In this document: piece by piece, positions 1 through 64,000 of the stretch
Layout: each line of letters opens with the position of its first letter
Numbering within the stretch: the stretch's first letter is position 1
Source of the DNA: Candidatus Krumholzibacteriota bacterium
GTDB taxonomy: Bacteria > Krumholzibacteriota > Krumholzibacteriia > Krumholzibacteriales > WJIX01
Direction: 5' to 3'
Assembly: GCA_034520215.1 (NCBI GenBank)
Contig: JAXHNR010000002.1
Coordinates: 6,859-70,858, forward strand
DNA length: 64,000 bases
Made by a program: the position numbers and the translations under genes
The notes under the pieces: model-generated
Told to the model about the DNA's origin: nothing
Seen by the model: only the letters and a program-made list of their open reading frames with translations
Database searches by the model: none

Positions 1-2625
1 GGCGCCGAATTCATAGATATCGCCCGCCGGGGAAGATACCCGGAGACCATAGATCAGCATGTAAACAGAGATAGACTGGAGAAGTTCTTCGTGAAAGAGG
101 ACGGCCACTACCATATAAAGAAAATGATAAGGGAGATGATCGTCTTTGCCCAGCATAATGTGACTGCCAACCCTCCCTTCTCAAATCTGGACATTGTGAG
201 CTGCCGAAACCTGCTCATCTATCTCAGCCCCTCTTTGCAGAAGAAGCTGTTCCAGATCTTTCACTACTCCCTCAACCAGGAGGGGATACTTCTTCTCGGA
301 ACCTCCGAGAGCACGGGGCAGTGCAAGGATCTCTTTAAGATTCTGGATGAAAAATTAAAAATATTCAGAAAAAGACAGGTTAACAGAAGAATTAAAATCC
401 CCTCCACATTTCACTCCGCGAGAAAAAATAAAATGGACCGGAAAAGCACAGAGGGAGCCAGTCCGGGTAAAGAACAGCATATCAACAGGTTCATAAAGGC
501 ATTCAAGAATGAAATACTGGATAAATATTCCCCCCCCGTTGCCCTGATCGAAGATACCGGGAACATACTCTACATCAAGGGGAACCTGGAAAAGTATCTA
601 AGAATTCCGTCGGGGAGAGCCCGGGTCAACAATATTTTCGAAATGGCGAAGGATGGATTGAAGCGAAGGCTGAATGCCCTGGTCCGGGAAGCGGTCGATA
701 ATAAGAATGATGTCTCTCGAAAGGTGGATTTAGACATAGACGGGGAAATAAGAAATATAGAGCTTATAATAATCCCTTACTTTAGACCCCATCCGCTGGC
801 CGGGCTGATGACGGTGACTTTCACGGATCAGAAAACCCCGGCGAAACAGCAGGCACCCCCGGAACGTAAAAACGCCGCGGAGTACGATGAATACAGGTTG
901 AGGGAACTGGAAAAAGAACTGGAATTCACCAAAAAAAATCTCAGCGCCACCATATCCGATCTGGAAATGGCAAACGAAGAATTGACTTCAATGAACGAGG
1001 AGTTCCAGTCCACCAACGAAGAGATGCAGAGTGCCAATGAAGAACTGGAGACTTCACAGGAAGAACTGAAGTCGTTAAACGAGGAGCTTAACGTTACCAA
1101 CAGAGAGCTCAAGGTAAAGATCGATGAAGTTTACGAAGCTAACAACGACCTGAGAAACCTTTTCAGGAACGCTGAAATCGCCGTACTGTTTCTCGACAAG
1201 AAATTGAGGATCAGAAGATTCAGCTCAAAAACCAGCAAACTTATGAACTTAATCAAATCGGACGAGGGACGCCCCTTCAAGAACATATCGACCAACCTGA
1301 CCGGCGCCGATATTGTCGAAGATTCTAAGAAAGTACTGAAGAATCTGGAGTATAAGATAAAAGAAGTGAAAGACGAAAAGGGCAATTGGTACCATATGAA
1401 GATAATGCCTTACAGAACACGGGAGGATTCGATTGGCGGGGTAGCCGTAACTCTTTTCGATATCACAAGGCGTAAGGAGATGGAAGAAACCGCCAAACTT
1501 AACTCCGACCGATTCAGGAAATTCTTTGAGGGCCAGCAGAATTACTGCTATATACTATCCGAAGATGGCAAGATACTAGACGTGAACAGTTCGGCGCTCG
1601 AGGCACTGAAATATGAGAAGGAGGAACTGGTCGGAGAGCCGGCAGAAAAGATCTATCCTCCCGAATCAAAACTCCGGGTAGAGAAGTTACTGTCCGAATG
1701 GAGTAAAACTGGCAAAATCAGAAACGAGGAACTGACAATCATATCAAAAAACGGTCAGGAGAGGATAGTACTCCTGAACGCCGACAGAATTAAAGATTCC
1801 GCCGGCAACATCTATTTTCTCTTCGTACAGAACGATGAAACAGAGCGCAGGAAGGCACAGGAGGTATTAAAAAGGAACAGGGACGAACTCAAAAAGCTGG
1901 TAGATAAAAAATCAGAAGAATTGATATCCGCTCACATCGAAATCGAAAATGAAAAGCGGCTGGCCAGCCTGGGCACACTCTCTGCCACGATCGCGCATGA
2001 GCTTCGGAATCCTCTGGCAACTGTAGAGGTTTCGGCTTTTAATATAAGAAAAAAGACAAGAAATAAAGAGATACATAAGAAACTGGATAAAATCTCCAAG
2101 AAGATCACCGAAGCATCGGTGATAATAGACAATCTGCTGAATTTCTCGAATATCAAAAGTCCAGTTCTCAAAGATATTTCTATCGGCGGAGTCCTCGAGA
2201 AATCTGTTTCAGCCCTGGAGGACGCCTTTCCCCAATACGGCATAACTGTTAATATCAATATTCAGGAAATAAAAGGGCTGATCATTGATGCCGATCCTGT
2301 CCAGCTGGATAACGTATTCAGAAACATACTTCTCAATTCGTATCAGGCGGTGATGCATGAAAAGGGACAGATAGAGATCAAAGGGTACCGTGCCGAAGAT
2401 AAAGTAATGATAGAGATAAGCGATGACGGCCCGGGAATTGATAAAGAAGTCATGAAAAAGGTTTTCGAGCCTTTCTTTACCACCAAGACCAAAGGCACTG
2501 GCCTGGGACTCAGTATATCGAATGAATTCATGAAACTCCACGGAGGTGAAATAAAGATCGACAGCCGGGAAGGGGAAGGAACCGCGGTCAAAGTGATTAT
2601 TCCCTACAACGAAAAAGAAGTATGA
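1..2625 (+). CDS. Hybrid sensor protein: CheR-type SAM methyltransferase (C-terminal part), coiled coil, PAS domains, HisKA/HATPase_c histidine kinase; 5' end lies outside the window
   Basis: Frame 1 is open from nt 1 (GAEFIDIARRGRYPETIDQH...), so the listed ATG at 91 is internal. CheR-like motifs FAQHNVTANPPFSNLDIVSCRNLLIYL. Heptad-rich ELEKELEF...NEELETSQEELKSLNEEL. H-box SATIAHELRNPL. G-box GTGLGLSISNEFMKLHGG. Confidence 0.85.
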   Translation, partial: GAEFIDIARRGRYPETIDQHVNRDRLEKFFVKEDGHYHIKKMIREMIVFAQHNVTANPPFSNLDIVSCRNLLIYLSPSLQKKLFQIFHYSLNQEGILLLGTSESTGQCKDLFKILDEKLKIFRKRQVNRRIKIPSTFHSARKNKMDRKSTEGASPGKEQHINRFIKAFKNEILDKYSPPVALIEDTGNILYIKGNLEKYLRIPSGRARVNNIFEMAKDGLKRRLNALVREAVDNKNDVSRKVDLDIDGEIRNIELIIIPYFRPHPLAGLMTVTFTDQKTPAKQQAPPERKNAAEYDEYRLRELEKELEFTKKNLSATISDLEMANEELTSMNEEFQSTNEEMQSANEELETSQEELKSLNEELNVTNRELKVKIDEVYEANNDLRNLFRNAEIAVLFLDKKLRIRRFSSKTSKLMNLIKSDEGRPFKNISTNLTGADIVEDSKKVLKNLEYKIKEVKDEKGNWYHMKIMPYRTREDSIGGVAVTLFDITRRKEMEETAKLNSDRFRKFFEGQQNYCYILSEDGKILDVNSSALEALKYEKEELVGEPAEKIYPPESKLRVEKLLSEWSKTGKIRNEELTIISKNGQERIVLLNADRIKDSAGNIYFLFVQNDETERRKAQEVLKRNRDELKKLVDKKSEELISAHIEIENEKRLASLGTLSATIAHELRNPLATVEVSAFNIRKKTRNKEIHKKLDKISKKITEASVIIDNLLNFSNIKSPVLKDISIGGVLEKSVSALEDAFPQYGITVNINIQEIKGLIIDADPVQLDNVFRNILLNSYQAVMHEKGQIEIKGYRAEDKVMIEISDDGPGIDKEVMKKVFEPFFTTKTKGTGLGLSISNEFMKLHGGEIKIDSREGEGTAVKVIIPYNEKEV

Positions 2626-2975
2626 GCAGGAAATCGATAATCATCGACGACGATGAAGACCTTTGTGAAGTCCTTGCCGAGACACTCTCCGACCTGGGTT
2701 TCGAGGTGGATATAGCACTGGATGCCGGGACCGGACGTCAGTTTCTCAAAAAGTACAGCTACGACCTGATTCTCCTGGATCTAAAACTTCCCGGAGATGG
2801 GTTCAGCATCCTGCGAAAAATTGATTCTGCCGAGTTAAATAGCAGATTATTCATAATTACCGGAAACCCTATCAACAATCTGCCGAAATATAAGCGAAAC
2901 CTGTTAGATAAGGCGGAAGATGTTTTTATTAAGCCCTTCCCCATGACGGATTTTCTAAAAAAAATCAAGCGGTGA
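2622..2975 (+). CDS. Single-domain response regulator (receiver domain)
   Basis: ATGA start/stop overlap with the kinase. IIDDDEDL...DLILLDLKLPGDG...KPF receiver signature. Confidence 0.85.
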   Translation: MSRKSIIIDDDEDLCEVLAETLSDLGFEVDIALDAGTGRQFLKKYSYDLILLDLKLPGDGFSILRKIDSAELNSRLFIITGNPINNLPKYKRNLLDKAEDVFIKPFPMTDFLKKIKR

Positions 2976-3585
2976 GTTTTCGAACACAGTCAAGGCGCAG
3001 ATGCCGGTAAGGCCGGCTCTCCGGAGAAATTGTCTGTTCTCCGGCCGTTAGACAAAAAAATCTTTCTGATGGAAGGATTACATCCATAGTAACCGGCAAT
3101 TTGTTAGAAGAAATAACTGGGTTATCAGCTTCCAATGCAAGAAATTTAATTTTAAAGTTTGAAAAATAAATAAGAGATTTCATTATAAAAATTATTTAGA
3201 ACTTTTTAACGAGGAGTAAAAAACTTTGACTTTTTAACAGGCAAGGCATATTTATAAAAAAATAACTGTTCCGGTGATTTTTTTGTTTTCGGGTTTTGCG
3301 GTGGGATTCAGGGTGCTTTAATTGGTAAGTAATAATGCTTTAAAAACCGGTTTATAAACCCTTTCCCAGACCAATGCACACGTTTTTTCCCTAATTTTTT
3401 ACTTAGTATATTTTAAACAGTACGGATAAAAGAAAAAAACTGTTTTTACTACTTGCAAAAAGTGGTTAAAATGCATTATTAAAGTTTTTTATACCGGGTT
3501 CGGATTGATATACGGCTAATTTCGAGTAAAAATATCAAGAACGGTGTGCGGAAATTCATGAATTAAGAAGGAGTATATATATATT

Positions 3586-4998
3586 ATGAAGATAGTAATA
3601 GTGGGAGCGGGGGACGCTGGATTTGAACTCACCAAACGGCTTGTTATAGAAAACAAGGATGTAATAGTGATAGAAAAGGATCCGGATGTTGCAAGCCGTG
3701 TATCAAAACAGCTGGACTGCAAAGTGGTAACGGGGCCGGGCAACAGGATGGAGATACTCAGTCAGGCAGGTATAGATAAAGCCGATTTCTTTATTTCGGT
3801 AACCGGTTCGGATGAGGTAAATATAATAACCTGCGGCATGGTATATAAGACATTTAATGTGGGATTTACGATAGCCGGAGTGAAAAATATAGATTATTTC
3901 GGCACAAAAGGAGCAGATAAAACTTTCCCGGGAATAGATTTTATAGTAAATCCCGACATAGAGGCGGCAAGGAAAATAATAGAGATTATAAACAGTGGCG
4001 CAAGCAGCGAGATAATTATATTCGAGCAGGGCGAGAATCAGATGAAAAATATTGTGGTCAGCAAGGAGTCTTTTATGAACGGTATAGCTGTAAAAGAACT
4101 CTGGCAAAGACTTCAGGCAAATTTTCTTATAGCAGGCATAGAAAAATCCGACAGTTTTGTCATCCCAACGGGAGATACCGTAATAAACGAAGAAGATAAG
4201 ATATATTTCATTGCGTCAATAGATGAACTTGAAAAGATATTCCAAATAATGGGACAGCCGCCTATAGAGATCAGAGACGTTCTTATCGTGGGGGGGAGCA
4301 ATGTGGCCATCTATGTCGCTGAGCACCTGCTTAACGCGAACAGTAAAAATCCCAGCGCGATAAACAGGGTTCTGGGTGATTTCAACGGGGGTAAAAGGAA
4401 CTATAAGATAAAAAATATGAAGATAATCGACTCGGATTATGAAAAGTGCAAGGAGTTATCAGACAGGTTCCCGGAAGCCGTAGTCATAGAGGCGGATATT
4501 TCGGATGAGACTATTATTGCCGAAGAAGGGTTAGATAATTTTGATCTTGTAATTATGGCCACCAAGAACTACGAGCTCAATATACTGGCGGCTCTTTATT
4601 TAAAAACAGTCGGAGTAGAACGGGCTATAAGCCTGTTGAAACATAAAAATTATATGCATATGGCTTCAAAGCTCGGAGTAGATGCTATTGTAAGTTCCAG
4701 AGACAGTATCAGTAACCCGATTCTTAAATTAATAAGAAGAGGAAATATCATGAGTATTCACAGCATCTCAGGGGGAGACGCTGAGATCATGGAGTTTCAT
4801 CTTGAAAAAAATAACAAGTTAGCCGGAAAGAAGATAATGGACCATAGTTTTCCGGCTCATTCACTCATACTTTCTGTCGTAAGGGACGGAAAGTGCATTA
4901 TACCGCACGGTGATCTGGAGATTTTAGCCGGAGATCACGTAATAATTATTGCCCAGAAGGATCAGGTAGAGAAGATAGAGACTATGGTGGTCGGCTGA
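3586..4998 (+). CDS. trkA: Trk potassium uptake system NAD-binding subunit TrkA (two RCK modules)
   Basis: MKIVIVGAGDAGFEL Rossmann motif, a second GG-containing NAD domain (LIVGGSNVAIY), RCK_C-like C termini. AGGAG-type RBS upstream. Confidence 0.9.
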   Translation: MKIVIVGAGDAGFELTKRLVIENKDVIVIEKDPDVASRVSKQLDCKVVTGPGNRMEILSQAGIDKADFFISVTGSDEVNIITCGMVYKTFNVGFTIAGVKNIDYFGTKGADKTFPGIDFIVNPDIEAARKIIEIINSGASSEIIIFEQGENQMKNIVVSKESFMNGIAVKELWQRLQANFLIAGIEKSDSFVIPTGDTVINEEDKIYFIASIDELEKIFQIMGQPPIEIRDVLIVGGSNVAIYVAEHLLNANSKNPSAINRVLGDFNGGKRNYKIKNMKIIDSDYEKCKELSDRFPEAVVIEADISDETIIAEEGLDNFDLVIMATKNYELNILAALYLKTVGVERAISLLKHKNYMHMASKLGVDAIVSSRDSISNPILKLIRRGNIMSIHSISGGDAEIMEFHLEKNNKLAGKKIMDHSFPAHSLILSVVRDGKCIIPHGDLEILAGDHVIIIAQKDQVEKIETMVVG

Positions 4999-5000
4999 CA

Positions 5001-6452
5001 GTGAATGTAAAGTATGTTATAAAAATCCTGGCTGTACTGCTTTTGATCCTGGCTGTATTTATGATTCTGCCGGTTATACTCGCTTTCTATTACCGGGAGG
5101 CTTACCTTTCAATAAGTTTCTTAGTACCGGTTAGTTTTATCCTGATTTTCAGTTCAATTGTTCTATGGTTTACAAGAAAAGAAGAAACACCTCATCTCAG
5201 TACAAGAGACGGTTTTTTGCTGGTAAGTTCTGGATGGTTTTCAGCAGCTGCCTTAGGGGCAATCCCCTTTGTCATATCAGGGGCGATACCTTCGATTACT
5301 GACGCCTTTTTCGAGGCAATGTCAGGTTTTACAACTACCGGAGCTTCCATATTGACCGATATAGAGTCCCTTCCCAAAACCATACTTTTCTGGCGCTCAT
5401 TAACGCACTGGCTGGGCGGCATGGGTATAATTGTACTGCTGGTTGCTATATTTCAATTTATAGGAGCAGGAGGCCTGGGCCTGCTTAAAGCAGAGGCTCC
5501 GGGCCCGACGGTAGACAAGATTACTCCGAAAATAACGAAAATGGCAAAAATACTGTGGTTTGTATATGTGGGGCTGACTTTATGTCAGATAATTCTTCTT
5601 ATGGCGGGGGGGATGGATCTTTTTAACGCCAGCACGCATGCTTTCGGAACGATGGCTACGGGAGGATTCTCCACAAAAGCCGGTTCTGTGGGGCATTACA
5701 GTTCCCCTTTCATACATTATGTCATCACGATCTTTATGCTGCTGGCGGGAATAAACTTTGTTCTTTACTTCAAAATGTTGACCGGAAAGATAGACGCTTT
5801 ATTTAAAGATACCGAACTGAAGGTATATCTGAGTATATTCGCCGTAGCCAGCATAATAATAGCTGTAAGCCTCTATGGTAATAGCTTCCCATCTGTGGAG
5901 GAGAGCTTCCGGTATGCAGTGTTTCAGGCCGCCTCCATACTTACAACGACAGGTTTTGCGACAGATGATTTTGCCAGCTGGCCTTTCATGGCACAGGCAG
6001 TTCTTTTCATACTTATGTTTGTGGGCGGATGTTCAGGATCTACGGGGGGCGGGATTAAGGTTATCCGTTATGTTAAACTCTTCAAACTGGGAAACAATCA
6101 GATGAAATACCTGCTTCATCCCCGCGGTATATTCAAAATAAAGGTTGGAGAGAATATACTAAAGAAAGATGTCATGTATCTGGTTTCCGGTTTCTTTTTT
6201 CTCTACATACTGCTGCTTTTTGTAGTATCACTTATTGTATCTTCCGGCGGCAACAGTATTCTCACTTCATTTTCATCCGCCCTTGTTACCCTGGGAAATA
6301 TCGGCCCGGGTTTCGGCAGGGTCGGGCCGACTCTGAATTTCAGCTTCTATCCCGATTATATAAAATGGGTTCTGAGTTTTGCAATGATGGCGGGCCGCCT
6401 GGAGATTTACACCCTTCTTGTTATATTTACACCTATGTTCTGGAAAAAGTAA
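5001..6452 (+). CDS. trkH: Trk potassium uptake membrane subunit TrkH
   Basis: Starts 3 nt after the trkA stop (GTG start). Multi-TM protein with repeated selectivity-filter-like motifs (MSGFTTTGAS, TMATGGFST, ILTTTGFAT). Confidence 0.9.
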   Translation: MNVKYVIKILAVLLLILAVFMILPVILAFYYREAYLSISFLVPVSFILIFSSIVLWFTRKEETPHLSTRDGFLLVSSGWFSAAALGAIPFVISGAIPSITDAFFEAMSGFTTTGASILTDIESLPKTILFWRSLTHWLGGMGIIVLLVAIFQFIGAGGLGLLKAEAPGPTVDKITPKITKMAKILWFVYVGLTLCQIILLMAGGMDLFNASTHAFGTMATGGFSTKAGSVGHYSSPFIHYVITIFMLLAGINFVLYFKMLTGKIDALFKDTELKVYLSIFAVASIIIAVSLYGNSFPSVEESFRYAVFQAASILTTTGFATDDFASWPFMAQAVLFILMFVGGCSGSTGGGIKVIRYVKLFKLGNNQMKYLLHPRGIFKIKVGENILKKDVMYLVSGFFFLYILLLFVVSLIVSSGGNSILTSFSSALVTLGNIGPGFGRVGPTLNFSFYPDYIKWVLSFAMMAGRLEIYTLLVIFTPMFWKK

Positions 6453-6458
6453 GAAAAA

Positions 6459-6782
6459 TTAACGGTTCTTTTTTTCGAATGTGACGGTCACAGCCAGCAT
6501 CGATGTGGTCCCGAACAGAATGGAGATGGCCACGACTCCGGGAAGCAATGTCATGATGCTGTCCAGACCGGTGAGCATGTTGATGGTGGTGGTCTTGCCT
6601 GCGCCATTCGGGCCCAGAAAGCCAAACAATTCCCCACGGGGAACGCTGAAAGCAGCGCATTCAACAGCCGTGAGATCGCCGAATCGTTTGCTCAGATCAG
6701 AGGCTTCTATCATCTGCGCTTCTCTCATCTCTTTTCGTCCTAATTGCCGTAAGTGCTTGAGGAAGCCGATCCGCCTATCCAA
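6459..6782 (-). pseudogene. Deletion remnant fusing an ABC ATPase N-terminus (Walker A) to an ABC-2 permease C-terminus
   Basis: [17 protein letters not shown]...[20 protein letters not shown] is followed directly by the hydrophobic permease-like tail [27 protein letters not shown]. There is no Q-loop, signature or Walker B motif. Confidence 0.6.
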
Positions 6783-6942
6783 AGAGCGGAGCGTCCGCTA
6801 ATCCTCCACATTTAAAAGTCTTTGGGTTATTTTTTTCCATTCCGCCAGAGTCTTTCCATTTACTCGATAATGGACAAAATAGCCTTGCTTGTTCGCACCG
6901 CCCCCGTCGACAGAAAAACCCGAATTTCTTATAATTAAAGCG

Positions 6943-7548
6943 CTATTGCTGCTGTTGTATTTTTCGCTGATCAAGATCTTTTTTAGCGACCTCCAAGACG
7001 CCGCGTTTTTTGATTAGCGTTCTGATTCTATCACTATCCGGAAAACGGATGGCATCATAAACGCACCACACTTTGCAGGATGTGCACCCCACCATGCACT
7101 GGAGCGGTCGAGCAACAACAGTTTTTTTACGGCCCCAGTCATAATCAAAAACATTTCGGCCGCAAGAGGTCACGCATATGCCGCAGCCTGTGCATTTATT
7201 CAAATCGACAATCGGCGCCCAATCAATCTCTTCTCTGGGTATGCCTTTCCAGTATGAGAACTTGTTGGTTAATTCATTGTTATTTTTCCGCTCGGTTTTT
7301 GAACAGTGCTTCTGCATAAATTGTGCAATATGTTCTTTGGCCCATATATGACCCTGGCATATAATTTTGTCATCCACAATCAAAGCCGGAGTGAGCAAGA
7401 TATTCTTTTCTTCTATTTTCAGAATTTCATTCATATGATGAATAATATCCAGCTTACATTCAAGGCCCAATTCGTGGATAATATCCTCCACATCAGTTTT
7501 AAGCTGCCTCTGCATGGCGCTGTCCCTACCGATAATTTTAATGTTCAT
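6943..7548 (-). CDS. Fusion of a Cys-less MTH895/thioredoxin_3-like domain with a 2x[4Fe-4S] ferredoxin domain
   Basis: The N-terminus parallels the two CPKC thioredoxins in the window, but GRDSAMQRQ replaces GTGCPKCKK. The C-terminus has CTGCGICVTSC and CTSCKVWC cluster motifs. ATGA overlap with the upstream RND gene. Confidence 0.7.
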   Translation of the reverse strand: MNIKIIGRDSAMQRQLKTDVEDIIHELGLECKLDIIHHMNEILKIEEKNILLTPALIVDDKIICQGHIWAKEHIAQFMQKHCSKTERKNNNELTNKFSYWKGIPREEIDWAPIVDLNKCTGCGICVTSCGRNVFDYDWGRKKTVVARPLQCMVGCTSCKVWCVYDAIRFPDSDRIRTLIKKRGVLEVAKKDLDQRKIQQQQ

Positions 7549-9065
7549 GAAGATTCTCCTTTCGATTTGAAGGTTTTCTCAAAAATAAAATACAGATTCG
7601 GCAGCAACAGAAGCGTCACGAACAGGGAAAAGAACAATCCGCCGATCACCGCGATGGCCATCGGCTTAAGCATGTCGCCGCCTTCACCCCAGTTGATCGC
7701 CAGCGGCATTAAGCCCAGCATAGTGGTTGCCTGAGTCATCAGAATGGGACGCACGCGCAGGGGCGCCGCTTCCAGAATCGCTTCCCGCAGCGCCAGGCCT
7801 TTCCGGCGGTATTCATTGATAAAGGAGATCAGCACCACGCCCTGGGTGGCGATACCGCCGGTCATGATGATCACGCCGATGAGTACGGTGGCACCGGCCG
7901 GAAAACCGGTCAGAAGTAACGCCGCAATCACGCCCACTAAAGCGAAGGGCACCCCCATTAAAATCAGCAGCGGCTGTTTAAAGGAATTGAATTGTATCGC
8001 CAGAATGACATAAGCGAAGAACAGAGCGAACAAGATTATTTTTATCATGACGTTCTGGCTTTCCTGCATCAGATAGACCTGGCCGCCAAACTCAAACGAA
8101 TAGCCTTCAGGCATAGGGATATCAGCCAGCGATTGATTGACTACCGCTGCCATTTCACCCACGCTGGCGCCTGCGGTCACGTCGCTGGACACCACAATCT
8201 GTTTCACCTGATCCTCACGGATAATCTCTACCGGCCCCAACCGCGGGATAACTTTTGCCACGGTGCGCAGCGGCACTTTCTCACCGTTTCTTCCATCGAT
8301 GAACAGATTCTCGATATCCTGCTTTGAAGTCATGCGATTTTCAGGCACCATCACCCGAATGTCGTAATACTCACCCTGGTCGCGATATTGGGAGGCCACC
8401 GCGCCGTCAATCAGGCTTTTTACTGAATTAGAGATTGTCTGCGTGGAAATGCCCAAATCTGCCAGTCGCAGACGATCCACGTGAATCTGATATTCAGGCT
8501 TGGTAATCTGTGTACCGACGCGGATATTGGTCAATCCGTCTATTTTATTCAAACGAGCTGCCACCTGCTGCGCCATTTCATTCAATCTGTTTAAATCGAA
8601 GCCTCGGACTTTGATCTCCACGTCCGATTCGCCCATTTTACGGATGCCTTTCATCTTTGCCTGTTTCACGACCAGTCTGGCGCCAGGAACGCATGATTTC
8701 ATCACCTGACGGTCTTGATGCGTTCGGCATGTATTGTTCGGTCGAAAAGGGCCGATTGGCTTTGGGAACCAGCTCGATGCCAATCTCGCCTTCATTGGCG
8801 ATTTCGTAGGTAATGAGCCCCCAAACTTTTCCGCCGGACAGCACAAAATACTTGTCCACATAGCGGGTCGTCTTGCACGACGCTCTCCAGCCGGGCCAGC
8901 AGGCTGTCGGTGCGGGCTACCGGAGGTGCCGGTCGGCAAAATCGCCTTTATCATGAGCCGTCCGTCATCCACTTTGGGCAGGAATTCGCTGCCGATCTTG
9001 CCGAAGAAAAAGACGGCGGCGATCAGTAGCGCGATAAAAACCGCTACGACAATCCAGCGGAACAT
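7545..9065 (-). pseudogene. RND (AcrB/CzcA-type) efflux pump, C-terminal segment, internally frameshifted
   Basis: Typical RND C-terminal TM bundle (GVPFALVGVIAALLLTGF..., LGLMPLAINWGEGG). Residues about 45-125 of this ORF are Pro/Arg-rich nonsense, while RND-like sequence (DKYFVLSGGKVWGLITYEIANEGEIGIELVPKANRPFS) sits in another frame at 8638-8859. Confidence 0.8.
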
Positions 9066-10646
9066 CAGAAGAACATCCAGAGCCCGGCGATAGATTGCGG
9101 TCGATGACCTCGAATGAAACGGTCGGCAAGGCTGTGATGTTTGCGGGGATGCCCCTTGGCGGTGACCAGGTAGTGGGTCAGCATGGGCGTGACGGTCAGC
9201 GCTACAACCAACGAAATGACCACGATCCCCGCGATGGTTAGAATCAATTCGCGAAACAACAATGATGTTAGACCCGGAATGAGTAGAAACGGCAGGAACA
9301 ACGCCAAAAAAGTCAGGGTGGACGCCAGCACAGCAAGTGCGACTTCGCTAGTAGCGTTGTCTGCTATTGTGTCACTGCTTCTTCCTTCTATCAGATGCAT
9401 CCGGGTGATATTTTCGATCACCACTATGGAGTTGTCCAGCACCACGCCCATGGCCACCACCAGTCCGCCCAGGGAAAATATGTTGATGGAAAAATTGCCC
9501 AGTTTCATCAGAAAAAAATTGAACAGAATCGTAACCGGCAGGGCAACGAGCATCACCAGCACCTGCCGCCAGTGCCCCAGGAAAAGAAAGATCACCAGAA
9601 TAACCAACAGCACGGCGACAATGGCAGAATCTCTGACGCCGGCGATAGCGCCTTTAATGTAATCTGCCTGGTTTTCCACAGTGTTAAAATGAATGTCGGG
9701 CGGTATGGTTTCTTTCAGTTTTTTGGTCAACTGGTTTACCGCTTCCGCCACTTCAACCGTGTTCGCGTCAGCTTGCTTGAGAATGTTTAATTTAATGGCA
9801 GGCTTACTGTTAAACCGGGTAATCACGCGCTCGTCTTCGTGGCTGTCTTCCACAGCTGCCAGATCTTTTAAACGCACCATCGAATGATTGTTATTTAAAA
9901 TAACCACGTTGCGTATATCTTCCATGCTATGGAATTCTGCGGTGGTGCGCACAATATATTCCCGGCTCCCCTCGGTTACACGCCCCGCCAGCCGCTCAAT
10001 ATTTTCTTCCCGCAACCGATTGATCACCTGGTTCAACGTCAGGTTGTAGGCAGCCAGCCGTTCGGGATCGAGATGGACACGGATTTCCCGCTCCAGCCCG
10101 CCGACAATTTCGGTGCCGGCCACGCCTTTCACTGCCAGAAACTGATCCTGCAGCACATTCTCGACCCAGGTGCGCAGTTTCACTATATCCCTACCCTCGG
10201 ACTGAATGATAAGCTGCACCACCGGCAATTGCGACGGATCGGCTTTGAACATGATCGGCGGGTCCACGTCGGGCGGCAGTTTGCGGCCCGCCAGCCCCAT
10301 TTTCGCCACAACATCCTGATACGCCACATCCACATCCGTGCCGTATTCAAAATTGATCAGCAGAGTATACATACCCTCAATGCTGGACGACTCCAGGTAA
10401 TCGAGATCATCCACGGTGCTCATGAGCGCGCTCGACAGCGATCGGCTGATGTTGTCGTTGATTTCCTCCGGGGTCGCGCCGCGCCAGTAGACATAGACCT
10501 TGATCATGGGGTAGGTGATGTCCGGCAGAAAGTCTGTGGGCATGCTGGGAATAGCCATAGATGCCCGAGGACGATCGCCGTTGCCATCAAGCACGAGTGG
10601 TGGCTACCGGGCGCTTAATGCTGATAGATGTAAGTTTCATTTTCAT
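9065..10646 (-). pseudogene. RND efflux pump, N-terminal segment, multiply frameshifted
   Basis: The canonical start MKMKLTSISIKRPVATT (10646 downwards) stops after 17 codons. TM1 (LMATAIVLG) and the following PTDFLPDITYPMIKV lie in two other frames. A further frame break at about 9065 joins it to the 7545-9065 segment. Confidence 0.8.
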
Positions 10647-10729
10647 ACTCCAATTCTATTCTACCCAAAGACACCGAGCACATAGATATTTTTTGATACC
10701 TTTTTTAGGTGTTCTCTGTAGTTTTGCGG

Positions 10730-11760
10730 CTATACATTCCCCTGAATCTTTACTGCCGTCCCTGTTTTCAACTCTTGCTGTCCCTCGACAACAAGTTGAT
10801 CGCCTGACAGCGAGACTCCTGGAACGAATCTCCAGCCAGCCATCCGGCCTCCGATGCCGGTGACCAGAGCCACTTTCTCTTCTGCTTTCCCATTCTTCGA
10901 CGATGAAACAGGCCTTGTTTTGAGGGCGCTCAATAATCGCATGGTACGGGAATCGCAATGATGCCTTGCGAGCGTTCGGGTGACAAACGTCGCCTGGACA
11001 AACATGCCAGCTTTTAAGTTGGGACAAGGTTTTTTGAGCTGAATTTCCACCATGCCATTGCGTGTCTGACTGTCTACCTGCGGATAGATGCGTTGTACAA
11101 TCCCTTTGAAAAACTTTTCGGGGCAGGCATCAGCGTGAATCTCAGCCGACTGTCCGATCTCAAGTTTACGGATATCCAGTTCCGAAACATGGACATCCAC
11201 CCGTAATTTTGCGCTACTCTGAATTTCGAACAGTTTGGTTTTAGCTGGCACCATGTCGCCGAGATCAACCCAGCGCCGGGAAACCACGCCATCGATCGGC
11301 GATGTCACTGGATTTTCTTTATATTGCTGCAGGGCAAACTGGTAATCCTGCTGCGCCCGCTTCAATTCTTGTTGGAGTTTCAGATTATTGGGATCTTTTG
11401 CCAGCTCATCTTTTTTTGCCTGCACGAGCAACCGCGCCGAATTGATTATGTCTTCCCTCAACAGCGAGCTGAGCATGGCGACTACTTGATTGGCTTGCAC
11501 CCGATCCCCTTCGTGTACCAGCAATCTGGAAATCTTTCCTTCGCCTGTGGCCAGGATATTGGCAACATTCTCCGCCCGCAGCGTTCCGGGCAATTGTAGT
11601 TTTTCCATCGAGTTTTCCGGTTTTGAACCGGCTGCACCTTGACCAGTTTGGCATACGGATTTTTTGACTTCCGCGGACTTCTCCTGGTTTCGAGCCGCAG
11701 CCGCTGGATCAGCCAGAGCGATACAAGCGACAGCCATTACGATTGAAATATTCGTTTCAT
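10730..11760 (-). pseudogene. RND periplasmic adaptor (HlyD/MFP family), frameshifted
   Basis: Signal-peptide start MKRIFQS hits a stop and continues as MAVACIALA in another frame. The C-terminal beta-barrel part alternates between frames (ASLRFPYHAIIERPQNKACFIVE in the 10656-11027 frame versus GKAEEKVALVTGIGG in the main frame). Confidence 0.75.
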
Positions 11761-11881
11761 CTCGACCTCATTCCTCATCTACTAGATTTAATTCTGTCAC
11801 CTGCAGTCCCACCATTTTGGCGCCGCTGTCCGTTGTCATTGACAGCGGTTGCCGGCTCGGTGATCAGGCATTGGCTCCCAG

Positions 11882-13174
11882 TCACAAAATTCCCATCACT
11901 GCCAGCAGCCGGGCGCGGGCAATATTATAATCCAGCGTTGCCTGATCCAAGGTTAGCTGACTGTTGAGCAACGTCTTCTGAATATCCAGCAAGTCCGTAT
12001 TGGAACGCCGACCGGCATGATATTCGATCATGGCCAGGCGATAACTCTGCCGCGCCTGCTCCACCGCCCGTTGATGAATGGCGATTTGCTGCTCTTTTTC
12101 TTTTAGCCGAGTGTAGCTGTTCTGCACCTGGGTTACCAGATTCTTGCGCACATATTCACGCTGCCATTGAATCTGCTCCAAACCTGCTTTTGCCTCATCG
12201 ATCTTTGCTCCGATGACGTTGCCGTCATAGATGGGCACTTCGATGTTCAGACCCCAGAAGTAGCGCTTGTTCTTATCCAGAGAAAAGGATTCAAATCCGA
12301 ATTCATAACCGTAATACGCCTGGGCAGAAACTTGCGGCAGTCGCGCCGCCTGCTGAATTTTTATTTTTGCTTCGCCTTTGCGCAGATCGAACTCCAGTTG
12401 TTTCCAGGTGGGATTATTTTCCAGCGCCGTCGGCACCAGGGTTTCCGGGCTCTGCTCGAATGGAATCACCTGCAAAGAGTCCTGCGGCAGTAAAATCTGG
12501 GGGCGTTTTCTGCCAAGCATCAGGCATAGCTCATATGACACGGCCTGATAATCGTTCTGAATTTCAAGCAAATTACCATCCGTGGTAGCAATGGCAACGC
12601 TAATACGGTCCAGCTCCAGTTGCGACATGTGACCGGCTTCCACTAACAGCCGGGCGTAGCGCTGCTGTGTCTCCAATTGCTTTCGATTCTCCAGCAGGAT
12701 CTGTTCTTGATTTTTCAGCGTCTGCAACTGGAAATAATCAAAGGTGACCGCCAGCTTTAAATTCAATTGTTCGGAAACAAAGGACTGTTCCAGCGATTGA
12801 ACTTCCGCTTCCGCCGCCTGTTTGGTATGTTTTAATTTTCCCCCGGTAAATATGGGTTGACTGATAGAAATAGTTGGGAAAAGATCATGTTGAATATTTC
12901 CCAGCACCTGTTTCCTGAACCCGGGCACAATATCCAGATAACCGTATGAAAAATTCCCTTCGATTTTCGGCAGCAGCTCTCCTTCGGCCTGCTGAAGCCT
13001 TGCCTGACCGGCTTTGGTGCGCGACGCAGCTTTTTTCAACAGCTCGTTGTTGGCGAGAGCCTCCTGCATCGCATCATGTAACGAAATGGCGCTAGTGTCT
13101 GAAACCGTTTGCTGGGCATGAAGCACTAGGGGAATGAATAACGAGTAAAGCACGATAATAATTTTTCGTTTCAT
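11882..13174 (-). CDS. TolC-family outer membrane efflux protein (OMF)
   Basis: Signal peptide, then two tandem OEP-type coiled-coil/beta repeats. Gene order OMF-MFP-RND as in czcCBA/cusCBA-type operons. The frame is intact. Confidence 0.85.
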   Translation of the reverse strand: MKRKIIIVLYSLFIPLVLHAQQTVSDTSAISLHDAMQEALANNELLKKAASRTKAGQARLQQAEGELLPKIEGNFSYGYLDIVPGFRKQVLGNIQHDLFPTISISQPIFTGGKLKHTKQAAEAEVQSLEQSFVSEQLNLKLAVTFDYFQLQTLKNQEQILLENRKQLETQQRYARLLVEAGHMSQLELDRISVAIATTDGNLLEIQNDYQAVSYELCLMLGRKRPQILLPQDSLQVIPFEQSPETLVPTALENNPTWKQLEFDLRKGEAKIKIQQAARLPQVSAQAYYGYEFGFESFSLDKNKRYFWGLNIEVPIYDGNVIGAKIDEAKAGLEQIQWQREYVRKNLVTQVQNSYTRLKEKEQQIAIHQRAVEQARQSYRLAMIEYHAGRRSNTDLLDIQKTLLNSQLTLDQATLDYNIARARLLAVMGIL

Positions 13175-13200
13175 ATTAACTCCAATGATTTTATTCTCAA

Positions 13201-13974
13201 TTATAATGCAATCCCATACGCCCGATTAATGGCTGGAAGGAGATTTTTCAGTATTTTTTCTGCTGACGCTTTATTATCGTTGCCCACACTCAATGCCAGA
13301 TCATCCAGTTGTGCGGATAGCGTTTTCAGGGCAGTCTGATAATTCTTGCAGCGTGCTTCATTATCAGGCGCGGGGCAGGGCGCCAAGAAAACATTGTCCC
13401 GAAGCTTCAGCAGATCGCCCAGCATCGGCTTAATGGAAGCCAATCCTGATTTTTGCTCTTCACTGATCATCTTTTTCGCCAGCTTGCGCAAGTGAAACAG
13501 CCGGTCCGCCGCATAGACCAGGTTATTTTCTTCATGCATTTTTACAAACAAGGCGCAGGTTGCGCCACAAGTTTTTAGTGCATCTCTAAACATTCCGTTA
13601 GCCAAATGCTTTTCCATATCGATCATGCCTTGATGAATTGCATCCAGACGGGCACTGAATTTCTTGTCCTGCTTGTATTGGGCCGGCGGCTGGCTCTGGA
13701 ATTTTTGCTGGACGTTTTCCCATAACGCCGTGGACTGTCGGATATGTTCCAGTCCTTTCGCTTGCTTTTGAGAATCTTCCTGTTTGATTAATTCCTGCAC
13801 AATGGCGCAGTACTTCCTCATTTTCTGTCGGCTTTGAAGCACCATGGTATCGAAATTCTTAAGTTCTGCAGAAAAAACTGGTTCTTGTATCGGAAAAACC
13901 GAATCGGCGATACCCACTAAAATGCCAAAGGCAAGCAAGAAAACAGAATAATTAAAAAAATTTGATTTTCGCAT
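13201..13974 (-). CDS. Hypothetical exported helical protein with CxxxC and CPx8C motifs
   Basis: GGAGG RBS before MRKSNFFNYSVFLLAFGILVG (signal/anchor). I recognise no family. Cys motifs CGATC and CPAPDNEARC. Tightly packed between the DsbD_2 gene and the tolC-like gene. Confidence 0.6.
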   Translation of the reverse strand: MRKSNFFNYSVFLLAFGILVGIADSVFPIQEPVFSAELKNFDTMVLQSRQKMRKYCAIVQELIKQEDSQKQAKGLEHIRQSTALWENVQQKFQSQPPAQYKQDKKFSARLDAIHQGMIDMEKHLANGMFRDALKTCGATCALFVKMHEENNLVYAADRLFHLRKLAKKMISEEQKSGLASIKPMLGDLLKLRDNVFLAPCPAPDNEARCKNYQTALKTLSAQLDDLALSVGNDNKASAEKILKNLLPAINRAYGIAL

Positions 13975-14008
13975 GACTGTTTCCTCCAATTTCAATTTAA
14001 TGTTCATG

Positions 14009-14713
14009 TCAATATACGCCCCAGATCAGATATACACCTCCCAGAATCACCAGAATCCCGCAGATCTTTTTCAGGATCACAGCGCCTTTGGACCGTTCGT
14101 TCCAGTGCAGGTATTTCTGTACCATGCTGGTGAAGGTCCCGGCCAGTACAATAATCGAACAGTGCCCGATGGCATACACAAGGATCAAAGATCCGGCAAC
14201 TACGGGTTGTGATGAGGCTGTATTGAATACAATCCCCAGCATGGGCGCCATATAGGCGAATGTGCACGGGCCAAGGGCTACGCCAAAAAGCAGGCCAATG
14301 ATAAACGCGGCCAAAGCGCCCTTTTTCTTCATTTTGGGCTGATTGTGAACGCCCAGAAAAGGCAGATTGATGATTTCAAGAAGATGCAGGCCGATTACAA
14401 AGAAAATCACGGCGACCGCGTAATTGCCGATCTTTCCCACATCGCCCATAATGCGCCCCATCAGCCCCGTGATCAGCCCGATGACCGCGATGGTAATCAG
14501 TATACCGGCAGAGAAAAGTGCGGCCAGGATGAACGCGCGCTTCTTTGCGACAATGCCCTGGCCGTCGATGAATCCCACGATCAGCGGGATAGACGATAAA
14601 TGACACGGGCTGAGCAGTATGCTCAAAATACCCCATAAAAAGGATGCGGTCAGGGCAAGCCATGCCGCGCCGCTCAGGCTTTGGGTCAACCAGACGAACA
14701 AATCTTGTATCAT
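14009..14713 (-). CDS. DsbD_2/CcdA-like thiol:disulfide membrane protein (family that includes ArsG-type transporters)
   Basis: Six TM segments with the paired motifs LLSPCHLSSIPL and LGPCTFAYMAP. 4-nt overlap with the upstream thioredoxin-like gene. Confidence 0.75.
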   Translation of the reverse strand: MIQDLFVWLTQSLSGAAWLALTASFLWGILSILLSPCHLSSIPLIVGFIDGQGIVAKKRAFILAALFSAGILITIAVIGLITGLMGRIMGDVGKIGNYAVAVIFFVIGLHLLEIINLPFLGVHNQPKMKKKGALAAFIIGLLFGVALGPCTFAYMAPMLGIVFNTASSQPVVAGSLILVYAIGHCSIIVLAGTFTSMVQKYLHWNERSKGAVILKKICGILVILGGVYLIWGVY

Positions 14714-15159
14714 TTCACACCCTTCTTTTTCAATACCTCGACCAGCTCTTCCTTGGGGAAAAATCCTTCATGCCGAAAATATTCATTGCCGTCTTTATCC
14801 AGAAAAATCTGGGTGGGAATGGCACGTATTCGGTATTTTCGGGCATAGGGCTTTCCCTCTTCAGTCCAGACATCGTGAAACACAACTTTGACCTGCCTGG
14901 CGTACTCTTTTTCAATTTCATCCATAATTGGCTGCATCATCCTGCACGGGATGCATTTCACTGATCCCAGTTCAATAAAAGTGACCAGCAGTGAATCCGA
15001 TTTACTGCTCTTTTGCAAATGTGAGGAAGTATCTGAAACGGTTGTCTGTTTTTTTGTTTTTGCGGCGGATGTCTCTTCGTTTTTCTGATCAGAGCAGTTG
15101 ACTTGCATCAACAGTATAACAAAAAAAAGAGGATAGACGATTTGACATTTTTTCATCAT
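14710..15159 (-). CDS. Thioredoxin-fold lipoprotein (TlpA/ResA-like, CIPC active site)
   Basis: Lipobox-like LLMQVNCS. GSVKCIPCRMMQPIMDEI thioredoxin motif and cis-Pro region AIPTQIFL. Confidence 0.8.
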   Translation of the reverse strand: MMKKCQIVYPLFFVILLMQVNCSDQKNEETSAAKTKKQTTVSDTSSHLQKSSKSDSLLVTFIELGSVKCIPCRMMQPIMDEIEKEYARQVKVVFHDVWTEEGKPYARKYRIRAIPTQIFLDKDGNEYFRHEGFFPKEELVEVLKKKGVK

Positions 15160-15187
15160 ATTATTTCTCCTTGTAATTGATTGATCT

Positions 15188-15334
15188 TCAAACCACCAGC
15201 TTTGTCAGTGGTTCTCGATCGGAAACTTGCCAGTGTGAACAGCACGTTTTCAAACGTAAATGACGGACTTCGAATGCCGGAACTTCCTTGCCGCAAGCGT
15301 TGCGTTTAACCGTTTTCTTACCTGATAAGCCCAT
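15188..15334 (-). CDS. Possible 48-aa Cys-containing small ORF (KTCCSHW), translationally coupled
   Basis: The ATG lies 3 nt after the stop of the 15337-15585 gene. MGLSGKKTVKRNACGKEVPAFEVRHLRLKTCCSHWQVSDREPLTKLVV. No family recognised, so coding status is uncertain. Confidence 0.3.
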   Translation of the reverse strand: MGLSGKKTVKRNACGKEVPAFEVRHLRLKTCCSHWQVSDREPLTKLVV

Positions 15335-15336
15335 GG

Positions 15337-15585
15337 CTATTCCAGCATTTTCTTAATTTCTTCCACATTCGGTATTTTTCCCGCCACTTTCACCTCGCCG
15401 TCCACGGCCAGGCCCGGCGTCATCATCACGCCGAAGTTCATAATGTCGTTGATGTCCGTCACTTTTTCGATTTCATATTCGATGCCCAGCTCTTTCGACG
15501 CCTGTTCGGTCAGCTCGGTGAGCTTCTTGCACTTGGGGCATCCTGTGCCAAGAATTTGTAATTTTTTCATTTCCTTACCTCTCAT
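15337..15585 (-). CDS. MTH895/TM0996-type small thioredoxin (redox-active disulfide protein 2-like)
   Basis: MKKLQILGTGCPKCKKL...MMTPGLAVDGEVKVAGKIP. Paralog of 18626-18859. Confidence 0.85.
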   Translation of the reverse strand: MRGKEMKKLQILGTGCPKCKKLTELTEQASKELGIEYEIEKVTDINDIMNFGVMMTPGLAVDGEVKVAGKIPNVEEIKKMLE

Positions 15586-15595
15586 TTTAATACAG

Positions 15596-15754
15596 TCAAT
15601 GGCCGGAATATTGATAGCCGGACCGGAGAAAGGCGATTAGATGCCCCGGTCCGGCACCCCGCATTTGGATGCTGGAGAACCGGGGCAAAATGGTGAAGGA
15701 ACAGACCGCGACGATCGACCCGGATACAGAAGCAACCAGATAGGCCAGCCATTT
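15596..15754 (-). pseudogene. About 50-codon internal remnant of an ArsP-like (COG0701) permease
   Basis: KWLAYLVASVSGSIVAVCSFTILPRFSSIQMRGAGPGHLIAFLRSG aligns by eye with KVLSYGVASVSGTILAVCSCTVLPLFAGIYRMGAGLGPATAFLYSG of the intact permease at 17117-18418. Confidence 0.6.
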
Positions 15755-15783
15755 GCATAATAGTGAAATTTAATCAACGCGCA

Positions 15784-16134
15784 TCAGCCTTTACCTTTAC
15801 AAAGATCATTACGACTGACTTTACTTGCTTTCACAAGATCATTATGGATTATACTGTCATCATTCACCCATTCCCTAAGTAACCCAAGTATTTCTTTTGC
15901 ATATTCCTTTTGTGTCTTCTGGTTGATATAATAGTTAATCCATTTATGTTCTCTTTGCTCAAATATTAAATTTGCTTCTTTAAGTATTGATAAGTGCTTT
16001 GAAGTCGTTGATATTGCCAATCCCAGCACCTCTGTTATTTCGCATACGCATAAAGGTTTGACCTGAAGTATCTTCAGTATTCTTACACGGTTCTTATCCG
16101 ATAAAGCTTTAAAAACTGGTATGAGCGTGTTCAT
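15784..16134 (-). CDS. arsR: ArsR/SmtB family metalloregulator (CVC motif)
   Basis: LSDKNRVRILKIL...PLCVCEITEVLGLAISTTSKHLSILKEANL. Noticeably AT-richer than its neighbours. Confidence 0.9.
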   Translation of the reverse strand: MNTLIPVFKALSDKNRVRILKILQVKPLCVCEITEVLGLAISTTSKHLSILKEANLIFEQREHKWINYYINQKTQKEYAKEILGLLREWVNDDSIIHNDLVKASKVSRNDLCKGKG

Positions 16135-16149
16135 TATATCACCTTTTTC

Positions 16150-16169
16150 ATTTCGTCCAGTAACGAAAT
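16150..16169. promoter_or_regulatory. Candidate ArsR operator: perfect inverted repeat ATTTCGT-N6-ACGAAAT
   Basis: Located 16-35 bp upstream of the arsR start at 16134. The same TTCGT-N6-ACGAA core recurs upstream of the homologous arsR at 25276. Confidence 0.45.
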
Positions 16170-16300
16170 ATAAAATGCAACCATTTAACTGTCAACCTTT
16201 TTCTTGTGTGGTGGAGTTTCCCCAATTTTTTAAGTGTCAAAGAGTGGCAGCTGGGCTTTGCTGCGGTAGGAACGGCCCTTCAAATCCCTCCAGAAGGCTT

Positions 16301-16540
16301 TTATTCCATCGGCAAGGGCAGCATACCTAAGTCAATGATACCGAAAAATCTCTTCGCCTCTTTCAGCGCATAATGAGCAACAGCTTTCAGCCTGATACTG
16401 TCTCCAAGATGTATCGCGGCAAAGTACATCGCACATAGCGCCATCACCATCATGTTCTGAAGACCCCTGTATCTCAGAAGCCGGATGTTCTCTATGTCAT
16501 AGCTCTGTTTTATGCACCTTATCATCTTCTCCGCATCCTA
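16301..16540 (-). mobile_element. C-terminal remnant of an IS4-superfamily-like DDE transposase
   Basis: AEKMIRCIKQSYDIENIRLLRYRGLQNMM...AKRFFGI parallels ETIRFIKQSYHLKDIRVLDYERLRNMA...AKRFFGV of the degenerate IS at 29.5-32.1 kb. It is preceded by an in-frame TAG and no N-terminal part is present. Confidence 0.55.
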
Positions 16541-16651
16541 CCTCTTGATAGATGAGGGGAACATATTAGGGGGGCGCCGGCCTTTATACCGCTATCTAAC
16601 AACAGGTTACAGCCATTTCAAGATATGGTGTATTTCAGGCAGAAAAATACC

Positions 16652-16680
16652 TTGACATCATCAAGCTTGTTGGCTATTTT
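16652..16680 (+). promoter_or_regulatory. Sigma70-like promoter candidate (TTGACA-17-TATTTT) overlapping palindrome CTTGACATCATCAAG
   Basis: Read directly from the sequence, about 30 bp upstream of the arsR2 start at 16712. Function not tested. Confidence 0.35.
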
Positions 16681-16711
16681 GCCAATTAACAAATTAGATA
16701 AGGTTATAACA

Positions 16712-17032
16712 ATGCTCATGGACAAAAAAACGAAACAGAAATACGAAGCTCGAGCACAGATCATCAAAGCCATGGCACATCCGACCAGGCTGTTCATCGT
16801 CGATGAACTGGATAAGGGTGAACGATGTGTCTGTGAGCTGCGTGACATGATCGGCGCTGATATCTCAACCGTCTCAAAACACCTTTCCGTATTGAAACAG
16901 GCAGGAATTGTCGAGGGTGAAAAACGCGGACTTCAGGTGTGGTACAGTCTCAAAATCCGATGCATTCTGAACTTTTTCGGATGCGTTGAGGATGTGTTGA
17001 AATCAAACGCGCAATCTGTTAAAACGTCGTAG
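16712..17032 (+). CDS. arsR: ArsR/SmtB family metalloregulator (CVC motif), second type
   Basis: MAHPTRLFIVDEL..GERCVCELRDMIGADISTVSKHLSVLKQAGI. The ATG at 16712 fits family length better than the ORF-track start at 16625. Confidence 0.9.
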   Translation: MLMDKKTKQKYEARAQIIKAMAHPTRLFIVDELDKGERCVCELRDMIGADISTVSKHLSVLKQAGIVEGEKRGLQVWYSLKIRCILNFFGCVEDVLKSNAQSVKTS

Positions 17033-17116
17033 CCAAGTAGTTTTTTTGCCCGGGAACCCGGCAATTTCGCCAAATAATTGGACGTTAGAAACCCATTATT
17101 ATGAGGAGTTTGAAAA

Positions 17117-18418
17117 TTGAAATTGAACTGGAAATCTGAATGGAAGCCGCTGGCCTGGATAGTCGCGGTCTTCCTTATTTTCTTTTATCTGCCTATCGAC
17201 AGTGTTCGCCTGCGCGGAGCAGTTATTGAAGCCCTGGCACTGACTAAATGGTACGCGCAGGAGCACGTTCTCCTCTGTCTTGTGCCGGCCTTTTTCATCG
17301 CCGGCGCGATAGCTGTTTTTGTCAGTCAGGCTTCGGTAATGAAGTATCTCGGGGCGAAGGCGCATAAGGTGCTGTCGTATGGCGTGGCATCGGTCTCGGG
17401 AACAATACTCGCCGTCTGTTCATGTACAGTTCTTCCGCTATTTGCGGGAATCTATCGTATGGGCGCCGGTCTGGGACCAGCCACCGCCTTTCTATATTCA
17501 GGCCCGGCAATCAATGTCCTGGCCATAGTCCTTACGGCGCGAGTTCTGGGACGCGGACTTGGCATTGCCAGAGCGGTCGGCGCTATAGTCTTTAGTATTG
17601 TCATCGGGCTTCTGATGCATCTGATCTTCCGCAAAGAGGAAACCGAAAAAGTAAATGCCCAGATGGCTGCGCCGGAGCCGGAAGAAAGCCGGCCCCTCTG
17701 GCAGAACGGTCTCTACTTCGCCGCCATGGTTGCGATCTTAGTGTTCGCCAATTGGGGAAAGCCCGATGAAGCTTCGGGGTTCTGGTCGATGATTTACTCA
17801 TACAAGTGGGTGATTACAAGCGTTGCGGCGGCCGGGCTTGGCGCTATGCTCATTTTCTGGTTCAAACTATCGAAAGTGAAGGTCATCCTTACGGGTGTAG
17901 CCGCTGCTTCGGTGGCGCTGCTTTTCCCGCATGAGCCGCTTCTCGCATTCTCGGTCGTGGTAATTGGACTTTCGCTGATAATCAGCAGGCGCGACGATGA
18001 ATCCGGGGAATGGTTCTCACAGACATGGGGATTTGCCAAACAGATTCTGCCGCTTCTGTTCGGGGGAGTACTTATCGCCGGGCTGTTACTGGGCCGTCCG
18101 GGCGAAGAAGGCCTGATACCATCGCAGTGGATAAGCAATCTGGTGGGCGGAAACTCAATCGCGTCAAATCTCTTCGCGTCGGTGGTGGGGGCGTTCATGT
18201 ACTTCGCCACTCTCACCGAAGTGCCGATTCTTCAGGGTCTGATAGGTAACGGCATGGGGAAAGGACCGGCTCTGGCGTTGCTGCTTGCCGGACCGGCTCT
18301 GTCTCTGCCCAATATGCTGGTCATCCGATCGGTGATGGGAACAAAGAAGACAATCGTTTTTGTGTCGCTGGTAGTCATTATTGCTACCATCAGCGGACTG
18401 ATTTACGGAGCGATATGA
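17117..18418 (+). CDS. ArsP-like permease (COG0701/DUF318 family; organoarsenical or arsenite efflux candidate)
   Basis: Multi-TM protein with VCSCTVLPLFAGIYRMGAGLGPATAFLYSGPAINV and a second repeat half. The arsR-permease-thioredoxin arrangement is typical of this family. Confidence 0.8.
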   Translation: MKLNWKSEWKPLAWIVAVFLIFFYLPIDSVRLRGAVIEALALTKWYAQEHVLLCLVPAFFIAGAIAVFVSQASVMKYLGAKAHKVLSYGVASVSGTILAVCSCTVLPLFAGIYRMGAGLGPATAFLYSGPAINVLAIVLTARVLGRGLGIARAVGAIVFSIVIGLLMHLIFRKEETEKVNAQMAAPEPEESRPLWQNGLYFAAMVAILVFANWGKPDEASGFWSMIYSYKWVITSVAAAGLGAMLIFWFKLSKVKVILTGVAAASVALLFPHEPLLAFSVVVIGLSLIISRRDDESGEWFSQTWGFAKQILPLLFGGVLIAGLLLGRPGEEGLIPSQWISNLVGGNSIASNLFASVVGAFMYFATLTEVPILQGLIGNGMGKGPALALLLAGPALSLPNMLVIRSVMGTKKTIVFVSLVVIIATISGLIYGAI

Positions 18419-18625
18419 CCGTGAGAACTGATCAGACTTCAATTGTTATGCTGGCCAGTTGCTTCGAGGGTGGCGGTGGGCGGTTGGGCCTTGATGAGTG
18501 TAGGCACGATCCTCTTTGGATTAGTTGTGGCCCTATCCAACTGAGCGCCAGCTTAATTTTATATGAGGGGCGGACAAAGTGGAAGACAGTCGATAACAGC
18601 AGAATAGACTCAGGAGGGTTGCTAT

Positions 18626-18859
18626 ATGAAGAAAATTGAGATTCTGGGGACCGGGTGCCCCAAATGCAAAAAGCTCGCTGAACAGGTGCAGATAGCCGCC
18701 AACGAGCTGAATCTGGACTGCCAGATCGGGAAGGTGGAGGACATTCAGAAAATTATGGGCTATGGGATAATGATGACGCCCGCACTGGTTGTCGATGGTA
18801 AAGTGAAAGTAACCGGCAAGGTGCCTTCAGTTGATGAACTGAAAAAGCTCATCGCTTAG
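18626..18859 (+). CDS. MTH895/TM0996-type small thioredoxin
   Basis: MKKIEILGTGCPKCKKLAEQ...MMTPALVVDGKVKVTGKVP. Confidence 0.85.
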   Translation: MKKIEILGTGCPKCKKLAEQVQIAANELNLDCQIGKVEDIQKIMGYGIMMTPALVVDGKVKVTGKVPSVDELKKLIA

Positions 18860-18888
18860 AAAACAGGTCATAGGCAGGAGATTTGATA

Positions 18889-19271
18889 ATGGAGATAGAA
18901 CAAAACGGGTGTTGCGGCGGTTCCTCGCGATTGGTGTTCGCCTGCTCCGGCGCGTCCGATGTCGGCGCCGCGGCCGATCAGGCCGCACGGCACTTTTCAC
19001 CAATGAACCAGCGTCCATGGGGTGCCTGACGGCCGTCGCCAACGGACTTGACTTCGCGATGGATTCCATAAAAATAGCGGAAAGGGTTCTCGTTATCGAC
19101 GGCTGTTCGGAAAACTGTGCCAGACTGGCTACAATGAAAGCCGGAGCATCATCCTTCGACCATATCCTGCTTTCAGACCTCGGCACGGGAAAGGGCAATA
19201 CCAAAGTCGACCGGGAGTATATTGCCCGTGCTTATGAACGGACGGAAATGATAGTAGCTGAAGGAAAATGA
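18889..19271 (+). pseudogene. DGC-domain (putative zinc-binding, ArsE-like) protein with one frameshift
   Basis: The N-terminus MEIEQNGCCGGSSRLVFACSGASDVGAAADQAARH is in frame 1 and stops at about 19029. The remainder (ASMGCLTAVANG...VLVIDGCSENCARL...) is in the frame of ORF 18909-19271. The switch lies in or near the T-run cacttttcacc (about 18990-19000). Confidence 0.65.
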
Positions 19272-19366
19272 AGGGGGTTGGCCAAGGTGTGGCAGCTTAT
19301 CAGAAACAAGAATGAGTTCCTCAACTACGTGCAGGATGAGATCAACGCATACCTGAAGGAGAATTA

Positions 19367-20065
19367 ATGGATTCTTACATTGTTGCTCTTGGTTCAGCCG
19401 TCTGGCTGGGAATCCTTACTTCCATATCGCCCTGCCCTATGGCCACCAACATCGCCGCGATCAGCTTTATCGGCCGACGGGTTGAAAATCCCCGAAAAGT
19501 CCTCGCCTCCGGGTTGCTTTATACGCTGGGCCGGATGTTGACATATCTTGTGCTCGGTATCCTGATTGTAGCCAGCATACTGTCTATTCCGGAGCTGGCG
19601 ATGTTCCTTCAGAAGAACATGAACAAGTTCCTGGGGCCAATTCTCATTGTCGTCGGTATGTTTCTCCTGGAGATGATTTCATTTGACTTGATGCGCAGTG
19701 ATATCGGATCTCGTATGCAGGGACGGGCGGAACGGTTCGGCATCTGGGGAGCGGCTCTTCTGGGTCTGCTCTTTGCTCTGTCATTTTGTCCGGTTTCGGC
19801 CGCTTTATTCTTCGGCAGTCTCATTCCGCTGGCTGTCGAGCATAATTCCGCGGTGGTAATACCCTCCGTCTATGGCGCCGGGACTGCCCTGCCGGTAATT
19901 GTATTCGCTTTCGTAATTGCCATTAGCGCCCGGATGGTTGGTGTGATGTTCAATAAGCTGAAAACTTTCGAAAAGTGGGCACGGCGAGTCACGGGCGTAG
20001 TGTTCATACTGTTAGGTATCCACTACACTCTAGCCTATATCTTTGGAATAAACATGTTCAACTAA
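19367..20065 (+). CDS. DsbD_2-type membrane protein, ArsG-like transporter candidate
   Basis: Paired motifs SISPCPMATNIAAISF and LSFCPVSAALFFG. Paralog of 14009-14713. Confidence 0.7.
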   Translation: MDSYIVALGSAVWLGILTSISPCPMATNIAAISFIGRRVENPRKVLASGLLYTLGRMLTYLVLGILIVASILSIPELAMFLQKNMNKFLGPILIVVGMFLLEMISFDLMRSDIGSRMQGRAERFGIWGAALLGLLFALSFCPVSAALFFGSLIPLAVEHNSAVVIPSVYGAGTALPVIVFAFVIAISARMVGVMFNKLKTFEKWARRVTGVVFILLGIHYTLAYIFGINMFN

Positions 20066-20075
20066 GGAAAATCTC

Positions 20076-20588
20076 ATGAAACTGAAAACCGTTATTTCTG
20101 CAGTTCTTCTTCTCTTCGTAGCCATAAGTATAGTGACTTTGATTGTTAAACAAACGAGTGACACTCCACCGGCAATTACCAGCCAGCAGCCCGTCACAGA
20201 TGAACAATCACAGAATGACCGGCTGATAGTCTATTACTTCCACGGGAATAAGCGGTGTCCAACCTGCAATACACTCGAAGCATATTCAAAAGAGGCGGTG
20301 GAGACCTGCTTCTCGGCCGAACTGGAATCGGGCCGGATTGAGTGGCAGGTGGTCAACTATGATAAACCCCGTAACGAGCACTTCCTGACGGACTATGATC
20401 TGAGTTTTCAGTCGATGGTGCTTGTAAATATGAAAGACGGCAAGGAAACAGGCTATAAAAATCTCGAAGAGATCTGGGACCTGGTCTGGAACAAGCAGGG
20501 ATTCATAACTTATGTGCAAAGCGAAATAGCCGATTTTTATATGCAAAACGAAACAGCCGATTTTGTGAATACCAAAGAGAGGGAGTAG
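20076..20588 (+). CDS. Membrane-anchored thioredoxin-fold protein (CPTC), ArsF-like
   Basis: N-terminal TM anchor, then LIVYYFHGNKRCPTCNTLEAY. As I recall, this is the architecture of proteins named nitrophenyl-compound nitroreductase subunit ArsF family. Confidence 0.6.
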   Translation: MKLKTVISAVLLLFVAISIVTLIVKQTSDTPPAITSQQPVTDEQSQNDRLIVYYFHGNKRCPTCNTLEAYSKEAVETCFSAELESGRIEWQVVNYDKPRNEHFLTDYDLSFQSMVLVNMKDGKETGYKNLEEIWDLVWNKQGFITYVQSEIADFYMQNETADFVNTKERE

Positions 20589-20619
20589 CATGAACGGCTT
20601 AGCCGTACACATCTCGAAA

Positions 20620-20818
20620 TCCGGATCAGGCGACTGACCGGAACCGCATTCATTCTTTCCGGGCAACTGCAGGGTTGTTCATGTCCGGCTTCGGCGATCC
20701 GCCAGAGATGGCCGGGGAACTCGCGGAGCAAGGCGCATCAGAAGAAGAGCAGATGGAGTGCTATCGGAAGGTCCGTGACGAGATCAAAGCCTTTGTCGAA
20801 ACCCTGCTCAAGAACTGA
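20620..20818 (+). pseudogene. arsC: C-terminal remnant of an LMW-PTP-type arsenate reductase ArsC (frameshifted)
   Basis: FFPGNCRVVHV / GFGDPPEMAGELAEQGASEEEQMECYRKVRDEIKAFVETLLKN matches the C-terminus of the intact ArsC at 24486-24938 (VVHVGFEDPP...EEEALNSYRKVRDEIKEFIQTL). There is no N-terminal CX5R loop. Confidence 0.6.
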
Positions 20819-20898
20819 ACAGGTAACGTAAATGCCCGGTAGCATCTGAAATTGCGATTTTCATAGGCAGTACGAAACTAAGCATATCAAATGCGGGA

Positions 20899-21201
20899 TT
20901 ATTCAACGAGTTCCACTGTGTAACTGCCTTTGTCCGGCAGTATGAATTCCAACTCACCTGAATTCGCCGTTAAATCTTTCTCTATAAAAAAGGTGATATC
21001 TTTTGCCCTGAACTCAGAGAAATCCCTTTTCTTTTCAGCGTAAATCAGATTTTCTGGTCTCACCATCCGACCGGACAGCTTTTTCTCAGCCCGTCATCAC
21101 CCGTAAACAACGTAGAAGTTTCCTATGGTGATGACGCCGCCTCTGGCCCGTATATATCCGAGAAGCTCTTTGCTCGCTTTAATTCTATTGCGTTTCTCCA
21201 T
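20899..21201 (-). CDS. Candidate small selenoprotein with tandem in-frame UGA-UGA (putative Sec-Sec in place of a CC motif)
   Basis: ATG at 21201 with GAGG upstream. A single frame runs to TAA at 20899, broken only by TGA TGA (plus-strand tcatca, 21094-21099). Both halves look protein-like: MEKRNRIKASKELLGYIRARGGVITIGNFYVVYG-UU-RAEKKLSGRMVRPENLIYAEKKRDFSEFRAKDITFFIEKDLTANSGELEFILPDKGSYTVELVE. Confidence 0.55.
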
Positions 21202-21295
21202 AATACACCCTCGGGAAAATACTGCTATTTCTATATATTTTCTTTCAGAATACAGCGCCAAAACAGATCATGCAACGTCTTTTTTGTAAATTCTA

Positions 21296-21430
21296 TCAGC
21301 GGGCCATTCGTTTTCCGTCCGCTGAAGATAGAAACCGGCAGCGCTGCCACAGAACGCCGGTCAGACGGGCACTCAGAGCTGCTCTGATGCCCTTGTGATC
21401 ATCGCTGGTGACTGCTACAACTCCCTGAGG
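21296..21430 (-). mobile_element. IS256-family (Mutator-type) transposase internal fragment
   Basis: VAVTSDDHKGIRAALSARLTGVLWQRCRF matches the conserved sDah.Gl..Ai...f....WQRC.vH block. There is no N- or C-terminal remainder. Confidence 0.6.
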
Positions 21431-21448
21431 ATAAAGACGATGGGCTAC

Positions 21449-21708
21449 AGAAAGCGCAGGTTTGAAGACAATCTCCTCTACAGAATCATCAGTGACCACT
21501 GGCAGAACTTAATTGATGCTTATGAGCACCTTTCCCAGCGTCTCTGCGCTGCTCTTGGATCTGCAGCAAGCGATGTGGTAAAAAGCTTCCTTGGGCTCAG
21601 GAAACCCCATGAACGGATTTGCCGGCAATCAAGTGTGAAAGCTGCGTGGCTGAGAAGCTTCTGTATTTCAGCTGCAAGACCCGTGGTCTGGTTTGTTCTT
21701 TTGAGTGA
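21449..21708 (+). mobile_element. IS91-family transposase N-terminal (zinc-binding domain) fragment, frameshifted
   Basis: YRIISDHWQNLIDAYE... followed, in another frame, by GFAGIKCESCVAEKLLYFSCKTRGLVCSFE*, i.e. the GFaR.rC..Cg.e.l..FSCK.R motif. Confidence 0.55.
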
Positions 21709-21719
21709 TCTTATGTCCT

Positions 21720-22592
21720 CTACCGAACGGACGGTATCAAGAGCACTGGCGCTGCGGCGCGCCTTGTCACTGCATGGCTGACGCTGCCGAGGAAGATTTC
21801 ACCTATAAAACCACGCCCCTGGCTGCCCATTACGGCCAGTGACACATTGTCTTCGCGGATACGCTCGAGGATTTCCTTCTTGGGCGAGCCGTAGGGAATC
21901 TTGATGTGTACATCCTTAGCGCCCGACTGTTCCAGGTCATCCTTTAGCCGATTCAGGCGCGCGGTGTCGGTTTCGTTGAATTCGGCCAGGCGCTCCTTCA
22001 GGTGTTTGTCAATCCGTCCTTTGTCCTGCACGTGCAGCAGCGTGATCCGCTTGGCGCCGCACTCCGCGATCCTCTTCACATAGGAGAAGGCGTGTTCGGA
22101 GTTGTCGGAGAAGTCCGTGAGAAACAGAACGTGCCGCAAGCTGTCGCGGGCCCATTCTTCGCACTCCTTTCTTCCCTCTTCTCCGGCCAGGTTGAGACGC
22201 AGGATCAGAACCGGTCGCGTGGCGCTGTGGATGACCGCGCTCGCCACACCTCCCAGCAGAATCTCCCCCGCCATCGTGTCGCCCGTTGATCCCACGACCA
22301 CAAGCGAACAGTCGTACTTGTCGGCCTGACGGTTGATCTCGATCTGAGGCAAGCCCAGCACCATCTTGGCCGTCACGTCGAACCCTTGATCCTCCAGAAT
22401 CTTCTTCTGCCGCTCGAAGGACGGCTTGGCGATTTCCATCATGCGATCCGCCAGCGATCCCACATCGCGGATGTTGAAGCAGTGTATCAACACAGCCTGG
22501 CGCGTTCCCAACGCCTTGAGGGTGCCCAGGGTGCAAATCACCCGCTCCGAAGCCTCCGATAAATCCGTCGTCACCAGCATTTTCTTAAACAT
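21720..22592 (-). CDS. Tandem universal stress protein (2x UspA domain)
   Basis: Two repeats ending in the G-x2-G-x9-G(S/T)-type motifs (VVVGSTGDTMAGEILLGGVASAV and LAVMGSQGRGFIGEIFLGSVSHAV). Confidence 0.85.
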   Translation of the reverse strand: MFKKMLVTTDLSEASERVICTLGTLKALGTRQAVLIHCFNIRDVGSLADRMMEIAKPSFERQKKILEDQGFDVTAKMVLGLPQIEINRQADKYDCSLVVVGSTGDTMAGEILLGGVASAVIHSATRPVLILRLNLAGEEGRKECEEWARDSLRHVLFLTDFSDNSEHAFSYVKRIAECGAKRITLLHVQDKGRIDKHLKERLAEFNETDTARLNRLKDDLEQSGAKDVHIKIPYGSPKKEILERIREDNVSLAVMGSQGRGFIGEIFLGSVSHAVTRRAAAPVLLIPSVR

Positions 22593-22616
22593 AGCATCTG
22601 TCTCCTTTCCTGTTTG

Positions 22617-23840
22617 TTAGACCCGCGCCTTCTCAAACCAATGCTCCGTGCGGGTACAAATTCGAACCAGCCACAGCATCACCGGCACTTCAATCAATAC
22701 ACCCACCACCGTCGCCAGAGCCGCGCCGGAAGACAGCCCGAAGAGCATGGTAGCCGTGGCGATCGCCACCTCGAAGTGATTGGATGCGCCGATCATGGCG
22801 GCGGGCGCGGCATCGGCGTAGCGCAGTTTCAGCTTCCGAGCCAAACCGTAACCGATCCAGAAGATGAGCATGGTTTGGATGAACAGCGGAATGGCGATCC
22901 ACAGGATGGTCAACGGCTGACTCAGGATGATGTCCCCTTTGAAGCTGAACAGCAGGACAAGCGTCACCAGCAGGGCAATGATCGAAACCGGTGTGAGTAC
23001 GTGCAGAAACTTGTCCGTGAACCAGGCCTCTCCCCTGGTTTTGATAATCCACTTGCGCGAGAGGTAACCGCATACCAGTGGTAGCGCCACATAGATGCCT
23101 ATCGACAACAGCAACGCCTGCCAAGGAACCGGCAACTGCCCGATACCCAGCAGGAACCCGCCAAGCACACCGTAAAGGATCAGCATGGTAATAGAATTGA
23201 TCGCCACCATGACCAGGGTCAACCCGTCATTACCCCGCGCCAAATAGCTCCAGACCAGGACCATCGCCGTGCAGGGGGCTATTCCCAGCAGGATGCAGCC
23301 GGCGAAGTAACTTCGCCAGAGTGGGATCTGAAGCATCTTGACACCTTCGTTCAGGACCACCGTGCCGGCACCGTGCGTAGCCCCGACGGCCAGATCCAGG
23401 CCGAACGGGATCTTTACGAGATCGGTTGCCTCGGCTCCAATGAACCCGCGGAACAGAACCCCGAGAAAGAGCAATGCTATGCCGTACATGGTGAATGGCT
23501 TGATACACCAGTTCACAAACAGCGTCAGGAATACCGGTTTTCCGCTTTTGCCCGCCTTGATAACAGACGCGAAGTCGATTTTCACCATGATGGGGTACAT
23601 CATAAAGAAGAGACAGACCGCGATGGGGATCGATACGACCGGCGCACCCTTTACGATAATGGCCAAACCGTCCAAATAGGTCGCAACCCCCGGGGCGATC
23701 TTGCCCAGGAGGATTCCGCCCACAATGCACAGCACCACCCAAACGGTAAGGTATCGCTCGAATACATTCGTCATTTTCCGCTCGTCGGCGGGCTTCACCT
23801 CATTGCTCATGTTATATTCCTTTCTTGTGGTTTCCGTCAT
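22617..23840 (-). CDS. acr3: ACR3-family arsenite efflux transporter
   Basis: [21 protein letters not shown]... and 10 TM segments typical of ACR3. The true start may be the internal ATG at 23810 (MSNEV...). Confidence 0.9.
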
Positions 23841-24121
23841 GCGTAAGGGAATCCGGCAGTGTTTCGACCAACGCCGGAATCGCGCCCCTCACCCATCTGT
23901 AACAATCCAATTTTTCATTCTCGCTTTCAATCTGCTCTGCCGCGCGCGGCCAGATCGCCGCCCAAAAACGCTTATTCTGCACATTGTCCGTTGCTTTTTC
24001 CATTTTTCGTCTTCTCGTTGTGTTCTCTATTTAAAAGGTCGCCAGCAGATACAATCCCGCGCCGACCAGCAATACGCCGGCGATGCTCCTGATCGCCGTA
24101 TCCTTTCTTATTTCGTGTGGT

Positions 24122-24391
24122 TCACCCACAACAATTACTGGTCCCCGCTGTTCCGCCGGGGCAGCAACCCTCACCAGACCGGGCATCATTGTCCAAGATC
24201 CCCTTTGAGAATTCCCGCATGGCAGACATCGCGCCTTTTTCGACCATATGCCCGACGGCAATCGCCTCGCGAATCTCGTCTTCGCCAATGCCCAGCTCCT
24301 TCGCTTTTGCGACGTGATACGTCAGGCAAGGCTGACAGTGCGCTCCCACCGAGGTTCCAACCGCGATCAGTTCTTTCGTCTTCTCATCCAT
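24122..24391 (-). CDS. AhpD-like / carboxymuconolactone decarboxylase family protein (CQPC) with a Cys-rich tail
   Basis: ELIAVGTSVGAHCQPCLTYHVAKAKELG. The C-terminal tail is GCCPGGTAGTSNCCG. Confidence 0.75.
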   Translation of the reverse strand: MDEKTKELIAVGTSVGAHCQPCLTYHVAKAKELGIGEDEIREAIAVGHMVEKGAMSAMREFSKGILDNDARSGEGCCPGGTAGTSNCCG

Positions 24392-24485
24392 TGCTTTTCT
24401 CCTCTCTACTTAATAGCAATAATCTCTGCCGATACAACATAAGCTTCAACCCCACTGCCGGGAAACCAGTCCTTAATAAACTCCC

Positions 24486-24938
24486 TTATATTCCTAATGA
24501 TCCGGGAAGCGTTTGAATAAATTCCTTTATCTCATCCCGTACTTTGCGATAGGAATTCAGCGCCTCTTCTTCATTCGCCGCATTCCTCGCCAGTGCCGGT
24601 GGATCCTCAAAGCCCACGTGCACAACCTTCGCCTTGCCTGTCAACCACATCGGACAGGTCTCATTGGCATGTCCACACATCGTAACAACATAATCAAACG
24701 GAACATCCTTTACCGCGTCAACGGTCTTGGACTTCTGCGCGCTTATATCCACACCTGCTTCGGCCATGACCCGGACAGCATTTGCGTTTAACCCATGCAT
24801 CTCTATCCCGGCCGAATAAACATCCATCACATCGTTCTTCAAATGACGTGCCCAGCCTTCTGCCATCTGGCTCCTGCAGGAATTTCCGGTGCACAGAAAG
24901 AGAACCTTTAATTTTTCTTTTTTTTCTGCATACGACAT
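24486..24938 (-). CDS. arsC: Arsenate reductase, thioredoxin-coupled LMW-PTP type
   Basis: KVLFLCTGNSCRSQMAEGW P-loop plus downstream Cys residues (VVTMCGHANETCP). Confidence 0.9.
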   Translation of the reverse strand: MSYAEKKEKLKVLFLCTGNSCRSQMAEGWARHLKNDVMDVYSAGIEMHGLNANAVRVMAEAGVDISAQKSKTVDAVKDVPFDYVVTMCGHANETCPMWLTGKAKVVHVGFEDPPALARNAANEEEALNSYRKVRDEIKEFIQTLPGSLGI

Positions 24939-25276
24939 AGCGTCTCCTTTTGGATACACATAATCTTATCCACACTTCTCATATCAGCCTGTACCTGTTC
25001 GTCATCGCCAAGAGAATCTGTTAACAGCTTGAGAATTTTCCTGACCAGAACATCAGGCCTGCCGGGCCAACGGTAATACATCCACCGCCCTTCCTTGCGA
25101 TCATCCAGAAGCCGAGCTTGACGCAGAATTGATAAATGCTTGGATACCGTGGATGGCGCCAGCCCCAGCATCTCGATGATCTGACACACGCAAAGCTCAC
25201 GCTCCTTCAAAACACACAGAATCCGCACCCGATTGTTGTCAGCCAGCGCCTTTATAACATTCATAAACTCAAACAT
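24908..25276 (-). CDS. arsR: ArsR/SmtB family metalloregulator (CVC motif)
   Basis: IKALADNNRVRILCVL..RELCVCQIIEMLGLAPSTVSKHLSILRQARL. Close in sequence to the ArsR at 15784-16134. Confidence 0.9.
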   Translation of the reverse strand: MFEFMNVIKALADNNRVRILCVLKERELCVCQIIEMLGLAPSTVSKHLSILRQARLLDDRKEGRWMYYRWPGRPDVLVRKILKLLTDSLGDDEQVQADMRSVDKIMCIQKETLCRMQKKKKN

Positions 25277-25286
25277 AACTTCTCCG

Positions 25287-25304
25287 TTTCGTTACATGAC
25301 GAAT
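25287..25304. promoter_or_regulatory. Candidate ArsR operator: TTTCGT-N6-ACGAAT
   Basis: Inverted repeat 11-28 bp upstream of the arsR start at 25276. It shares the TTCGT-N6-ACGAA core with the site at 16150-16169. Confidence 0.4.
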
Positions 25305-25436
25305 TATGATATATATAAAAGCAAAATGTCAACTTGAATCTTCAGAAATATTTCGATAGCTTCTACATGGCGGATTCCCCGCGCTCTCCTGTGGGGATCC
25401 TCACGGCGTCCTCGACCAGCGAGCGGTGTGACTCGA

Positions 25437-26012
25437 TCAATCTGTCTTTTTAAGACGCGCTCCAGCAGCATGCATCTGCTTCCGCGCCTCCTCGCCGCCC
25501 GTGATCGTCACCGGCCGGGTTGCATCGGAAATCAGCACCACCTCAAAGCCTTCTTTACATCCATCGAGAACAGTCGCCAGCACGCACACGTCCTCGGCGA
25601 GCCCTCCAATAAATAATCGTTTGACGCCGTCGTAACGTAACTGCTCTGCAAGACCGGTCTTATCGAAGGCCGAGTTTTGATCCTGATCGAAGCGAACGCC
25701 TTTGGTCACTTTTATTGCGGATTCCGGCACCCTCAAGTCTGGATGAAAACGCGCTCCGTCGCTGTCCTGGACGCAGTGTGGCGGCCAGGGACCGCCGCGC
25801 TGTTTAAAGCTGATATGATTAACCGGGTGCCAATCACGCGAGACGTAAACCGGCGCCCCCTTTGCGATGGCGGTTTCAATCCAGCGATTGAGGATGGGAA
25901 CGATCTTGTCGCTATCTTCAATCGCCAACGCGCCGCCTGGACAAAAGTCTCTCTGTACATCGACAACGATCACAGCATCACCGCTATGCAATGTTTCTTC
26001 GATACTGGTCAT
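25437..26012 (-). CDS. pncA: Nicotinamidase/pyrazinamidase (isochorismatase family)
   Basis: AVIVVDVQRDFCPGGALAI, ...SRDWHP..H.SF, ...GLAEDVCV catalytic Cys region. AGGAGA RBS before the ATG at 26012. Confidence 0.85.
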   Translation of the reverse strand: MTSIEETLHSGDAVIVVDVQRDFCPGGALAIEDSDKIVPILNRWIETAIAKGAPVYVSRDWHPVNHISFKQRGGPWPPHCVQDSDGARFHPDLRVPESAIKVTKGVRFDQDQNSAFDKTGLAEQLRYDGVKRLFIGGLAEDVCVLATVLDGCKEGFEVVLISDATRPVTITGGEEARKQMHAAGARLKKTD

Positions 26013-26046
26013 TTTGTATCTCCTCATTTATCGTTTGAACGGAACT

Positions 26047-27387
26047 TCATCTCTCCCTCACACTATCTTCGATCTCTTTCTGGTATCTGGACAATTCATG
26101 GCTTACTTCCACAGGATACGGCGGTTCGGCCGGCGTGATATAGAGGACATGGTCCGGAAGGCGAGCGGTCTGCCGGCTGGCATGCTCGCGCGCCGATTCG
26201 AGGTCCACACGGCCTGCGGCCAGGCGCTCGCCGTTACACATCACGGTCTCGAGCAACGGCTGGCCCGCCAGATGTTCATCCGACCGCGCCACCACGTCAC
26301 GCACATAGCGCCCGTTCATGCTCACCCGGAATATCTGATTACGGCCAGGCAGTATCGGCTTCCCTAAACTCAGCTTCAATCGACCCCTGCCCGCGTATTC
26401 ACAGAGTTTGTAGGCAATATCCAGGTCAGGGGCATCTTTGGAAACGCCCATGCTGGTGCCAACGCCAAATCCGTCTATGGGAGCTTTCGAGGAAACAAGG
26501 CGCGCGATACTGTCCTCGTCGAGCCCGCCGCTGGCAAATATCTCTACCTTTTCAAGTCCCGCCTGATCGAGCAGCCAGCGCGCCTCCCTGGAAAGAACGA
26601 GCAGGTCCCCTGAATCGAGGCGCACCGCGCTGATTTTGAATTCTTCGCCCAATGTGTTTGCCAGTTCGATGACCCTGCGAACGCCCCCCATCGTATCGTA
26701 GGTGTCTACCAGCAACACCGTTTCCGGATAGAGTCGAGCGAACGCGCGAAATGCTTCCCTTTCATCATCATGTGCCTGAATGTAACTGTGCGCCATGGTA
26801 CCGGCGACAGGCAGCTGATACTCCTTGCCGGCAAGAACATTCGATGTCGCGGCCACACCGCCTATGTAAAACGCGCGCGCCGCCTTAAGGGCAGCATCTA
26901 TTCCGTGCATCCGCCGGGAACCGAAATCGATCACGGGACGCCCTTTGGCCGCCATCACAACACGCTGTGCCTTGGAACACAACACGGTCTGAACGTGGAT
27001 CTGATTCATGACGAAGGTCTCTATGATCTGCGCCTCCGGCAGGGGGGCTACAATCTCCAGAATCGGTTCATTGGCAAATACCGGCGTGCCTTCGGATACC
27101 GCGCGGACCGCTCCGCTGAAGCGGAAGTCACGCAGCCGATCAAGAAAGGGATCGGAGAACTGCTCGAGCGATGCCAGGTAAGCAAGATCATCTTCGTCAA
27201 AACTCAGATTCTCCAGATAATCGAGTACCGTGTTCAAGCCGCAGGCCAGCAAATAATTCCGTCGCGGGGGCAGGCGGCGAACGAAGAGCCTGAAGACCGC
27301 GTCATCGGTCATCCCCTCGTCAAAATAAGCCTGAGCCATGGTCAGTTCGTAAAGATCAGTAAACAGCGCGAGATTATTCGGCATCAT
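26047..27387 (-). CDS. pncB: Nicotinate phosphoribosyltransferase
   Basis: LFTDLYELTMAQAYF N-terminal signature, GTMAHSYIQA, VRLDSGDL. Confidence 0.9.
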   Translation of the reverse strand: MMPNNLALFTDLYELTMAQAYFDEGMTDDAVFRLFVRRLPPRRNYLLACGLNTVLDYLENLSFDEDDLAYLASLEQFSDPFLDRLRDFRFSGAVRAVSEGTPVFANEPILEIVAPLPEAQIIETFVMNQIHVQTVLCSKAQRVVMAAKGRPVIDFGSRRMHGIDAALKAARAFYIGGVAATSNVLAGKEYQLPVAGTMAHSYIQAHDDEREAFRAFARLYPETVLLVDTYDTMGGVRRVIELANTLGEEFKISAVRLDSGDLLVLSREARWLLDQAGLEKVEIFASGGLDEDSIARLVSSKAPIDGFGVGTSMGVSKDAPDLDIAYKLCEYAGRGRLKLSLGKPILPGRNQIFRVSMNGRYVRDVVARSDEHLAGQPLLETVMCNGERLAAGRVDLESAREHASRQTARLPDHVLYITPAEPPYPVEVSHELSRYQKEIEDSVRER

Positions 27388-27925
27388 TTCCCCCTGTCAA
27401 ATCTTCGAGAACGCCTTCGTGAACACGTACATCCGCGTCATGGAAAAGTACGAAGCGAATATGTTGGACAGATGACAACCGGGGCAATACAGAGATCACT
27501 GTCTCGAATGCCACCCGCGCCGCCGGTTCCATCGGGTATCCAAATGCGCCTGTCGAGATGGCCGGGAAGGCGATGGAAGCGATCCTGTTTTGCTCGGCCA
27601 ACTGGAGGGCATTGCGGTAACACGCGCCAAGCAGCTCCCCGGCAGGCTCGTCTATCCCGTAAATCGGGCCGAGGCAGTGCACCACCGAGTGATTGGGCAA
27701 ATTGTGGGCGCCGGTGATCACCGCTTGTCCCGGGAGGATGGGAGCCAGCGGCCGGCATTCCCTTTCCAGCTCTGGCCCAGCGGCTCGATGAATCGCACCG
27801 GCCACCCCGCCGCCAACGAGCAGCTGAGCATTCGCCGCGTTCACAATGGCTTCCATATCAGACTGGCGAGTTATATCACCCTTTACACACTCAAGCGTTA
27901 TTCCCTGAAGATTTCGTTTCATCAT
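27374..27925 (-). CDS. Macro domain protein (MacroD/YmdB-like O-acetyl-ADP-ribose deacetylase)
   Basis: GDITRQSDMEAIVNAANAQLLVGGGVAGAIHRAAG...IAFPAISTGAFGYP. GGAGG RBS before the ATG at 27925. 14-nt overlap with pncB. Confidence 0.85.
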   Translation of the reverse strand: MMKRNLQGITLECVKGDITRQSDMEAIVNAANAQLLVGGGVAGAIHRAAGPELERECRPLAPILPGQAVITGAHNLPNHSVVHCLGPIYGIDEPAGELLGACYRNALQLAEQNRIASIAFPAISTGAFGYPMEPAARVAFETVISVLPRLSSVQHIRFVLFHDADVRVHEGVLEDLTGGNDAE

Positions 27926-28042
27926 GAACTCACCTCCTCGAGCGGTTCTCTTCTGCCTATGCCTAACACTCCGCATAACCGGCTGGCGATGGAGCGAAGC
28001 GGAATTGCCGGTCCGTTTTGATGCGGTTGTTAGGCGACATTT

Positions 28043-28348
28043 TCAGCGCTTTCCTATCTGAACTCCCATTATCTTAACGCCATCCTTTGTCTTCATTGAC
28101 AATGTCGCTGGTTCGGTAATCAGGCATCGACCTGTTTCAAGGTTGGCTGTTTCTTCATTCACCGACACTTCAGCCGCTCCGTTAACGACAAAGAAGATAA
28201 CATAAGATTCCATTTCACAAGTTGGCATCTCTCCTCCGGGCGGAAGTTCGATAATTCTTGCTTTAAATTCTTTAGCTTTGTAAAAAACATTCTTATCCCT
28301 TTCCTCATATGGATAGGATTGGATTGTTTTAAGATCATATACCTTCAT
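28043..28348 (-). CDS. Small cupin-domain protein
   Basis: About 100 aa beta-barrel-like sequence (ARIIELPPGGEMPTCEME..VIFFVVNGAAEVSV). GGAGG RBS before MKVYDL. Confidence 0.7.
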   Translation of the reverse strand: MKVYDLKTIQSYPYEERDKNVFYKAKEFKARIIELPPGGEMPTCEMESYVIFFVVNGAAEVSVNEETANLETGRCLITEPATLSMKTKDGVKIMGVQIGKR

Positions 28349-28898
28349 CGTCATTACCTCCTTTTGCTTTATGTGGATTATCAGCACTCCACTCAATTAT
28401 TCTTTCAACGGATAGGCCCATGATGACAACAAATCCAATCGTTAGGACAAGTCGGGCAGCCATAAATCCTGGCCCAAGAAATTGAAGCTCGATCATTTCC
28501 TGAGGCACCTTTATGCACGCCCACGCAGAAAGAAAAATAATAATATTGGAAATCCGGGCGCCCTTCCTAATCAATGAAGCAGCTAAAGGGAAAGCCACAT
28601 AGAGGGGGCCAGTCGGTAAGGCGCCAAATAGAATGGCAAGAGAAAAGCCTTTTATCCCGGATGTTTTCCCTAAATATTTTTCGACCATTTCTTTGGGTAC
28701 CCATACCATGAATAGGCCCATTAATACCATCACGCCAGGAAGTATCCAGATCATTTCAACAAAGAATGACCATGAAGCCGCAGTTACTGCCTTTTTTTTG
28801 CCGGGGAAAAGTGATAATAAGCCAATCGCGATTATCAAAGTAATAGCGAGGAATATTGCATCTCGTTTCAGGCCGGAGTTTTCTGTATTCTTTATCAT
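28335..28898 (-). CDS. Half-size COG0701-type permease subunit
   Basis: GALPTGPLYVAFPLAASLIRKGARISNIIIFLSAWACIK resembles one repeat half of ArsP-like permeases. 4-nt overlap with its partner. Confidence 0.65.
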   Translation of the reverse strand: MIKNTENSGLKRDAIFLAITLIIAIGLLSLFPGKKKAVTAASWSFFVEMIWILPGVMVLMGLFMVWVPKEMVEKYLGKTSGIKGFSLAILFGALPTGPLYVAFPLAASLIRKGARISNIIIFLSAWACIKVPQEMIELQFLGPGFMAARLVLTIGFVVIMGLSVERIIEWSADNPHKAKGGNDDEGI

Positions 28899-29383
28899 AA
28901 TATTGCCCCCATAATGAGAGCAATAATAATTGCAATACCAAAACTTATCCCATTCCTAAGTAAAGCAATATTCTTTCCTAATATCTTTATTTCCAGAGGG
29001 AGTGTTACCACACCAATCATCGTTAAGCTGGTAATAAACACTGCCACTGAAGTAATTGATGCACCACTTTCAATTAGAGATGCTGCTAAGGGAAAGGAAA
29101 TTAAAGAAGGTATATGTAATACTGCTCCTAACAATGCCACAATAAATACTCCCCCGAAACCTGCTTGCTCACCAATTAATCTCGAAATTTGACTTTTCGG
29201 GACGAAACCTAAAAGAAGACCGATAAAGATTATAATAATGAAAACCATTGGAAGAACGCGGACAAAAGACTTCACCGCTACTCTCAGGGACTGTTTGGTC
29301 TTCTCCTTATTCTTGAGAAGAGAGATGAATAAGCAGGCAAAAGCGAAAAGATTTATCACTATAGCTGTCGAGTTCACTGTCAT
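28895..29383 (-). CDS. Half-size COG0701-type permease subunit (partner)
   Basis: GAVLHIPSLISFPLAASLIESGASITSVAVFITSLTMIG. GGAGG RBS before MTVNSTAIV at 29383. Confidence 0.65.
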   Translation of the reverse strand: MTVNSTAIVINLFAFACLFISLLKNKEKTKQSLRVAVKSFVRVLPMVFIIIIFIGLLLGFVPKSQISRLIGEQAGFGGVFIVALLGAVLHIPSLISFPLAASLIESGASITSVAVFITSLTMIGVVTLPLEIKILGKNIALLRNGISFGIAIIIALIMGAIL

Positions 29384-30060
29384 TGACCTCCAGTCGAGCC
29401 TGTAATTCTTCCGCCTAACATATAGTATACAGCCCTGCATAGTTAGATAACCGCCGCATAGCTCCGCTGTATGATTCAATCCTAACCAATTTAATTATCA
29501 CCTAATTCCTCATGACTTCAAGACATTAATTATTTGGACATTCCCCACTTTTTTAAGGGAAGGCAAAAAGACTTCCTTGAGTTGATTCTTCTTCAGGTTT
29601 TCCCGCCCTTGATTTTTGTTTCCATTCTCTCTGGCGAGACAGCAGCATTGCTATCGCATCAGCCAACGCGTAGTAATGAAAGTCGGGTACACCGAAAAAG
29701 CGTTTCGCTACTTTTGCTACTCTTGTAGACAAGACTGTCAGCTTCAAAGATTCACCCAACCAGACACCCGAGAAGTATGCCGCCGCCAATGTTAAAGAGG
29801 CCATATTTCTCAAACGTTCATAATCCAAAACACGGATATCTTAAAGATGATAACTTTGCTTAATGAAACGAATCGTCTCCTCTATCAGCCACCGCGAAAG
29901 GTAAGAGCTTACAAAAAACCATAAACTTTTTCTTCTCCCTTCACTTCTTTGACAATCGTATCTGCATAGCTCATAGGGCAACCTTTGGCGAGATCTATTG
30001 GATAGCGATTCCTACCGCGAAAAACCAAATTGGTCTTCCCCCGATATTCCAGACAGTCAG

Positions 30061-30924
30061 TTAAGCTATGTTTGCCAACTTGTCGTAATCTCCAAGGCTT
30101 TTATACTCCAAGTATGTATGGCAACGAATGCAATTATAAAACGTTCCAATGTATGTGAAAATATCTCTTTTTGCCTCCTTTCTGGTTTTATATTTCTTTG
30201 AATAAACAGATTCAACTTTCAACGATCGATAGAAACTTTCCATTACAGCGTTATCCCAGCAATTCCCTTTTCTGCTCATACTGCAGATCATACCATGTTT
30301 CTTGAGCTTATCCTGGTATTTATAACTGGCATACTGGCTACCCCTGTCCGAATGATGTAATAAGCCGGGGGCCGGACATCTGGCTCTTACAGCCATATCA
30401 AGAGCGTCTATCACAAGATCTTTCGTCATCCGTTTATCCATAGACCAGCCAACAATACGTCTTGAATATAGGTCCATTACAGTAGCCGGATATAGCCACC
30501 CTTCATCAGTCGCAACATACGTAAGATCAGACACCCAAACCATGTCCGGTAAAAGAACTTCAAAATTCCTGTCGAGAAGATTGGCGGCAATAGGATAATT
30601 ATGTTTTGAATCTGTTGTTGGTTTAAACTTACGTTTGCGCTTTGCTGCTATCTGCTCTTCCCTCATCAGTCTGGCTACACGTTTCCGGCTGCAGCTAAAG
30701 CCTCTATCAAGCAATTCTTCATGCACTCTCGGGCTGCCATAACTTATTTTTCTACCGGTATGAATTCTCCTAATCTCTTCCAATATTCTCCTTTTTCCCC
30801 GATATCTTTTACTTTCCGGCTGGCTCTGCCAATTGTAATAGCTCTTTCTTGATACACTTAGAACCTTGCTCATCACAGATACCGGATATTTATTCTCATT
30901 GTCTCTTATGAATTTGTATTTCAT
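30061..30924 (-). CDS. IS3-family transposase OrfB (rve/DDE integrase core)
   Basis: WVSDLTYV...HSDRGSQYAS...GNCWDNAVMESFYRSLKVE. The frame stays open upstream to the A8 run (plus strand 30953-30960), consistent with a -1 frameshift fusion. Confidence 0.9.
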   Translation of the reverse strand: MKYKFIRDNENKYPVSVMSKVLSVSRKSYYNWQSQPESKRYRGKRRILEEIRRIHTGRKISYGSPRVHEELLDRGFSCSRKRVARLMREEQIAAKRKRKFKPTTDSKHNYPIAANLLDRNFEVLLPDMVWVSDLTYVATDEGWLYPATVMDLYSRRIVGWSMDKRMTKDLVIDALDMAVRARCPAPGLLHHSDRGSQYASYKYQDKLKKHGMICSMSRKGNCWDNAVMESFYRSLKVESVYSKKYKTRKEAKRDIFTYIGTFYNCIRCHTYLEYKSLGDYDKLANIA

Positions 30925-31217
30925 CCTTCGTCCTTCGCGAAGTAACCAACTGTTTTTTTTAGAATTTCATTTTCCATCCGAAGACGCCGGTTTTCTCTTT
31001 TTACCCGCGCCAGTTCTTCATTTTCTGGTTTCATGTATCCTTTGCCGGGAAACAAATGTTTTGCGTCTTCGGCATATTATTTCTTCCATCTCGTCAGCGT
31101 AGTTGGATGCACCCCCAGTTCTTTTGCCACTGTAACCATTTTGTTGCCTTCTTCAGTTATTAGTTTTACAGCTTCCACTTTAAATTCCCTGCTGTATCTC
31201 TTCCTTCTCTTTTTCAT
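30921..31217 (-). pseudogene. IS3-family OrfA (HTH) carrying an in-frame TAA
   Basis: MKKRRKRYSREFKVEAVKLITEEGNKMVTVAKELGVHPTTLTRWKK-TAA-YAEDAKHLFPGKGYMKPENEELARVKRENRRLRMENEILKKTVGYFAKDEG. The stop sits where relatives have Glu/Gln. Confidence 0.75.
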
Positions 31218-32142
31218 TCGACACCTCCTGCTATCTCTAGTTTAACATAGCTTTTCTCAGTGTCTAGGAAAACGGGGGAGGTTCAAATGACGCCTGTTCG
31301 TTAACCGAATGATAAAACGTAACTTGTTGTTTAATAGCGGGTTAATTAGCTTGACTCGATTCCGCCACGATCCAATACATAGATTCCTCGATTTCCAACA
31401 GCCCCCTTGATTGTATCTATCACCTGAAGCAGCTTAAATATTCTCACTACCATAATCGGGCGCCCCGGCAGACCACAGCCTCTGATGTAACGGAATTATT
31501 CTGCGTTTCCCCGGCTCACAGGCAATGGCCGCACACCCCCAATAGCCATTCGCAATTTCCCCAGTACTCCCGCCTGCGTACCCGGGCCAAATATGGCATT
31601 GTCTTCGCGTAAGGTTTTCTGATATCAGTCGGATCAATAACTATCAATGTGTCTTTATGTATTTTCCGTGCTCCACAACTATCTCATTAATTTTCTGCCA
31701 CAGTCCCTTCGTGGCCAGGTGACGACTCAATCGTTCTTCAGTCTTTTTAAGTAAAATATCTTCTCCAAGTAACCGGCTAATCGAGCTGAGTTTTCTCGTT
31801 ACGCCCGGCTTGAATTCCATATATCATTTGCTCGATAAATTTTGATCGTGGCTTCGAAAAGTGGGGATAAAAAACGCCTAAAAAATTATGAATTTGTCCT
31901 CGTAATTTTGTGGCAATTTGTCTATACTCCATTTCGGCCTCCTGCTTTTTTTGTGTTCATCGATGATTATAATCGTCGATTTCCAAGGAGGCCATCTTTT
32001 TATTTGTAATACCTCGTTATTGCTTAAATATCAACAGATTAGACGATATTAGGCCTGAAAACTGGGGAATGTCCAATAAATCTTCTATGCCGGGAAAAGG
32101 ATAAGGAGATAAGCTGATAAGAGATACAACCATACCATCCCA

Positions 32143-33918
32143 TTAATAGTATATCAGATAGATCATAGTTACAGTAACAATGCCGATTATTATATTCATA
32201 GGAATCCCCACTCTGAGAAAATCCTTGAATTTGTATCCGCCGGGACCATATACCATTAAGTTTGTCTGATATCCTATCGGAGTGGCGAAGCTGGCGGAGG
32301 CGGCAATGGCCACGGTAATGAAGAAAGGGCGAGGGTCCAGGGCTGCCTGCTGGGCAATCGCAAGAGAAACCGGGAAAACGAGTGCCGCCGAGGCGTTATT
32401 TGTTATGATCTCGGTATAGAAACTTACGATGAAGTAGGTTCCCGCAATAAGGCCAATGGGACCGGCCACTCCAAGCACTGAGATAAGGTGAACTGCTATA
32501 TAATCGGCGACACCTGAATTAATCATCGCTTTCGAAATTCCGAATGCCGACGCAATGATAAGAAGTACTTTCCATTCAATGCTGTCGCGAGCATCTTCAG
32601 CCGATATGCACCCTGTAAGAATCAGGATCAGAGTGGCCAGGCAAACTGATAACAGAATGGGAAGAAGCCCTGAAGCCATGGTAATAATCATTATTGCCAG
32701 AATTGAGATGCTGAGCCAGGAGTAACGTCGGGGTTTTGACGGGGGTGATTCCGCCCGTGAAACCAGATAAAAATCTCTTGAGTGATACCACCTTTCCGCA
32801 AAACTGTTTTTTGCCAGTATCAGCAGGGTGTCACCGGTCTTGATTACTATATCACCGACTTTTTTCTGGATTCTTTCCCCGCTGCGATGGATCCCAAGTA
32901 TAACTGCCTGGTAGCGGGATCGAAACTTGCTTTCCCTGACATTTTTTCCTATCAGAGGTGAATTGGAAGAAATTACAGCTTCAAAGGTGCCAAGTTGGTC
33001 AGAGTCATAATTCTGCAGGTCGAACTCCGGATCCTGAACCGTTATCAGTCCTGGGGTCCGTTGAAGCTCAATAATTGTAGAAGGCAGGCCGGCAAAGAAT
33101 AATCGGTCCCCCGAAAGAATTTTTTCTTCAGGCCCCGCCGCTGAAATAATTTTATCGCCCCTTTCAATCTGAAATAAATAAAGGCCCTTAAGATGACGAA
33201 GATTCGCCTCCGATATGGTTTTTCCGATATTCCGGAAATTTTCGTTTACTTTCATCTCCACTACGAACTCTCTGGTATTGCCGCCCAGTTCAATCAGCGG
33301 CGGTTTACGCTCCGGCAGGAGGCGGTGGCCTATCAGGACGATGACCATAAGACCGAAAAGGGCCGTTGGGATACCTACCTTTGATATTTCAAAGAATGAA
33401 AACCCCTCCAGTCCGTTCTCTATCATCAGGCCGTGAACCACCAGAGTGGTACTGGTTCCGATAAGGGTACAAATACCTCCCAGAATTGAAGCGTAGGAGA
33501 GGGGTATCATGAATTTTGAAACAGGGTTTCCGGTTTTACGTGCCCATTGCTTTATCACGGGGATCAGCATGGCCACGACAGGGGTATTGTTAAAAAAGGC
33601 GGAGACTGAGGAAACAGGAATCATCATACGGATGAGTTTGGTGGAGATTTTCCCATGCTGTTTCATTATCCTTCCCACGATAATATTCAGTATATCGCTG
33701 CGCTGAAGAGCGGAGGCCACTATAAACAGAAAAGCAACAGTCAGCATACCGTGATTGGAGAATCCGGAGAAGGCCTCTGAGACTGTGATAACTCTTCCTG
33801 CCGTCAACATAATCAGGGTTGAGAAAACCGCCAGGTCCGGCTCCAGCAATTCCTTCACCAGAAGAACTGTCATGGCGGCAATCAGGGTGGCTGTATATAT
33901 AAACTCGAAATCGAACAT
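32143..33918 (-). CDS. SLC13/DASS-type anion permease with two internal TrkA-C (RCK_C) domains
   Basis: N- and C-terminal TM bundles with repeated hairpin motifs (SAFFNNTPVVAML, TNNASAALVFP). A central soluble region of about 170 aa has two RCK_C-like repeats. Confidence 0.8.
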   Translation of the reverse strand: MFDFEFIYTATLIAAMTVLLVKELLEPDLAVFSTLIMLTAGRVITVSEAFSGFSNHGMLTVAFLFIVASALQRSDILNIIVGRIMKQHGKISTKLIRMMIPVSSVSAFFNNTPVVAMLIPVIKQWARKTGNPVSKFMIPLSYASILGGICTLIGTSTTLVVHGLMIENGLEGFSFFEISKVGIPTALFGLMVIVLIGHRLLPERKPPLIELGGNTREFVVEMKVNENFRNIGKTISEANLRHLKGLYLFQIERGDKIISAAGPEEKILSGDRLFFAGLPSTIIELQRTPGLITVQDPEFDLQNYDSDQLGTFEAVISSNSPLIGKNVRESKFRSRYQAVILGIHRSGERIQKKVGDIVIKTGDTLLILAKNSFAERWYHSRDFYLVSRAESPPSKPRRYSWLSISILAIMIITMASGLLPILLSVCLATLILILTGCISAEDARDSIEWKVLLIIASAFGISKAMINSGVADYIAVHLISVLGVAGPIGLIAGTYFIVSFYTEIITNNASAALVFPVSLAIAQQAALDPRPFFITVAIAASASFATPIGYQTNLMVYGPGGYKFKDFLRVGIPMNIIIGIVTVTMIYLIYY

Positions 33919-34285
33919 CTTAATAACTTTATTCAGCTTGAGAGTTCCCGGGCCAGCAGCAGAGCAGCCAGCGCCGCGGGAAAGATCAGATTAAAACCTA
34001 TAGAAAAATTGATAAAGTACTGTGGCCTGTTTCTGAATATTCTGATTTCATCGATCTTTTTTATCTGACATAAGCCCAGAACGACGCTGTGGACTCCCAG
34101 CGAAAGAACAACAAGATCAGCTATAAGCACTTCGGCCCTGATGCGCCAGACAGCCGCAAATGCCCTTAAGACATCAATAATTATGGTTCTGTTCATGGCT
34201 CCTCCAAAAAAAGATGCTGAGCATCAACAATTATTAAGGTAATTACTCAGCCTCCAGTTTTCCGGTCAGCTCTTAACCTGATAAT

Positions 34286-34402
34286 TTATCTTATTCTCAT
34301 TTTGTTCAGTTTATCTATCTGTATAACTTTTCCGCCCTGTATATCTATCTTTACCGAACCATGTCTTATCTCACTAATGGCGGAGAATATACCGGACATC
34401 AT
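34286..34402 (-). CDS. Possible short YezD (DUF2292)-like protein
   Basis: MMSGIFSAISEIRHGSVKIDIQGGKVIQIDKLNKMRIR carries the yGsV.i.vqdGkvvqi..... signature. It is shorter than typical members. Confidence 0.45.
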   Translation of the reverse strand: MMSGIFSAISEIRHGSVKIDIQGGKVIQIDKLNKMRIR

Positions 34403-34486
34403 AATATCATTGAAGCCGGAATCTCTCTTTCTGATTCTATTTCCCGAGGAGCTCGTACTGGTACTTCCTTTTGTTATTCCATCCGC

Positions 34487-34888
34487 TTATAAGAGATCGG
34501 AAATGCTTAACTCTTCGACTTTTTTTGATATATAGTCTCTGATCTCCTGGAATACCTGCATTACTTTTTCTTCCTTTTCAAGCGGGGTGTGTTCGAAAAA
34601 ATATTTACTTACAGCCGCCGTGGGAGCCAGGGCTCCGTCCATGAGCCTGATTATTTCAGCTATACTTATCCGCTCGGCTGGCATCGCCAATTTATACCCT
34701 CCCGATGCACCGGTTTTGGCCTTCAGATATCTGGCATGCTTGAGTGGAATGAATATTTGCTCCAGATACTTCTTGGATATACCATATTCATCGGCTACAT
34801 CCTCCATCTTGATATATCCTCCTTCTTCGTTTCGGGCGATATAAATCAGAGCCAGCAGTGAGTATTCGCTTTTGGTGGTCAGTTTCAT
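34487..34888 (-). CDS. Rrf2-family transcriptional regulator (no Cys cluster ligands evident)
   Basis: MKLTTKSEYSLLALIYIARN...ISKKYLEQIFIPLKHARYLKAKTGASGGYKLA. Confidence 0.85.
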   Translation of the reverse strand: MKLTTKSEYSLLALIYIARNEEGGYIKMEDVADEYGISKKYLEQIFIPLKHARYLKAKTGASGGYKLAMPAERISIAEIIRLMDGALAPTAAVSKYFFEHTPLEKEEKVMQVFQEIRDYISKKVEELSISDLL

Positions 34889-34905
34889 TTCAAACCTACT
34901 TATTT

Positions 34906-34925
34906 ATATTATCTATAGATATTAT
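34906..34925. promoter_or_regulatory. Near-perfect 20-bp palindrome ATATTATCTATAGATATTAT, candidate Rrf2 operator
   Basis: 18/20 self-complementary. It begins 18 bp upstream of the Rrf2 start codon. Confidence 0.4.
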
Positions 34926-35456
34926 AGACAATAGATTCAAATCTGTCAATAATTAATGAGATGAATTTTTGCAGTGTTGCCCGATGCGTTTGTGCTCCTG
35001 TATTTTCCCCTTTGAGGCCTTAATGGATTGACCCTTATGCGGCAATAATATTATCCCTCAAATCATACCCACCACAAAAGACGCAACTATCTGAAGGTGC
35101 CGCCTTTTTCACGTCACATTCTAATCCAGAAATTTCTATTTTCTTTATCCATACTTGACTTTTTAGGACTCAATATAGTACAATTTATCTGCATTTTAAG
35201 CATGGCGATCTTTTGTTTTTTTTTGCAGCAACCTAGTAACGCTTAGTATTATTTATGGTTACGGTTTTATTTGTGTTTAGCGGCTTCTTTATACCGCGAT
35301 GATTCAGTTATAAGCGCAATAGCTACTTATGAAACCAGACCCTTTTTAGGGGACAACAGAATAAGGCACCAGGTTCGAAGGGTATTTATTTTTAAATTGT
35401 TAACGCGTTTAGCGCTTCCTCTTCAATGTATTTTTTTAAACAAGAAGGTACAAAAG

Positions 35457-38400
35457 ATGAAAAAACATCTGGGTATATGGCTTGCGGCAATCGTTTTGTT
35501 ATTTTCTCTTTTACCGGCTCACCCATGTTTCGCGGGCAATAATGTGTACACGGAAAATTTCAGTACGTCATTATTCGAGGACCCAGCCTACACTACGGCT
35601 AATTGGGACACAGTTGCCGGAGAACTCAAGTTTTTCACATTTCAGCCCACACTAATCGGATCTTACAACACTTCGGGTATCTCGAGAGATGTAAAGGTTT
35701 CGGGCGACTACGCCTTTGTGGCCGATAATGATAATGGGATTCAGGTGTTCGATATTTCAGATACGGCTAATCCCCTGCTTATAGGATCGTACGGCGCGGA
35801 GAGCTACACATTGGATGTAGAGGTTTCGGGCGACAACGCGTTTTTGGCGGATTACAGCTCAGGGCTCCAGATACTCGATATTTCAGATCCCACAAATCCT
35901 CTTTTTGTTGGAGCTTACAATACTTCGGGCTCTTCCCAAAGTGTTGATGTCGAAGGCGACTATGCCTTTATCGCGGATGGAGATCCGGGGCTGATAATAA
36001 TAGATATTTCAGATCTCTCAAGCCCGGCGCTTCTTGGAACATACGATACGCCGGGTTACGCGAGGAACTTAACGGTTTCGGGCGACTACGCCTTTATCGC
36101 GGACGGTCTTTCAGGGCTTCGGGTTATAGATATTTCAGATCCAGCAAACCCCACCTCGCTGGGAAGTTATGACACCACGGGCGATGCGAGAGAGGTCAGG
36201 GTTTCAGGTGACTATGCGCTTGTGGCTGACAACACATCCGGCCTACAGATACTCGATATCTCGGATCCCTCCAGCCCGGCGCTTCTTGGAACATGTGATA
36301 CTCCGGGCCATGCCTATGGTGTTATTGCCTCGGGCGACTATGCCTTCGTCGCGGATTACAACTACGGGGTTCAGGTTATTGATATTTCAGATCCTTCAAA
36401 CCCTCAAATTATAGGAAGTTACGATACACCGGGTAATGCCTATGGAGTTACGGTTTCGGGAGAAAACGTCTTTTTAGCCGATGCCGCCGGGGGACTGAAG
36501 GTGGTTAAGATAGCACAGCTCGTAAACCCGAAACTTGTCGGCAATTACGACACATCGAGTTACTGCAGGCATGTAACGGTCTCCGGTGATTTCGCGTTCG
36601 TGGCGGATTACCGCGGTGGACTGCTGGTGATTGATATTTCAGATTCGGCGAACCCCGCACTCCTGGGAACATACGACACTCCGGGCTATGCTCATGGGGT
36701 AGCTGTTTCGGGTGATTATGCCTTTGTGGCGGACGGAGGTTCGGGGCTGCAGATGATCGATATATCAGACCCGGCGAATCCCGTTTTCCTTGAAAATTTC
36801 AATACGGCAGGCTACGCCACTGACGTTGCGGTCTCGGGCGATTGCGCTTTTTTAGCGGATTTAGGCATGCTGTACGTAATCGATATTTCAGACCCCTCCA
36901 ACCTAACGTCGCTTGGAACATACAGCCCGCTGCTGGGCGACGTTCGCGGAGTGGAAGTCTCGGGCAACTGCGCTTTTGTGGCGGATGGTGACTGGGGACT
37001 TCTGATGATTGATATAACGGATCCAACGAGCCCAACCAGGATAGGACGTTACTATCAAGAATCAAACAATTTCATGGACGTAACATGCGCGGGCGACTAC
37101 GCCTTTGCCGCAAATGACACTTCCGGGCTCTATGTGATCGATATCTCGGACCCGTATATTCCCTCGCTTCTCGGAAGCTACAACACTCCGGGCTCTGCCG
37201 TTAGTGTTGAAATTTCTGGTAACTACGCTTTTGTGGCGGATGCAGATTCCGGGCTCCATGTGATAAATATTTCAGACCCAACCAGCCCCACACTAATCGC
37301 GACATGTGATACGCCGGACTATGCCTATGGCGTTGCTGTAGCGGGTGACTACGCCTATGTCGCGGATGGCTCGTCCGGGCTTCAGTCTATTGTAGTTTCT
37401 CAGGGGAAGCTGGATCTGGACGGAAATGCCGGCCGGTCGCTTTTTGTTTATTCTTCCGGAGACAGTATCTTCCGGACTCGATTAACGAGTACGCATACGG
37501 ACAGCGTTGACTGGGAAGTAAGTTCCGACGACGGTACAAACTGGCAGGAAATACTGCCGGACGGGGAATGGAATAGACAGGCTGTTCCGGGAAAAAATCT
37601 CTTATGGCGTTCAACTCTTCTATGGGAAGAACCCGTTGATAATCCTGCAGTTACAGAACTTCAACTCGAATGGCTTGTGGGGGCCGGTGTAATCAGTGAA
37701 ATTGTTGATGTGCCTGATGATCAGGGCGGATGGGTTCAAATGAATATTATCCGGTCGGGCAAAGATTTTCTCGATGAGACGGATTACACTATTTTAGAAT
37801 ACAAAATATGGAGATGGGATGGCGATGTTGATGACGGCGAATGGGTTTGTATGGACAGTGTAACAGCAGCCCAGCAGGATGAATACGTTGTTACCCTGCC
37901 TACGGTAAAAGACTCATGCGCGTCGAGTACTAATCACACGACGTTCCTGGTAACGGCTCACACTACAAAACCGACTTTGGTGTTCGCGTGCGAACCGGAC
38001 AGCGGTTATTCGATCGATAATATAGCTCCCTCGGTCCCGACTAATTTTTCCGTTGCCTATAATACGGGTAGCGGCAACCATCTTTCATGGGACCCGTGTC
38101 CCGATGGTGACTTCAAGCAGTTCAATGTCTACAGGTCAAATGATCCCGGGTTTATTCCGTCCCCCTCCGACCTTGTACGTGTCGAAACAGGAACAAGCTG
38201 GCACGATCCCGGGTATGACGGATGGGATGTTTGTTATAAGATAACGGCGCTTGATTCCGCTGATAACGAAAGCGATCCGGTTTCGCCGTCTAATGTGACG
38301 GCGACGGAAGATCCTGAAATTCCGATGAATTACGTGCTCTATCCTAATGTGCCGAATCCGTTTAATCCAATCACATCGATTCGTTACGATGTTCCTGCGG

Positions 38401-38606
38401 AGGGAGGCATTGTAACATTACGCATATATGATGTATCGGGAAGGCTTATCAGGACGGTTCTTAACGGACCTCAGACTGCGGGTCAGAAAACGGTAATGTG
38501 GAATGGAAGGGATAGTAGAGGGCTGAATGTTGCTTCGGGTGTCTATTTCTACAGGCTGACGGCACCGGGGTATAAAAAAACGCTGAGGATGGTGCTGCTC
38601 AGGTAG
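35457..38606 (+). CDS. Secreted LVIVD-repeat protein (14 repeats, probably two 7-bladed propellers) with an FN3-like domain and a FlgD-Ig/T9SS-type C-terminal domain
   Basis: Signal peptide MKKHLGIWLAAIVLLFSLLPAHPCFA (ATG at 35457). 14 repeats of about 43 aa of form VSGDYAFVAD..sGLqViDISDPsnPxLlGsYdT.G. C-terminus YVLYPNVPNPFNP...GVYFYRLTAPGYKKTLRMVLLR. Confidence 0.85.
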   Translation: MKKHLGIWLAAIVLLFSLLPAHPCFAGNNVYTENFSTSLFEDPAYTTANWDTVAGELKFFTFQPTLIGSYNTSGISRDVKVSGDYAFVADNDNGIQVFDISDTANPLLIGSYGAESYTLDVEVSGDNAFLADYSSGLQILDISDPTNPLFVGAYNTSGSSQSVDVEGDYAFIADGDPGLIIIDISDLSSPALLGTYDTPGYARNLTVSGDYAFIADGLSGLRVIDISDPANPTSLGSYDTTGDAREVRVSGDYALVADNTSGLQILDISDPSSPALLGTCDTPGHAYGVIASGDYAFVADYNYGVQVIDISDPSNPQIIGSYDTPGNAYGVTVSGENVFLADAAGGLKVVKIAQLVNPKLVGNYDTSSYCRHVTVSGDFAFVADYRGGLLVIDISDSANPALLGTYDTPGYAHGVAVSGDYAFVADGGSGLQMIDISDPANPVFLENFNTAGYATDVAVSGDCAFLADLGMLYVIDISDPSNLTSLGTYSPLLGDVRGVEVSGNCAFVADGDWGLLMIDITDPTSPTRIGRYYQESNNFMDVTCAGDYAFAANDTSGLYVIDISDPYIPSLLGSYNTPGSAVSVEISGNYAFVADADSGLHVINISDPTSPTLIATCDTPDYAYGVAVAGDYAYVADGSSGLQSIVVSQGKLDLDGNAGRSLFVYSSGDSIFRTRLTSTHTDSVDWEVSSDDGTNWQEILPDGEWNRQAVPGKNLLWRSTLLWEEPVDNPAVTELQLEWLVGAGVISEIVDVPDDQGGWVQMNIIRSGKDFLDETDYTILEYKIWRWDGDVDDGEWVCMDSVTAAQQDEYVVTLPTVKDSCASSTNHTTFLVTAHTTKPTLVFACEPDSGYSIDNIAPSVPTNFSVAYNTGSGNHLSWDPCPDGDFKQFNVYRSNDPGFIPSPSDLVRVETGTSWHDPGYDGWDVCYKITALDSADNESDPVSPSNVTATEDPEIPMNYVLYPNVPNPFNPITSIRYDVPAEGGIVTLRIYDVSGRLIRTVLNGPQTAGQKTVMWNGRDSRGLNVASGVYFYRLTAPGYKKTLRMVLLR
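35694..37400 (+). repeat. Tandem coding repeat, period about 129 bp (LVIVD units)
   Basis: Recurrent ...gtttcgggcgactacgcctttgtggcgga...gatatttcagatcc... blocks are visible at regular spacing through this interval. Confidence 0.7.
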
Positions 38607-38686
38607 GGCCGGGAAATTTTGGAGTTTCCCCATTTTTCTTAGGGGACAAAGAGGATTCAATATTCAGACTCTCTGCAATCCGCTAT

Positions 38687-40630
38687 TTATGGTGCAGTGT
38701 AAAACCCGGAAGCTTCAATATGGAGACTCGCTCTCCGTGTCCAGTCTGTGCCGCTGATGCTATCAGACCATGAATAAGCAGCTTCGCCCACCAAGTTGGT
38801 ATCCATACTCAGTCCCCAGTCGTTATTAATTATTTCATACGGCCACCATGTATAATTGCCGGTTGAAGCTTCACTGCCGTGGGGGATGATATTTGAAGTG
38901 TAATTATTCCCGCCGCTTAAACCTTCCAGGTACGCAGTTAACCAGTTGGTGTCCAGATCTGATAAATATATCTGCGAGAGCACACGGACTGTTATTCCCG
39001 TTAGAGGATCCTCCACCCCTCCGGGCTGATAACCAGCACCGCTTCCTCCGCAACCGTAAGCCATCATAGTATCGGGTATCAGTTCGAGTGATTCATTGGT
39101 AGAGCTGTATGAATATGACCTATCGCTCAGATAACCGTCACAGGGGGTATGAACACTTCTTATTCTCTGCCCGCTTCCGCTTAAATAACAGCTACAGACG
39201 GATGTTGATGCTGAATAATTGTAATCATATTCCATTGTGGTTCTGATCTTAATCTCGAGTATGTTAATAGAGAGAGTATCATAGTAGTTGGTTTCGTCGT
39301 AGTACGCTCTGGCGGGGATATGATATTCAGTAATATCTGTATCGCTGTTCAGGTTATTCGCCCAGGTGCCGGTAAATGACGCCTCGAATTCACCGTCAGC
39401 GTCTGTACTCCCGCTCTGATCATGAGTTACGTCGTCGGGCCAGTCGATCTCTACAAATACATCCTGCAGAGGAGATCCTCCCTTTTCAAAGTGGGCTGTT
39501 GCCGTGAATATGGCCCTGTCCAGATTGCTTTCAGATATAACACCTGTCTGAACTGTCTGTTTGTCGGATGTCAGATAGAAATTCACTTCATCCTCACTCC
39601 CGCACGCCGCTATCCAGCTTTCTATCTGATCGATCAGTCCTGAGTCAGGGTTGGGGGATAACTCAGCCCAGTCAAGCGCATCTTCAAGTATAGCTTCACC
39701 GGTTTCATAACTGCCGTTCTCGCATTCCTGGTGGCCTGTCGAAGCATATTCATTAACAAGGCCGTTGAACACAGCCTCTATATCGGTCTTGATATCGGAT
39801 AATCCCAAGTTGTCAGCGTAGTTATAACAATCCAGAATCAATTCGAAAACATCCGGCAGGGGCTCCGACTGCCCCTCATCGATTGCTTCGCTGGTAAGCG
39901 CTTCAAGGATCGAAGAACAGTTATTGAATGCCATATCTCTCAGAGTGTTCCAACCCATTTCATCCGCGTGTCTGTAATAGCTTATGAGTCTGAGCAGAAT
40001 ATCCAAGCCGGGATGATCCTCTCCGTATTCACTAGCCTTTTCGATAAGGTGCTGAAGGAATTCTTCTCCGGGCGTGTCGCTGCCGTATCCGCTGAAATGA
40101 GAGAGTGTGCAGGAGATCGTGGGAGTGCCTTGATCTACAACCGTGGGGATTATCTCATAATAACCGGAGCAGTCGCAGAACCCGGCTATAATTGTCGAAT
40201 CTGTTATACCGCATGAAAAAGTATCAGGATATTCGATTGTGAGAATAACGGGCGAGGAAAATTCCAGGCCGTCAGGTTCCGCGATTAACCCGAAATGACA
40301 GGATAAAGTGTCCTGGAGTGATTCGAAGCCGGAAATGGAGAATGAAAGATTATCAACAGGGGTCAATGTAATTGTAGTAACCGAATCAACCGCTTCGGGA
40401 TCCGCTTCAAGTGTATAGATCACTCCATCTGAGCTTGTCGCGGAAACGGATCCTCCGGAAACTGGATCCAGATCACCGCTGCCGGAAGATCCGGTTTCTT
40501 CCTGGTATTCAATTACTAATTCTCCTTCTTCCTGAGAGTTATCCCCATCGGGACCCGTTGTATCTTCGGAACATTCGAATATGGAAAGTATTACAGTAAC
40601 CGAAAGCAGTGCAAGAATAACGCGTTTCAT
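38687..40630 (-). CDS. Acidic secreted lipoprotein of unknown function
   Basis: MKRVILALLSVTVILSIFEC lipobox-like signal. D/E/S/G-rich, about 647 aa. No family recognised. Convergent with the LVIVD gene. Confidence 0.6.
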   Translation of the reverse strand: MKRVILALLSVTVILSIFECSEDTTGPDGDNSQEEGELVIEYQEETGSSGSGDLDPVSGGSVSATSSDGVIYTLEADPEAVDSVTTITLTPVDNLSFSISGFESLQDTLSCHFGLIAEPDGLEFSSPVILTIEYPDTFSCGITDSTIIAGFCDCSGYYEIIPTVVDQGTPTISCTLSHFSGYGSDTPGEEFLQHLIEKASEYGEDHPGLDILLRLISYYRHADEMGWNTLRDMAFNNCSSILEALTSEAIDEGQSEPLPDVFELILDCYNYADNLGLSDIKTDIEAVFNGLVNEYASTGHQECENGSYETGEAILEDALDWAELSPNPDSGLIDQIESWIAACGSEDEVNFYLTSDKQTVQTGVISESNLDRAIFTATAHFEKGGSPLQDVFVEIDWPDDVTHDQSGSTDADGEFEASFTGTWANNLNSDTDITEYHIPARAYYDETNYYDTLSINILEIKIRTTMEYDYNYSASTSVCSCYLSGSGQRIRSVHTPCDGYLSDRSYSYSSTNESLELIPDTMMAYGCGGSGAGYQPGGVEDPLTGITVRVLSQIYLSDLDTNWLTAYLEGLSGGNNYTSNIIPHGSEASTGNYTWWPYEIINNDWGLSMDTNLVGEAAYSWSDSISGTDWTRRASLHIEASGFYTAP

Positions 40631-40908
40631 AAACCTTCTCCTCCATTCACAGCAAGTCATTTAAAATTCATATAATAGATGAAATAACCTGACGTCCTAA
40701 AAGAAAAATTCAATGAGAAAACAGGACATTTTATAATATTACGGTCTTTCATAAAGTATCTCTCTAACCTACACTTTATTCGTATACCCGCGTCTGTTTT
40801 TATTAAAACCGGAGTTGTTTTTATTCTAAGATTGTTGAATTTTTCTGTCAACATGGAATGTCCAAGGAAAGAATATATGGAATTCCCAGCGGGCACTATA
40901 ACCCCCCC

Positions 40909-41322
40909 CTATATATATCCCCTGGCATGCTTTCTGATATGAACCAGAACCTGTGCCAGACCGTTCGAGCGAACCGGGGAAAGATGTTCTGAAAGACCTG
41001 TTTTCTCAAGAAAATACAGATCAGCGCCAACTATATCCTCCGGCTTTCTCCTGTTTATAACCTGCAGCAGAAGGGTCAGTATCCCCCTGGTAATAACCGC
41101 GTCACTGTCGGCGTAATAGATTACTTTCCCGCTATTAAATTCACTTGCAAGCCAAAGCTTCGACTGACATCCGCTGATAAGGTTTTCATCTTTCCTGAAT
41201 TCTTTAGACGGAAGTTTTATCTCCCTCCCCAGTTTTATAAGATACTGATAAAGGTCTGCCCGTCCATCCAGAGCTGAAACCTCATCTATTATCCTGTCCT
41301 GAATTTCATTTATCTCAGTCAT
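40909..41322 (-). CDS. sufE: Cysteine desulfuration sulfur acceptor SufE
   Basis: ENLISGCQSKLWL active-site Cys motif, size about 137 aa, directly downstream of sufS. Confidence 0.85.
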   Translation of the reverse strand: MTEINEIQDRIIDEVSALDGRADLYQYLIKLGREIKLPSKEFRKDENLISGCQSKLWLASEFNSGKVIYYADSDAVITRGILTLLLQVINRRKPEDIVGADLYFLEKTGLSEHLSPVRSNGLAQVLVHIRKHARGYI

Positions 41323-41325
41323 CGC

Positions 41326-42546
41326 TTATCCTGCCATCATGCTCGAGACCTTTTTTATTCCCGTTATCAGTCTTTCCAAATCATTGATGTTGTTATACAA
41401 CGCTACTGAAGCCCTCACAGTTCCTGTTATCCCATAATGGTTCATCAGCGGCTCCGCGCAGTGGGCGCCCGTTCTTACAGCCACGCCGAGGCCATCGAGA
41501 ATCATCCCCGCGTCGTAATGATGAATGCCGTCAAGGTTGAAGGAGATCGATCCGTGCTTTGAGGATCCTTCAGCGTAGATTACCACCCCTTCAAGGCTTT
41601 TCAGTTCATCTTCAAGGTATTTTAACAATTTATTCTCGTGCGCTTCTATTTCGCCCTGGCCGATATTATCTATATACTCTATCGCTTCCGCGAGCCCTAT
41701 AACCCCCGCAATATTCCCTGTGCCCGCTTCGAACTTCAGGGGCACGGCTTCGTACTCGGTTTTTTCGAATGAGACTGACTTTATCATTCCTCCTCCGGTG
41801 TTGAACGGGGGAAGTTCTTTCAGCAAATTCTCTTTTCCGTAGAGTACACCTGTTCCGGTGGGTCCGTATACCTTGTGCCCGGAAAAAACAAAAAAATCAC
41901 AATCCATTTCTCTCACATTTACCGGGATATGCTGAATGGACTGAGCTGCATCGACCAGTACCGGAATATCTTTCTTATGAGCCGCTTCTATAATCTTCTC
42001 TACCGGGTTGATTACACCCAGCACGTTGGAAACGTGCGTGACTGAGATCAGCTTCGTTTTCGGTTTAATCAGATTCTTTAATTTATCTATCCTCAGATTT
42101 CCGTTTTTTTCAAGAGGGATCACCCTGAGGACCGCTTTCTTCCTCCTGCATAAGCGCTGCCATGGAACGATGTTCGCGTGGTGCTCCATTCCCGTTACTA
42201 TTATCTCGTCATCTTCCCGGATGAACCTTTCTCCGAAAGAGTAAGCTATGAGATTAATCGATTCTGTGGCACCCGAGGTGAAAACTATCTCTAAGGCTTT
42301 TTCGGCGTTTAGGAATTTTCTTACACTTTCCCTTGCATCTTCGTAAAGACCGGTTGCTCTCCGGCTCAACAGGTGAGCTCCCCGGTGTGTGCTGCTGTAT
42401 TCTTCGCTATAGAATCTTATGATTCTATCCAGCACCCGCTTCGGTTTCTGGGTTGTAGCCGCGTTGTCGAGGTAGCAGATTTGTTTGCCGTTTTCTTCCC
42501 TGCTTAATATGGGAAAGTCTTCTCTTATATCATCAATATCGATCAT
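41326..42546 (-). CDS. sufS: Cysteine desulfurase, SufS/CsdA group II
   Basis: YLDNAATTQKP, SGHKVYGPTGTGVLYG (PLP Lys), RTGAHCAEPL (catalytic Cys). Confidence 0.9.
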   Translation of the reverse strand: MIDIDDIREDFPILSREENGKQICYLDNAATTQKPKRVLDRIIRFYSEEYSSTHRGAHLLSRRATGLYEDARESVRKFLNAEKALEIVFTSGATESINLIAYSFGERFIREDDEIIVTGMEHHANIVPWQRLCRRKKAVLRVIPLEKNGNLRIDKLKNLIKPKTKLISVTHVSNVLGVINPVEKIIEAAHKKDIPVLVDAAQSIQHIPVNVREMDCDFFVFSGHKVYGPTGTGVLYGKENLLKELPPFNTGGGMIKSVSFEKTEYEAVPLKFEAGTGNIAGVIGLAEAIEYIDNIGQGEIEAHENKLLKYLEDELKSLEGVVIYAEGSSKHGSISFNLDGIHHYDAGMILDGLGVAVRTGAHCAEPLMNHYGITGTVRASVALYNNINDLERLITGIKKVSSMMAG

Positions 42547-42553
42547 TAACCGT

Positions 42554-43561
42554 TCAGTCCTTGACTATCAAAATTAGTGAATACCACTTCCTGCTGTCCG
42601 TATAAATCCTCTTAATCCTAAGTCCCGCCCTTTCTATCATCATCACTACCTGCTCACGGGAAAACTTGTGCGAGTTCTCGGTGTGGATTCTTTCCCCCTT
42701 TCCTATGGGGATCCTTTTATTAAGGTGCGGGGTTCTTATTTCCATATCCTCCACCGCCTCCAGGTGCATCTCTATCCTAGAGTGCTGGTCGTTGAAAAAA
42801 GCCACATGCTGAAAAAGCTCCGGGTCGAAGTCCATGCCGGCCTTTTTGTTCACCACATTCAGTATATTTTTATTGAACTCGGCAGTAATCCCATCACGGT
42901 CGTTGTAGGCAAGCTCTAATATTTTTCTATCCTTTATCATGTCCACACCCAGAAGGAGGTTGTCGCCGCTGTTCATAACCTCCTGGAGATCAGTTAGATA
43001 TACTAGTGCCTGATCTCTGTCCAGATTCCCGATAGTGCTTCCGAAGAAACAGAAGAAACGGCCGGATGATTCAGGTACACGGTCGATCTTGCTTAAGAAA
43101 TTTGCCGCCAGGCCGTAAAACTCAATAAGGGGAAATCGCTCTGATATGATATCGGCGGATTTCTTAAGAGCTGAGTAACTTATATCCACAGGAACGTAAC
43201 GGATCGCCGCCCTCTTTGATTCCGGAATAGACCCTATAAGAATTGAGATCTTAGAGCAGTCTCCGCTTCCAATTTCAACTATATCCATCCCATCGAACGA
43301 TCCGCATATCTCAGGCGAGATCTCTCTTAAGATTTTCTTTTCCATATCGTAGAGGTAGTATTCCTCAAGGGCTGTTATTCTCTCGAACAGCCTCGAGCCC
43401 ACCTCATCATAGAAGAAAACGCTGGATATCTGTTTTCTCTCTCCCGTAAGCCCACTGATTATATCCTTAAGATTCTTCTCCCTGCTGTTTCCGTCAAGAA
43501 GGCTTCTTATCTTAATTCTGCTTCCGGCATATATTTTCTGCATAAACCTCCTGTCGCTCAA
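42554..43561 (-). CDS. egtD: Histidine N-alpha-methyltransferase (EgtD/EanA family, hercynine synthase)
   Basis: FFYDEVGSRLFERITALEEYY, VEIGSGDCSKISILI, YVPVDIS, FFGSTIGNL, AYNDRDGITAEFNKNIL, IHTENSHKF, which is the Methyltransf_33 signature set. Confidence 0.8.
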   Translation of the reverse strand: MSDRRFMQKIYAGSRIKIRSLLDGNSREKNLKDIISGLTGERKQISSVFFYDEVGSRLFERITALEEYYLYDMEKKILREISPEICGSFDGMDIVEIGSGDCSKISILIGSIPESKRAAIRYVPVDISYSALKKSADIISERFPLIEFYGLAANFLSKIDRVPESSGRFFCFFGSTIGNLDRDQALVYLTDLQEVMNSGDNLLLGVDMIKDRKILELAYNDRDGITAEFNKNILNVVNKKAGMDFDPELFQHVAFFNDQHSRIEMHLEAVEDMEIRTPHLNKRIPIGKGERIHTENSHKFSREQVVMMIERAGLRIKRIYTDSRKWYSLILIVKD

Positions 43562-43570
43562 ACTAAGATG

Positions 43571-44875
43571 CTACTCTGGAGTTCCCGTTTCGATCGGATT
43601 CTCAGGGTCACTGCTCCATTGATACCATCCGCCGTCGAAAACCGATATGTCCGGCCAGCCCATAAGCCAGGCGCTAAAGAAGGCCTCGCTCGCCCTCCAG
43701 CCGGTCCCGCAGTAGAAGGCATTATGTTTGTCGGGAGTAATTCCCGCTTCACTCCAGATCCTTTCGATCTCGTGGTACTCCCTCATAGTATGGTCGAGGT
43801 TTCTGTAATTCTCCATGTGGTATGCGTCTGACCCGCAGTTGCCGAAGATAGAACCCGGTATTCTACCCTTCTTCTCTATGTAATTGTAACCGCTTACCCG
43901 GCCTGTATACTCCGGCCAGCTGCGGACGCTTACCAGGTTTTTTCCTTCAGCCTCGAGAATCTCCCTCGCCCCTGCCATATCTGTAATCAACTCCGGGTTC
44001 TGAGGGATATTAACCCCGAATTTTTCAGCCTTCATTTTCGTATTCTCTTCTGTTTCCACCCCGTACCCGGCATCCAACCACGCCTGCATACCTCCGTTAA
44101 GCAGACGCACATCTTTTACACCCGCATATAGCATTATAAAAGCGGCTCGCATCGCCCCAAGGTGTCCCGCGCTGCTTCCCGGAAAGGGATCGTTATTGTC
44201 CGGGAATGAAAACCTCCCGTAAAGCACAACCGTTGTCTCTGATGTTATCCCCCTGGACAGAAGCGCCTTTTTTATCTCATCCGGTTTACGGCAGTTCCAG
44301 GTCTCCTGCGATTCGAGCGCATTCGTATCTATATCGACAGCTCCCGGTATATGCCCAGCTAAATAGTCTTCCCGATTTCGGTAATGAGCATGACAGAGTA
44401 CAAACCTGTTGTTTTCATATTCTTCGGCATCTCCGGTCTCAATCAACCGCTTAAGCCATGGGGCGGGAACCAGCCTGTTGTATCTTTCCAGTTGCTCCAT
44501 AGGCAGTGAGTCACTCATAACCCACTCGTCTGTAAACCCGTAGTAAGCCGCGACATCATCATACCCCGAATTAACAAACTGTTTGATTACTTTATCTGTT
44601 TGATCTCTGCTGTAGCCGTAAACAACGATCATATCTTCCGGCTTTATCCCCCGGGACCGGACTATCTCTATCCAGTCTATATATTCAGCCCATTTAGCAG
44701 GAAAAGATTTTGCGCCTTCTATATGACCGCCTCTTTTTTCACACTGCAATCTCCAGCCATTATAAGCCTCGGGAGGGCGAACATCAATTACCTTCAGATT
44801 AGAATGTCCAAATTTTTTGAGCAGCTCCCGGGTGGAAAGTTCCCGGTGGTATGTAGATTCTTTTTTGGCATACAT
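43571..44875 (-). CDS. eanB: Multi-rhodanese sulfurtransferase, EanB-like (anaerobic ergothioneine synthase candidate)
   Basis: Rhodanese modules. C-terminal active-site loop FYCGTGWRASEAF. Blocks CHAHYRNREDY, GSDAYHMENYRN and DGGWYQWSSDPENPIETG. Adjacent to the egtD-like gene, as in the EanA/EanB pair. Confidence 0.7.
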   Translation of the reverse strand: MYAKKESTYHRELSTRELLKKFGHSNLKVIDVRPPEAYNGWRLQCEKRGGHIEGAKSFPAKWAEYIDWIEIVRSRGIKPEDMIVVYGYSRDQTDKVIKQFVNSGYDDVAAYYGFTDEWVMSDSLPMEQLERYNRLVPAPWLKRLIETGDAEEYENNRFVLCHAHYRNREDYLAGHIPGAVDIDTNALESQETWNCRKPDEIKKALLSRGITSETTVVLYGRFSFPDNNDPFPGSSAGHLGAMRAAFIMLYAGVKDVRLLNGGMQAWLDAGYGVETEENTKMKAEKFGVNIPQNPELITDMAGAREILEAEGKNLVSVRSWPEYTGRVSGYNYIEKKGRIPGSIFGNCGSDAYHMENYRNLDHTMREYHEIERIWSEAGITPDKHNAFYCGTGWRASEAFFSAWLMGWPDISVFDGGWYQWSSDPENPIETGTPE

Positions 44876-45296
44876 ATTAAATTATTACCGTATATCCCGC
44901 AGATTTGCAACAATTATCAGAGACCCGGGCTTAAAGTGAGATTTTATTCAGCTGTGTTGAGACTGGAAGTTCGGCGCTTTGGCGACTCAAAGGGAAAAAA
45001 GCTGTGCGTAAAAAATTGTTGAATCGTATTTTCCACATATTTCCCCGGACTCAGGTTCGATATGACCCCCGGTTTTTCACACTATGTTTCATTATCAAAA
45101 CCAAGTCCGATATGAATCGGGTTTTAAAAATAAAATCGTCTGGATAACCATAAATTTCAGGTCAATTCTGAGAACATCTGCCTTTCAGTGATTATCGACT
45201 ACCTTATTGATTATAAAAATTTTGGGAACTCCAATACACATAAAAGACTTGACGTTCCAGAAAAAAATCTGTGAATATCAAGCAAAGGAGGAAAAA

Positions 45297-48047
45297 ATGA
45301 TTAAACGCACTGGTATTTCTTTTATGTTGTTAGCAACATTTTCGCTTATGTTGACTCCGACCTTTCTTGCTTTTCCTGTGATAGCCAACGCAACAACCTA
45401 TTATGTTGCTACTAATGGCTCAAACACATCTCCATATGATACGTGGGCTAAAGCCGCGGCCAGCATTCAAACGGCTGTAAATGCAGCAAGTAATGATGAT
45501 ATTATCATCGTTGGAAGCAGTGATGGGTATGGAGCAGGAACTTACACAGAGAATGTAGATGTGAACAAACAATTAACTATCCAGTCTGAAAATGGAAATA
45601 GCACAACCGAGATTATAGCTTCAAACACAAACGACCATGTTTTTTATGTAACAGCAGATAGTGTGACTATTGAAGGATTCTCCATCTATGGTGCCACCGG
45701 AGTCGACAGGGCTGGAATCTGTCTTACCTCTGTTACAAATTGCACTATCGAAAATAACCGCTGTGGCTGGGATTTTACCCATACGAACTACTATGGCATC
45801 TACTTGAGTGGTTCCAGCAACTGCACTATCAACAACAATACCGCCAGCTACAACAACGGTGTGGGTATCTACATGAATACATCGAGCGAAGACACCTTAA
45901 CCGCCAATATAGCAAGTAATAATAGTGGGGATGGAATTTCTTTATATTCTTCGTCGAGCAATACTTTAAACAGCAACACGGCCAACAATAATAGTTTTGA
46001 TGGAATTCGTCTTGTACCTTCTTCAAATAGCAATACTCTTAACAACAACACGGCAACTGGAAATGGAAATAATGGATTTCTTATAGTAGAATCTTCGGAT
46101 AACAATCTTACCGGCAATACAGCAAATAGTAATACTGCTTCTCATGGTATTTATTTGGTTTCTTCTTCAAACAACAACACCCTAAACAGCAACACTGCGG
46201 ACAGCAATATGAGTAATGGAATTCGTTTAGAAAATTGTTCAGGCAATAATTTGGATGGTAATTCCGTAACTCACAATGAATTCGGAGTATTTTTAACTTC
46301 TTCATCAAACAATACCATTACTTCCAACATAATGAATGAGAACGATGGGCGAGTTGACGGAGATGGAATTATGTTAGCTGATTCCGATAACAATGTTATA
46401 TCCAACAACACGATGAATAACGATCCGGGAGATGGAATAGAGTTTGCTAATTCATCAAACAACATTGTGATGGATAATACTCTGGATAATAGCGGCCTTA
46501 TTGATCCCGGTGCTTCGATACGTATCAATTATTATTCCTCTTACAACTCCATAATTAACAACACCGTGATAAATGGCTCTGGAGGGATTGTTCTGGAGGA
46601 AGAATCGAACTACAATATTGTATCAAACAACACCATAACCGGCCATAGCGGTCGAGGTTTCGAATTTTGGGAGAATGCTTCATATAATACGCTTACTGGT
46701 AACAACATAAGCAATAACGGCACCTATGGTATCTGGCTCCCCTCTGGGAACTACAATACAATATATTTAAACGACATAAGTAACAACATCACCTCCAATA
46801 TTTATTCAGAGAGTTCAACTACTACCTGGCATTCACCTACCACAATATATTATGCCTATAACGACAGTACTTTCCACAAAGGATATTTAGGTAATTATTA
46901 CAGTGATGGAACTCACTCCGGCAACTTCGGAATAGGGGGTACTTATACTATCGCTAATGACAATGATGATGAATACCAGTTAATTAGTACCATTAATAAT
47001 TATTCTCTTCAAGCATGGTGGCTGCACAGCGATGATAAAATGTACAGGTCCGATTTTTCCAAAGCTGGAGGAAGTGTAACCATCAGCAATGGCGGCACTA
47101 ATATCTGGAAAGCCGATCAGGTAGCCCTGACAGATATAATTTTCTCAGGAAGCGATACCTGGACAGGCCAGTTGGTTTTTACGGCTGCTCCGACAACTGG
47201 GCACATTTTGACTATTGAAATTGGTTCTTCGACGGATGGAAGCGATTTTACTGCTGGCGGCCCTAATGCAACTCTGACAGGAAATGGGAGCGCGACCAAG
47301 TTCAACTTTGAGACTGACGCAAGCGCTTTTACAGTATCCGCCGGAAAGTATTTAGCCATCCGGATAACAAGCAACCATGCAGAGTACAGTATAAGAACCG
47401 GTGGTGTCTGGAGCTATGCGTCTTCTCCAGATAATAGCGCAGATTACCCCCTTCTTGTCGAACTTGCTTCTTTCACCGCAAGACAAAAAAACAACACAGT
47501 GATTCTCGAATGGCAGACTGCTTCCGAACAAGATAATCTCGGTTTTATTATTGAAAGAAAAAATGGAGGGGAAAAATTCACAGAAATTGCGAGTTATTTA
47601 ACAGATGAAGAATTGAAAGGCGCTGGAAATACATCAGCTCTTTCCTATTATGAATTTACAGATGAAAATATAGTTTCGAAAACAACTTACCAATACCGTA
47701 TCTCAGATGTAGATTATTCCGGAAAAATAACAAATTTAAAAACTGAACAAATTACTATTACAGGAAACTCTACAGATCTATCAAATAATTATGTTTTAAA
47801 ATCTGCATATCCGATTCCATTTAATCCAACATTTACAATTCCTTTGACATTAAAAACCGATGCTTATGTAAATATTAAATTAATAAATACACTTGGACAG
47901 AAAGTTATGCAGATCAAAAATAATCAAATGACGGCTGGTAACCATAATCTACAGGTAAATTGTAAAAACTTGACCTCTGGCATTTATTTTGTGAAAGTAA
48001 GAATTGATAAAGCAAATGAAATTCAAAAAGTTGTTCTGTTAAAATAA
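45297..48047 (+). CDS. Secreted right-handed parallel beta-helix (PbH1/NosD-like) repeat protein with a T9SS-type C-terminal domain
   Basis: AAGGAGG RBS and signal peptide MIKRTGISFMLLATFSLMLTPTFLAFPVIANA. More than 15 Asn-rich repeats of about 22-23 aa (NNTASYNNGVGIYM / SNTANNNSFDGIRL ...). C-terminus YVLKSAYPIPFNP...GIYFVKVRIDKANEIQKVVLLK. Confidence 0.8.
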   Translation: MIKRTGISFMLLATFSLMLTPTFLAFPVIANATTYYVATNGSNTSPYDTWAKAAASIQTAVNAASNDDIIIVGSSDGYGAGTYTENVDVNKQLTIQSENGNSTTEIIASNTNDHVFYVTADSVTIEGFSIYGATGVDRAGICLTSVTNCTIENNRCGWDFTHTNYYGIYLSGSSNCTINNNTASYNNGVGIYMNTSSEDTLTANIASNNSGDGISLYSSSSNTLNSNTANNNSFDGIRLVPSSNSNTLNNNTATGNGNNGFLIVESSDNNLTGNTANSNTASHGIYLVSSSNNNTLNSNTADSNMSNGIRLENCSGNNLDGNSVTHNEFGVFLTSSSNNTITSNIMNENDGRVDGDGIMLADSDNNVISNNTMNNDPGDGIEFANSSNNIVMDNTLDNSGLIDPGASIRINYYSSYNSIINNTVINGSGGIVLEEESNYNIVSNNTITGHSGRGFEFWENASYNTLTGNNISNNGTYGIWLPSGNYNTIYLNDISNNITSNIYSESSTTTWHSPTTIYYAYNDSTFHKGYLGNYYSDGTHSGNFGIGGTYTIANDNDDEYQLISTINNYSLQAWWLHSDDKMYRSDFSKAGGSVTISNGGTNIWKADQVALTDIIFSGSDTWTGQLVFTAAPTTGHILTIEIGSSTDGSDFTAGGPNATLTGNGSATKFNFETDASAFTVSAGKYLAIRITSNHAEYSIRTGGVWSYASSPDNSADYPLLVELASFTARQKNNTVILEWQTASEQDNLGFIIERKNGGEKFTEIASYLTDEELKGAGNTSALSYYEFTDENIVSKTTYQYRISDVDYSGKITNLKTEQITITGNSTDLSNNYVLKSAYPIPFNPTFTIPLTLKTDAYVNIKLINTLGQKVMQIKNNQMTAGNHNLQVNCKNLTSGIYFVKVRIDKANEIQKVVLLK

Positions 48048-48857
48048 GAAATTCATTTCTATCTTGAATTCAAGTCTTAAGTGCAATTAAAAAAGGTTAA
48101 TGGGTCAGGTGTTATATTGAAAGTCTCATTCTTGAAATAGAAAGGTGACTTTGTGAACCAATACCAACAACTAACCCAGAGACAAAGGATGTCAGCTTTG
48201 CGAGTTTTATAAAGCTGGTTATCTGCGCAAAGAGATACGGAAGCCGATGAGTAATAGAGGGGGAAATATAAAGCCGTCATTCGTGAGGTCATGCGTTTGT
48301 GAATTATTATAGCGGTTTTTCGTTCTTCGGAAACTTTCATCGGGGGCATGGATTTTAAGGTTGCATATGTTCATAATAGATCTTCCGGATGACTCGGATT
48401 CGGAAATGACAAGCAATACCTATTCAGCCGGTATAGAGCTGTACCTTAAGGCGAACCTGTCATCAGAAGTACAGATACTTCCTGTGGTCAATGTTTCATA
48501 TGCACAAACTTCATTTGAAATTGAGAGTAGTTCCGGTTTCGTCAGCAGGGGAGACGTGGATGATGCCCTGATAATGGCAGGTGCAACATTACTGATTAAA
48601 ATGAACTTCGCTATCACACCATCAATTGCCACTTTCAATGATTCCAGATCATGGGGGATTAATTTTCAATATATCTTCTAAAAAATCATGAAACTAAAAA
48701 GAGTCGGAAGTTCATCCCGGCTGTTATGGTGTGAGCACTCCCTGGAATCAGCGACGCTTAAGAGAACGGAGTGCCGAATTGCCGGCAGGTTATCTTTTGA
48801 TAAACGGCGCCAGAGCGAACGACGAGATCCGCTGATTAAGCATCACCGGTGTAAAAT

Positions 48858-48892
48858 AAAGCCCGCCCGGAGTATATATCCGGGCGGGCTTT
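48858..48892. terminator. Rho-independent terminator hairpin (13-bp GC-rich stem), best oriented for the minus-strand lipoprotein gene
   Basis: AAAGCCCGCCCGG-agtatatat-CCGGGCGGGCTTT. On the minus strand it is followed by TTTATTTTA. Confidence 0.7.
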
Positions 48893-48918
48893 CTGATGAC
48901 AGATATTTCAGTTCATAC

Positions 48919-49683
48919 CTAGAACGCTTCAGCCACGAACAGGCAGCTGTTCGCCATCACCTTGGCAGAAGAGTAATAGGTCTCATTCAACCTGGTTGCG
49001 AACATGTTAAGAGCGATTATATTGCCGTCAGCATTGATCGCTATGGCATTCGCTCCTCCCAGGTCAGTGGCAAGAAGGGTGGCACCTGAATCCAGAGGAG
49101 GATCTGAAAAGTTGGAGTTTGACCAGTACGTCAGGTTCTCGACATCCGCCCCGTTGAAAATCGGATGTATGGGTATGGATACAGAGGAAGGGTCTATCTG
49201 CCTGTTTCCGCTTGTTCCGGAGGCATCGGCAAGCTGGAAGGGCGAATATCCGGATGTCATTATTTCCCCTCCGAGCGCCCAGTTACTGGAAAAACAGAAC
49301 TGGGTCATCACCAGGCCTCCGCCGTCATCAACGTATTCGGCGAGGATGTCACCCAGTGAGTCCGCTTCGTAGGGCACGTAATCGGTGTGAAGGAAAACTA
49401 CGTCGTACTCTTTCAGGGCGGAAAGCTCCGGCAGCAAACCGTTAAGATACATGTAATTCAGCTCGGTTCCTATGGGGAATACCTCCAGCCCGGTGGCCTG
49501 GATTATGATATTTTCCAGTGAGCCAGTTAATGCTGGTCCGGCCACCAGTACTTTTATCGGCTGAGGGGATCCCGGTTCCCCCTCAGGGCCGGCAGGGCCG
49601 GTCGCACCGTCTTCTCCGCTGCAGCCGGTAACGACAAGTGCGAAAATTGCCAGTATTGTAAGCAATGTGTTTCTTCGAAGCAT
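48919..49683 (-). CDS. Lipoprotein of unknown function with a short collagen-like G-x-y stretch
   Basis: LLTILAIFALVVTGCSG lipobox, then GATGPAGPEGEPG. The remainder matches no family I recognise. Confidence 0.65.
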   Translation of the reverse strand: MLRRNTLLTILAIFALVVTGCSGEDGATGPAGPEGEPGSPQPIKVLVAGPALTGSLENIIIQATGLEVFPIGTELNYMYLNGLLPELSALKEYDVVFLHTDYVPYEADSLGDILAEYVDDGGGLVMTQFCFSSNWALGGEIMTSGYSPFQLADASGTSGNRQIDPSSVSIPIHPIFNGADVENLTYWSNSNFSDPPLDSGATLLATDLGGANAIAINADGNIIALNMFATRLNETYYSSAKVMANSCLFVAEAF

Positions 49684-50403
49684 TATTCAGTCCTTTCTCT
49701 GATCCGATAATTCCGGATCTAAAATGGTAAGCGTCAGATATATAAATACAGCTGTTTGCCATAACCCCGCGGGATGAATAGCGTTCGTTTGTTCGTCTGG
49801 TGGGGATGTCAGCTATGTGTTGTGAGGCTTTTTTCGAATTGTAATGCTTGACAGCTATTGATTCATAAATCAGCTCCTTTCCTGATTTTTTAACCAGAAA
49901 GATTTATTATTAATAATCAGATGCAATTATCGCATTCCCCGCGGCAGTATACAAGATAAAATTAAGGTTGTTACGGGAATGATCAGGAAAAATGAAATGG
50001 TCAAGGCTCCCATCACAGCCATGTCCCGGGAGAGCGTTTCTGGCTCCACCGCAAAAGGATGAATCGTTCCGTCCTTTGTGTAGCGCTTGAATCCCGCGGC
50101 ATCGCCTTTGACCAGCAGTTGAAGAATCATGTCCTTGACGGACGCGGACATGTTTTTGGGAGACGTCATGCCGTCGCCTCCAGGTACGGTCGCATCACAT
50201 TTTCGACCCGGCAGATCTTGGCGTGTCTGAGCAGCTCGCTATCCTAACGGAACATTATCCCGAAGTTACCGTCGATAGTCTAAAAACGATGTTCAAAGGG
50301 GTCAGTGATATAGCTCGTGAGGGCATACGTAATGAAGGACAGCAATATGAATCCTATGCCGCGATCACCCATCCCCGTATTATAGTCTTTGAGACGGATT
50401 AAC

Positions 50404-50759
50404 TGGAGGCGGCGGGAATCGAACCCGCGTCCGAGAATACCGCAACAGGGCTTCTACGTGTGTATCCCGTTGCTAAAGTTTCGCTTCCGAACTTTCCAAC
50501 AGGCATAAAGCCCGGAAACTAGATCCCTAAAGTTTCGCCTGCTTTCCGGGAACAGAGTCCACAGACTAGTCAGCAGTTATCGACGCCCAGCATTCATCCC
50601 TGATGACTCAGATGAAGTGAACGAGCTGCTTGTTTTTAAGCAGCCAATGCCAAATTGTCGTTGGCAATTGTGTTTTGCCACCTGTTTAACGAGGTACGCG
50701 ATGGCAACCTCGACACGCTTCCCCTGCCTCATCTATCCCCGTCGAATCCGTTCGCCCCC
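50404..50759 (-). ncRNA. ssrA: tmRNA (SsrA), tag peptide ANDNLALAA
   Basis: 5' GGGGGCGAACGGATTCGACGGGG... and 3' ...GGACGCGGGTTCGATTCCCGCCGCCTCCA tRNA-like ends. Tag reading frame GCC AAC GAC AAT TTG GCA TTG GCT GCT TAA (plus strand 50636-50665). Confidence 0.92.
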
Positions 50760-51005
50760 ATAATTGAGGTTTATCTCTAATTTAAATATAGCCCCAATAC
50801 GGGGAAATGTAAAGCCCTGACGGCCGTGTGCGGCATAAAAAATTTTCATTCCTAAAGAGGGTTTGCTCTCTCCAAAAAGACTGTTTTATTCAAATTTTAA
50901 AAAATAGATCCCTGAATATAGTTGTTGCTTTTCTTCGGAGAGGGTAATACAATCAGCGCTGAATTAATTGTAACCTCGAAGGACTTGATAAAAGGAGGAG
51001 AGTCA

Positions 51006-53735
51006 ATGAAGAAACTGACTACCCTGTTGTCAGCGGTGCTGCTTTTGGCAGTCTCGGTATCAGCGGCGGATCTGCCTTATCTTGATCAGCTTCCCCCTCT
51101 GATAGAAAGAGATGTGCTTTTCGGCGATCCCGAAATAGCAGGCGCGAAGATATCGCCCGACGGCGAATATATATCTTTTCTGAAACCTCATAAAGATGTT
51201 CTCAACATATGGGTTAAAAAATTTCACCAGCCGTTTGAAGAGGCAAGACCTGTTACGGCAGATACAACCCGCCCGGTTAGAAGTTATTTCTGGACTAAGG
51301 ACAGCAAGTATATCCTCTATATCCAGGACAAGGGAGGAAATGAAAACTTTCATATCTACGCTGTTGACCCCGCCGGACAACCCGCTTCGAAAATGGCTGT
51401 GCCCCAAGCGCGGGATCTTACTCCCGTGGACAGCGTAACTACAAGAATATACTCTCTTCCTGAAGATAAACCGAATATAATATATATCGGTCTTAACGAA
51501 CGCGACCAGCGCTACCACGATATCTACCGTCTGAATATAGACACCGGCAAACGTGAACTGGTAAGGGAAAATAAGGAGAAGATAGCCGGATGGGTATTCG
51601 ATCAGGATGACAACCTCCGGCTCGCCGTAAGGCAAACAGATGACGGCGGCTCAGAAATCTTCCGTGTTGACGGCAAAAACCTGACTTCCATCTATAAATG
51701 CACGAACGAGGAGCAGGCCAGCCCGGTAGCTTTTCACGAGAACGGAGAATGGTTCTACATGTCGACAAACAAGGGAGAGGATATTAATCTTTCCCGGCTT
51801 GTCCTCTTTAATCCGGAAACACTCGAGGAAAAACTTGTTGAATCAGATCCCGAAGGTCAAGCTGACTTCGGCGGAACAATATTCTCAGACAAAACAGATG
51901 AACTCATTGCCACATACTATGTAGGAGACAGGCTCAGAATCTATTGGAAGGATTTCAAATTCAAATGGGCGTATAAAAGACTGAAGCACAAACTGCCGGA
52001 CGGCGATATATACATGGGGTCGTCCACGAAAGACGAACGCTACTGGATTGTCGCTACGACAAGCGATACTGATCCCGGGGCCAGATATCTCTATGACATG
52101 GAAAGAGGAAAGGTGGAATTCCTCTACCGCGGAAGACCTGATCTCCCTGTTGAATATCTGGCGTCGATGGAGCCGGTATGCTATAAATCAAGAGACGGCC
52201 TGTCAATACACGGCTACCTGACAACCCCCAAGAATGTTGAAGCAAAAGACCTTGCCCTTGTCGTTAACCCGCACGGCGGGCCCTGGGCGCGAGACCACTG
52301 GGGCTACAATCCCTACGCTCAGTTCCTGGCTAACAGGGGATACGCGGTCCTTCAGATAAATTTCCGCGGTTCCACGGGTTACGGCAAAGAGTTCTTCAAC
52401 GCCGGAAAAGAGGAATGGGGAGACGCCATGCAGAATGACATTACCGACGGCGTCAATTATCTTGTCGACAAAGGCATTGTCGATCCCGACAAGGTGGCCA
52501 TCTTCGGCGGATCCTACGGCGGCTACGCCACTCTTGCGGGGCTCGCGTTTACCCCGGATCTTTACGCGGCCGGCGTCGACTACGTCGGAGTATCCAACAT
52601 TATAACCCTCCTTAAGACAATCCCCCCATACTGGGAAACGGCTCGCGCGTTCTTCAACGAGCACGTCGGCAACCCGGATGATCCGGAAGACGCCGAAAGA
52701 CTCCGCCGCCAGTCGCCCCTTTTCAGCGCTGAAAAGATCAAAGCTCCTCTTCTTGTCGTCCAGGGCGCGAACGACCCCAGAGTGAAAAAGGCCGAGTCGG
52801 ATCAGATAGTAGTCGCGATGCGCGACCTTGGAAGAGATGTCGAATATATAGTCGCCCCCGACGAAGGACACGGCTTCGCGGGAGAAGAAAACCGTATGGC
52901 CTTCACCGTGGCTATGGAAAAATTCTTATCGAAGCACCTCGGAGGGCGCTTTCAGAAATCTGTAGCTCCGGAAATCATCGAAAAGCTAGACGCGATTACT
53001 GTTCCGGTTGACAGCGTGTCCATGCCGGAAACCCCCAAGGGGTATGAATCGGCAAAATCTGCCGCTCTGCCCGAGGTCGAACCTGAAACCATAAGCGCCA
53101 TGGATCTGAAATACAAGATAACGGCTTCTGTGGCGGGTAATGATATTGAGCTGAGCGCCGAGAGAAAGATAGAAAAATCAAAAGTCGATAAAACGCCTGT
53201 CTGGCTCATAACAACAAGTCAGCAGAGCCCTATGGGCAAGGCAATGGATAAGGTCACCCTGAGACGCGACAACCTCCTTCCCGTAAGTTCAGAGGTAAAT
53301 CAGGGGCCCGCCAAAATTATTTTAAACTATACCGAGGAATCTATTTCAGGAAACATTAATATGAGGGGAAACGACATCCCTGTCGAAATCGAATTGGAAG
53401 CTCCCGTATTCGGACCAAGCTCAGCGGTTGAAATAGCTCTGACAGCTCTTCCTCTCGCCGAAGGTTATAAGACAACCTACCGGGTTTTCGATATAATGAG
53501 CCAGAAGGTTAAGGTTTATTCTCTCGAAGTCACAGGAACTGAAAAGGTGATTCTTCCGGCAGGTGAATTTAAAGCCTTCAAACTCATATCCAAACCTATG
53601 GACGATGAGCCCGGAGGCGGCACATACTTTATCACCAGAGGAAAAGAACGACGCTGCGTCTTAAAGAGTATACTCCGGCTTCCGCCTCAATACGGCGGCG
53701 GAACGGCCACAACTGAGCTTATGGAAATCAAGTAG
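51006..53735 (+). CDS. S9-family serine peptidase (prolyl oligopeptidase/dipeptidyl aminopeptidase type) with an N-terminal beta-propeller and an extra C-terminal domain of about 270 aa
   Basis: GGAGG RBS and signal peptide [20 protein letters not shown]. Catalytic GGSYGGY, ...[10 protein letters not shown]..., DEGHGF. About 270 residues follow the peptidase fold. Confidence 0.85.
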
Positions 53736-53779
53736 CCTGCGTCTTGTTTTTCTAAGATCTCTGCCTCTCGAATAAAACC

Positions 53780-53806
53780 AAAGGCCCCTCATAATGAGGG
53801 GCCTTT
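53780..53806. terminator. Bidirectional rho-independent terminator between convergent peptidase genes
   Basis: AAAGGCCCCTC-ataat-GAGGGGCCTTT, an 8-bp GC core flanked by an A-run and a T-run. Confidence 0.75.
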
Positions 53807-53871
53807 GAGCTCACGGGCTCTTATTTATTTTAACGGCACTCTTAATGCCAGTTTATTCAACTTGCCCGGTA

Positions 53872-56800
53872 TCAGCTCTTATCGGGCGCGCCAGGTTTTT
53901 CCGGAAGCTCGGGCTTATCCTCTTCGATCTTTTCCTTCAGATATTCAATAGCTCTTTCAAGCTGAGGATCCCTTCCGTCAACTACAAGGTCAGGCCTGTT
54001 TTCTACTTCTATATCCGGCTTTACTCCGACATTTTCAATTCCCCAGTCACCCGACATCTCGTAGAATCCTATTGTGGGAACAGTAACCATCCCTCCGTCA
54101 ATCAACGGAACATGTCTGTTCATCCCTACGAGTCCGCCCCAGGTTCTTTTACCGATAAGAGGACCGAGCCCCGCCTGACGGAAAAAGTACGGAAAAGCGT
54201 CTCCTCCCGATCCCGCGTATTGATTTATAAGACACGCCATGTGTCCCTCGGGGGCGGTTCCCGGGAATTTGCCCGGTTTCCCGTAACGCTGAGCCCACAT
54301 ACTTGTAATCTTCCTTCCTAATCTTTCAATGAAAACGGTTGGAATCCATCCACCGCTGTTATACCGAACGTCGATCACCAAACCTTTCTTGTTGGTCTGA
54401 GAGTAAAAGCCCCGCGCGAACTCCTGAAGTCCCCCCGTGCTTGTGTTCGGAACATGCAGATAACCAATATCTCCGTCTGACGCTTCAAGCGTTTTCTCCC
54501 GGTTGCTCTTAACCCAGTTGGCATAGCGCAACGCTATATCGCTGCTGGAAGGAACGACGGTGTATTCTTCTGAATCTTTGCCGTCCGGATTGTCGGCTAT
54601 CTTGAGCACCACCTGCTTTCCGGCAAGATTTTCCAGCATTCTGTGAGGATTATCGGGATATTCCAGCTCCCTGCCGTTAACTGCGAGCAGGTAGTCACCC
54701 TCTTCGATATCCACACCCGGCTGATTTAGAGGAGCTTTGTAATCCTCATCCCAGTTTCTCCCGGGATAGATCTTCTCAAAACGATAACGGCCGGATTTAT
54801 GATCAATCTTATAATCGACACCAAGCAGGCCTACTCCGACTTTGTCTCCTCTGGGCATATCACCGCCGCCGACATAAGCGTGTCCTATACACAGCTCTCC
54901 GATCATTTCCCCGATTACGTAGTTAAGATCGTCTCTGCTGGTAAGGGCGGGAAGCATGACTTCATATTTTTCTTTTATATCTTCCCAGTCAACGCCATGC
55001 ATATTCTCAACATAAAAGAAATCTCTTTCCATCCTCCACGCTTCATCGAATATCTGTTTCCACTCACGCGCGGGAGAAACCTTCATTTGAAGATCGGTAT
55101 CCAGAACTCCCTCGATGATTGACTGTCCCGGAGAAGCATCTATAATACCAAAGGTGCCCATCGCGCTGTATATTATCTTCTTCCCGTCAGAGGAAAGTTC
55201 ATACCCGTTAATTCCGCTTATTACGCTCTCAACTTCACGTTCTTTTATGTCGTAATATTTCAGTTCAACGCTTGCCATGCTTCTAACGCTCTGGGCGTTT
55301 ATCACTATATCCGGAACCTCTACGAAAAAGATTTTGCCGTCTGTCGCCGTAAGTCCGACAAAATTACCTCTTCCAACAGGTAATCCGACTATCCTGTTTC
55401 TGATACCTTCGAAATCTATTTCGATGCTTTTCTCTTTATCTTCTTTGTCTTTATCCTTGTCTTCCTCTTCCTTCTCTTTGTCATCTCCCTTATCCTCTTC
55501 CTTTTTAATCTCCACCTCGTCACTTTCGGGAGCGAGCAGGGAAGGTGTATCTTTTTTCAGCGTCATCGCGCAAAGGTTGGAGGGAAATACAAAGCTGTAA
55601 TTGAACTCCTTATCGCCGAACCTGAAATTAAGCATCCGGTCAGAGAGAAAAAAGAGGTATTTGCCGTCAGAACCGAAAACCGGATCATAGTCATTATAGA
55701 AATCGCCCGTAAGCTTGTATGATTTTCCTTTATCTATAGAATACACATATATCGATCCATAACCGTTATCACCGCGCTTGACATAAGTAACCCACTTGCC
55801 GTCTTTAGACCAGGAATAATCATTTATGTCTCCCCAGTCGTCCTCGGCTATCTCATGAAGCTCCTTTTTGTCTATATCAACATAATAGAGCTTGTAACTC
55901 TGGTCATGGAGAAGAAGCTTTTCGCTGTCAGGAGACCACAGAAGATCAAAGGGATAGTTGCGCAGCTTGTTGGTTATCCTCTCTGTTTTGCCCGTTCCGT
56001 CCGGCTTCTCTATATAGATTTCGTACTCTCCTGTTTTATCCGAGAAGTAGGCAACCCACTTGCCGTCGGGCGAAAAGGCGGGGCAGCGCTCACGTGTTCC
56101 TGAAGTAGCCGTTAAATTACGCGGTTCTCCTTTTTCAGCCGGGACAGTAAAGATATCGCCTCTGGCTCCAAAGGCGGCTCTTTTACCCTCTCCCGAAATA
56201 CCAAACGACCGAACCATCTTGGCCGCGTTAACATAATGGGGGCGCTTCATCGTAAGTTCAGCGGGAACGTTTATCGATATCCTCTTTGTCTTTTCCGTTT
56301 CGAGGTCAAGTACGTGAATATAACCCGCGTTTTCATAAACAATGGCCCCGTCACCCAAACTGGGCCATTTGACGTCATATTCTTTGTGGTCTGTTATTTT
56401 TCGAATCTGTCCCGACGCGCGGTCCATACAATAAATATTCATTGTATGTTCCCTGTCCGAGACAAAATAAATCCTGTCTTCATACCACATAGGGAAGGCA
56501 TCAGTACCTTCGAATTTCGTCAACTTTTCAGATTTGTTCTTTTCTAGATCATATAACCAGATATCCTGAGCCATGCCGCCTCGGTACCGCTTCCACGTTC
56601 TGAACTCTCTGGACATTCTGTTGTAGGCAATCTTCTTGCCGTCCGGCGAATAGGATGTCAGCTCCCCCTCAAACAGAGGTAGCGTTTCCGGATAACCTCC
56701 ATCTGAGCTGATGGTAAAAAGACGATTGTAACGAGGTCCGGGATTGGTTTTAGATACCCTTGAACTTCTCAGAAGGACTTTCTCACCTGAAGGATGCCAG

Positions 56801-57144
56801 TCCACAACCAGATCCCCGGAAGGGTGGTATGTGAGCCTTTTCGGCGTTCCCCCCAACGCGGGAATCGTGTAAACATCAGAATTTCCGTCATACGAACCTG
56901 TAAAAGCTATGCTTTCCCCGTCAGGTGAAAATTTGGCCATTCCTTCACCGGAAATATGTGAAGTCAAATGTCTGGCGAGCCCGCCTTCCGAGGATACAGT
57001 CCATAAATCTCCTCCGTAAGTAAACACTATCATATCCCCGTGTATATCAGGATACCGCATAAGGCGGCTGCTTTCTTCGGCTATCGAAGGAACAGCCGCC
57101 ATAAGAACAAGTATGACGACAAAAGATACCAGTCTCTTGCTCAT
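53872..57144 (-). CDS. Tricorn protease homolog (beta-propellers, PDZ, S41 peptidase core)
   Basis: Signal peptide, then RYPDIHGDMIVFTYGGDLWTV...FSPDG..IAF...DVYTIPALGG, the typical tricorn N-terminus. 1090 aa. C-terminal S41-like region (GSGGDAFPYFFR). Confidence 0.85.
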   Translation of the reverse strand: MSKRLVSFVVILVLMAAVPSIAEESSRLMRYPDIHGDMIVFTYGGDLWTVSSEGGLARHLTSHISGEGMAKFSPDGESIAFTGSYDGNSDVYTIPALGGTPKRLTYHPSGDLVVDWHPSGEKVLLRSSRVSKTNPGPRYNRLFTISSDGGYPETLPLFEGELTSYSPDGKKIAYNRMSREFRTWKRYRGGMAQDIWLYDLEKNKSEKLTKFEGTDAFPMWYEDRIYFVSDREHTMNIYCMDRASGQIRKITDHKEYDVKWPSLGDGAIVYENAGYIHVLDLETEKTKRISINVPAELTMKRPHYVNAAKMVRSFGISGEGKRAAFGARGDIFTVPAEKGEPRNLTATSGTRERCPAFSPDGKWVAYFSDKTGEYEIYIEKPDGTGKTERITNKLRNYPFDLLWSPDSEKLLLHDQSYKLYYVDIDKKELHEIAEDDWGDINDYSWSKDGKWVTYVKRGDNGYGSIYVYSIDKGKSYKLTGDFYNDYDPVFGSDGKYLFFLSDRMLNFRFGDKEFNYSFVFPSNLCAMTLKKDTPSLLAPESDEVEIKKEEDKGDDKEKEEEDKDKDKEDKEKSIEIDFEGIRNRIVGLPVGRGNFVGLTATDGKIFFVEVPDIVINAQSVRSMASVELKYYDIKEREVESVISGINGYELSSDGKKIIYSAMGTFGIIDASPGQSIIEGVLDTDLQMKVSPAREWKQIFDEAWRMERDFFYVENMHGVDWEDIKEKYEVMLPALTSRDDLNYVIGEMIGELCIGHAYVGGGDMPRGDKVGVGLLGVDYKIDHKSGRYRFEKIYPGRNWDEDYKAPLNQPGVDIEEGDYLLAVNGRELEYPDNPHRMLENLAGKQVVLKIADNPDGKDSEEYTVVPSSSDIALRYANWVKSNREKTLEASDGDIGYLHVPNTSTGGLQEFARGFYSQTNKKGLVIDVRYNSGGWIPTVFIERLGRKITSMWAQRYGKPGKFPGTAPEGHMACLINQYAGSGGDAFPYFFRQAGLGPLIGKRTWGGLVGMNRHVPLIDGGMVTVPTIGFYEMSGDWGIENVGVKPDIEVENRPDLVVDGRDPQLERAIEYLKEKIEEDKPELPEKPGAPDKS

Positions 57145-57463
57145 ACAAAACTCCTTTCATATTTGAGGGAAACGCCCTCCGGAATAACCTCGGATCCGGC
57201 CCGCTTTTCCTCACCAAAACAAACAATTCAGTATAATAAAAATACGGCAGATAAAAATTCTATACATATATACTACTCATAAACTTGAAAATTGTTTCAC
57301 ACAAATTTATTAATTTTTGCATTTTAATTAAACCTGAGAGCCTGAATCCAGACCCCAGAGCCGCGGCTTAGAGCTAAAACCTGTCTCACTTATCCCGCTG
57401 AAAAAAATTAAGCTGCTATTATTTAAAAGGTAAAACATTACAAATATTCAGTAAATAAAGAAA

Positions 57464-57498
57464 ATGAGAAATAATTGTCGCATTATTTCTCATTTTTT
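57464..57498 (+). terminator. Terminator-like hairpin plus T5 in the 5' leader of the MFS gene (possible attenuator)
   Basis: ATGAGAAATAAT-tgtcgc-ATTATTTCTCAT is a perfect 12-bp stem followed by TTTTT. It ends 44 nt before the ATG at 57542, and there is no upstream plus-strand gene to terminate. Confidence 0.5.
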
Positions 57499-57541
57499 CG
57501 TAACTTATAAAAAATTCTGCTTTAACCTGAAAGGAGCCGAG

Positions 57542-58591
57542 ATGACGGAAGAGATGAAGAAAACCCTTAAAGATTCAACCCTTATGCGCTGGGTTATTCT
57601 GTTTATGGTGAGCGCGCTCATGTTCGCCACCTACTGGTTTCAGGATTTCTATTCAGGACTGAAACCGTTGATGGAGAGCCAGCTGGGTATTACATCGAGC
57701 CAGTTTGCCACCATGATCAGTTTTACTACCATCGCCAACCTGCTTGGTATGATTATACTCGGGGGCATTATTCTCGACCGCTGGGGAATCAAACTGACAA
57801 CGGTAGTTTTCGGTTCGGTTGCAGCTCTTGGCGGCATTATCAGTGCGCTGGGCGCAAATGATGTCATTTCCAGCGATCCTGGTACCCGTCTTGTGATCTT
57901 GACCATCGGAAGGCTTGTCTTCGGCATCGGGCTTGAAATCACCTGTGTGCTCATTACCCGAACCATTGTCAAGTGGTTCAAGGGATATGAACTCGCTTTG
58001 GCCATGGCTATTAACATGGGTATCGGACGTCTCGGTTCCGCCATTGGAACGGCTATTTCACCGGAAATCGGCAACGGTTATGTGCCGGCGGCAGTGACAC
58101 TTGCCGCAACCCTTATCGGTGTCGGATTCATCTTGATGCTCATCTACCTTATCTTTGACATGAGAATCGACAAACAGCTGGCTGCGCGCAACAAAGAAGC
58201 AGGTATTGTGGAAGAGGAAGAGCCGTTCCGTTTCGATGATCTGAAGAAGCTGTTTACCAACAAATCATTCCTGCTTATTGCCGGACTCTGTGTTGCCTTT
58301 TATTCGGCGGTCTTTCCCTTTATGCAGTACGCTCCCGACCTGCTGATAAACGAGTACGGATTCAGCTACAAGCTGGAGTATAACAGTAACGAAGAACTCA
58401 GACAAAAGATCAGTGAAGGCGCCGAAGACTCTGAGCTCTATCAGAATGTACTCGATAAACGGCAGGAAAGAATCGCTTTGCAGAAAAAAGCCTCCACGCT
58501 CTTTGCCGAACTGAAAATCAGCTCTACTCTGTCAACGGCAGCGAGGGCGCGATGCTGGAAGTCGACCCTGTCACCCTGGTTAAAAAGTTGA
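57542..58591 (+). CDS. MFS transporter, N-terminal part (TM1-7 plus the start of a long hydrophilic insert); frame ends prematurely
   Basis: GGAG RBS. MFS motifs (LDRWGIK, GRLVFGIGLE). The ORF overlaps the next ORF by 40 nt in a different frame. Confidence 0.75.
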   Translation: MTEEMKKTLKDSTLMRWVILFMVSALMFATYWFQDFYSGLKPLMESQLGITSSQFATMISFTTIANLLGMIILGGIILDRWGIKLTTVVFGSVAALGGIISALGANDVISSDPGTRLVILTIGRLVFGIGLEITCVLITRTIVKWFKGYELALAMAINMGIGRLGSAIGTAISPEIGNGYVPAAVTLAATLIGVGFILMLIYLIFDMRIDKQLAARNKEAGIVEEEEPFRFDDLKKLFTNKSFLLIAGLCVAFYSAVFPFMQYAPDLLINEYGFSYKLEYNSNEELRQKISEGAEDSELYQNVLDKRQERIALQKKASTLFAELKISSTLSTAARARCWKSTLSPWLKS

Positions 58592-59481
58592 GTCCGGATC
58601 AGCTGGTTGAGCTTCAAGGCATGGTCACTCAGGTAAAGGTTAATCAGGATAATTATAAGAAAATCGATGATGAGCTGGCTGCTCTCGAAGAGAATCTTGC
58701 CGGCGGTTCGACCATGACAAATGTGATGATTTTTCTGCTGCTTTTTGTTTTCGGCCTGCTCTTTCCATTGCTGCCGTCAAATATCAAGAGCAAAAAGGGC
58801 AAGGCGCTGGCCCTTGGTGTTCTTTCGGTGCTTTTTGTTTACTTTATCTATTCCTACCTGGACGTGTTCGGCCTCTGGATTGTGAACGGGCCCAAAGCAG
58901 CAGCATTTCTGCCCATGGGCACAATTCTCTTTACCCCGATTTTCGGCCGGTTGGTTGATAAAAAGGGCAAGGCAGTATCTGTGATGCTGATTGGATCGGC
59001 ACTGCTGATCTTTTCCCACTTTACCTTTGCCTTTATTGACAGTACCGCGCTTTGCTATGTAAGTCTTTTCAGCCTCGGCATCGCCTTTTCACTTGTACCT
59101 GCCGCGATGTGGCCTTCGGTTGCCAAGATCGTTCCGGAAAGACGGCTCGGTTCTGCCTATGCCGGTATGTTTACCATCCAGAACTACGGACTCTTTATCT
59201 TCTTTAAGGGTATCGGAACAGTTTTGGACAAGGTTAATCCCAAGGTTGTTGAATCGACCCAGACCATCCGCTCGGTCATGAAGAGTGTGGGTGTTCCAAA
59301 CGGGCAAATCAGCGATAATATTCAGTATCTGCGCGACGTGGGCCAGATTCAGCCCTATAATTACACAATACCCGTAACCCTGTTTATTGCATGCGGCGTG
59401 ATTGCCATTTTTCTGGCACTGCAGCTGAAAAAGACATCAAAAGAGATGGGCTACGATCTTGAAAAACCTACAAATTCATAG
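58552..59481 (+). CDS. MFS transporter, C-terminal part (rest of the insert plus TM8-12)
   Basis: The frame is open from 58459. The sequence reads through as ...LFAELK(N)QLYSVNGSEGAMLEVDP... if one A is added to the A4 run at 58514-58517. GRLVDKKGK second-half motif. Confidence 0.75.
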   Translation: MLEVDPVTLVKKLSPDQLVELQGMVTQVKVNQDNYKKIDDELAALEENLAGGSTMTNVMIFLLLFVFGLLFPLLPSNIKSKKGKALALGVLSVLFVYFIYSYLDVFGLWIVNGPKAAAFLPMGTILFTPIFGRLVDKKGKAVSVMLIGSALLIFSHFTFAFIDSTALCYVSLFSLGIAFSLVPAAMWPSVAKIVPERRLGSAYAGMFTIQNYGLFIFFKGIGTVLDKVNPKVVESTQTIRSVMKSVGVPNGQISDNIQYLRDVGQIQPYNYTIPVTLFIACGVIAIFLALQLKKTSKEMGYDLEKPTNS

Positions 59482-59602
59482 ATTGTAAGTGTCAAAATGG
59501 TCGGTTTTCTGGGAGTGTTCATTCGAGTGAACACTCCCTTTTCAGTTGATGCCTGCCGCGGGATCCGCGCTCGATGAAGTATGGAGTAAATAAGGGGATA
59601 AA

Positions 59603-61906
59603 CTATTTTTTAAAGGCGCGCGGAGCAAATGATCCGCCTTTATCCATTAACGCCATACGCTCGAAGTAGTGTTCCATTCCGGAAATAATTCTTATTCCAA
59701 TTTTGCCGTCCCTGTCCACAAAAGCCGCGGCGGCTTTTCCGTCCGGCCGCCACGCGGGATTTCCTTCACTCATGTCAGAACCCGCGAGCTGAAGAACGTG
59801 TTCGCCGTCGGAGCTTATAAGACATATATTAGTACTCCCCCAGCTGCTTCTTGTCATCATCAGGTATCTGCCGTCAGGACTCCAGGCGGGAAGATAAAGT
59901 GCATCCCCGGCTATCTCAACAAGCTTCATGCCGCTCGAGGATCGGTCATATACAATCAAACCTTTCCCCTTTCGTATCCATGCGAGCCGCTCGCCGCCGG
60001 GCGAAATAACAGGGTAGCCGTTAACCCCGCTTCTTGTGATACGGGTCAATTCCCCGCTTCCGAGATCCTTTATCCAGATATCACTTCCCTTAGCCCTTGT
60101 CGAGACAAAAGCGATTTCCTTACCGTCCTTCGACCAGAACGGATGCATATCAACGGCCCTGTGTGAAGTGACACGCTCCATTCCCCCTGTCAGATGACAT
60201 ATATAGATATCGACGTTATCCCCATGCTTTAAGGAACAGATTATACTCTTCGAGTCCGGCGACCAGGAAAAAGGCCCTTGAAGGGTTTCCAGTTTTATCG
60301 CGGGGTTAATTCGAGCGCCCTTCGGCGAAATAAAGCAGATTTCAGAGCGGCCGTAACGGTCAGTTTTCCGGTAAGCGATTTTTTCTCCGTCCGGCGACCA
60401 AGTCAATCCATATAATTTCTGCCCGGTTGACTCGATAATTTCCTGTCTTACAAGAGGTTCGTATTCCGGGTTTCTTTTATACAAAGCTAATAACCCCGGT
60501 TTGAAATAACCCTGGGAGTATCGGAATTCACCCTTTATAAGAGCCCCGTCGTATAAAAATGCCCTCAGAGCCGGTCTTAACTCGTGAATCAGTTTTTTAT
60601 GACACACAAGATATTCGACATTTTCATCTATAAGATAATCCATAACTTTATTGTACTTCGCCACTGGAATCTCAACATATATCCCTCCGCCGTAAAAGGC
60701 CAGATACGGTTTCCTGTCCGCGATTTTATCCCCCGGCCTGACATACTCTCTGAAATGGCGGCCCGTATCTTTCGCCCATTTAAAGCCCTTTGCCACCGGT
60801 TCTGTCAGCTGATCTCTGTTAATCACAAGACCTGAAAGAAAGGAAATAGAGAGCAGTGTATATACCGCTATTTTGAATCTGTGTTTTCTGACAGTTGAAA
60901 GGCCGATCACGGCATATATAGTAATGGCCGGGATATATGGAAAAACGAGCCTCGTTTCTCTTCTTACCGTAAATAACGGATAAATCAGAAAGGGAACGAA
61001 TGAGGCGATAAGGAACCCCCGCTCGCGATAAATCCCGTAAAGAGCCAGTAAAAAAAGTATTACAGTAACGTGACCTATTAACAGACGGAATTCCCCGGGG
61101 ACAGTTTCAATATAATCTGTGATAAGGTTTTTTTCTCCTCCATCTTCGGCTCTCTCCCTGAGAAAGGTCTCCTTCTCCTCTGAATCAAGCCAGTTTTCAC
61201 GTCCTTTCCAGGTCTTCGCGTGAGTACCGAAGAATTTTGTTTTCGAAATAAGAACCGGCTTCCCGGCGATTCGGGATTGAATGGCGACATTAACAGAATA
61301 TACTATAGAAAACCCCGCTAGAAGCAAAAGCAGCCGTTTCAAGCGCCTCATCCTGAACAAAGCCAGAACGCCCAAAACCCCGAGAGCCTCCGGCCTGGTT
61401 ACGGCAGCTAACCCCAGCAGTCCCCCCGAAGCTAAGTCCTTCCTCCTGGCGAAAAAAAGAAGACCGGTAAAAAGCCAGAAAACATATAGGCTTTCCGACA
61501 TTGTTATCATCGACATCCTGAGCGCCAGCGGAGAGAAAATAACCAGAAAAGCCGCGAGAATGGCTTCTGTTTTCCTCACATACTCCCGGGCCAGTTTATA
61601 TACAACAACTGAAAGCCCAATCCCGGCTAACATCGAAACTATCCTGGCGGCGAGAACGCCGTCTTTAAGTAACGGGATAAGTGCTGCAATCAGAGCGGGG
61701 TACCCTATAGGAAAAGGGCTTGGAGGGAATGATTCGCCGAGTATAGACCTGGCGTCATGTATATAATAGGTCCCGTCATAGGTGACCATGTCAAAGAAGT
61801 TAAAAAAGGGTATTCTGATAAGAATGCCCACTACTATCAATATCAGATAGATGTTTCGTTCTCTTAGATACGGGCTTTCAACTGTTTTATCGTAACTCTC
61901 CGGCAT
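59603..61906 (-). CDS. Fusion of a GT39/ArnT-like (PMT_2) membrane glycosyltransferase with a C-terminal TolB-like PD40 beta-propeller
   Basis: About 10 TM segments with an early loop (MVTYDGTYYIHDARS). The C-terminus has at least 6 PD40 repeats (WSPDGEKIAY, WSPDSKSIIC, WSKDGKEIAF, ISPGGERLAW, WSPDGRYLMM, WRPDGKAAAA). Confidence 0.7.
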   Translation of the reverse strand: MPESYDKTVESPYLRERNIYLILIVVGILIRIPFFNFFDMVTYDGTYYIHDARSILGESFPPSPFPIGYPALIAALIPLLKDGVLAARIVSMLAGIGLSVVVYKLAREYVRKTEAILAAFLVIFSPLALRMSMITMSESLYVFWLFTGLLFFARRKDLASGGLLGLAAVTRPEALGVLGVLALFRMRRLKRLLLLLAGFSIVYSVNVAIQSRIAGKPVLISKTKFFGTHAKTWKGRENWLDSEEKETFLRERAEDGGEKNLITDYIETVPGEFRLLIGHVTVILFLLALYGIYRERGFLIASFVPFLIYPLFTVRRETRLVFPYIPAITIYAVIGLSTVRKHRFKIAVYTLLSISFLSGLVINRDQLTEPVAKGFKWAKDTGRHFREYVRPGDKIADRKPYLAFYGGGIYVEIPVAKYNKVMDYLIDENVEYLVCHKKLIHELRPALRAFLYDGALIKGEFRYSQGYFKPGLLALYKRNPEYEPLVRQEIIESTGQKLYGLTWSPDGEKIAYRKTDRYGRSEICFISPKGARINPAIKLETLQGPFSWSPDSKSIICSLKHGDNVDIYICHLTGGMERVTSHRAVDMHPFWSKDGKEIAFVSTRAKGSDIWIKDLGSGELTRITRSGVNGYPVISPGGERLAWIRKGKGLIVYDRSSSGMKLVEIAGDALYLPAWSPDGRYLMMTRSSWGSTNICLISSDGEHVLQLAGSDMSEGNPAWRPDGKAAAAFVDRDGKIGIRIISGMEHYFERMALMDKGGSFAPRAFKK

Positions 61907-61981
61907 TTTTCTTTGCCCTTGTAAACTTAATATTCACCCTCATTGTTATAATAATACTCCATTTACTATGGTGCCGCGAAT

Positions 61982-62866
61982 TTAGAATGTTAACCCGGCC
62001 GCGCATCTATCCGAATCTCTTGTTATAACACCGCGCTTTACAGAGAAAAGCCTGTCCGCGGAAGCTATTCTGCCCATAATTTCGAGCGAAAGATTAAGGT
62101 AGTCCTCCATACCGTAACTTCTCGGACGGTGACTGAATATATCCTTTCCGTAACGCGGCGATTCAGCCAGGGCAATATTCTCCCGTATCACAGTATCAAG
62201 AAGCAAAGCGCCGTAGTGTTCCTTCAAGCTTTCCAGAACGGCGCGGTTCAACACTTTTCTGCCGTCAAAACGAGTAGCTATCAACCCGCCTATAACCAGG
62301 TTCGTGTTCAACTCCGTCATAACAGATTCTATTCTTAATATCAGATTTTCCAGACTCTTAAGTGCAAGGTGCTCCGTCTGAAGCGGTATAAATACCCTTT
62401 TGGAAGCTGCCAGGGCGTTGGTTGAAACTAATCCCAGACTTGGAGAGCAGTCGAAGAGAATGTAGTCATAATCTTCGCTTACTCCGGAAATTGCTTTTCT
62501 GAGTAAATACTCCCTGTCTACTTTGTTTGCCAAAACTGCCTCGCCCCGTTCTAAGTCGAGGCTTGAAGGAATAACCGAAAGAGACAAACGCGAAATATTA
62601 CCTTCTATGGATATACGCGCTCTTAGCGGCCGGGTGATTATCGCTTCACGCGCATGAGCTTTTCCGCTCATTACATCGTATATTGTTTTATTTATTTCGT
62701 GTGTTTCGATACCTAAAAAAGTTGTAAGATGACTTTGGGGATCAAGGTCTACGATAAGAACCCTTTTCCCCAGTATCGTTAATCCCGCCCCCACATTAGC
62801 AACCGACGTTGTTTTACCGACACCGCCTTTTTGGTTGAGAAATGCTGCGGTTTCTGACTGATGCAT
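61982..62866 (-). CDS. parA: ParA/Soj-family ATPase (deviant Walker A)
   Basis: NQKGGVGKTTSVANVGAGL...VLIVDLDPQ. A C-terminal extension of about 40 aa. No parB-like gene adjacent. Confidence 0.85.
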   Translation of the reverse strand: MHQSETAAFLNQKGGVGKTTSVANVGAGLTILGKRVLIVDLDPQSHLTTFLGIETHEINKTIYDVMSGKAHAREAIITRPLRARISIEGNISRLSLSVIPSSLDLERGEAVLANKVDREYLLRKAISGVSEDYDYILFDCSPSLGLVSTNALAASKRVFIPLQTEHLALKSLENLILRIESVMTELNTNLVIGGLIATRFDGRKVLNRAVLESLKEHYGALLLDTVIRENIALAESPRYGKDIFSHRPRSYGMEDYLNLSLEIMGRIASADRLFSVKRGVITRDSDRCAAGLTF

Positions 62867-63053
62867 GTTACCTCCCTGGTGAAATTGGCAGTTCAAGGAT
62901 CAGTTGACAATCATTCTAAAAGCACTCTCAGAGTGCTTGAAAACTAAAAGTTGGAACCGGAGAAATTAAAATCTCAGCTTCCAACAGATTACAGATTATA
63001 TATTCTCTCTTAAATCGGCAGTTATTTCAATATTTTTTCTGCTGGGGTTTCAC

Positions 63054-64000
63054 TTATTCCTGACGCTTCCCTTTATCCCGGTCACTTATCACCTTATCAA
63101 TCTCCCGAAGAAGGGCGTCTAAATAATTTCCCCTTAACACCTTTTGTTTCTTTCCCTTAGCAAAAAGCACCGCTCCGCCGGCAGTACCCGCTATACCAAC
63201 ATCCGCCTCTTTCGCCTCTCCGGGGCCGTTAACCTCACACCCCATCACAGCTACAGTTATCGGGCCCCGCCTCGAAAGCATCTCTCTTTCCAGAAGGTTC
63301 GCTATCTTTAAAACATCCAGATGTGCCCTTCCGCATGTTGGGCAGGATATTACCTCAGAGGCATCCTCCCTGAGCCGAAGAGAGGAAAGCAGAGCCGAAG
63401 CTACGATTACTTCATTTACCGGGTCACCCGAAAGAGAAACTCTCAAAGTATCTCCTATACCTTCAGAGAGAAGCAGAGTCAGCGAAACAGTCGATCTTGT
63501 AGCCCCGCTTAGAACAGGTCCCGCTTCAGTGACTCCTATATGAATGGGGTAGTCGCAAGCTGAAGCAAAGAGTCTGTTCGCGTCGACATTAATCGCCGGA
63601 TCTGAGGATTTTATACTGAAAAGCAGGTTTTCAAATCCGATGCTTTCCATCATTTCAAGAGACCCGGCCGCGCTTTCAAACAAAGCCCTTGCCGGATCTG
63701 TCCTGTAGAGGGACAACAGGTTTTTCTGCAGACTCCCGGAATTAACCCCCACTCTTATAGGAATTCCGGAATCTTCCGCGGCGCGGGCTACTTCTCTTAC
63801 TTTCTCTCTTCCCCCTATATTTCCTGGATTGATCCTCAGCCCGGCAACCCCCTTCCCGGCGGACCGCACGGCAAGCTTGAAATCAAAATGAATATCGGCA
63901 ATAACCGGAATGGGGCTTTGTTTACATATATCCCCTATAACCTCTATGTCGTCCTGATCTTTAACAGACACCCGTGCAATCTCGCATCCAGCTGAGGCAA
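63054..64000 (-). CDS. ispG: 4-hydroxy-3-methylbut-2-enyl diphosphate synthase IspG (N-terminus outside the window)
   Basis: AGCEIARVSV..., IPVIADIHFD, LRINPGNIG, RVGVNSGSL, SCPTCGR, VMGCEVNGPGEA. The frame is open to nt 64000. Confidence 0.9.
   Translation of the reverse strand, partial: ASAGCEIARVSVKDQDDIEVIGDICKQSPIPVIADIHFDFKLAVRSAGKGVAGLRINPGNIGGREKVREVARAAEDSGIPIRVGVNSGSLQKNLLSLYRTDPARALFESAAGSLEMMESIGFENLLFSIKSSDPAINVDANRLFASACDYPIHIGVTEAGPVLSGATRSTVSLTLLLSEGIGDTLRVSLSGDPVNEVIVASALLSSLRLREDASEVISCPTCGRAHLDVLKIANLLEREMLSRRGPITVAVMGCEVNGPGEAKEADVGIAGTAGGAVLFAKGKKQKVLRGNYLDALLREIDKVISDRDKGKRQE

Follow-up and report, generated by a model that had tools for sequence, protein, structure and literature searches.

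A decayed arsenic-island gene cluster linking a thiol relay, a helical three-cysteine protein and an RND pump in Candidatus Krumholzibacteriota

Introduction

An ArsR-type repressor gene, a thiol-disulfide relay, an exported protein of unannotated family and a TolC-MFP-RND pump lie in a row on the minus strand of a Candidatus Krumholzibacteriota contig, raising the question of whether these modules act together and, if so, on what. A sequence-only reading of the window (the whole 64,000-nucleotide stretch analysed here) had taken them for one operon in which a metalloid is reduced, or conjugated to thiols, within the envelope and this step is coupled to efflux, with a pump treated as heavy-metal type and a composition matching no described system. 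It had also singled out the exported protein for structure prediction and the neighbourhood for comparison with other genomes.

Results

Gene content and state of the window copy

All of the genes described were detected at 6943-16169 (-), in the same direction and tightly spaced, including the ATGA overlap. The features are as follows, in the order of transcription.

16195-16167 (-): promoter-like site TTGACA-17-TATATT, strong and sigma-70-like (11/12 match), 5' of arsR
16151-16168 (-): inverted repeat TTTCGTTACTGGACGAAA (TTTCG-N8-CGAAA) overlapping the promoter, presumed ArsR operator
15784-16134 (-): ArsR/SmtB repressor, 116 aa (HTH_5; NF033788 78.9 bits, cut-off 55)
15544-15754 (-): remnant of an ArsP-family (PF03773) permease, located by tblastn with the intact 435-aa ArsP of locus L001
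15337-15585 (-): cytoplasmic mini-thioredoxin with CPKC (Thioredoxin_3, MTH895/ArsE family; TIGR00412 110.8 bits against 62), likely starting at 15570
15188-15334 (-): 48-aa ORF, degraded from the conserved ~50-aa CxxC..CC..CxxC ORF that relatives have at the same position
14710-15159 (-): exported lipoprotein-type thioredoxin with CIPC (PF00085 and PF13098)
14009-14713 (-): CcdA-like DsbD_TM membrane protein (PF02683 50.1 bits against 27.1)
13201-13974 (-): exported 257-aa protein of an unannotated family, with a signal peptide and two four-helix bundles (predicted)
11882-13174 (-): outer-membrane factor (OEP/TolC-like), intact, 430 aa, 81% full-length identity to L001
10730-11760 (-): MFP periplasmic adaptor, disrupted, with an in-frame stop close to the 5' end and at least five changes of frame
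7545-10640 (-): RND permease, HAE1/MdtB-like, disrupted by at least six frame changes
6943-7548 (-): cytoplasmic fusion of a CxxC-less Thioredoxin_3-like domain and a 2x[4Fe-4S] ferredoxin domain, with an ATGA overlap with the RND gene

No terminator-like site was found between the genes on the minus strand before 6644, and the cluster is presumably co-transcribed. The architecture of promoter and inverted repeat is kept 5' of arsR in L001 and L029 and also 5' of the third arsR of the window, where TTCG-N8-CGAA sites occur only twice, each immediately 5' of an arsR gene. The ArsR of the cluster combines an LCVCE motif with a cysteine in a C-terminal DLC; in the alignment of cluster-associated ArsRs every sensor-site candidate is a cysteine, the pattern being either LCVCE with a Cys at the C terminus or CVC with PC-x7-C.

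The mini-thioredoxin and the CIPC thioredoxin share 91% and 71% identity, respectively, with their L001 counterparts, and the N-terminal hydrophobic segment of the latter ends in Cys. The gene for the DsbD_TM protein, which carries both PC-motif cysteines, overlaps the thioredoxin gene by 4 nt; from its sequence, this CcdA-like protein is a putative conduit carrying thiol reductant across the membrane. It is not ArsG, because it scores 50 bits with the ArsG equivalog model (cut-off 200). In L001, L031 and L033, the gene after RND encodes an orthologue of the thioredoxin-like/ferredoxin fusion.

The island is rearranged and decaying. Within the pump, the OEP gene is intact, but the MFP and RND genes are frame-shifted and contain approximately 25 private insertions of 1-2 nt, which may represent either genuine decay or an assembly artefact (the RND segments are 10640-10599, 10590-10561, 10543-9113, 9092-8922, 8920-8846, 8865-8728 and 8708-7560). 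The arsP stub retains residues 82-154 of 435 (73 codons) with one frame change, and its CSC motif, part of LAVCSCT in intact copies, is mutated to CSF. The 48-aa ORF, 75% identical to that of L029 and 55% to that of L007 over 36-38 aa, has lost both CxxC pairs, and the DGC gene (PF08859 in L029) that lies 3' of it in L029 and L007 is missing. A mirror-image, intact arsR-arsP-trx3 cassette with arsG/arsF adjoins the cluster in divergent orientation. The window copy is eroded and, barring assembly errors as the source of the insertions, its pump is probably inactive; being broken, the copy supports no conclusion about function in the Candidatus Krumholzibacteriota host.

Conservation of the neighbourhood and its arsenic context

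In 28 of the 30 non-redundant loci that were informative, spread over about nine phyla, homologues of the 257-aa protein have OEP, MFP and RND genes as neighbours. The hosts belong to KSB1/Zhuqueibacter, Calditrichota, Melioribacteraceae, Marinimicrobia, Planctomycetota, Verrucomicrobiota/Kiritimatiellia, Omnitrophota, Desulfobacterota and UBP1. Two gene orders occur, namely relay-unk-OEP-MFP-RND (order A) and ArsR-ArsP-OEP-MFP-RND-unk-Trx3-Trx-DsbD (order B); unk denotes the 257-aa protein family, which in both orders lies where relay and pump meet. Intact clusters are found in L001, L007 and L029 and, in a different order, in L018, L025, L026 and L032. The intact form comprises ArsR, an ArsP-family CSC permease, the MTH895/ArsE-family mini-thioredoxin, a small zinc-ribbon ORF, the DGC protein, a CcdA-type conduit, the lipoprotein thioredoxin, the two-bundle Cys3 protein and an HAE1/MdtB-like TolC-MFP-RND pump, and would be a single ArsR-repressed transcription unit. 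The comparison with other genomes thus found the families together, with intact versions among them, and their recurrence in two orders across about nine phyla supports the functional linkage of the modules that had been proposed.

Family members at identities of only 20-23% also lie 3' of an RND gene, one of them within an ArsR-ACR3-ArsC cluster. For the RND clade in the sample from the same phylum as the window, the relay is present in all three loci that encode the family protein (G000, G008 and G026) and absent from all three that do not and have sufficient flank (L040, L041 and L044). Five or six related genomes have the RND clade without the protein and the relay, and neither is therefore strictly required by the pump.

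The metalloid link of the sequence-only reading gained ground from the recurrence of acr3, arsC, arsG and arsF as neighbours. At least 12 of the 30 loci have acr3, arsC or arsFG within 10 kb; ACR3 is encoded within this distance in L007, L014, L027, L029 and L032 (500-855 bits), and ArsC, ArsG or ArsF are present in L013, L017, L026, L027, L031, L032, L033 and L035. The ars genes of the window encode ArsG (equivalog, 300 bits), ArsF, ACR3 (372 bits) and ArsC, with ArsG and ArsF on the plus strand. The window is an ars island in its own right. At some loci the ars genes are replaced by genes for rhodanese, DoxX/MauE, CMD/AhpD-like, OsmC, TauE or multihaem cytochrome proteins, a content also compatible with stress of sulfur or redox type.

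The RND pump

The class of the RND permease was assigned from the intact L001 orthologue, whose best NCBIfam match is RND_permease_2 and whose best PDB relative is MdtB (421 bits). The heavy-metal (CusA/CzcA) type assumed earlier was rejected, as the TIGR00914 score of 458 falls short of the cut-off of 701 and neither CusA nor ZneA is among the top 60 PDB relatives. From sequence, the HAE1/MdtB-like class points to an amphiphilic or organic substrate over a bare cation. Across phyla, the MFP and RND proteins showed neither a conserved Cys nor an unusual Met/His cluster, and the pump is therefore without a thiophilic signature.

The exported 257-aa protein

The 257-aa protein matched no family model (cytochrome b562, 15.4 bits against 30) and had 37 homologues in the homologue search; the family is a rare one, numbering 162 representatives in a collection of 1.84 billion proteins. 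The predicted structure is all-helical and consists, with high confidence, of two four-helix bundles (pLDDT 92.3, pTM 0.82). Foldseek searches of the PDB gave nothing at E below 0.03, the weak matches being b562/BRIL and PsbQ bundles, with b562/BRIL derivatives at the top. The C-terminal bundle likewise matches cytochrome b562 (PF07361) weakly, at 25 bits in two relatives and 15 in the window protein. By contrast with cytochrome b562, however, the protein consists of two bundles and carries three conserved cysteines, and the match is under the Pfam cut-off, leaves the haem-ligand positions uncovered and involves a family in which His/Met are not conserved throughout.

Residues C56, C136 and C140 are conserved family-wide, while M120, H147 and H161 are invariant in close relatives only. 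The three most distant relatives are Cys-free, having lost all three cysteines together, and the CPx8C motif is not kept in distant relatives. Judging from the helix boundaries, C56, M120, C136 and C140 would lie at approximately equal height of bundle 1.

Relation to known systems

CcdA, a thioredoxin and the so-called 'redox-active disulfide protein 2' together with ArsP homologues have been reported as determinants of ars operons, the trio being proposed to support cytoplasmic ArsC, with thioredoxin-like proteins giving electrons to CcdA (Castillo and Saier 2010, PMC2963123). The present cluster has the same four families, an ArsR-type regulator and the association with ars genes, but unlike those operons it includes an RND pump, a helical periplasmic protein and a thioredoxin-ferredoxin fusion. 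The earlier statement that no such system had been described holds for the composition as a whole, which was not found in the literature searched, but not for the ArsR-ArsP-Trx3-Trx-CcdA subset. ArsP of Campylobacter jejuni is reportedly an efflux permease for methylarsenite and roxarsone(III) (Chen et al. 2015, PMC4681449), and ArsP-family permeases including SO_0444/SaoE have a common CSC motif (bioRxiv 10.1101/2022.07.06.499078). The intact ArsP relatives share PF03773 and the Cys-Ser-Cys motif with these stand-alone inner-membrane exporters, whereas the minus-strand copy is a remnant; the SO_0444 Cu/Zn and SaoE models match the relatives equally weakly.

The ArsEFG system of Shewanella putrefaciens, reportedly the work of Chen, Zhang and Rosen in Environ Sci Technol in 2019, resembles the cluster in uniting, within ars islands, a mini-thioredoxin of the MTH895/ArsE family, a protein of thioredoxin fold and a membrane protein of DsbD_TM type. 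ArsEFG reportedly has no RND pump, the minus-strand DsbD_TM protein is below the ArsG cut-off, and the ArsF model gave no match to the minus-strand thioredoxin at E below 0.01. CusCFBA of E. coli combines tripartite RND efflux of copper and silver with a small periplasmic carrier in one operon, and similarly clears a thiophilic toxicant from the periplasm through a pump with a dedicated carrier. It differs in that CusA is of the HME type with methionine relays, CusF is a beta-barrel Met/His protein rather than a helical Cys protein, and Cus is without a reductant relay. In the DsbD/CcdA-TlpA/ScsBC relays, a membrane conduit with two essential cysteines and an exported thioredoxin likewise reduce a dedicated periplasmic client; those relays serve cytochrome c maturation, copper-damaged proteins or peroxiredoxins, whereas the presumed client here is a novel helical protein linked with an efflux pump.

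Discussion

We favour, with a probability of about one half, a reading in which a trivalent arsenical, perhaps an organoarsenical, is exported in two stages by ArsP, a reduced periplasmic Cys3 carrier and the RND pump. A thiophilic trivalent arsenical would free the Cys-only ArsR from its operator; methylarsenite, aromatic arsenicals and As-thiol adducts are candidate substrates, and inorganic As(III)/Sb(III) may be one as well. The compound would cross the inner membrane via ArsP and be bound by the C56/C136/C140 thiolates of the helical protein, which would be held reduced by electrons that Trx3 sends via CcdA to the lipoprotein thioredoxin. The RND pump would pick it up from the periplasm and release it through the outer-membrane channel, and the thioredoxin-like/ferredoxin fusion may supply low-potential electrons to the relay. 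Of these steps, we infer the substrate, the binding by cysteines, the direction of electron flow and the hand-over to the pump.

The plainly rearranged and decaying state of the island might suggest chance juxtaposition in an IS-scarred region, but this is already refuted by the comparative data: the same families lie together in about 30 loci, and the 257-aa family, rare as it is, is nearly always beside an RND pump. It is unlikely, too, that pump and relay have independent functions and share only an island and a promoter, the relay working for ArsP, for the DGC protein or in the reduction of arsenate or aromatic arsenicals (in line with the proposals made for ArsEFG and by Castillo and Saier) and the helical protein being a structural or regulatory RND accessory with its cysteines in a structural disulfide. 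Pump-less relays in L002/L003 and in published ars operons, the RND clade that lacks both relay and helical protein, and the second, parallel ArsG/ArsF module of the window all fit such a separation. The helical protein nevertheless adjoins both modules in two gene orders, the presence of the relay tracks it in a small sample, and its cysteines were dropped together in the Cys-free relatives.

Envelope defence against thiol-reactive, non-metalloid stress (reactive sulfur species, polysulfide, electrophiles or oxidants) would make ArsR a BigR/SqrR-style dithiol sensor, the relay a repair system for periplasmic thiols, the pump an exporter of organic sulfur compounds or electrophiles and the helical protein a redox-active relay target. 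Rhodanese and MauE/DoxX genes between the 257-aa family gene and the OEP gene in L001 and L011, the CMD (AhpD-like), OsmC, TauE and FMN reductase genes of other loci, a BigR-like layout of the ArsR cysteine pair (helix-3 and C-terminal; ArsR2 scores 50 bits to BigR) and the suitability of organic substrates for an HAE1-like pump are in its favour; we consider it improbable, since acr3, arsC and arsFG adjoin the cluster in several phyla, the BigR and TsoR models are far under their cut-offs and CSC-motif ArsP-family permeases are tied to metal(loid) export. CusCFBA-like export of a soft metal cation (Cu(I), Ag(I), Hg(II), Cd(II) or Zn(II)), with the helical Cys protein in the role of CusF, draws on the SO_0444 Cu/Zn efflux family as top NCBIfam match of the ArsP relatives, the fit of the MFP to CusB/CzcB-type barrel-sandwich domains, the Cys-only ArsR sites of Cd/Pb/Hg sensors and the shared logic of periplasmic carrier and RND pump. 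This is likewise improbable for a pump that is not of the HME type, has no Cys and has only those conserved methionine clusters usual in RND pumps, at loci where ars genes recur and where, as far as they were annotated, P-type ATPase, mer and cop genes are missing.

The anatomy of the cluster suits a thiol-maintained periplasmic carrier, as in two-stage arsenical export, at least as well as the envelope reduction or thiol-conjugation of a metalloid proposed from the sequence alone. We read the cluster of the window as a copy, now decayed, of a conserved module that belongs to arsenic-resistance islands and moves horizontally.

Organisation of the putative pump operon

The gene content and order described in the sequence-only reading were confirmed, with all of the listed genes on the minus strand from 16195 to 6943. 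At two of the gene junctions the reading frames overlap by 4 nt (ATGA); the remaining gaps are mostly 25-35 nt.

Features of the pump operon
16195-16167, minus, promoter-like site TTGACA-17-TATATT, the best of the region, 5' of arsR
16151-16168, minus, inverted repeat TTTCG-N8-CGAAA, presumed operator, overlapping the promoter-like site
15784-16134, minus, ArsR/SmtB regulator (PF01022, HTH_5; NF033788)
15544-15754, minus, ArsP-family permease remnant of 73 codons (by comparison with L001)
15337-15585, minus, CPKC mini-thioredoxin of the MTH895/ArsE family (TIGR00412)
15188-15334, minus, 48-codon ORF
14710-15159, minus, lipoprotein-type thioredoxin, CIPC
14009-14713, minus, CcdA-like DsbD_TM protein (PF02683)
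13201-13974, minus, exported 257-aa protein without a family match
11882-13174, minus, outer-membrane factor, OEP (PF02321)
10730-11760, minus, RND adaptor, MFP (TIGR01730)
7545-10640, minus, RND permease (PF00873)
6943-7548, minus, fusion of a CxxC-less Thioredoxin_3 domain and a 2x[4Fe-4S] ferredoxin

The promoter-operator arrangement is also present 5' of the window's third arsR and of the orthologous arsR in two homologous loci from other genomes, L001 (KSB1) and L029. The sequence TTCG-N8-CGAA occurs at only two sites in the 64-kb window, at the operon arsR and the third arsR. No terminator-like sites were detected in the minus-strand intergenic gaps before 6644, which, together with the promoter and operator 5' of arsR, makes it reasonable to infer that the genes are co-transcribed as a single ArsR-controlled unit. 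Neither structural RNAs nor repeats were found between 6000 and 21500.

The regulator scores well above the family cut-offs (PF01022, 54 bits against 22; NF033788, 78.9 bits against 55) and contains an LCVCE motif and a C-terminal cysteine, a candidate As(III) thiolate site. The ArsR proteins of the homologous clusters fall into two types, one with LCVCE and a C-terminal cysteine and the other with CVC and PC-x7-C; in both, cysteines are the only sensor candidates. The CPKC mini-thioredoxin belongs to the MTH895/ArsE family (TIGR00412, 110.8 bits against 62). The DsbD_TM protein, with the membrane cysteine motifs SPCHL and GPCTF, is a member of PF02683 (50.1 bits against 27.1) and is not an ArsG equivalog (NF040495, 50.1 bits against a cut-off of 200).

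Conservation of the neighbourhood

Searches with the 257-aa protein revealed 37 homologues in a collection of 5.8 billion proteins and 162 representatives (E ≤ 0.001) among 1.84 billion cluster representatives. None of the homologues carries a family annotation, except for sub-threshold cytochrome b562 matches. Gene context was gathered for about 30 non-redundant loci and annotated with phmmer seeds; L022 and L028 were left out as too short for judging context. The co-occurrence search suggested by the sequence-only reading found the OEP/MFP/RND set adjoining the 257-aa-family gene in 28 of these loci, across several phyla and in two gene orders, and chance juxtaposition is excluded. An adjoining pump is lacking in L002/L003/L010, where the relay (Trx3, CcdA and the lipoprotein thioredoxin) and ArsP are present, and in L020. 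Intact versions, also sought, are represented by L001, with full-length ArsP, MFP and RND.

In order A, (ArsR-ArsP-Trx3-[small ORF-DGC]-Trx-CcdA)-unk-OEP-MFP-RND-(Trx3/Fer4-DUF169), where unk is the 257-aa-family gene, the hosts are KSB1, Calditrichota, Melioribacteraceae and Marinimicrobia. Order B, ArsR-ArsP-OEP-MFP-RND-unk-Trx3-Trx-CcdA, is found in Planctomycetota, Verrucomicrobiota/Kiritimatiellia, UBP1 and others. The 257-aa-family gene forms the junction of pump and relay in both. Family members at only 20-23% identity still lie 3' of an RND gene, one of them followed by a DGC gene and one within an ArsR-ACR3/Usp-ArsC cluster. The module is accessory within the window's own lineage: the 257-aa protein occurs in 3 of 41 related genomes and in none of four congeners, and the RND clade (identity ≥49%) in 9 of the 208 genomes of the phylum sample.

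Several other genes were observed in the neighbourhoods. A look-alike of a pyrroline-5-carboxylate-reductase (P5CR)-type NAD(P) oxidoreductase, recognised by eye, lies directly upstream of the helical-protein gene in several order-A loci and is absent from the window. Half-size PF03773 (ArsP_1) ORFs occur in pairs, which in some loci separate the OEP gene of the pump from its MFP gene; such a pair may be a permease in two pieces that is linked to the system. In two loci, proteins with an FmdE domain and a zinc ribbon at the C-terminus, together with TauE-like permeases, were seen by eye between the relay and the helical-protein gene (L012 7025-7669; L013 4878-5678). Elsewhere in the genome of G000, from the window's phylum, a DUF169 gene precedes a relative of the Trx3/Fer4 fusion that has the ferredoxin part only (C2:881730-882847), mirroring the Trx3/Fer4-DUF169 pairing 3' of the pump in L001, L031 and L033.

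Additional genes observed near the module
L011 423-1220, P5CR-type look-alike gene
L012 6080-6925, P5CR-type look-alike gene
L029 7779-8612, P5CR-type look-alike gene
L001 9756-9953, P5CR-type look-alike remnant
L007 9648-10172, P5CR-type look-alike remnant
Window 28335-29479, minus, half-size PF03773 ORF pair
L012 12114-13156, half-size PF03773 ORF pair
L029 12066-13141, half-size PF03773 ORF pair
L030 17108-18117, half-size PF03773 ORF pair

Arsenic context

The window constitutes an ars island.

Other arsenic-related features of the window
16625-20588, plus, divergent second cassette: ArsR2, ArsP, Trx3 (ArsE family), DGC, ArsG, ArsF
17117-18418, plus, ArsP paralogue of the second cassette, 433 aa
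19367-20065, plus, ArsG equivalog of the second cassette
21720-25304, minus, Usp-ACR3 pair, ArsC and third arsR with a TTCG-N8-CGAA operator 5'

The ArsP paralogue of the second cassette is intact, full-length and retains the CSC motif, as do the ArsP copies of L001 and L004, and the ArsG assignment is clear (NF040495, 300.1 bits against a cut-off of 200); the DGC gene is frameshifted and needs frame correction. The cassette constitutes a parallel DsbD_TM/thioredoxin-fold module beside the CcdA/Trx module. The window's ACR3 scores 372 bits, and its pairing with Usp is also seen in L007, L014, L026 and L030.

Clear ACR3 genes (500-855 bits to that of the window) are located within 10 kb in L007, L014, L027, L029 and L032, an ACR3-ArsC pair is present in L035, and ArsC, ArsG or ArsF in L013, L017, L026, L027, L031, L032 and L033. 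As such genes number one or two per genome, their recurrence by the cluster in several phyla greatly exceeds chance.

Class of the pump

The pump had been taken for a heavy-metal RND system, which was not borne out. The intact RND orthologue of L001 scores 458 bits with TIGR00914 (CusA/CzcA), against a cut-off of 701, and among solved structures MdtB is the nearest, with other HAE1 pumps next; the CusA/CzcA class was therefore rejected. The best family, RND_permease_2 (NF033617, 760 bits against 1250), and HAE1 (TIGR00915, 516 bits against 940) are likewise below their cut-offs. The permease is thus a member of PF00873 that matches no curated NCBIfam subfamily, with HAE1 the closest. The MFP belongs to TIGR01730 (cut-off 94.9), with 120 bits for the frameshifted window ORF and 192.8 bits for L001, and the OEP to PF02321 (210 bits in two stretches) and not to the TolC subfamily TIGR01844 (161.9 bits against 225). 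No conserved cysteine, as a thiophilic signature, was found in the MFP or RND among 17-20 orthologues.

The 257-aa helical cysteine protein

A structure prediction for the product of 13201-13974, proposed with the original observation, gave a confident AlphaFold model (pLDDT 92.3, pTM 0.82), consisting of a signal peptide and eight long helices that form two four-helix bundles. Foldseek searches of the PDB returned nothing below E = 0.03, with weak matches to b562/BRIL and PsbQ bundles, and there was no signal of internal duplication between the two bundles (hhalign probability 2.7%).

Residues invariant among close relatives include C56, M120, C136, C140, H147, E148, H161, R163 and K164. In the wider family C56, W85, P97, Y100 and C136 are nearly invariant (≥90%), D157 is invariant, C140 is kept in most members, and the conservation of H147, H161 and M120 does not extend to distant ones. 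The three most distant relatives are Cys-free, having lost all three cysteines together. C56 is located on helix 1, M120 on helix 3 and C136/C140 on one face of helix 4. The predicted helix boundaries would place C56, M120 and C136/C140 at roughly the same level within the first bundle, so the model would permit C56, C136 and C140 to form a thiolate site of the As(III)-binding kind; the three cysteines are candidate ligand residues.

Cytochrome b562 (PF07361, cut-off 30) matches the window protein with 15.4 bits and its relatives P0014 and P0020 with 25 bits, over profile positions 27-93 only. A haem-binding cytochrome was rejected, as the match stays below the cut-off and leaves out the ligand positions, and the His and Met residues are not conserved in the family. 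Based on the export signal, the conserved cysteines and gene adjacency, the protein is a candidate periplasmic metallochaperone with a CusF-like role.

State of the window's copy

The window's particular copy of the module is damaged relative to the intact L001 orthologue (ArsP, 435 aa; MFP, 336 aa; RND, 1022 aa). The minus-strand arsP, of which only residues 82-154 (of 435) are left and in which CSF replaces CSC, does not encode a full-length PF03773 permease with the CSC motif. The RND gene is split into seven successive frame segments, and the MFP gene into approximately five with an in-frame stop. The DGC-domain gene (PF08859) that follows the approximately 50-aa ORF in L029 and L007 is missing. 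Full-length alignments in a single frame were obtained for TolC, the 257-aa gene, CcdA, the thioredoxins and the ferredoxin fusion.

The 48-aa 'CC' ORF was rejected as an intact novel gene in the window, being a degenerate version of a conserved CxxC..CC..CxxC ORF. Intact copies of the latter, zinc-ribbon-like and between the Trx3 and DGC genes in L029 (3798-3950) and L007 (7870-8025), look real, and their length is below the reach of most annotation pipelines. Just 3' of the operon, a truncated ABC-transporter ATPase ORF (6459-6782, minus strand) has a Walker A motif followed by unrelated sequence, a further sign of a decaying region.

The damage is local: among the genome's other RND genes three are undisrupted and one shows a single shift, and uninterrupted ORFs of 874-1111 codons are present in the window. 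In a DNA alignment with four orthologues the small indels private to the window's MFP and RND are all insertions (approximately 25 events of 1-2 nt, no deletions), grouped in clusters between 7540 and 11800 and often beside a substitution. This bias of 25:0 is unusual for natural decay, and also for long-read error. Fragmented pump genes are found in L031 and L033 as well, from related MAGs of a Nanopore/Illumina hybrid study (methods in PMC10673233), and with the insertion bias they make a consensus artefact a live alternative to true decay as the source of the MFP/RND frameshifts; it does not account for the arsP and DGC deletions. L031 and L033 are two contigs of one Marinimicrobia MAG, with two paralogous copies of the whole cluster, in both of which the OEP, MFP, RND and DUF169 genes are each split into several ORFs.

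Discussion

The cluster represents a module of ars islands to which an RND pump and a new family of periplasmic proteins have been added. The metalloid interpretation of the sequence-only reading is partly supported, in that the modules recur together with ars neighbours; its heavy-metal pump is not. In the mechanism proposed here, a thiophilic trivalent arsenical would be sensed by ArsR, moved to the periplasm by ArsP and bound on the cysteines of the helical protein, which would be held reduced by electrons that pass from Trx3 to CcdA and on to the lipoprotein thioredoxin; driving the compound out across the outer membrane would fall to the HAE1-like pump. We give this scheme as a whole a probability of about 0.5. 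Organic or thiol-bound arsenicals are favoured as substrates over bare ions, because of the pump class and the ArsP and ArsG/ArsF relatives. The relay goes with the helical protein in a small sample of three versus three loci: it is present in the three genomes of the phylum sample with the 257-aa protein (G000, G008 and G026) and absent from three RND-clade loci without it (L040, L041 and L044).

Three less likely explanations compete with this scheme. The cluster could serve in sulfur or redox stress, as rhodanese, DoxX/MauE, CMD, OsmC and TauE neighbours suggest. The pump could instead export soft-metal cations. Lastly, relay and pump could have independent functions.

Arsenic resistance is usually described as stopping at the inner membrane (ArsB, Acr3, ArsP, ArsK and others). 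In function, the combination of a periplasmic carrier and an RND pump comes closest to CusCFBA. The names ArsE, ArsF and ArsG in NCBIfam, for the same three folds as the relay, reportedly originate from work on Shewanella. The CSC permease family has been discussed by Haft (bioRxiv 10.1101/2022.07.06.499078). The literature searched, which covers few subscription journals, yielded no description of an RND pump linked to ars genes or of the 257-aa family. New to this analysis is the recognition of the helical cysteine protein as constantly partnered with the pump, together with a model of the protein and its conserved residues; the analysis also adds the two gene orders, the operator, the class of the pump and the extent to which the window's copy has decayed. 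Only tentatively do we suggest that this is the first case of a tripartite RND pump devoted to exporting trivalent, possibly organic, arsenicals, adding an outer-membrane stage to ArsP-type efflux. Its periplasmic carrier would be of a new two-bundle, three-cysteine kind, with thiols held reduced by an operon-encoded CcdA/thioredoxin relay that, in anaerobes, may be fed by a ferredoxin-linked thioredoxin-like protein.

How periplasmic arsenicals are cleared in diderms, and why CcdA/thioredoxin genes occur in ars operons, are questions standing since at least 2010, and the cluster offers a testable answer to both. Through it a protein family so far without annotation is defined, for which there is a confident model and three residues are candidate ligands. 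The hosts of the module are uncultured anaerobes from sediments and from salt flats rich in arsenic, where the prevailing arsenic species are thiolated and methylated; the module could thus play a part in arsenic cycling, and its genes may be useful as a marker set for metagenomes.

Follow-up and report, generated by a model that had tools for sequence, protein, structure and literature searches.

A small gene on the minus strand of the window (the whole stretch of 64,000 nt that was analyzed) contains two adjacent in-frame UGA codons. Comparison with related genes makes it very likely that this is a genuine selenoprotein gene, in which both UGAs are decoded as selenocysteine (Sec, U). The predicted product is MEKRNRIKASKELLGYIRARGGVITIGNFYVVYG-U-U-RAEKKLSGRMVRPENLIYAEKKRDFSEFRAKDITFFIEKDLTANSGELEFILPDKGSYTVELVE, which would be a cytoplasmic protein of roughly 100 residues with a vicinal Sec-Sec pair. 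The gene and its relatives probably constitute the first natural prokaryotic family with adjacent Sec-Sec, both residues being inserted via one downstream SECIS, and the pair may form a diselenide or a site for arsenic or another soft metal(loid). The features are listed below; genes with the double UGA are called UU genes and those with Cys-Cys are called Cys forms.

20899..21201, minus strand: complete recoded gene (34 + U + U + 64 = 100 sense codons, then TAA)
21201-21199, minus strand: start codon ATG, with 34 sense codons before the first TGA
21097..21099, minus strand: first in-frame UGA, codon 35, predicted selenocysteine; TGA in 7/7 UU genes, TGC (Cys) in L011 and L015
21094..21096, minus strand: second in-frame UGA, codon 36, predicted selenocysteine; TGA in 7/7 UU genes, TGT (Cys) in L011 and L015
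20901-20899, minus strand: terminal TAA, after 64 further sense codons
21080..21093, minus strand: spacer CGGGCUGAGAAAAA, 14 nt, from the second UGA to the hairpin; translates as R-A-E-K-(K)
21062..21079, minus strand: candidate bacterial SECIS hairpin, 7-bp stem and GGUC tetraloop
21202..21258, minus strand: conserved 5′ non-coding region, putative promoter/5′ UTR, which aligns with L001 upstream of ATG
21296-21499: Transposase_mut fragment (Pfam), which abuts the gene

The original prediction described a minus-strand frame interrupted by TGA TGA near residue 35, and this matches the sequence exactly; the translation quoted there is also correct. TGA TGA is the sole interruption of the frame 21201..20899, and the ORF listing cuts the frame into a 54-aa ORF (21097-21261) and a 55-aa ORF (20899-21066). 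Outside the UU pair, the window protein does not contain any Cys. It had also been proposed that both halves are real protein. This holds: when the gene is compared with its closest ortholog, L001, dN/dS is 0.24 overall, 0.27 in the part before the stops and 0.23 in the part after them. The substitution pattern indicates a single gene, with purifying selection along the entire frame. A GAGG upstream of the ATG, mentioned in the same prediction, is seen in the window but is not kept in L001. The 5′ region 21202..21258 aligns with L001 despite different flanking genes; in other words, this region travels with the gene. A sigma-70 consensus was sought in 21202..21258 and none was found. The assignment of this region as promoter or 5′ UTR is putative.

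TGA TGA occurs in identical alignment columns in the window gene and in six other distinct genes, so that seven genes from approximately five deep lineages share it, far more than could arise by chance. The six UU relatives were drawn from independent assemblies (NCBI MAGs, JGI, ENA and Logan) and are as follows.

L001, 5866-6168: UU relative with TGA TGA in the same columns; closest ortholog of the window gene
L008, 7866-8168: UU relative, same columns
L010, 7887-8201: UU relative, same columns
L019, 9887-10201: UU relative, same columns
L017, 4350-4661: UU relative, same columns
L018, 4097-4408: UU relative, same columns

The UU genes are 30-57% identical between clades. The original prediction asked whether homologs possess Cys or Sec in both columns. 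In addition to the seven genes with UGA-UGA, Cys-Cys (TGC TGT) stands in these columns in at least nine full-length relatives (P0008-P0015 and P0022, also P0028 and P0029). Each of these Cys codons is one base from TGA, and the motif of the Cys forms is ...G-C-C-[NR]-A-x-K-x-P-S-G-R-[ML].... The window protein aligns colinearly with the six UU and at least nine CC homologs without indels near the motif, and the CC pair is the most conserved feature of the family. Members beyond the closest lineage were reached by an exhaustive HMMER search with the C-terminal part as the query; a first word-indexed protein search and two collection scans gave the closest lineage only. Two other proteins from the HMMER search, P0004 and P0005, were repeat proteins and were discarded as noise. 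In L017 and L018, a 33-aa ORF adjacent to the gene is what is left of a Thioredoxin_3 gene, rather than a truncated selenoprotein. It should be mentioned that an ortholog exists in Krumholzibacteriaceae and that the window also encodes T9SS-type sorting domains; both point to an uncultured bacterium of the FCB group as the source.

The distribution of the double stop bears on whether the gene is a pseudogene or a sequencing or assembly artefact in a decaying island. Nearby window genes are visibly frameshifted (DGC and RND; 18883-19271 and 7545-10594) and the gene abuts the transposase fragment, as would be expected in such an island. However, six other genes, which come from independent assemblies and independent sequencing projects, have the identical double stop, and this recurrence rules out the assembly error that the original prediction had named as a possible source of the TGAs. 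Furthermore, dN/dS is about 0.24 on both sides of the stops, and no other stop or frameshift was found in any gene copy. Therefore, we give this explanation practically no weight.

No UU member is annotated correctly in public data: each appears either as two "hypothetical" mini-ORFs or with WW in place of UU. For example, an automatic caller gave the L010-type gene as ...GWWN... under code 4 (P0031). This annotation raises the question of whether the UGAs are read as an amino acid other than Sec, by reassignment (Trp in code 4 or Gly in code 25) or by near-cognate suppression (Trp/Cys). The genes neighboring L010 (31% GC) stop with TAA (7) or TAG (1) and never with TGA (0), which would fit a reassigned codon. 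In contrast, approximately 18,000 codons of neighboring genes, from six loci, do not include a single internal TGA, and the window ORFs (up to 1111 aa) are likewise free of it. In the loci examined, TGG is used for Trp with the normal frequency, and TGA ends neighboring genes in the window, L001, L008, L011, L015, L017, L018 and L019. The codon usage thus indicates that UGA is not reassigned in these genomes. Moreover, the aligned residue in the homologs is Cys, neither Trp nor Gly, and two near-cognate events in succession would be extremely inefficient. Decoding as an amino acid other than Sec is therefore very improbable.

The internal stops of the seven UU genes are TGA in all 14 cases, and their terminal stops are TAA (two genes), TAG (two genes) and TGA (three genes); in L001, L018 and L019, TGA terminates the UU gene itself. 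We considered whether TGA TGA is a true tandem terminator of a split gene, such that an N-terminal peptide of 31-34 residues and a C-terminal protein of 55 residues, the latter made by re-initiation at a conserved AUG, would assemble non-covalently; the hairpin would then couple termination to reinitiation. Several observations are in line with this idea. An AUG (Met) lies 10 codons past the stops in 7/7 UU genes, this Met column is Leu (UUG in L015) in six Cys forms, gene callers annotate exactly these two pieces, and the hairpin is kept in Cys forms, so that it is not strictly tied to Sec. However, the nine codons that separate the stops from the AUG have evolved in the manner of translated sequence and correspond to the Cys forms residue by residue: an invariant Ala is encoded by four synonymous codons (GCT/GCC/GCG/GCA), K/R exchanges are conservative and indels are absent. 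Because the Ala codon varies synonymously while the residue is invariant, the spacer 21080..21093 is translated in this frame. If the stops were true, one would expect some of them to have become TAA or TAG, above all at 31-39% GC, but 14/14 stay TGA. Furthermore, splitting would deprive the product of the invariant CC pair, the sole Cys/Sec of the window protein, and the change from Met to Leu is probably a single event in one clade. A split gene is thus unlikely.

As the selenocysteine reading demands, a conserved stem-loop lies downstream of the UGAs, and this hairpin is common to all orthologs. The stem is GCUGUCC/GGAUGGU, with the 5′ arm at 21073-21079, the 3′ arm at 21062-21068 and the GGUC tetraloop at 21069-21072. 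The original prediction had placed the hairpin differently. In its GGUC/GACC stem (21056-21072), the GACC 3′ arm is not kept in L008 and L010, and the GGUC taken as the 5′ arm is really the apical loop of the 7-bp hairpin 21062-21079. Its second hairpin (21069-21095) is seen only in the window's own MFE fold. In contrast, the 7-bp GGUC hairpin is the RNAalifold consensus structure and in 7/7 UU genes begins at exactly 14 nt from the second UGA; the spacer length is invariant in 9/9 genes (seven UU genes, L011 and L015). In the alignment of four sequences, 27/28 cells are paired, as compared with 25-57% when the partners are slid; a shuffle control of the pairing is uninformative at four sequences. 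Three stem pairs have a one-sided change with pairing kept, and no double compensatory change occurs in the stem. Isolated 27-30-mers adopt the hairpin as their MFE fold (-7.3 to -12.7 kcal/mol). As an isolated 27-nt segment, the hairpin stands out (z -1.7 to -4.2), whereas folds of 70-111-nt stretches have unremarkable energies (z -0.5 to +0.6). Among 15 columns with an invariant residue, the only frozen synonymous codons are GGT (Gly) and CGG (Arg), and both are in the hairpin. In the AT-rich lineages only 0-7% of Arg codons are CGG, yet it is frozen here. Rfam searches at gathering and permissive thresholds gave chance matches only and no SECIS model; bacterial SECIS elements are hardly modelled in Rfam, so this negative result carries little weight. 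The published rule for a bacterial SECIS is a 6-8-bp stem and a conserved loop G approximately 20 nt after the UGA (PMC4605307). The window hairpin agrees with this rule, as it has a 7-bp stem and its first loop G is at +22 nt from the second UGA and +25 nt from the first UGA.

The hairpin and the frozen GGT-CGG are also present in both Cys-form genes with readable DNA: L011 has the hairpin intact and L015 has it with a single mismatch. The expected loss of the hairpin in Cys forms was thus not observed. Remnant SECIS-like hairpins are documented in Cys forms derived from selenoproteins (PMC1794560), and this accounts for the observation in part. The most plausible view is that the hairpin-bearing Cys-Cys forms descend from a UU ancestor and that their hairpin is a remnant SECIS. 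However, L011 and L015 are 32-62% identical to the UU forms, and retention of a useless remnant over such divergence would be a long time. Therefore, the hairpin may have another or an additional role. Another reading is that the UGAs are Sec codons but that their purpose is mainly regulatory, in the manner of a selenium-gated switch: a 34-residue peptide would be released at low selenium and the full protein would be made at ample selenium, the double UGA sharpening the response. Tandem UGAs would be expected to multiply the selenium dependence of read-through, and the retention of the hairpin in Cys forms hints at a role beyond decoding. In contrast, constitutive CC forms occur in syntenic contexts (L015 as compared with L017), which suggests that the full-length product is the functional one. 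A mainly regulatory purpose is quite improbable.

In bacteria, Sec insertion is inefficient and is regarded as requiring a SECIS at a set distance from each UGA. Because adjacent codons cannot each have their own downstream SECIS, one SECIS must serve both UGAs in the window gene. We propose that the hairpin acts as a bacterial SECIS, which would recruit SelB-GTP-Sec-tRNA(Sec). Since 17 nt separate the stem from the first UGA and 14 nt from the second, the hairpin should stay outside the ribosome with either UGA in the A site, and one element could therefore serve both codons through two successive SelB deliveries. A flexible SelB hinge may take up the 3-nt difference between the codons. Our literature search did not find any experimental precedent for two consecutive SelB-dependent insertions in bacteria, nor any precedent for a bacterial UGA-UGA, Sec-Sec or natural vicinal diselenide. 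We searched the window and approximately 250 kb of related loci (flanks up to 10 kb) for selA, selB, selC and selD, and none was found; no other TGA-split gene resembling known selenoproteins was found in the window or in any of the related loci.

The original prediction likened the product to HesB-like "CC/Se motif" proteins. As for CC/Se, the kind of family was named correctly: every UU and CC member matches a single NCBIfam model, NF041239 ("CC/Se motif family (seleno)protein"), but always below its curated cutoff, with 16.1 bits for the window protein (its UU taken as CC) and 22.7-25.8 bits for the Cys forms. Precomputed matches of Cys forms to PF28096 (CC_Se_fam) are unmarked for P0008 and weak for P0015; a Pfam search with a copy that apparently does not include PF28096 gave no match for the window protein, P0008 or P0015. 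Because all members score 16-26 bits against a 40-bit cutoff, the sequences indicate that they form a separate, divergent CC/Se subfamily. The CC/Se family (NF041239/PF28096) is known to have Cys and Sec forms (PMC13188914). The HesB part fared less well. We modelled the structure of the Cys form P0015 in place of the UU protein (pLDDT 86, pTM 0.79). In this confident model, G34-C35-C36 is in a turn between strands 23-33 and 37-45, which locates the pair at the exposed tip of a beta-hairpin. When the model was compared with the PDB by Foldseek, 6/8 top matches were IscA, SufA or HesB proteins, AQ_1857 being among the top, but the IscA/SufA matches are weak (E 0.03-0.2, TM 0.35-0.44, rmsd 6-7 Å). 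Thus, there is a weak resemblance at the fold level (Foldseek E 0.03, TM 0.37-0.44), but support from the sequence is absent: hhalign against E. coli IscA gave a probability of 0.1%, and a profile search of PDB sequences did not retrieve IscA. The matches in that search to a conotoxin (GCC) and an ESCRT fragment were both due to chance.

Pfam matches around the window gene are ArsR, ArsP_1, Thioredoxin_3, DGC, DsbD_2 and Usp. Together with the Transposase_mut fragment, these confirm the arsenic/thiol-redox island with IS debris in which the gene had been placed. Arsenic/thiol contexts are found for the window, L015, L017 and L018; L015 (CC) and L017 (UU) have syntenic contexts. The neighbors of several members include ArsR, ArsP permease, Thioredoxin_3, TauE, FmdE, rhodanese, ArsC, ACR3 and DsbD-type proteins. 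Half of the lineages (L001, L008, L010/L019 and L011) are outside arsenic islands. The earlier designation "redox protein" is inferred, and metalloid binding is at least as plausible. Because the pair is at an exposed beta-hairpin tip and is the sole Cys/Sec in the window protein, the Sec-Sec pair could form a vicinal diselenide or, alternatively, act as a chelator of a soft metalloid. Since several members are beside ars/thiol genes, this context makes us prefer two putative roles to that of a general redox enzyme: a carrier or buffer of arsenic or another soft metal(loid), or a thiol/selenol relay.

If this reading is correct, the conserved UGA-UGA with one hairpin is a natural test of the spacing tolerance of SelB, and the UU genes also probe reloading of the SECIS while the ribosome moves by one codon. 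The family has built-in controls, namely the natural CC forms and the three genes that also end in UGA. A vicinal Sec-Sec, if true, would provide an eight-membered diselenide ring or an exceptionally soft bidentate ligand, and such a ligand would be relevant for arsenic and mercury handling in anoxic environments. In addition, a subfamily model would repair the split or WW annotations of UU members.

Several known systems can be compared with this family. ArsD, an arsenic metallochaperone, is a small cytoplasmic protein in ars operons, and its vicinal Cys-Cys pairs bind As(III); the likeness to the window protein is a functional analogy only. In E. coli fdhF, as in the window gene, the hairpin is directly 3′ of the UGA and inside the coding sequence, and the fdhF apical loop is also GGUC. 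The G and U of the apical loop are common to the window hairpin and the E. coli SECIS (G23/U24; PMC8659212). However, the stem starts 14 nt (second UGA) or 17 nt (first UGA) downstream in the window and 11 nt downstream in E. coli, and a bulged U is not evident in the window hairpin, unlike the fdhF type. Furthermore, the window-type element, a candidate SECIS, survives in Cys forms. HesB/IscA carriers, including the HesB-like selenoprotein TIGR01911 (UxGP), share with the family the topology beta1-alpha1-beta2-turn-beta3 and reactive residue(s) near position 35, but their C-terminal CxC is absent in the window protein. Members of the CC/Se family are likewise small proteins of about 90-105 residues; by its listed motif, the known CC/Se selenoprotein has one Sec (CxxU), whereas here both residues of the CC pair are predicted to be Sec.

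None of the 119 prokaryotic selenoprotein families and subfamilies in a 2026 inventory has adjacent UU; in that inventory, the Secs of multi-Sec proteins are separated by at least two residues or are in different domains. Known multi-Sec proteins are the UxxU Prx-like and metal-binding proteins, UxxxxU TsoB, MbdU (two CU sites) and FTR (two CxU). Like the UU family, these proteins have more than one Sec per polypeptide, are often metal-binding or thiol-redox proteins and often occur in metal or metalloid resistance contexts. The SAO system (SaoL, SaoC and SaoB) and HgcA/HgcB, described by Haft and Gwadz, are CU-motif selenoproteins. They share with the UU family a vicinal chalcogen pair (Cys-Sec), a proposed binding of metals or organometallic compounds, and database entries that are typically truncated at the UGA. 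However, they have one Sec only, belong to unrelated protein families and are encoded in different neighborhoods.

We examined the minus-strand frame of the window that contains TGA TGA. As the original prediction had read it, the frame runs from ATG 21201 to TAA 20899 and comprises 34 sense codons, TGA (21099-21097), TGA (21096-21094) and 64 sense codons; a mechanical ORF list cut this UU gene (U, selenocysteine, Sec) into 54-aa and 55-aa pieces. The first protein search gave a single match, to the C-terminal half: a "hypothetical protein" of 55 aa in a MAG of Candidatus Krumholzibacteriaceae. On Krumholzibacteriaceae contigs, a 34-aa ORF in the same frame ends 30 nt upstream of the 55-aa ORF, and the gene read through (...GNFYVVYG-TGA-TGA-RAERKLSGRM...) shares 81% identity with the window protein. 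Between these two genes, dN/dS was 0.24 across the whole frame; taken separately, codons 1-34 gave 0.27 and codons 37-100 gave 0.23. Purifying selection thus acts alike on the two halves, as parts of a single frame. The part after the UGAs was then used in an exhaustive HMMER search, followed by profile searches. These brought in further short "halves", and the same TGA TGA architecture was found on their contigs (L008, L010, L019/L020, L017 and L018). In total, seven distinct UU genes from NCBI, JGI, ENA and Logan assemblies represent about five deep lineages (between-clade identity, 30-57%). This conservation, together with purifying selection on both halves, rules out a sequencing error or a pseudogene. 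About 57 nt 5′ of the ATG (window 21202-21258, minus strand; L001:5810-5865) are also conserved between the window gene and the Krumholzibacteriaceae ortholog (L001), although the flanking genes differ; the UU gene and this upstream stretch seem to travel together as a small cassette. The conserved stretch contains no recognizable sigma-70 consensus.

The same searches gave uninterrupted homologs of 101-104 aa (P0008-P0015, P0022, P0028 and P0029; Cys forms) with the consensus ...GGV[IL]S[IL]G[NDE][FY]Y[QV]I[KQ]G-C-C-[NR]A[VMEL]K[ML]PSGR[LM]V.... The two UGA columns align without gaps to their Cys-Cys pair, which is encoded by TGC TGT in the Cys-form loci L011 and L015. Four lines of evidence indicate that the internal UGAs are specifically recoded. 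All 14 internal stops of the seven UU genes are TGA, and the terminal stops of the same genes are TAA, TGA, TAG, TAA, TGA, TAG and TGA. At the L010 locus (31% GC), the neighbouring genes stop with TAA (7) or TAG (1) and never with TGA. The nine codons from the stops to the next AUG are coding-like, with conservative Lys/Arg exchanges and no indels, and the peptide that they encode matches the Cys forms; its invariant Ala is encoded by GCT, GCC or GCG in UU genes and by GCA in Cys forms. These organisms do not generally read UGA as sense: Trp is TGG in the neighbouring genes, TGA serves as a stop (three UU genes themselves terminate with it), and no internal TGA occurs in about 18,000 neighbouring codons. 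Finally, if the gene were split at the UGAs, its products would be without the CC pair, which is family-invariant and is the sole Cys/Sec of the window protein. It should be mentioned that one public 104-aa call, P0031 (a short, AT-rich ENA contig; lineage of L010:7887-8201), hides the UU motif. Its Trp-Trp reading (...IKGWWNAVK...) is an artefact, the same TGA TGA DNA having been translated by code 4.

The two hairpins of the original prediction were not conserved. Instead, RNAalifold with four lineages gave a 7-bp stem with a GGUC tetraloop (window GCUGUCC-GGUC-GGAUGGU, 21079-21062). Pairing holds in 27 of 28 cells, as compared with 25-57% when the partners were slid as a control. Three one-sided changes preserve pairing (G:C/G:U, C:G/U:G and G:U/A:U), and no double compensatory change was found in the stem among the four lineages. 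All seven UU genes possess the hairpin, and in each of them precisely 14 nt separate it from the second UGA, whereas the E. coli SECIS, in which G23/U24 are essential, lies 11 nt from its UGA (PMC8659212). Counted from the second and the first UGA, the loop G is 22 and 25 nt downstream, respectively. The hairpin agrees with the published bacterial SECIS pattern of a 6-8-bp stem and a conserved loop G some 20 nt past the UGA (PMC4605307). Among 15 invariant, degenerate amino-acid columns, 13 use 2-4 synonymous codons. The sole frozen columns, Gly-44 (GGT in all seven) and Arg-45 (CGG in all seven), form the hairpin loop and 3′ arm, and CGG is rare among the Arg codons of the AT-rich lineages (0-7%). 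With either UGA in the A site, the hairpin would not yet have entered the ribosome, and one SECIS could therefore serve both codons.

Both Cys-form genes read as DNA also keep the GGT-CGG codons and the hairpin, which is intact in L011 and has one U-U mismatch in L015 caused by a Met-to-Leu change (AUG to UUG). Remnant SECIS-like hairpins have been documented in selenoprotein-derived Cys forms of FdhA and HesB-like proteins (PMC1794560). Because Cys and UU forms share only 32-62% identity, a purely vestigial hairpin would be surprising; the hairpin may have a second role besides Sec decoding. The stem-breaking Leu is found in six Cys forms and AUG is kept in all UU forms, a pattern that fits relaxed constraint following a putative Sec-to-Cys change. 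The same pattern would be expected if TGA TGA ended a first piece and the C-terminal piece were made separately, by re-initiation at the downstream AUG. We consider such a split gene very unlikely. Both UGAs are probably decoded as Sec, and standard comparative criteria support the proposed tandem-Sec selenoprotein of the CC/Se kind. Neither selA, selB, selC or selD nor other selenoproteins were found in the window or in roughly 250 kb of related loci.

The arsenic/thiol-redox island with IS debris, previously recognized around the gene, was borne out by Pfam domains.

Features of the island and the rest of the window (Pfam unless stated)
16625-17032, ArsR
17117-18418, ArsP_1 permease
18626-18859, Thioredoxin_3
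18883-19271, plus strand, DGC-domain gene (PF08859; Pfam part 18909-19271)
19367-20065, DsbD_2
21296-21499, Mutator-family transposase fragment
21720-22592, Usp
24122-24391, CMD protein
Farther along the island, ACR3, ArsC and a second ArsR (identified by reading)
50401-50759, minus strand, tmRNA gene (Rfam RF00023, 186.7 bits; tag peptide ANDNLALAA)

The DGC-domain gene is apparently frameshifted: CCGG...LVFACSGASDVG belongs to an N-terminal part that is read in one frame (18883-19029), and the remainder is read in another (18909-19271). Two short ORFs, 20675-20818 (plus) and 23812-24003 (minus), resemble C-terminal fragments of LMW-PTP-type ArsC (...YRKVRDEIKAFVETL...) and adjoin an intact ArsC (24486-24959). 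These fragments and the Mutator transposase fragment indicate that the island was rearranged around the UU gene. An RND-type efflux pump (7545-10594, minus) is split into ORFs of 506 and 509 aa, and the sequence is garbled close to where they meet, owing to either gene decay or assembly indel errors. The gene at 6943-7548 (minus) encodes a 201-aa protein in which a Thioredoxin_3-like N-terminal half is fused to a 4Fe-4S ferredoxin-like half; GRDSAMQ replaces the usual GTGCPKC motif, and hence CxxC is absent. GC content is 48-57% in the island (about 8-28 kb) and 38-47% in most of the remaining window; an intact IS3-family transposase ORF (integrase core; 30061-30924, minus) lies near the GC-richer island. 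Three genes in a row at 41326-44875 (minus), identified by reading, are reminiscent of the anaerobic ergothioneine (EanA/EanB) pathway: one is cysteine desulfurase-like, one encodes an EgtD/EanA-like methyltransferase and one a multi-rhodanese protein of 434 aa.

The neighbours of the gene are of the ArsR, ArsP, Thioredoxin_3, TauE, FmdE, rhodanese, ArsC, ACR3 and DsbD types at four loci (the window, L015, L017 and L018), but not in L001, L008, L010/L019 and L011. Cys-form L015 (ArsR - ArsP - FmdE - TauE - Thioredoxin_3 - CC gene) is syntenic with UU-form L017 and L018 (ArsR - cation efflux - FmdE - rhodanese - TauE - Thioredoxin_3 remnant - UU gene - ArsC). The Thioredoxin_3 gene is intact in L015 (6991-7224) and reduced to its C-terminal 33 residues in L017 (4095-4196) and L018 (3842-3943), so these UU-form loci have lost the Thioredoxin_3 partner. 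On reading, neither a signal peptide nor a membrane segment is seen in the UU protein. In a Cys-form model, the equivalent pair is predicted at an exposed hairpin tip. As(III) is classically bound by vicinal dithiols, ArsD being one example, and the affinity of selenols for soft metalloids is higher. On the basis of these properties and the arsenic/thiol neighbours, our preferred reading is a carrier or buffer that binds metalloids, or else a relay of selenols with the neighbouring thioredoxin-type proteins; a vicinal diselenide redox couple is an alternative, and any one of these specific functions is tentative.

The AlphaFold2 model of the Cys form P0015, built with the family alignment (pLDDT 86, pTM 0.79), has the order beta(5-9), alpha(11-19), beta(23-33), turn G34-C35-C36, beta(37-45); a further four strands and one short helix follow. 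Its top Foldseek PDB matches were IscA, SufA and HesB proteins, all weak (E at least 0.03, TM 0.37-0.44), and sequence profiles did not find an IscA/HesB relationship. Thus, the earlier label "HesB-like" may stand for a distant fold resemblance at most. The Cys forms are recorded under PF28096 (CC_Se_fam, Pfam). For every member, the sole NCBIfam match was NF041239, "CC/Se motif family (seleno)protein", at 16-26 bits, below the 40-bit cutoff. In a 2026 inventory of prokaryotic selenoproteins (PMC13188914), multi-Sec motifs are UxxU, UxxxxU or separate sites, and adjacent UU is absent from the 119 families/subfamilies. For NF041239 the inventory gives the motif CxxU, with a single Sec, whereas the subfamily of the window gene possesses UU or CC instead.

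Follow-up and report, generated by a model that had tools for sequence, protein, structure and literature searches.

Two questions meet at this locus: how EanB, the rhodanese-type synthase of anaerobic ergothioneine formation, obtains its sulfur, and whether a neighbouring cysteine desulfurase system is dedicated to that task. The anaerobic route is still given as two enzymes, EanA and EanB, even in reviews from 2026, and the natural sulfur donor of EanB is unsettled in the literature, with a desulfurase persulfide and polysulfide both being proposed. The EanA/EanB pair was reportedly described by Burn et al. in 2017 as a two-gene pathway in Chlorobium limicola. The stretch of DNA analysed here (64 kb, termed the window) carries a variant of this known pathway, in which an orthologous EanB is again encoded next to an EgtD-type methyltransferase. 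Unlike the Chlorobium locus, however, it also contains sufS and sufE, and its EanB falls in a sister, sufE/sufS-linked clade. The locus is likely to be a four-gene operon for O2-independent ergothioneine synthesis with its own sulfur-mobilising module, in which SufE charges EanB.

The eanB-eanA-sufS-sufE locus

The genes eanB, eanA, sufS, and sufE lie on the minus strand at positions 40909-44875 of the window, and all four open reading frames were present at the coordinates collected in Table 1. The spacers are 9 nt between eanB and eanA (27 nt if the ATG start of eanA is used), 7 nt between eanA and sufS, and 3 nt between sufS and sufE. An identical layout was found, from independent gene calls, in a 92% relative and in a 71% relative, the latter having different flanks. 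A weak sigma-70-like site (44910-44881, 9/12) was located in the intergenic region 5′ of eanB, and a strong one (TTGACA-17-TAGAAT, 40851-40823, 11/12) in the spacer 3′ of sufE, where it probably serves the next gene, 38687-40660. The promoter and terminator scans returned matches at chance level, and neither an intrinsic terminator nor a credible fifth gene was found in the spacer after sufE. A look for RNA runs containing this stretch of DNA gave none. The four genes are presumably co-transcribed.

Table 1. Features of the eanB locus (positions in the window)
Feature	Position	Strand	Description
eanB	43571..44875	-	434 aa, three-rhodanese-domain ergothioneine synthase; 615 bits, full-length alignment to 6KTV/6H98
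eanA (EgtD family)	42554..43561	-	histidine N-alpha-trimethyltransferase, giving hercynine; TIGR03438, 4PIM alignment
sufS	41326..42546	-	406 aa, type II PLP cysteine desulfurase; TIGR01979
sufE	40909..41322	-	137 aa, persulfide acceptor/carrier; PF02657, E. coli SufE alignment
upstream intergenic region	44876..45206	-	common to divergent gene 45207-48047; presumed operon promoter region
spacer after sufE	40661..40908	-	248 nt, AT-rich; marks the end of the unit

Assignment of the four proteins

A profile search of EanB detected three Rhodanese stretches (126 bits), and residues 8-433 aligned to residues 34-459 of the C. limicola crystal structure 6KTV, with ~68% identity to the characterised enzyme of that organism. 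The closest non-EanB relative was YnjE at 300 bits, while rhodaneses and MSTs scored 75 bits or less. Residues Cys389, Tyr330, Thr391, and Arg394 correspond to C. limicola Cys412, Tyr353, Thr414, and Arg417 (an offset of 23) and were invariant across a 15-sequence alignment. In the literature on the C. limicola enzyme, Cys412 is given as catalytic and Tyr353 as the acid/base, with Thr414 and Arg417 also named. The CGTGWR loop, which holds the active-site Cys389, occupies residues 389-394 and is thus C-terminal. A generic thiosulfate sulfurtransferase was ruled out by the distance between 615 bits to 6KTV/6H98 and at most 75 to the rhodaneses and MSTs, together with the conserved catalytic residues. 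Judged by its sequence, the window protein is a true orthologue of C. limicola EanB, and its chemistry, the conversion of hercynine and sulfane sulfur to ergothioneine without O2, is expected to be that of the Chlorobium enzyme.

The EanA protein matched Methyltransf_33 and exceeded the cut-off of the TIGR03438 egtD model (326.8 against 290.9 bits), while falling below that of the EasF model. Its reading frame encodes 335 aa from TTG 43561 and 329 aa from ATG 43543; the latter is the probable true start, since AGGAGG lies just upstream of it and 329 aa is the length called in two relatives. Pairwise alignment with EgtD (4PIM, the chain numbering of which is native + 2) gave 198 bits and showed identity at Y39, F47, Y56, N166, Y206, M252, E282, and S284, which we take to be the histidine-recognising residues of Mycobacterium smegmatis EgtD.

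The SufS protein matched Aminotran_5 and passed the TIGR01979 SufS model (571.8 against a cut-off of 475.1 bits), with the PLP lysine Lys225 in an SGHK motif and the persulfide cysteine Cys363 in RTGAHCA, which is of the RxGxHCA type. Its best PDB matches were SufS proteins (466 bits to 5VPR and 428 to E. coli SufS, compared with 294 to CsdA). Against NF006791, it scored 499.5 bits, below the cut-off of 661, and is therefore not an E. coli SufS equivalog. A Family 2A encapsulin cargo cysteine desulfurase was rejected, as NF041166 gave 583.5 bits against a cut-off of 800 and was matched only at profile positions 225-622, indicating that the N-terminal targeting/disordered domain of ~225 residues is absent. 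The SufE protein matched PF02657 (124.9 bits, cut-off 27), and its Cys52, part of a GCQS loop, is the counterpart of Cys51 in the alignment with E. coli SufE; the G51-C52-Q53 triplet was invariant in eanB-linked and housekeeping SufE alike. Scores against NF006792 (84.3 bits, cut-off 160) and TIGR03391 (66.9 bits, cut-off 136.4) were low, such that SufS and SufE both lie under the equivalog cut-offs for E. coli SufS, SufE, CsdA, and CsdE. By these profile scores, SufE is a SufE-family protein but not an E. coli SufE/CsdE equivalog; its place in a distinct eanB-linked subgroup comes from the tree described below.

None of the ORFs scanned across the 64-kb window belonged to the sufB, sufC, sufD, NifU, or IscU families (no match to SUFBD_core, NifU_N, or a SufC-type ATPase), and no other cysteine desulfurase was visible within it. 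The initial annotation had described four tightly packed minus-strand genes encoding a multi-rhodanese EanB-like protein with a C-terminal CGTGWR loop, a histidine N-alpha-methyltransferase of the EgtD/EanA family, a group II cysteine desulfurase, and its SufE acceptor, with no sufBCD, and this description was borne out in each of these respects.

The assignments also bear on the product of the pathway. It could be that EanB acts on another heterocycle, or that SufS acts as a selenocysteine lyase and the product is selenoneine, especially as E. coli SufS (CsdB) carries a selenocysteine lyase annotation in the PDB. This is extremely unlikely, however, given that EanB keeps all the named catalytic and substrate-orienting residues at ~68% identity to the characterised enzyme and that its gene adjoins that of an EgtD equivalog with the histidine-specific residues. 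In addition, selenoneine production with EanB was reportedly attempted without success.

Recurrence and ancestry of the cassette

The neighbourhoods of 80 independent EanB loci listed from public genomes were surveyed, and in 30 of these 80 sufE and/or sufS was found directly 3′ of eanB, with order and strand the same; the sole exception in order and strand was locus L023, where eanA is upstream on the opposite strand. The linked loci span at least 10 bacterial phyla as well as Thermoplasmata archaea, with a median gap of 35 nt, and comprise 12 complete eanB-eanA-sufS-sufE cassettes, 2 cassettes truncated by contig ends, 3 eanB-sufS-sufE loci, and 13 eanB-sufE loci in which no sufS was present within 7 kb. 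Complete cassettes were seen in, among others, Krumholzibacteriales, Elusimicrobia (two), Phycisphaerae, Aminicenantes, Spirochaetota, Eubacteriales, Omnitrophota, and Thermoplasmatales (three), and the flanks of the recurring cassettes were unrelated to one another. The arrangement is far beyond chance, because order and strand recur in the complete, the truncated, and the 16 partial loci among the 80 listed. No description of the cassette was found in the accessible literature, the primary EanB papers lying outside it.

Neighbour-joining trees on simple distances placed all linked EanBs from the listed loci in one clade, recovered exactly in 80/100 bootstraps, and linkage labels matched this clade with an F1 of 0.98, whereas shuffled labels reached at most 0.65. 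The window EanB belongs to this SufE-linked clade I, all sampled members of which have sufE or sufS alongside; its sister clade consists of Chlorobium-type eanB-eanA loci that, among those listed, are never linked to sufE or sufS. The eanB-linked SufS sequences were monophyletic in 94/100 bootstraps against 80 housekeeping SufS loci listed, and the linked SufE sequences likewise grouped together, apart from housekeeping SufE. Pairwise distances of EanB, EanA, SufS, and SufE correlate with one another (r 0.4-0.7).

The possibility that sufS-sufE is the general sulfur mobiliser of the organism, serving Fe-S clusters and thio-cofactors, with eanB and eanA merely adjacent, is consistent with SufS passing the general subfamily model at 47-55% identity to housekeeping SufS, and with the window, the only part of the genome scanned, showing no second desulfurase. 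It is nevertheless very improbable. The four genes are kept together across 10 or more phyla and in archaea, in unrelated surroundings and never with sufBCD, while the housekeeping SufS copies are embedded in sufBCD(T/U/E) operons and form clades separate from the linked SufS and SufE. SufB/D, SufC-like, or NifU neighbours were found at 0/17 of the sufS-bearing eanB loci and at 53/80 of the other SufS loci listed (Fisher p = 1.8e-7), and both window proteins score under the E. coli equivalog cut-offs. Membership of a SUF Fe-S assembly system was rejected on the same grounds, namely that scaffold genes neither occur in the window nor recur in the 17 loci, that NF006791 was not reached, and that the SufS clade is separate. 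The conservation of the cassette in the survey for sufSE that the initial annotation had proposed, the separate clades of linked SufS and SufE, and the eanB-sufE pairs without a nearby sufS support its suggestion that SufS-SufE is dedicated to EanB.

Proposed route of sulfur to EanB

In the proposed mechanism, EanA would trimethylate histidine with SAM to give hercynine, and SufS, using PLP on Lys225, would take sulfur from free L-cysteine to form a persulfide on Cys363. SufE Cys52 would accept this persulfide, thereby enabling turnover of the type II desulfurase, and would pass it on to EanB Cys389 as sulfane sulfur. With Tyr330 as acid/base, the resulting persulfide on EanB would then exchange the hercynine C2-H for sulfur to yield ergothioneine. 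The direction of sulfur flow is inferred, and above all the final step to Cys389, in which SufE may transfer sulfur directly or by way of a small carrier, either a short polysulfide or a low-molecular-weight persulfide. The existence of eanB-sufE pairs without sufS suggests that SufE is an EanB-specific adaptor drawing on any SufS present, and the wide occurrence of the cassette among anaerobic bacteria and archaea of many lineages indicates that one entire EanB branch naturally draws its sulfur from cysteine via SufE.

How the last transfer is made is a separate matter. For the C. limicola enzyme, IscS was reportedly added as donor in vitro, E. coli IscS being able to support EanB, and its role was later re-interpreted in favour of polysulfide. 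A tunnel of ~13 A is reported to lead to Cys412, and, as this cysteine was out of reach for IscS, polysulfide was put forward as the donor acting on it directly. Such a tunnel argues against direct SufE-to-EanB transfer unless the clade I enzymes open up. One interpretation, which is unlikely but has several points in its favour, is that SufS-SufE acts as a local generator of polysulfide or low-molecular-weight persulfides, and that the small molecule enters the tunnel and loads Cys389, SufE being needed for SufS turnover and not for docking on EanB. Besides the tunnel, this agrees with the finding that both EanB clades share an identical catalytic core and differ by one strictly clade-discriminating residue, so that no obvious SufE docking signature is seen, and with no EanB-SufE fusion being found among the best 150 SufE relatives. 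However, the 13 loci with sufE but no nearby sufS are hard to square with a SufE that only activates its own SufS, and both the linked SufE and the linked EanB group in a clade of their own. On the preferred reading, in which SufE itself charges EanB, it may tentatively be suggested, at somewhat less than even chance, that there are two functional EanB subfamilies and that the branch of the window needs a cognate SufE, docked on EanB, to pass cysteine sulfur straight to the buried cysteine. If so, much of natural anaerobic ergothioneine synthesis would have a protein persulfide, and not free polysulfide, as its physiological donor, and SufE would have a client besides Fe-S scaffolds.

CsdA-CsdE is a type II desulfurase/acceptor pair able to serve a non-Fe-S target. 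Like E. coli SufS-SufE and CsdA-CsdE, the window pair combines a type II desulfurase bearing an RxGxHCA cysteine with an acceptor bearing a GCQS-loop cysteine, but it has no sufBCD scaffold, belongs to its own clade, and would have a rhodanese enzyme as acceptor. Transfer of a desulfurase persulfide to a rhodanese-domain cysteine, as inferred here, is also known for IscS to YnjE in E. coli and ABA3 to STR18 in Arabidopsis; the abstract of the ABA3-STR18 paper mentions natural desulfurase-rhodanese chimeras. In those systems, however, the rhodanese serves as a carrier and SufE is absent, the desulfurase being of type I or of the ABA3 type, whereas in the window the rhodanese itself would form the C-S bond with a SufE carrier interposed.

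A third anaerobic ergothioneine synthase, MES of Caldithrix abyssi, requires its fused cysteine desulfurase for activity (Beliaeva & Seebeck 2022, PMC9516567). As is proposed for the window, it makes ergothioneine anaerobically with a co-encoded EgtD-type methyltransferase and a dedicated desulfurase relaying L-cysteine persulfide to hercynine. Its desulfurase, however, is NifS/IscS-like (type I) and fused to a Mo/W-pterin domain that forms the C-S bond, while the window has a type II SufS, a separate SufE, and a rhodanese predicted to form that bond. The cassette is not itself an MES, as it lacks a molybdopterin-enzyme domain and its SufS is a stand-alone type II enzyme. The parallel suggests that anaerobic ergothioneine pathways have repeatedly recruited their own sulfur supply.

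Together with its wide recurrence, the cassette would provide a concrete genetic answer to the donor question for one EanB clade, namely cysteine via a private SufS-SufE, and makes the debate directly testable by simple reconstitution. SufE-type carriers would gain a client outside Fe-S assembly, and cognate sufSE may ease the sulfur-donor bottleneck in EanB-based ergothioneine production. For genome annotation, stand-alone sufSE pairs should not be counted as a sign that a SUF Fe-S system is present. The EanBs of the SufE-linked branch are at present annotated as generic thiosulfate or 3-mercaptopyruvate sulfurtransferases.

Gene layout and identity of the products

The initial annotation had described four consecutive minus-strand genes at 40909-44875, and all four ORFs are present as it gave them (see table). 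The spacers between them are 9, 7 and 3 nt, the first becoming 27 nt if eanA is begun at an in-frame ATG at 43543; since AGGAGG lies just before this codon, and gene callers gave eanA as 329 aa in two relatives, the ATG is the likelier start. The 331 nt upstream of eanB are common to a divergent gene, while a 248-nt AT-rich spacer lies downstream of sufE, where no credible candidate for a fifth gene was found. A strong sigma-70-like site in this spacer faces the next gene, and a promoter and terminator scan of 40500-45400 returned 8 hits against 8.3, and 4 against 4.7, expected by chance, the consensus probably not being valid for this lineage. The public sequencing runs containing the region are DNA only, from a salt-pan metagenome.

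Profile searches revealed three Rhodanese stretches in the product of eanB, and residues 8-433 aligned to the crystallised Chlorobium limicola EanB (6KTV, 6H98) with 615 bits, compared with 300 bits for E. coli YnjE and at most 75 bits for ordinary rhodaneses and MSTs. Cys389, Tyr330, Thr391 and Arg394 correspond, at an offset of 23, to C. limicola Cys412, Tyr353, Thr414 and Arg417; in reviews the first of these carries the persulfide, the second acts as acid/base and the last two have orienting or stabilising roles. All four are invariant in a 15-sequence alignment spanning several phyla, and the earlier description of the multi-rhodanese protein as EanB-like was thus upheld. The assignment of EanA as a histidine N-alpha-methyltransferase was likewise borne out: the protein scores 326.8 with the EgtD equivalog model TIGR03438, whose cut-off is 290.9, and, on alignment to M. 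smegmatis EgtD, keeps the residues that recognise histidine, Y39, F47, Y56, N166, Y206, M252, E282 and S284. The pathway encoded by the cassette is of the anaerobic EanA/EanB kind.

SufS scores 571.8 with the SufS subfamily model, above the 475.1 required, carries the PLP lysine as Lys225 and has the type II motif RTGAHCA with Cys363, in keeping with its annotation as a group II cysteine desulfurase; it is nearest to solved SufS structures and clearly more distant from CsdA. SufE, named earlier as the acceptor, matches the SufE fold with 124.9 bits, and its sole cysteine, Cys52 in a GCQS motif, aligns with E. coli SufE Cys51. Both proteins fall under the equivalog cut-offs for E. coli SufS, SufE, CsdA and CsdE and, judged by sequence, are members of the families but not narrow-sense orthologues of those proteins. 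A role of SufS as encapsulin cargo was ruled out, as the protein is without the N-terminal domain and scores under the cut-off.

Features of the cassette, the window and homologous EanB loci from public genomes (L numbers; L161 is a 92%-identical relative)
Feature	Location	Strand	Remarks
eanB	44875..43571	minus	434 aa
eanA	43561..42554	minus	335 aa if TTG start
sufS	42546..41326	minus	406 aa
sufE	41322..40909	minus	137 aa
Large secreted repeat proteins	35271-38606, 45207-48047		cassette flanks
AcrB-type RND pump	7545-10594		two abutting ORFs, profile positions 25-500 and 527-1020
MFP and OEP genes	10730-13174		after split RND pump
Arsenic-resistance-like gene set	17117-29479		GC up to 0.57
ArsP_1 permease	17117-18418
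SBF/ACR3-type transporter	22617-23840
LMW phosphatase/ArsC-like protein	24486-24959
NAD-salvage genes	25437-27976		isochorismatase-family protein, NAPRTase, macro domain
Two half-size ArsP_1 ORFs	28335-28898, 28895-29479
IS3-family transposase ORF	30061-30924		rve + HTH_21
Two overlapping MFS_1 ORFs	57464-59481
Fic-domain gene	L161:6768-7934		directly upstream of eanB
DUF427 protein (PF04248)	L013:9309-9593, L054:4633-4917, L067:4067-4348		and 12 more loci
Pyr_redox_2 oxidoreductase	L010:10950-12383, L016:10924-12324, L039:10990-12363, L047:8302-9678, L055:8299-9669, L041:6043-7422		dimerisation domain, CVNYGC redox motif
NmrA-like protein	L007:6057-6899		and 9 more loci, L010 included
Clade II adjacent methyltransferase types	L027, L028, L041, L046, L047, L049, L051, L055, L061, L070, L071, L073, L076

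Recurrence and phylogeny of the linked genes

The neighbourhoods of eanB were surveyed in a one-genome-per-species collection searched with the four window proteins. The gene for SufE and/or SufS was linked to eanB in 30 of the 80 loci listed, a fraction that, like those that follow for EanB and SufS loci, describes the loci listed rather than a population frequency. The complete order eanB-eanA-sufS-sufE was present in 12, whose carriers, labelled as deposited, include Krumholzibacteriales, Elusimicrobia (2), Phycisphaerae, Aminicenantes, Spirochaetota, Eubacteriales, Omnitrophota and Thermoplasmatales archaea (3); the Aminicenantes sequence CP070750.1 and a 3.7-Mb Spirochaetota contig, CALOBT010000025.1, are examples of carriers. 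Two further loci, from Thermoplasmata and Desulfobacteraceae, carry eanB-eanA-sufS before the contig ends, and three carry eanB-sufS-sufE. The remaining 13, from Gemmatimonadota and Ignavibacteriales/Bacteroidetes-labelled MAGs, have eanB-sufE with sufS absent within 7 kb. Gene order and strand are constant in the linked loci, with the exception of one eanB-sufE locus (L023) that has eanA upstream on the opposite strand, and the matched segments are a median of 35 nt apart. Independent gene calls with precomputed Pfam assignments placed all four genes in a 71% relative with wholly different flanks, and eanB, eanA and sufS, followed by the contig end, in the 92% relative. Over 13 complete cassettes the pairwise distances of the four proteins correlate (r = 0.38-0.70), consistent with the genes having been inherited or transferred together.

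Neighbour-joining trees with Kimura distances were built. The 80 listed EanBs, together with those of the window and C. limicola, form two clades, a bipartition recovered exactly in 80 of 100 bootstraps. Clade I holds all 31 sufE/sufS-linked EanBs, that of the window among them, and one from a 3-kb contig that ends after eanA; clade II comprises 50 EanBs, including the characterised Chlorobium enzyme, whose genes are followed by eanA alone or by nothing recognisable. Linkage labels follow the tree with an F1 of 0.98, against a shuffled-label maximum of 0.65, which makes SufE use a trait of one EanB subfamily rather than something peculiar to the window. The catalytic core is identical in the two clades, and the sole strictly discriminating EanB position is Ala150 of the window, opposed to Pro; for SufE, two positions strictly separate linked from unlinked proteins (Leu18 versus Phe, Leu86 versus Ile). 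No extra conserved relay cysteine emerged from the comparison of linked with unlinked proteins, and a cysteine found in 91% of clade I EanBs is Ala244 in the window. Nor was an EanB-SufE fusion seen among the best 150 of 3632 SufE relatives, all of at most 280 aa, in a search of 1.84 billion representatives.

The possibility that SufS and SufE are the housekeeping Fe-S pair was contradicted by flanks, reciprocal survey and phylogeny alike, in line with the initial annotation's reading of a dedicated pair without sufBCD. A Pfam search covering nearly every large ORF in the 64-kb window detected no SufB/D, SufC-type ATPase, NifU/IscU or other desulfurase, and in a census of 110 ORFs from the heterogeneous flanks of the 17 sufS-bearing eanB loci, no SUFBD_core, SufC-like or NifU protein recurred. 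Conversely, eanB and eanA were absent from all 80 metagenomic SufS loci among the matches listed (47-55% identity to window SufS), which carry SufB/D (53), SufC-type ABC ATPase (34), SufT (26), SufE (17) and SufU (17), with Rrf2 regulators likewise nearby; this gene set is the classic suf operon. SufB/D neighbours were thus counted in 0/17 linked as against 53/80 reciprocal loci listed (Fisher p = 1.8e-7). In a tree of tblastn-matched segments the 18 linked SufS proteins are exactly monophyletic relative to the 80 others (94/100 bootstraps), and the 29 linked SufE proteins cluster with an F1 of 0.98, plus one long-branch extra. One apparent intruder among the linked SufS proteins was traced to another, divergent class-V aminotransferase.

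Sulfur supply to EanB

The cassette is confirmed as an observation, and its interpretation as a dedicated sulfur supply is supported. In the proposed route, EanA would convert histidine to hercynine, SufS would take cysteine sulfur as a persulfide on Cys363 and pass it to Cys52 of SufE, EanB would gain a persulfide on Cys389, and EanB would then turn hercynine into ergothioneine. Hercynine formation is established for EgtD, and persulfide formation and its uptake by SufE are established for type II desulfurases with a SufE acceptor. The final step accords with the published EanB mechanism as reviews summarise it. It is from gene linkage that we infer the step between SufE and EanB. The eanB-sufE loci without sufS argue that EanB needs SufE and not just desulfurase activity, and direct transfer from SufE to EanB may tentatively be proposed. 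Another interpretation is that SufS and SufE make polysulfide or a small persulfide, which in turn supplies EanB. Those same loci count against such an indirect hand-off. C. limicola Cys412 is reported to lie deep inside the enzyme, where a ~13 A tunnel ends; this feature speaks against direct transfer, and because of it Cheng et al. proposed polysulfide as the direct donor and re-interpreted the effect of IscS. The tunnel makes the indirect route a serious variant, if the somewhat less likely of the two.

Precedents exist for such a sulfur module. CsdA-CsdE is a SufSE-like pair able to serve non-Fe-S targets, and IscS-YnjE transfers sulfur from a desulfurase to a rhodanese. ABA3-STR18 of Arabidopsis is reported as another such relay. 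The closest analogy for the sulfur module is the metallopterin-dependent MES of Caldithrix, in which a fused NifS/IscS-like desulfurase and internal persulfide relay are obligatory for ergothioneine synthesis (PMC9516567). Unlike MES, the cassette is modular: its type II SufS is separate both from the SufE carrier and from the rhodanese that forms the C-S bond. Reviews up to September 2026 still give the EanA/EanB route as two enzymes, and full-text searches of the accessible literature, the original EanB studies (Burn 2017; Leisinger 2019; Cheng 2020, 2021) apart, returned no pairing of EanB with SufE, SufS or cysteine desulfurase. A family-wide pattern stands behind the cassette, and whether SufE physiologically donates sulfur to clade I EanB is experimentally tractable.

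Surroundings and additional features

The neighbours of the cassette are secreted-protein genes unrelated to sulfur, encoding an LVIVD-repeat protein that ends in FlgD_ig, a 657-aa protein without a Pfam match and a NosD/beta-helix protein with Por_Secre_tail. The T9SS-type C-terminal tails (FlgD_ig, Por_Secre_tail) of the large flanking proteins are compatible with an FCB-superphylum host such as Krumholzibacteriota, and the closest named relative for all four cassette proteins among the matches listed is a Candidatus Krumholzibacteriales MAG (66-69% identity). The 92% relative and the window have the NosD-like neighbour in common; the Fic-domain gene of the former is missing from the window.

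Several genes adjoin the ean or suf genes elsewhere. Of the 80 EanB loci listed, 15 have a DUF427 protein (114 bits, ~94 aa) next to eanB/eanA, with examples in both clades; it is absent from the window and is not known to act in ergothioneine metabolism. A class-I pyridine-nucleotide disulfide oxidoreductase, which might reduce ergothioneine disulfide or persulfides, lies immediately 3' of sufE in three cassettes; in another two loci it comes between eanB and eanA. An NmrA-like NAD(P)-binding protein of ~280 aa is found in 10 loci, mostly of Bacteroidales-type clade II and mostly directly 5' of eanB. The adjacent methyltransferase of clade II is of two types, with 40-50% and about 29-32% identity to window EanA, suggesting two EanA lineages.

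Elsewhere in the window, an IS3 transposase beside the arsenic-type genes, a stretch of higher GC, hints that this segment is mobile. The two ORFs of the AcrB-type pump overlap by one base at 9065, through either a frameshift or a natural split, and the MFS_1 pair, of which one ORF matches the N-terminal and the other the C-terminal portion of the profile, is probably one frameshift-interrupted transporter gene.
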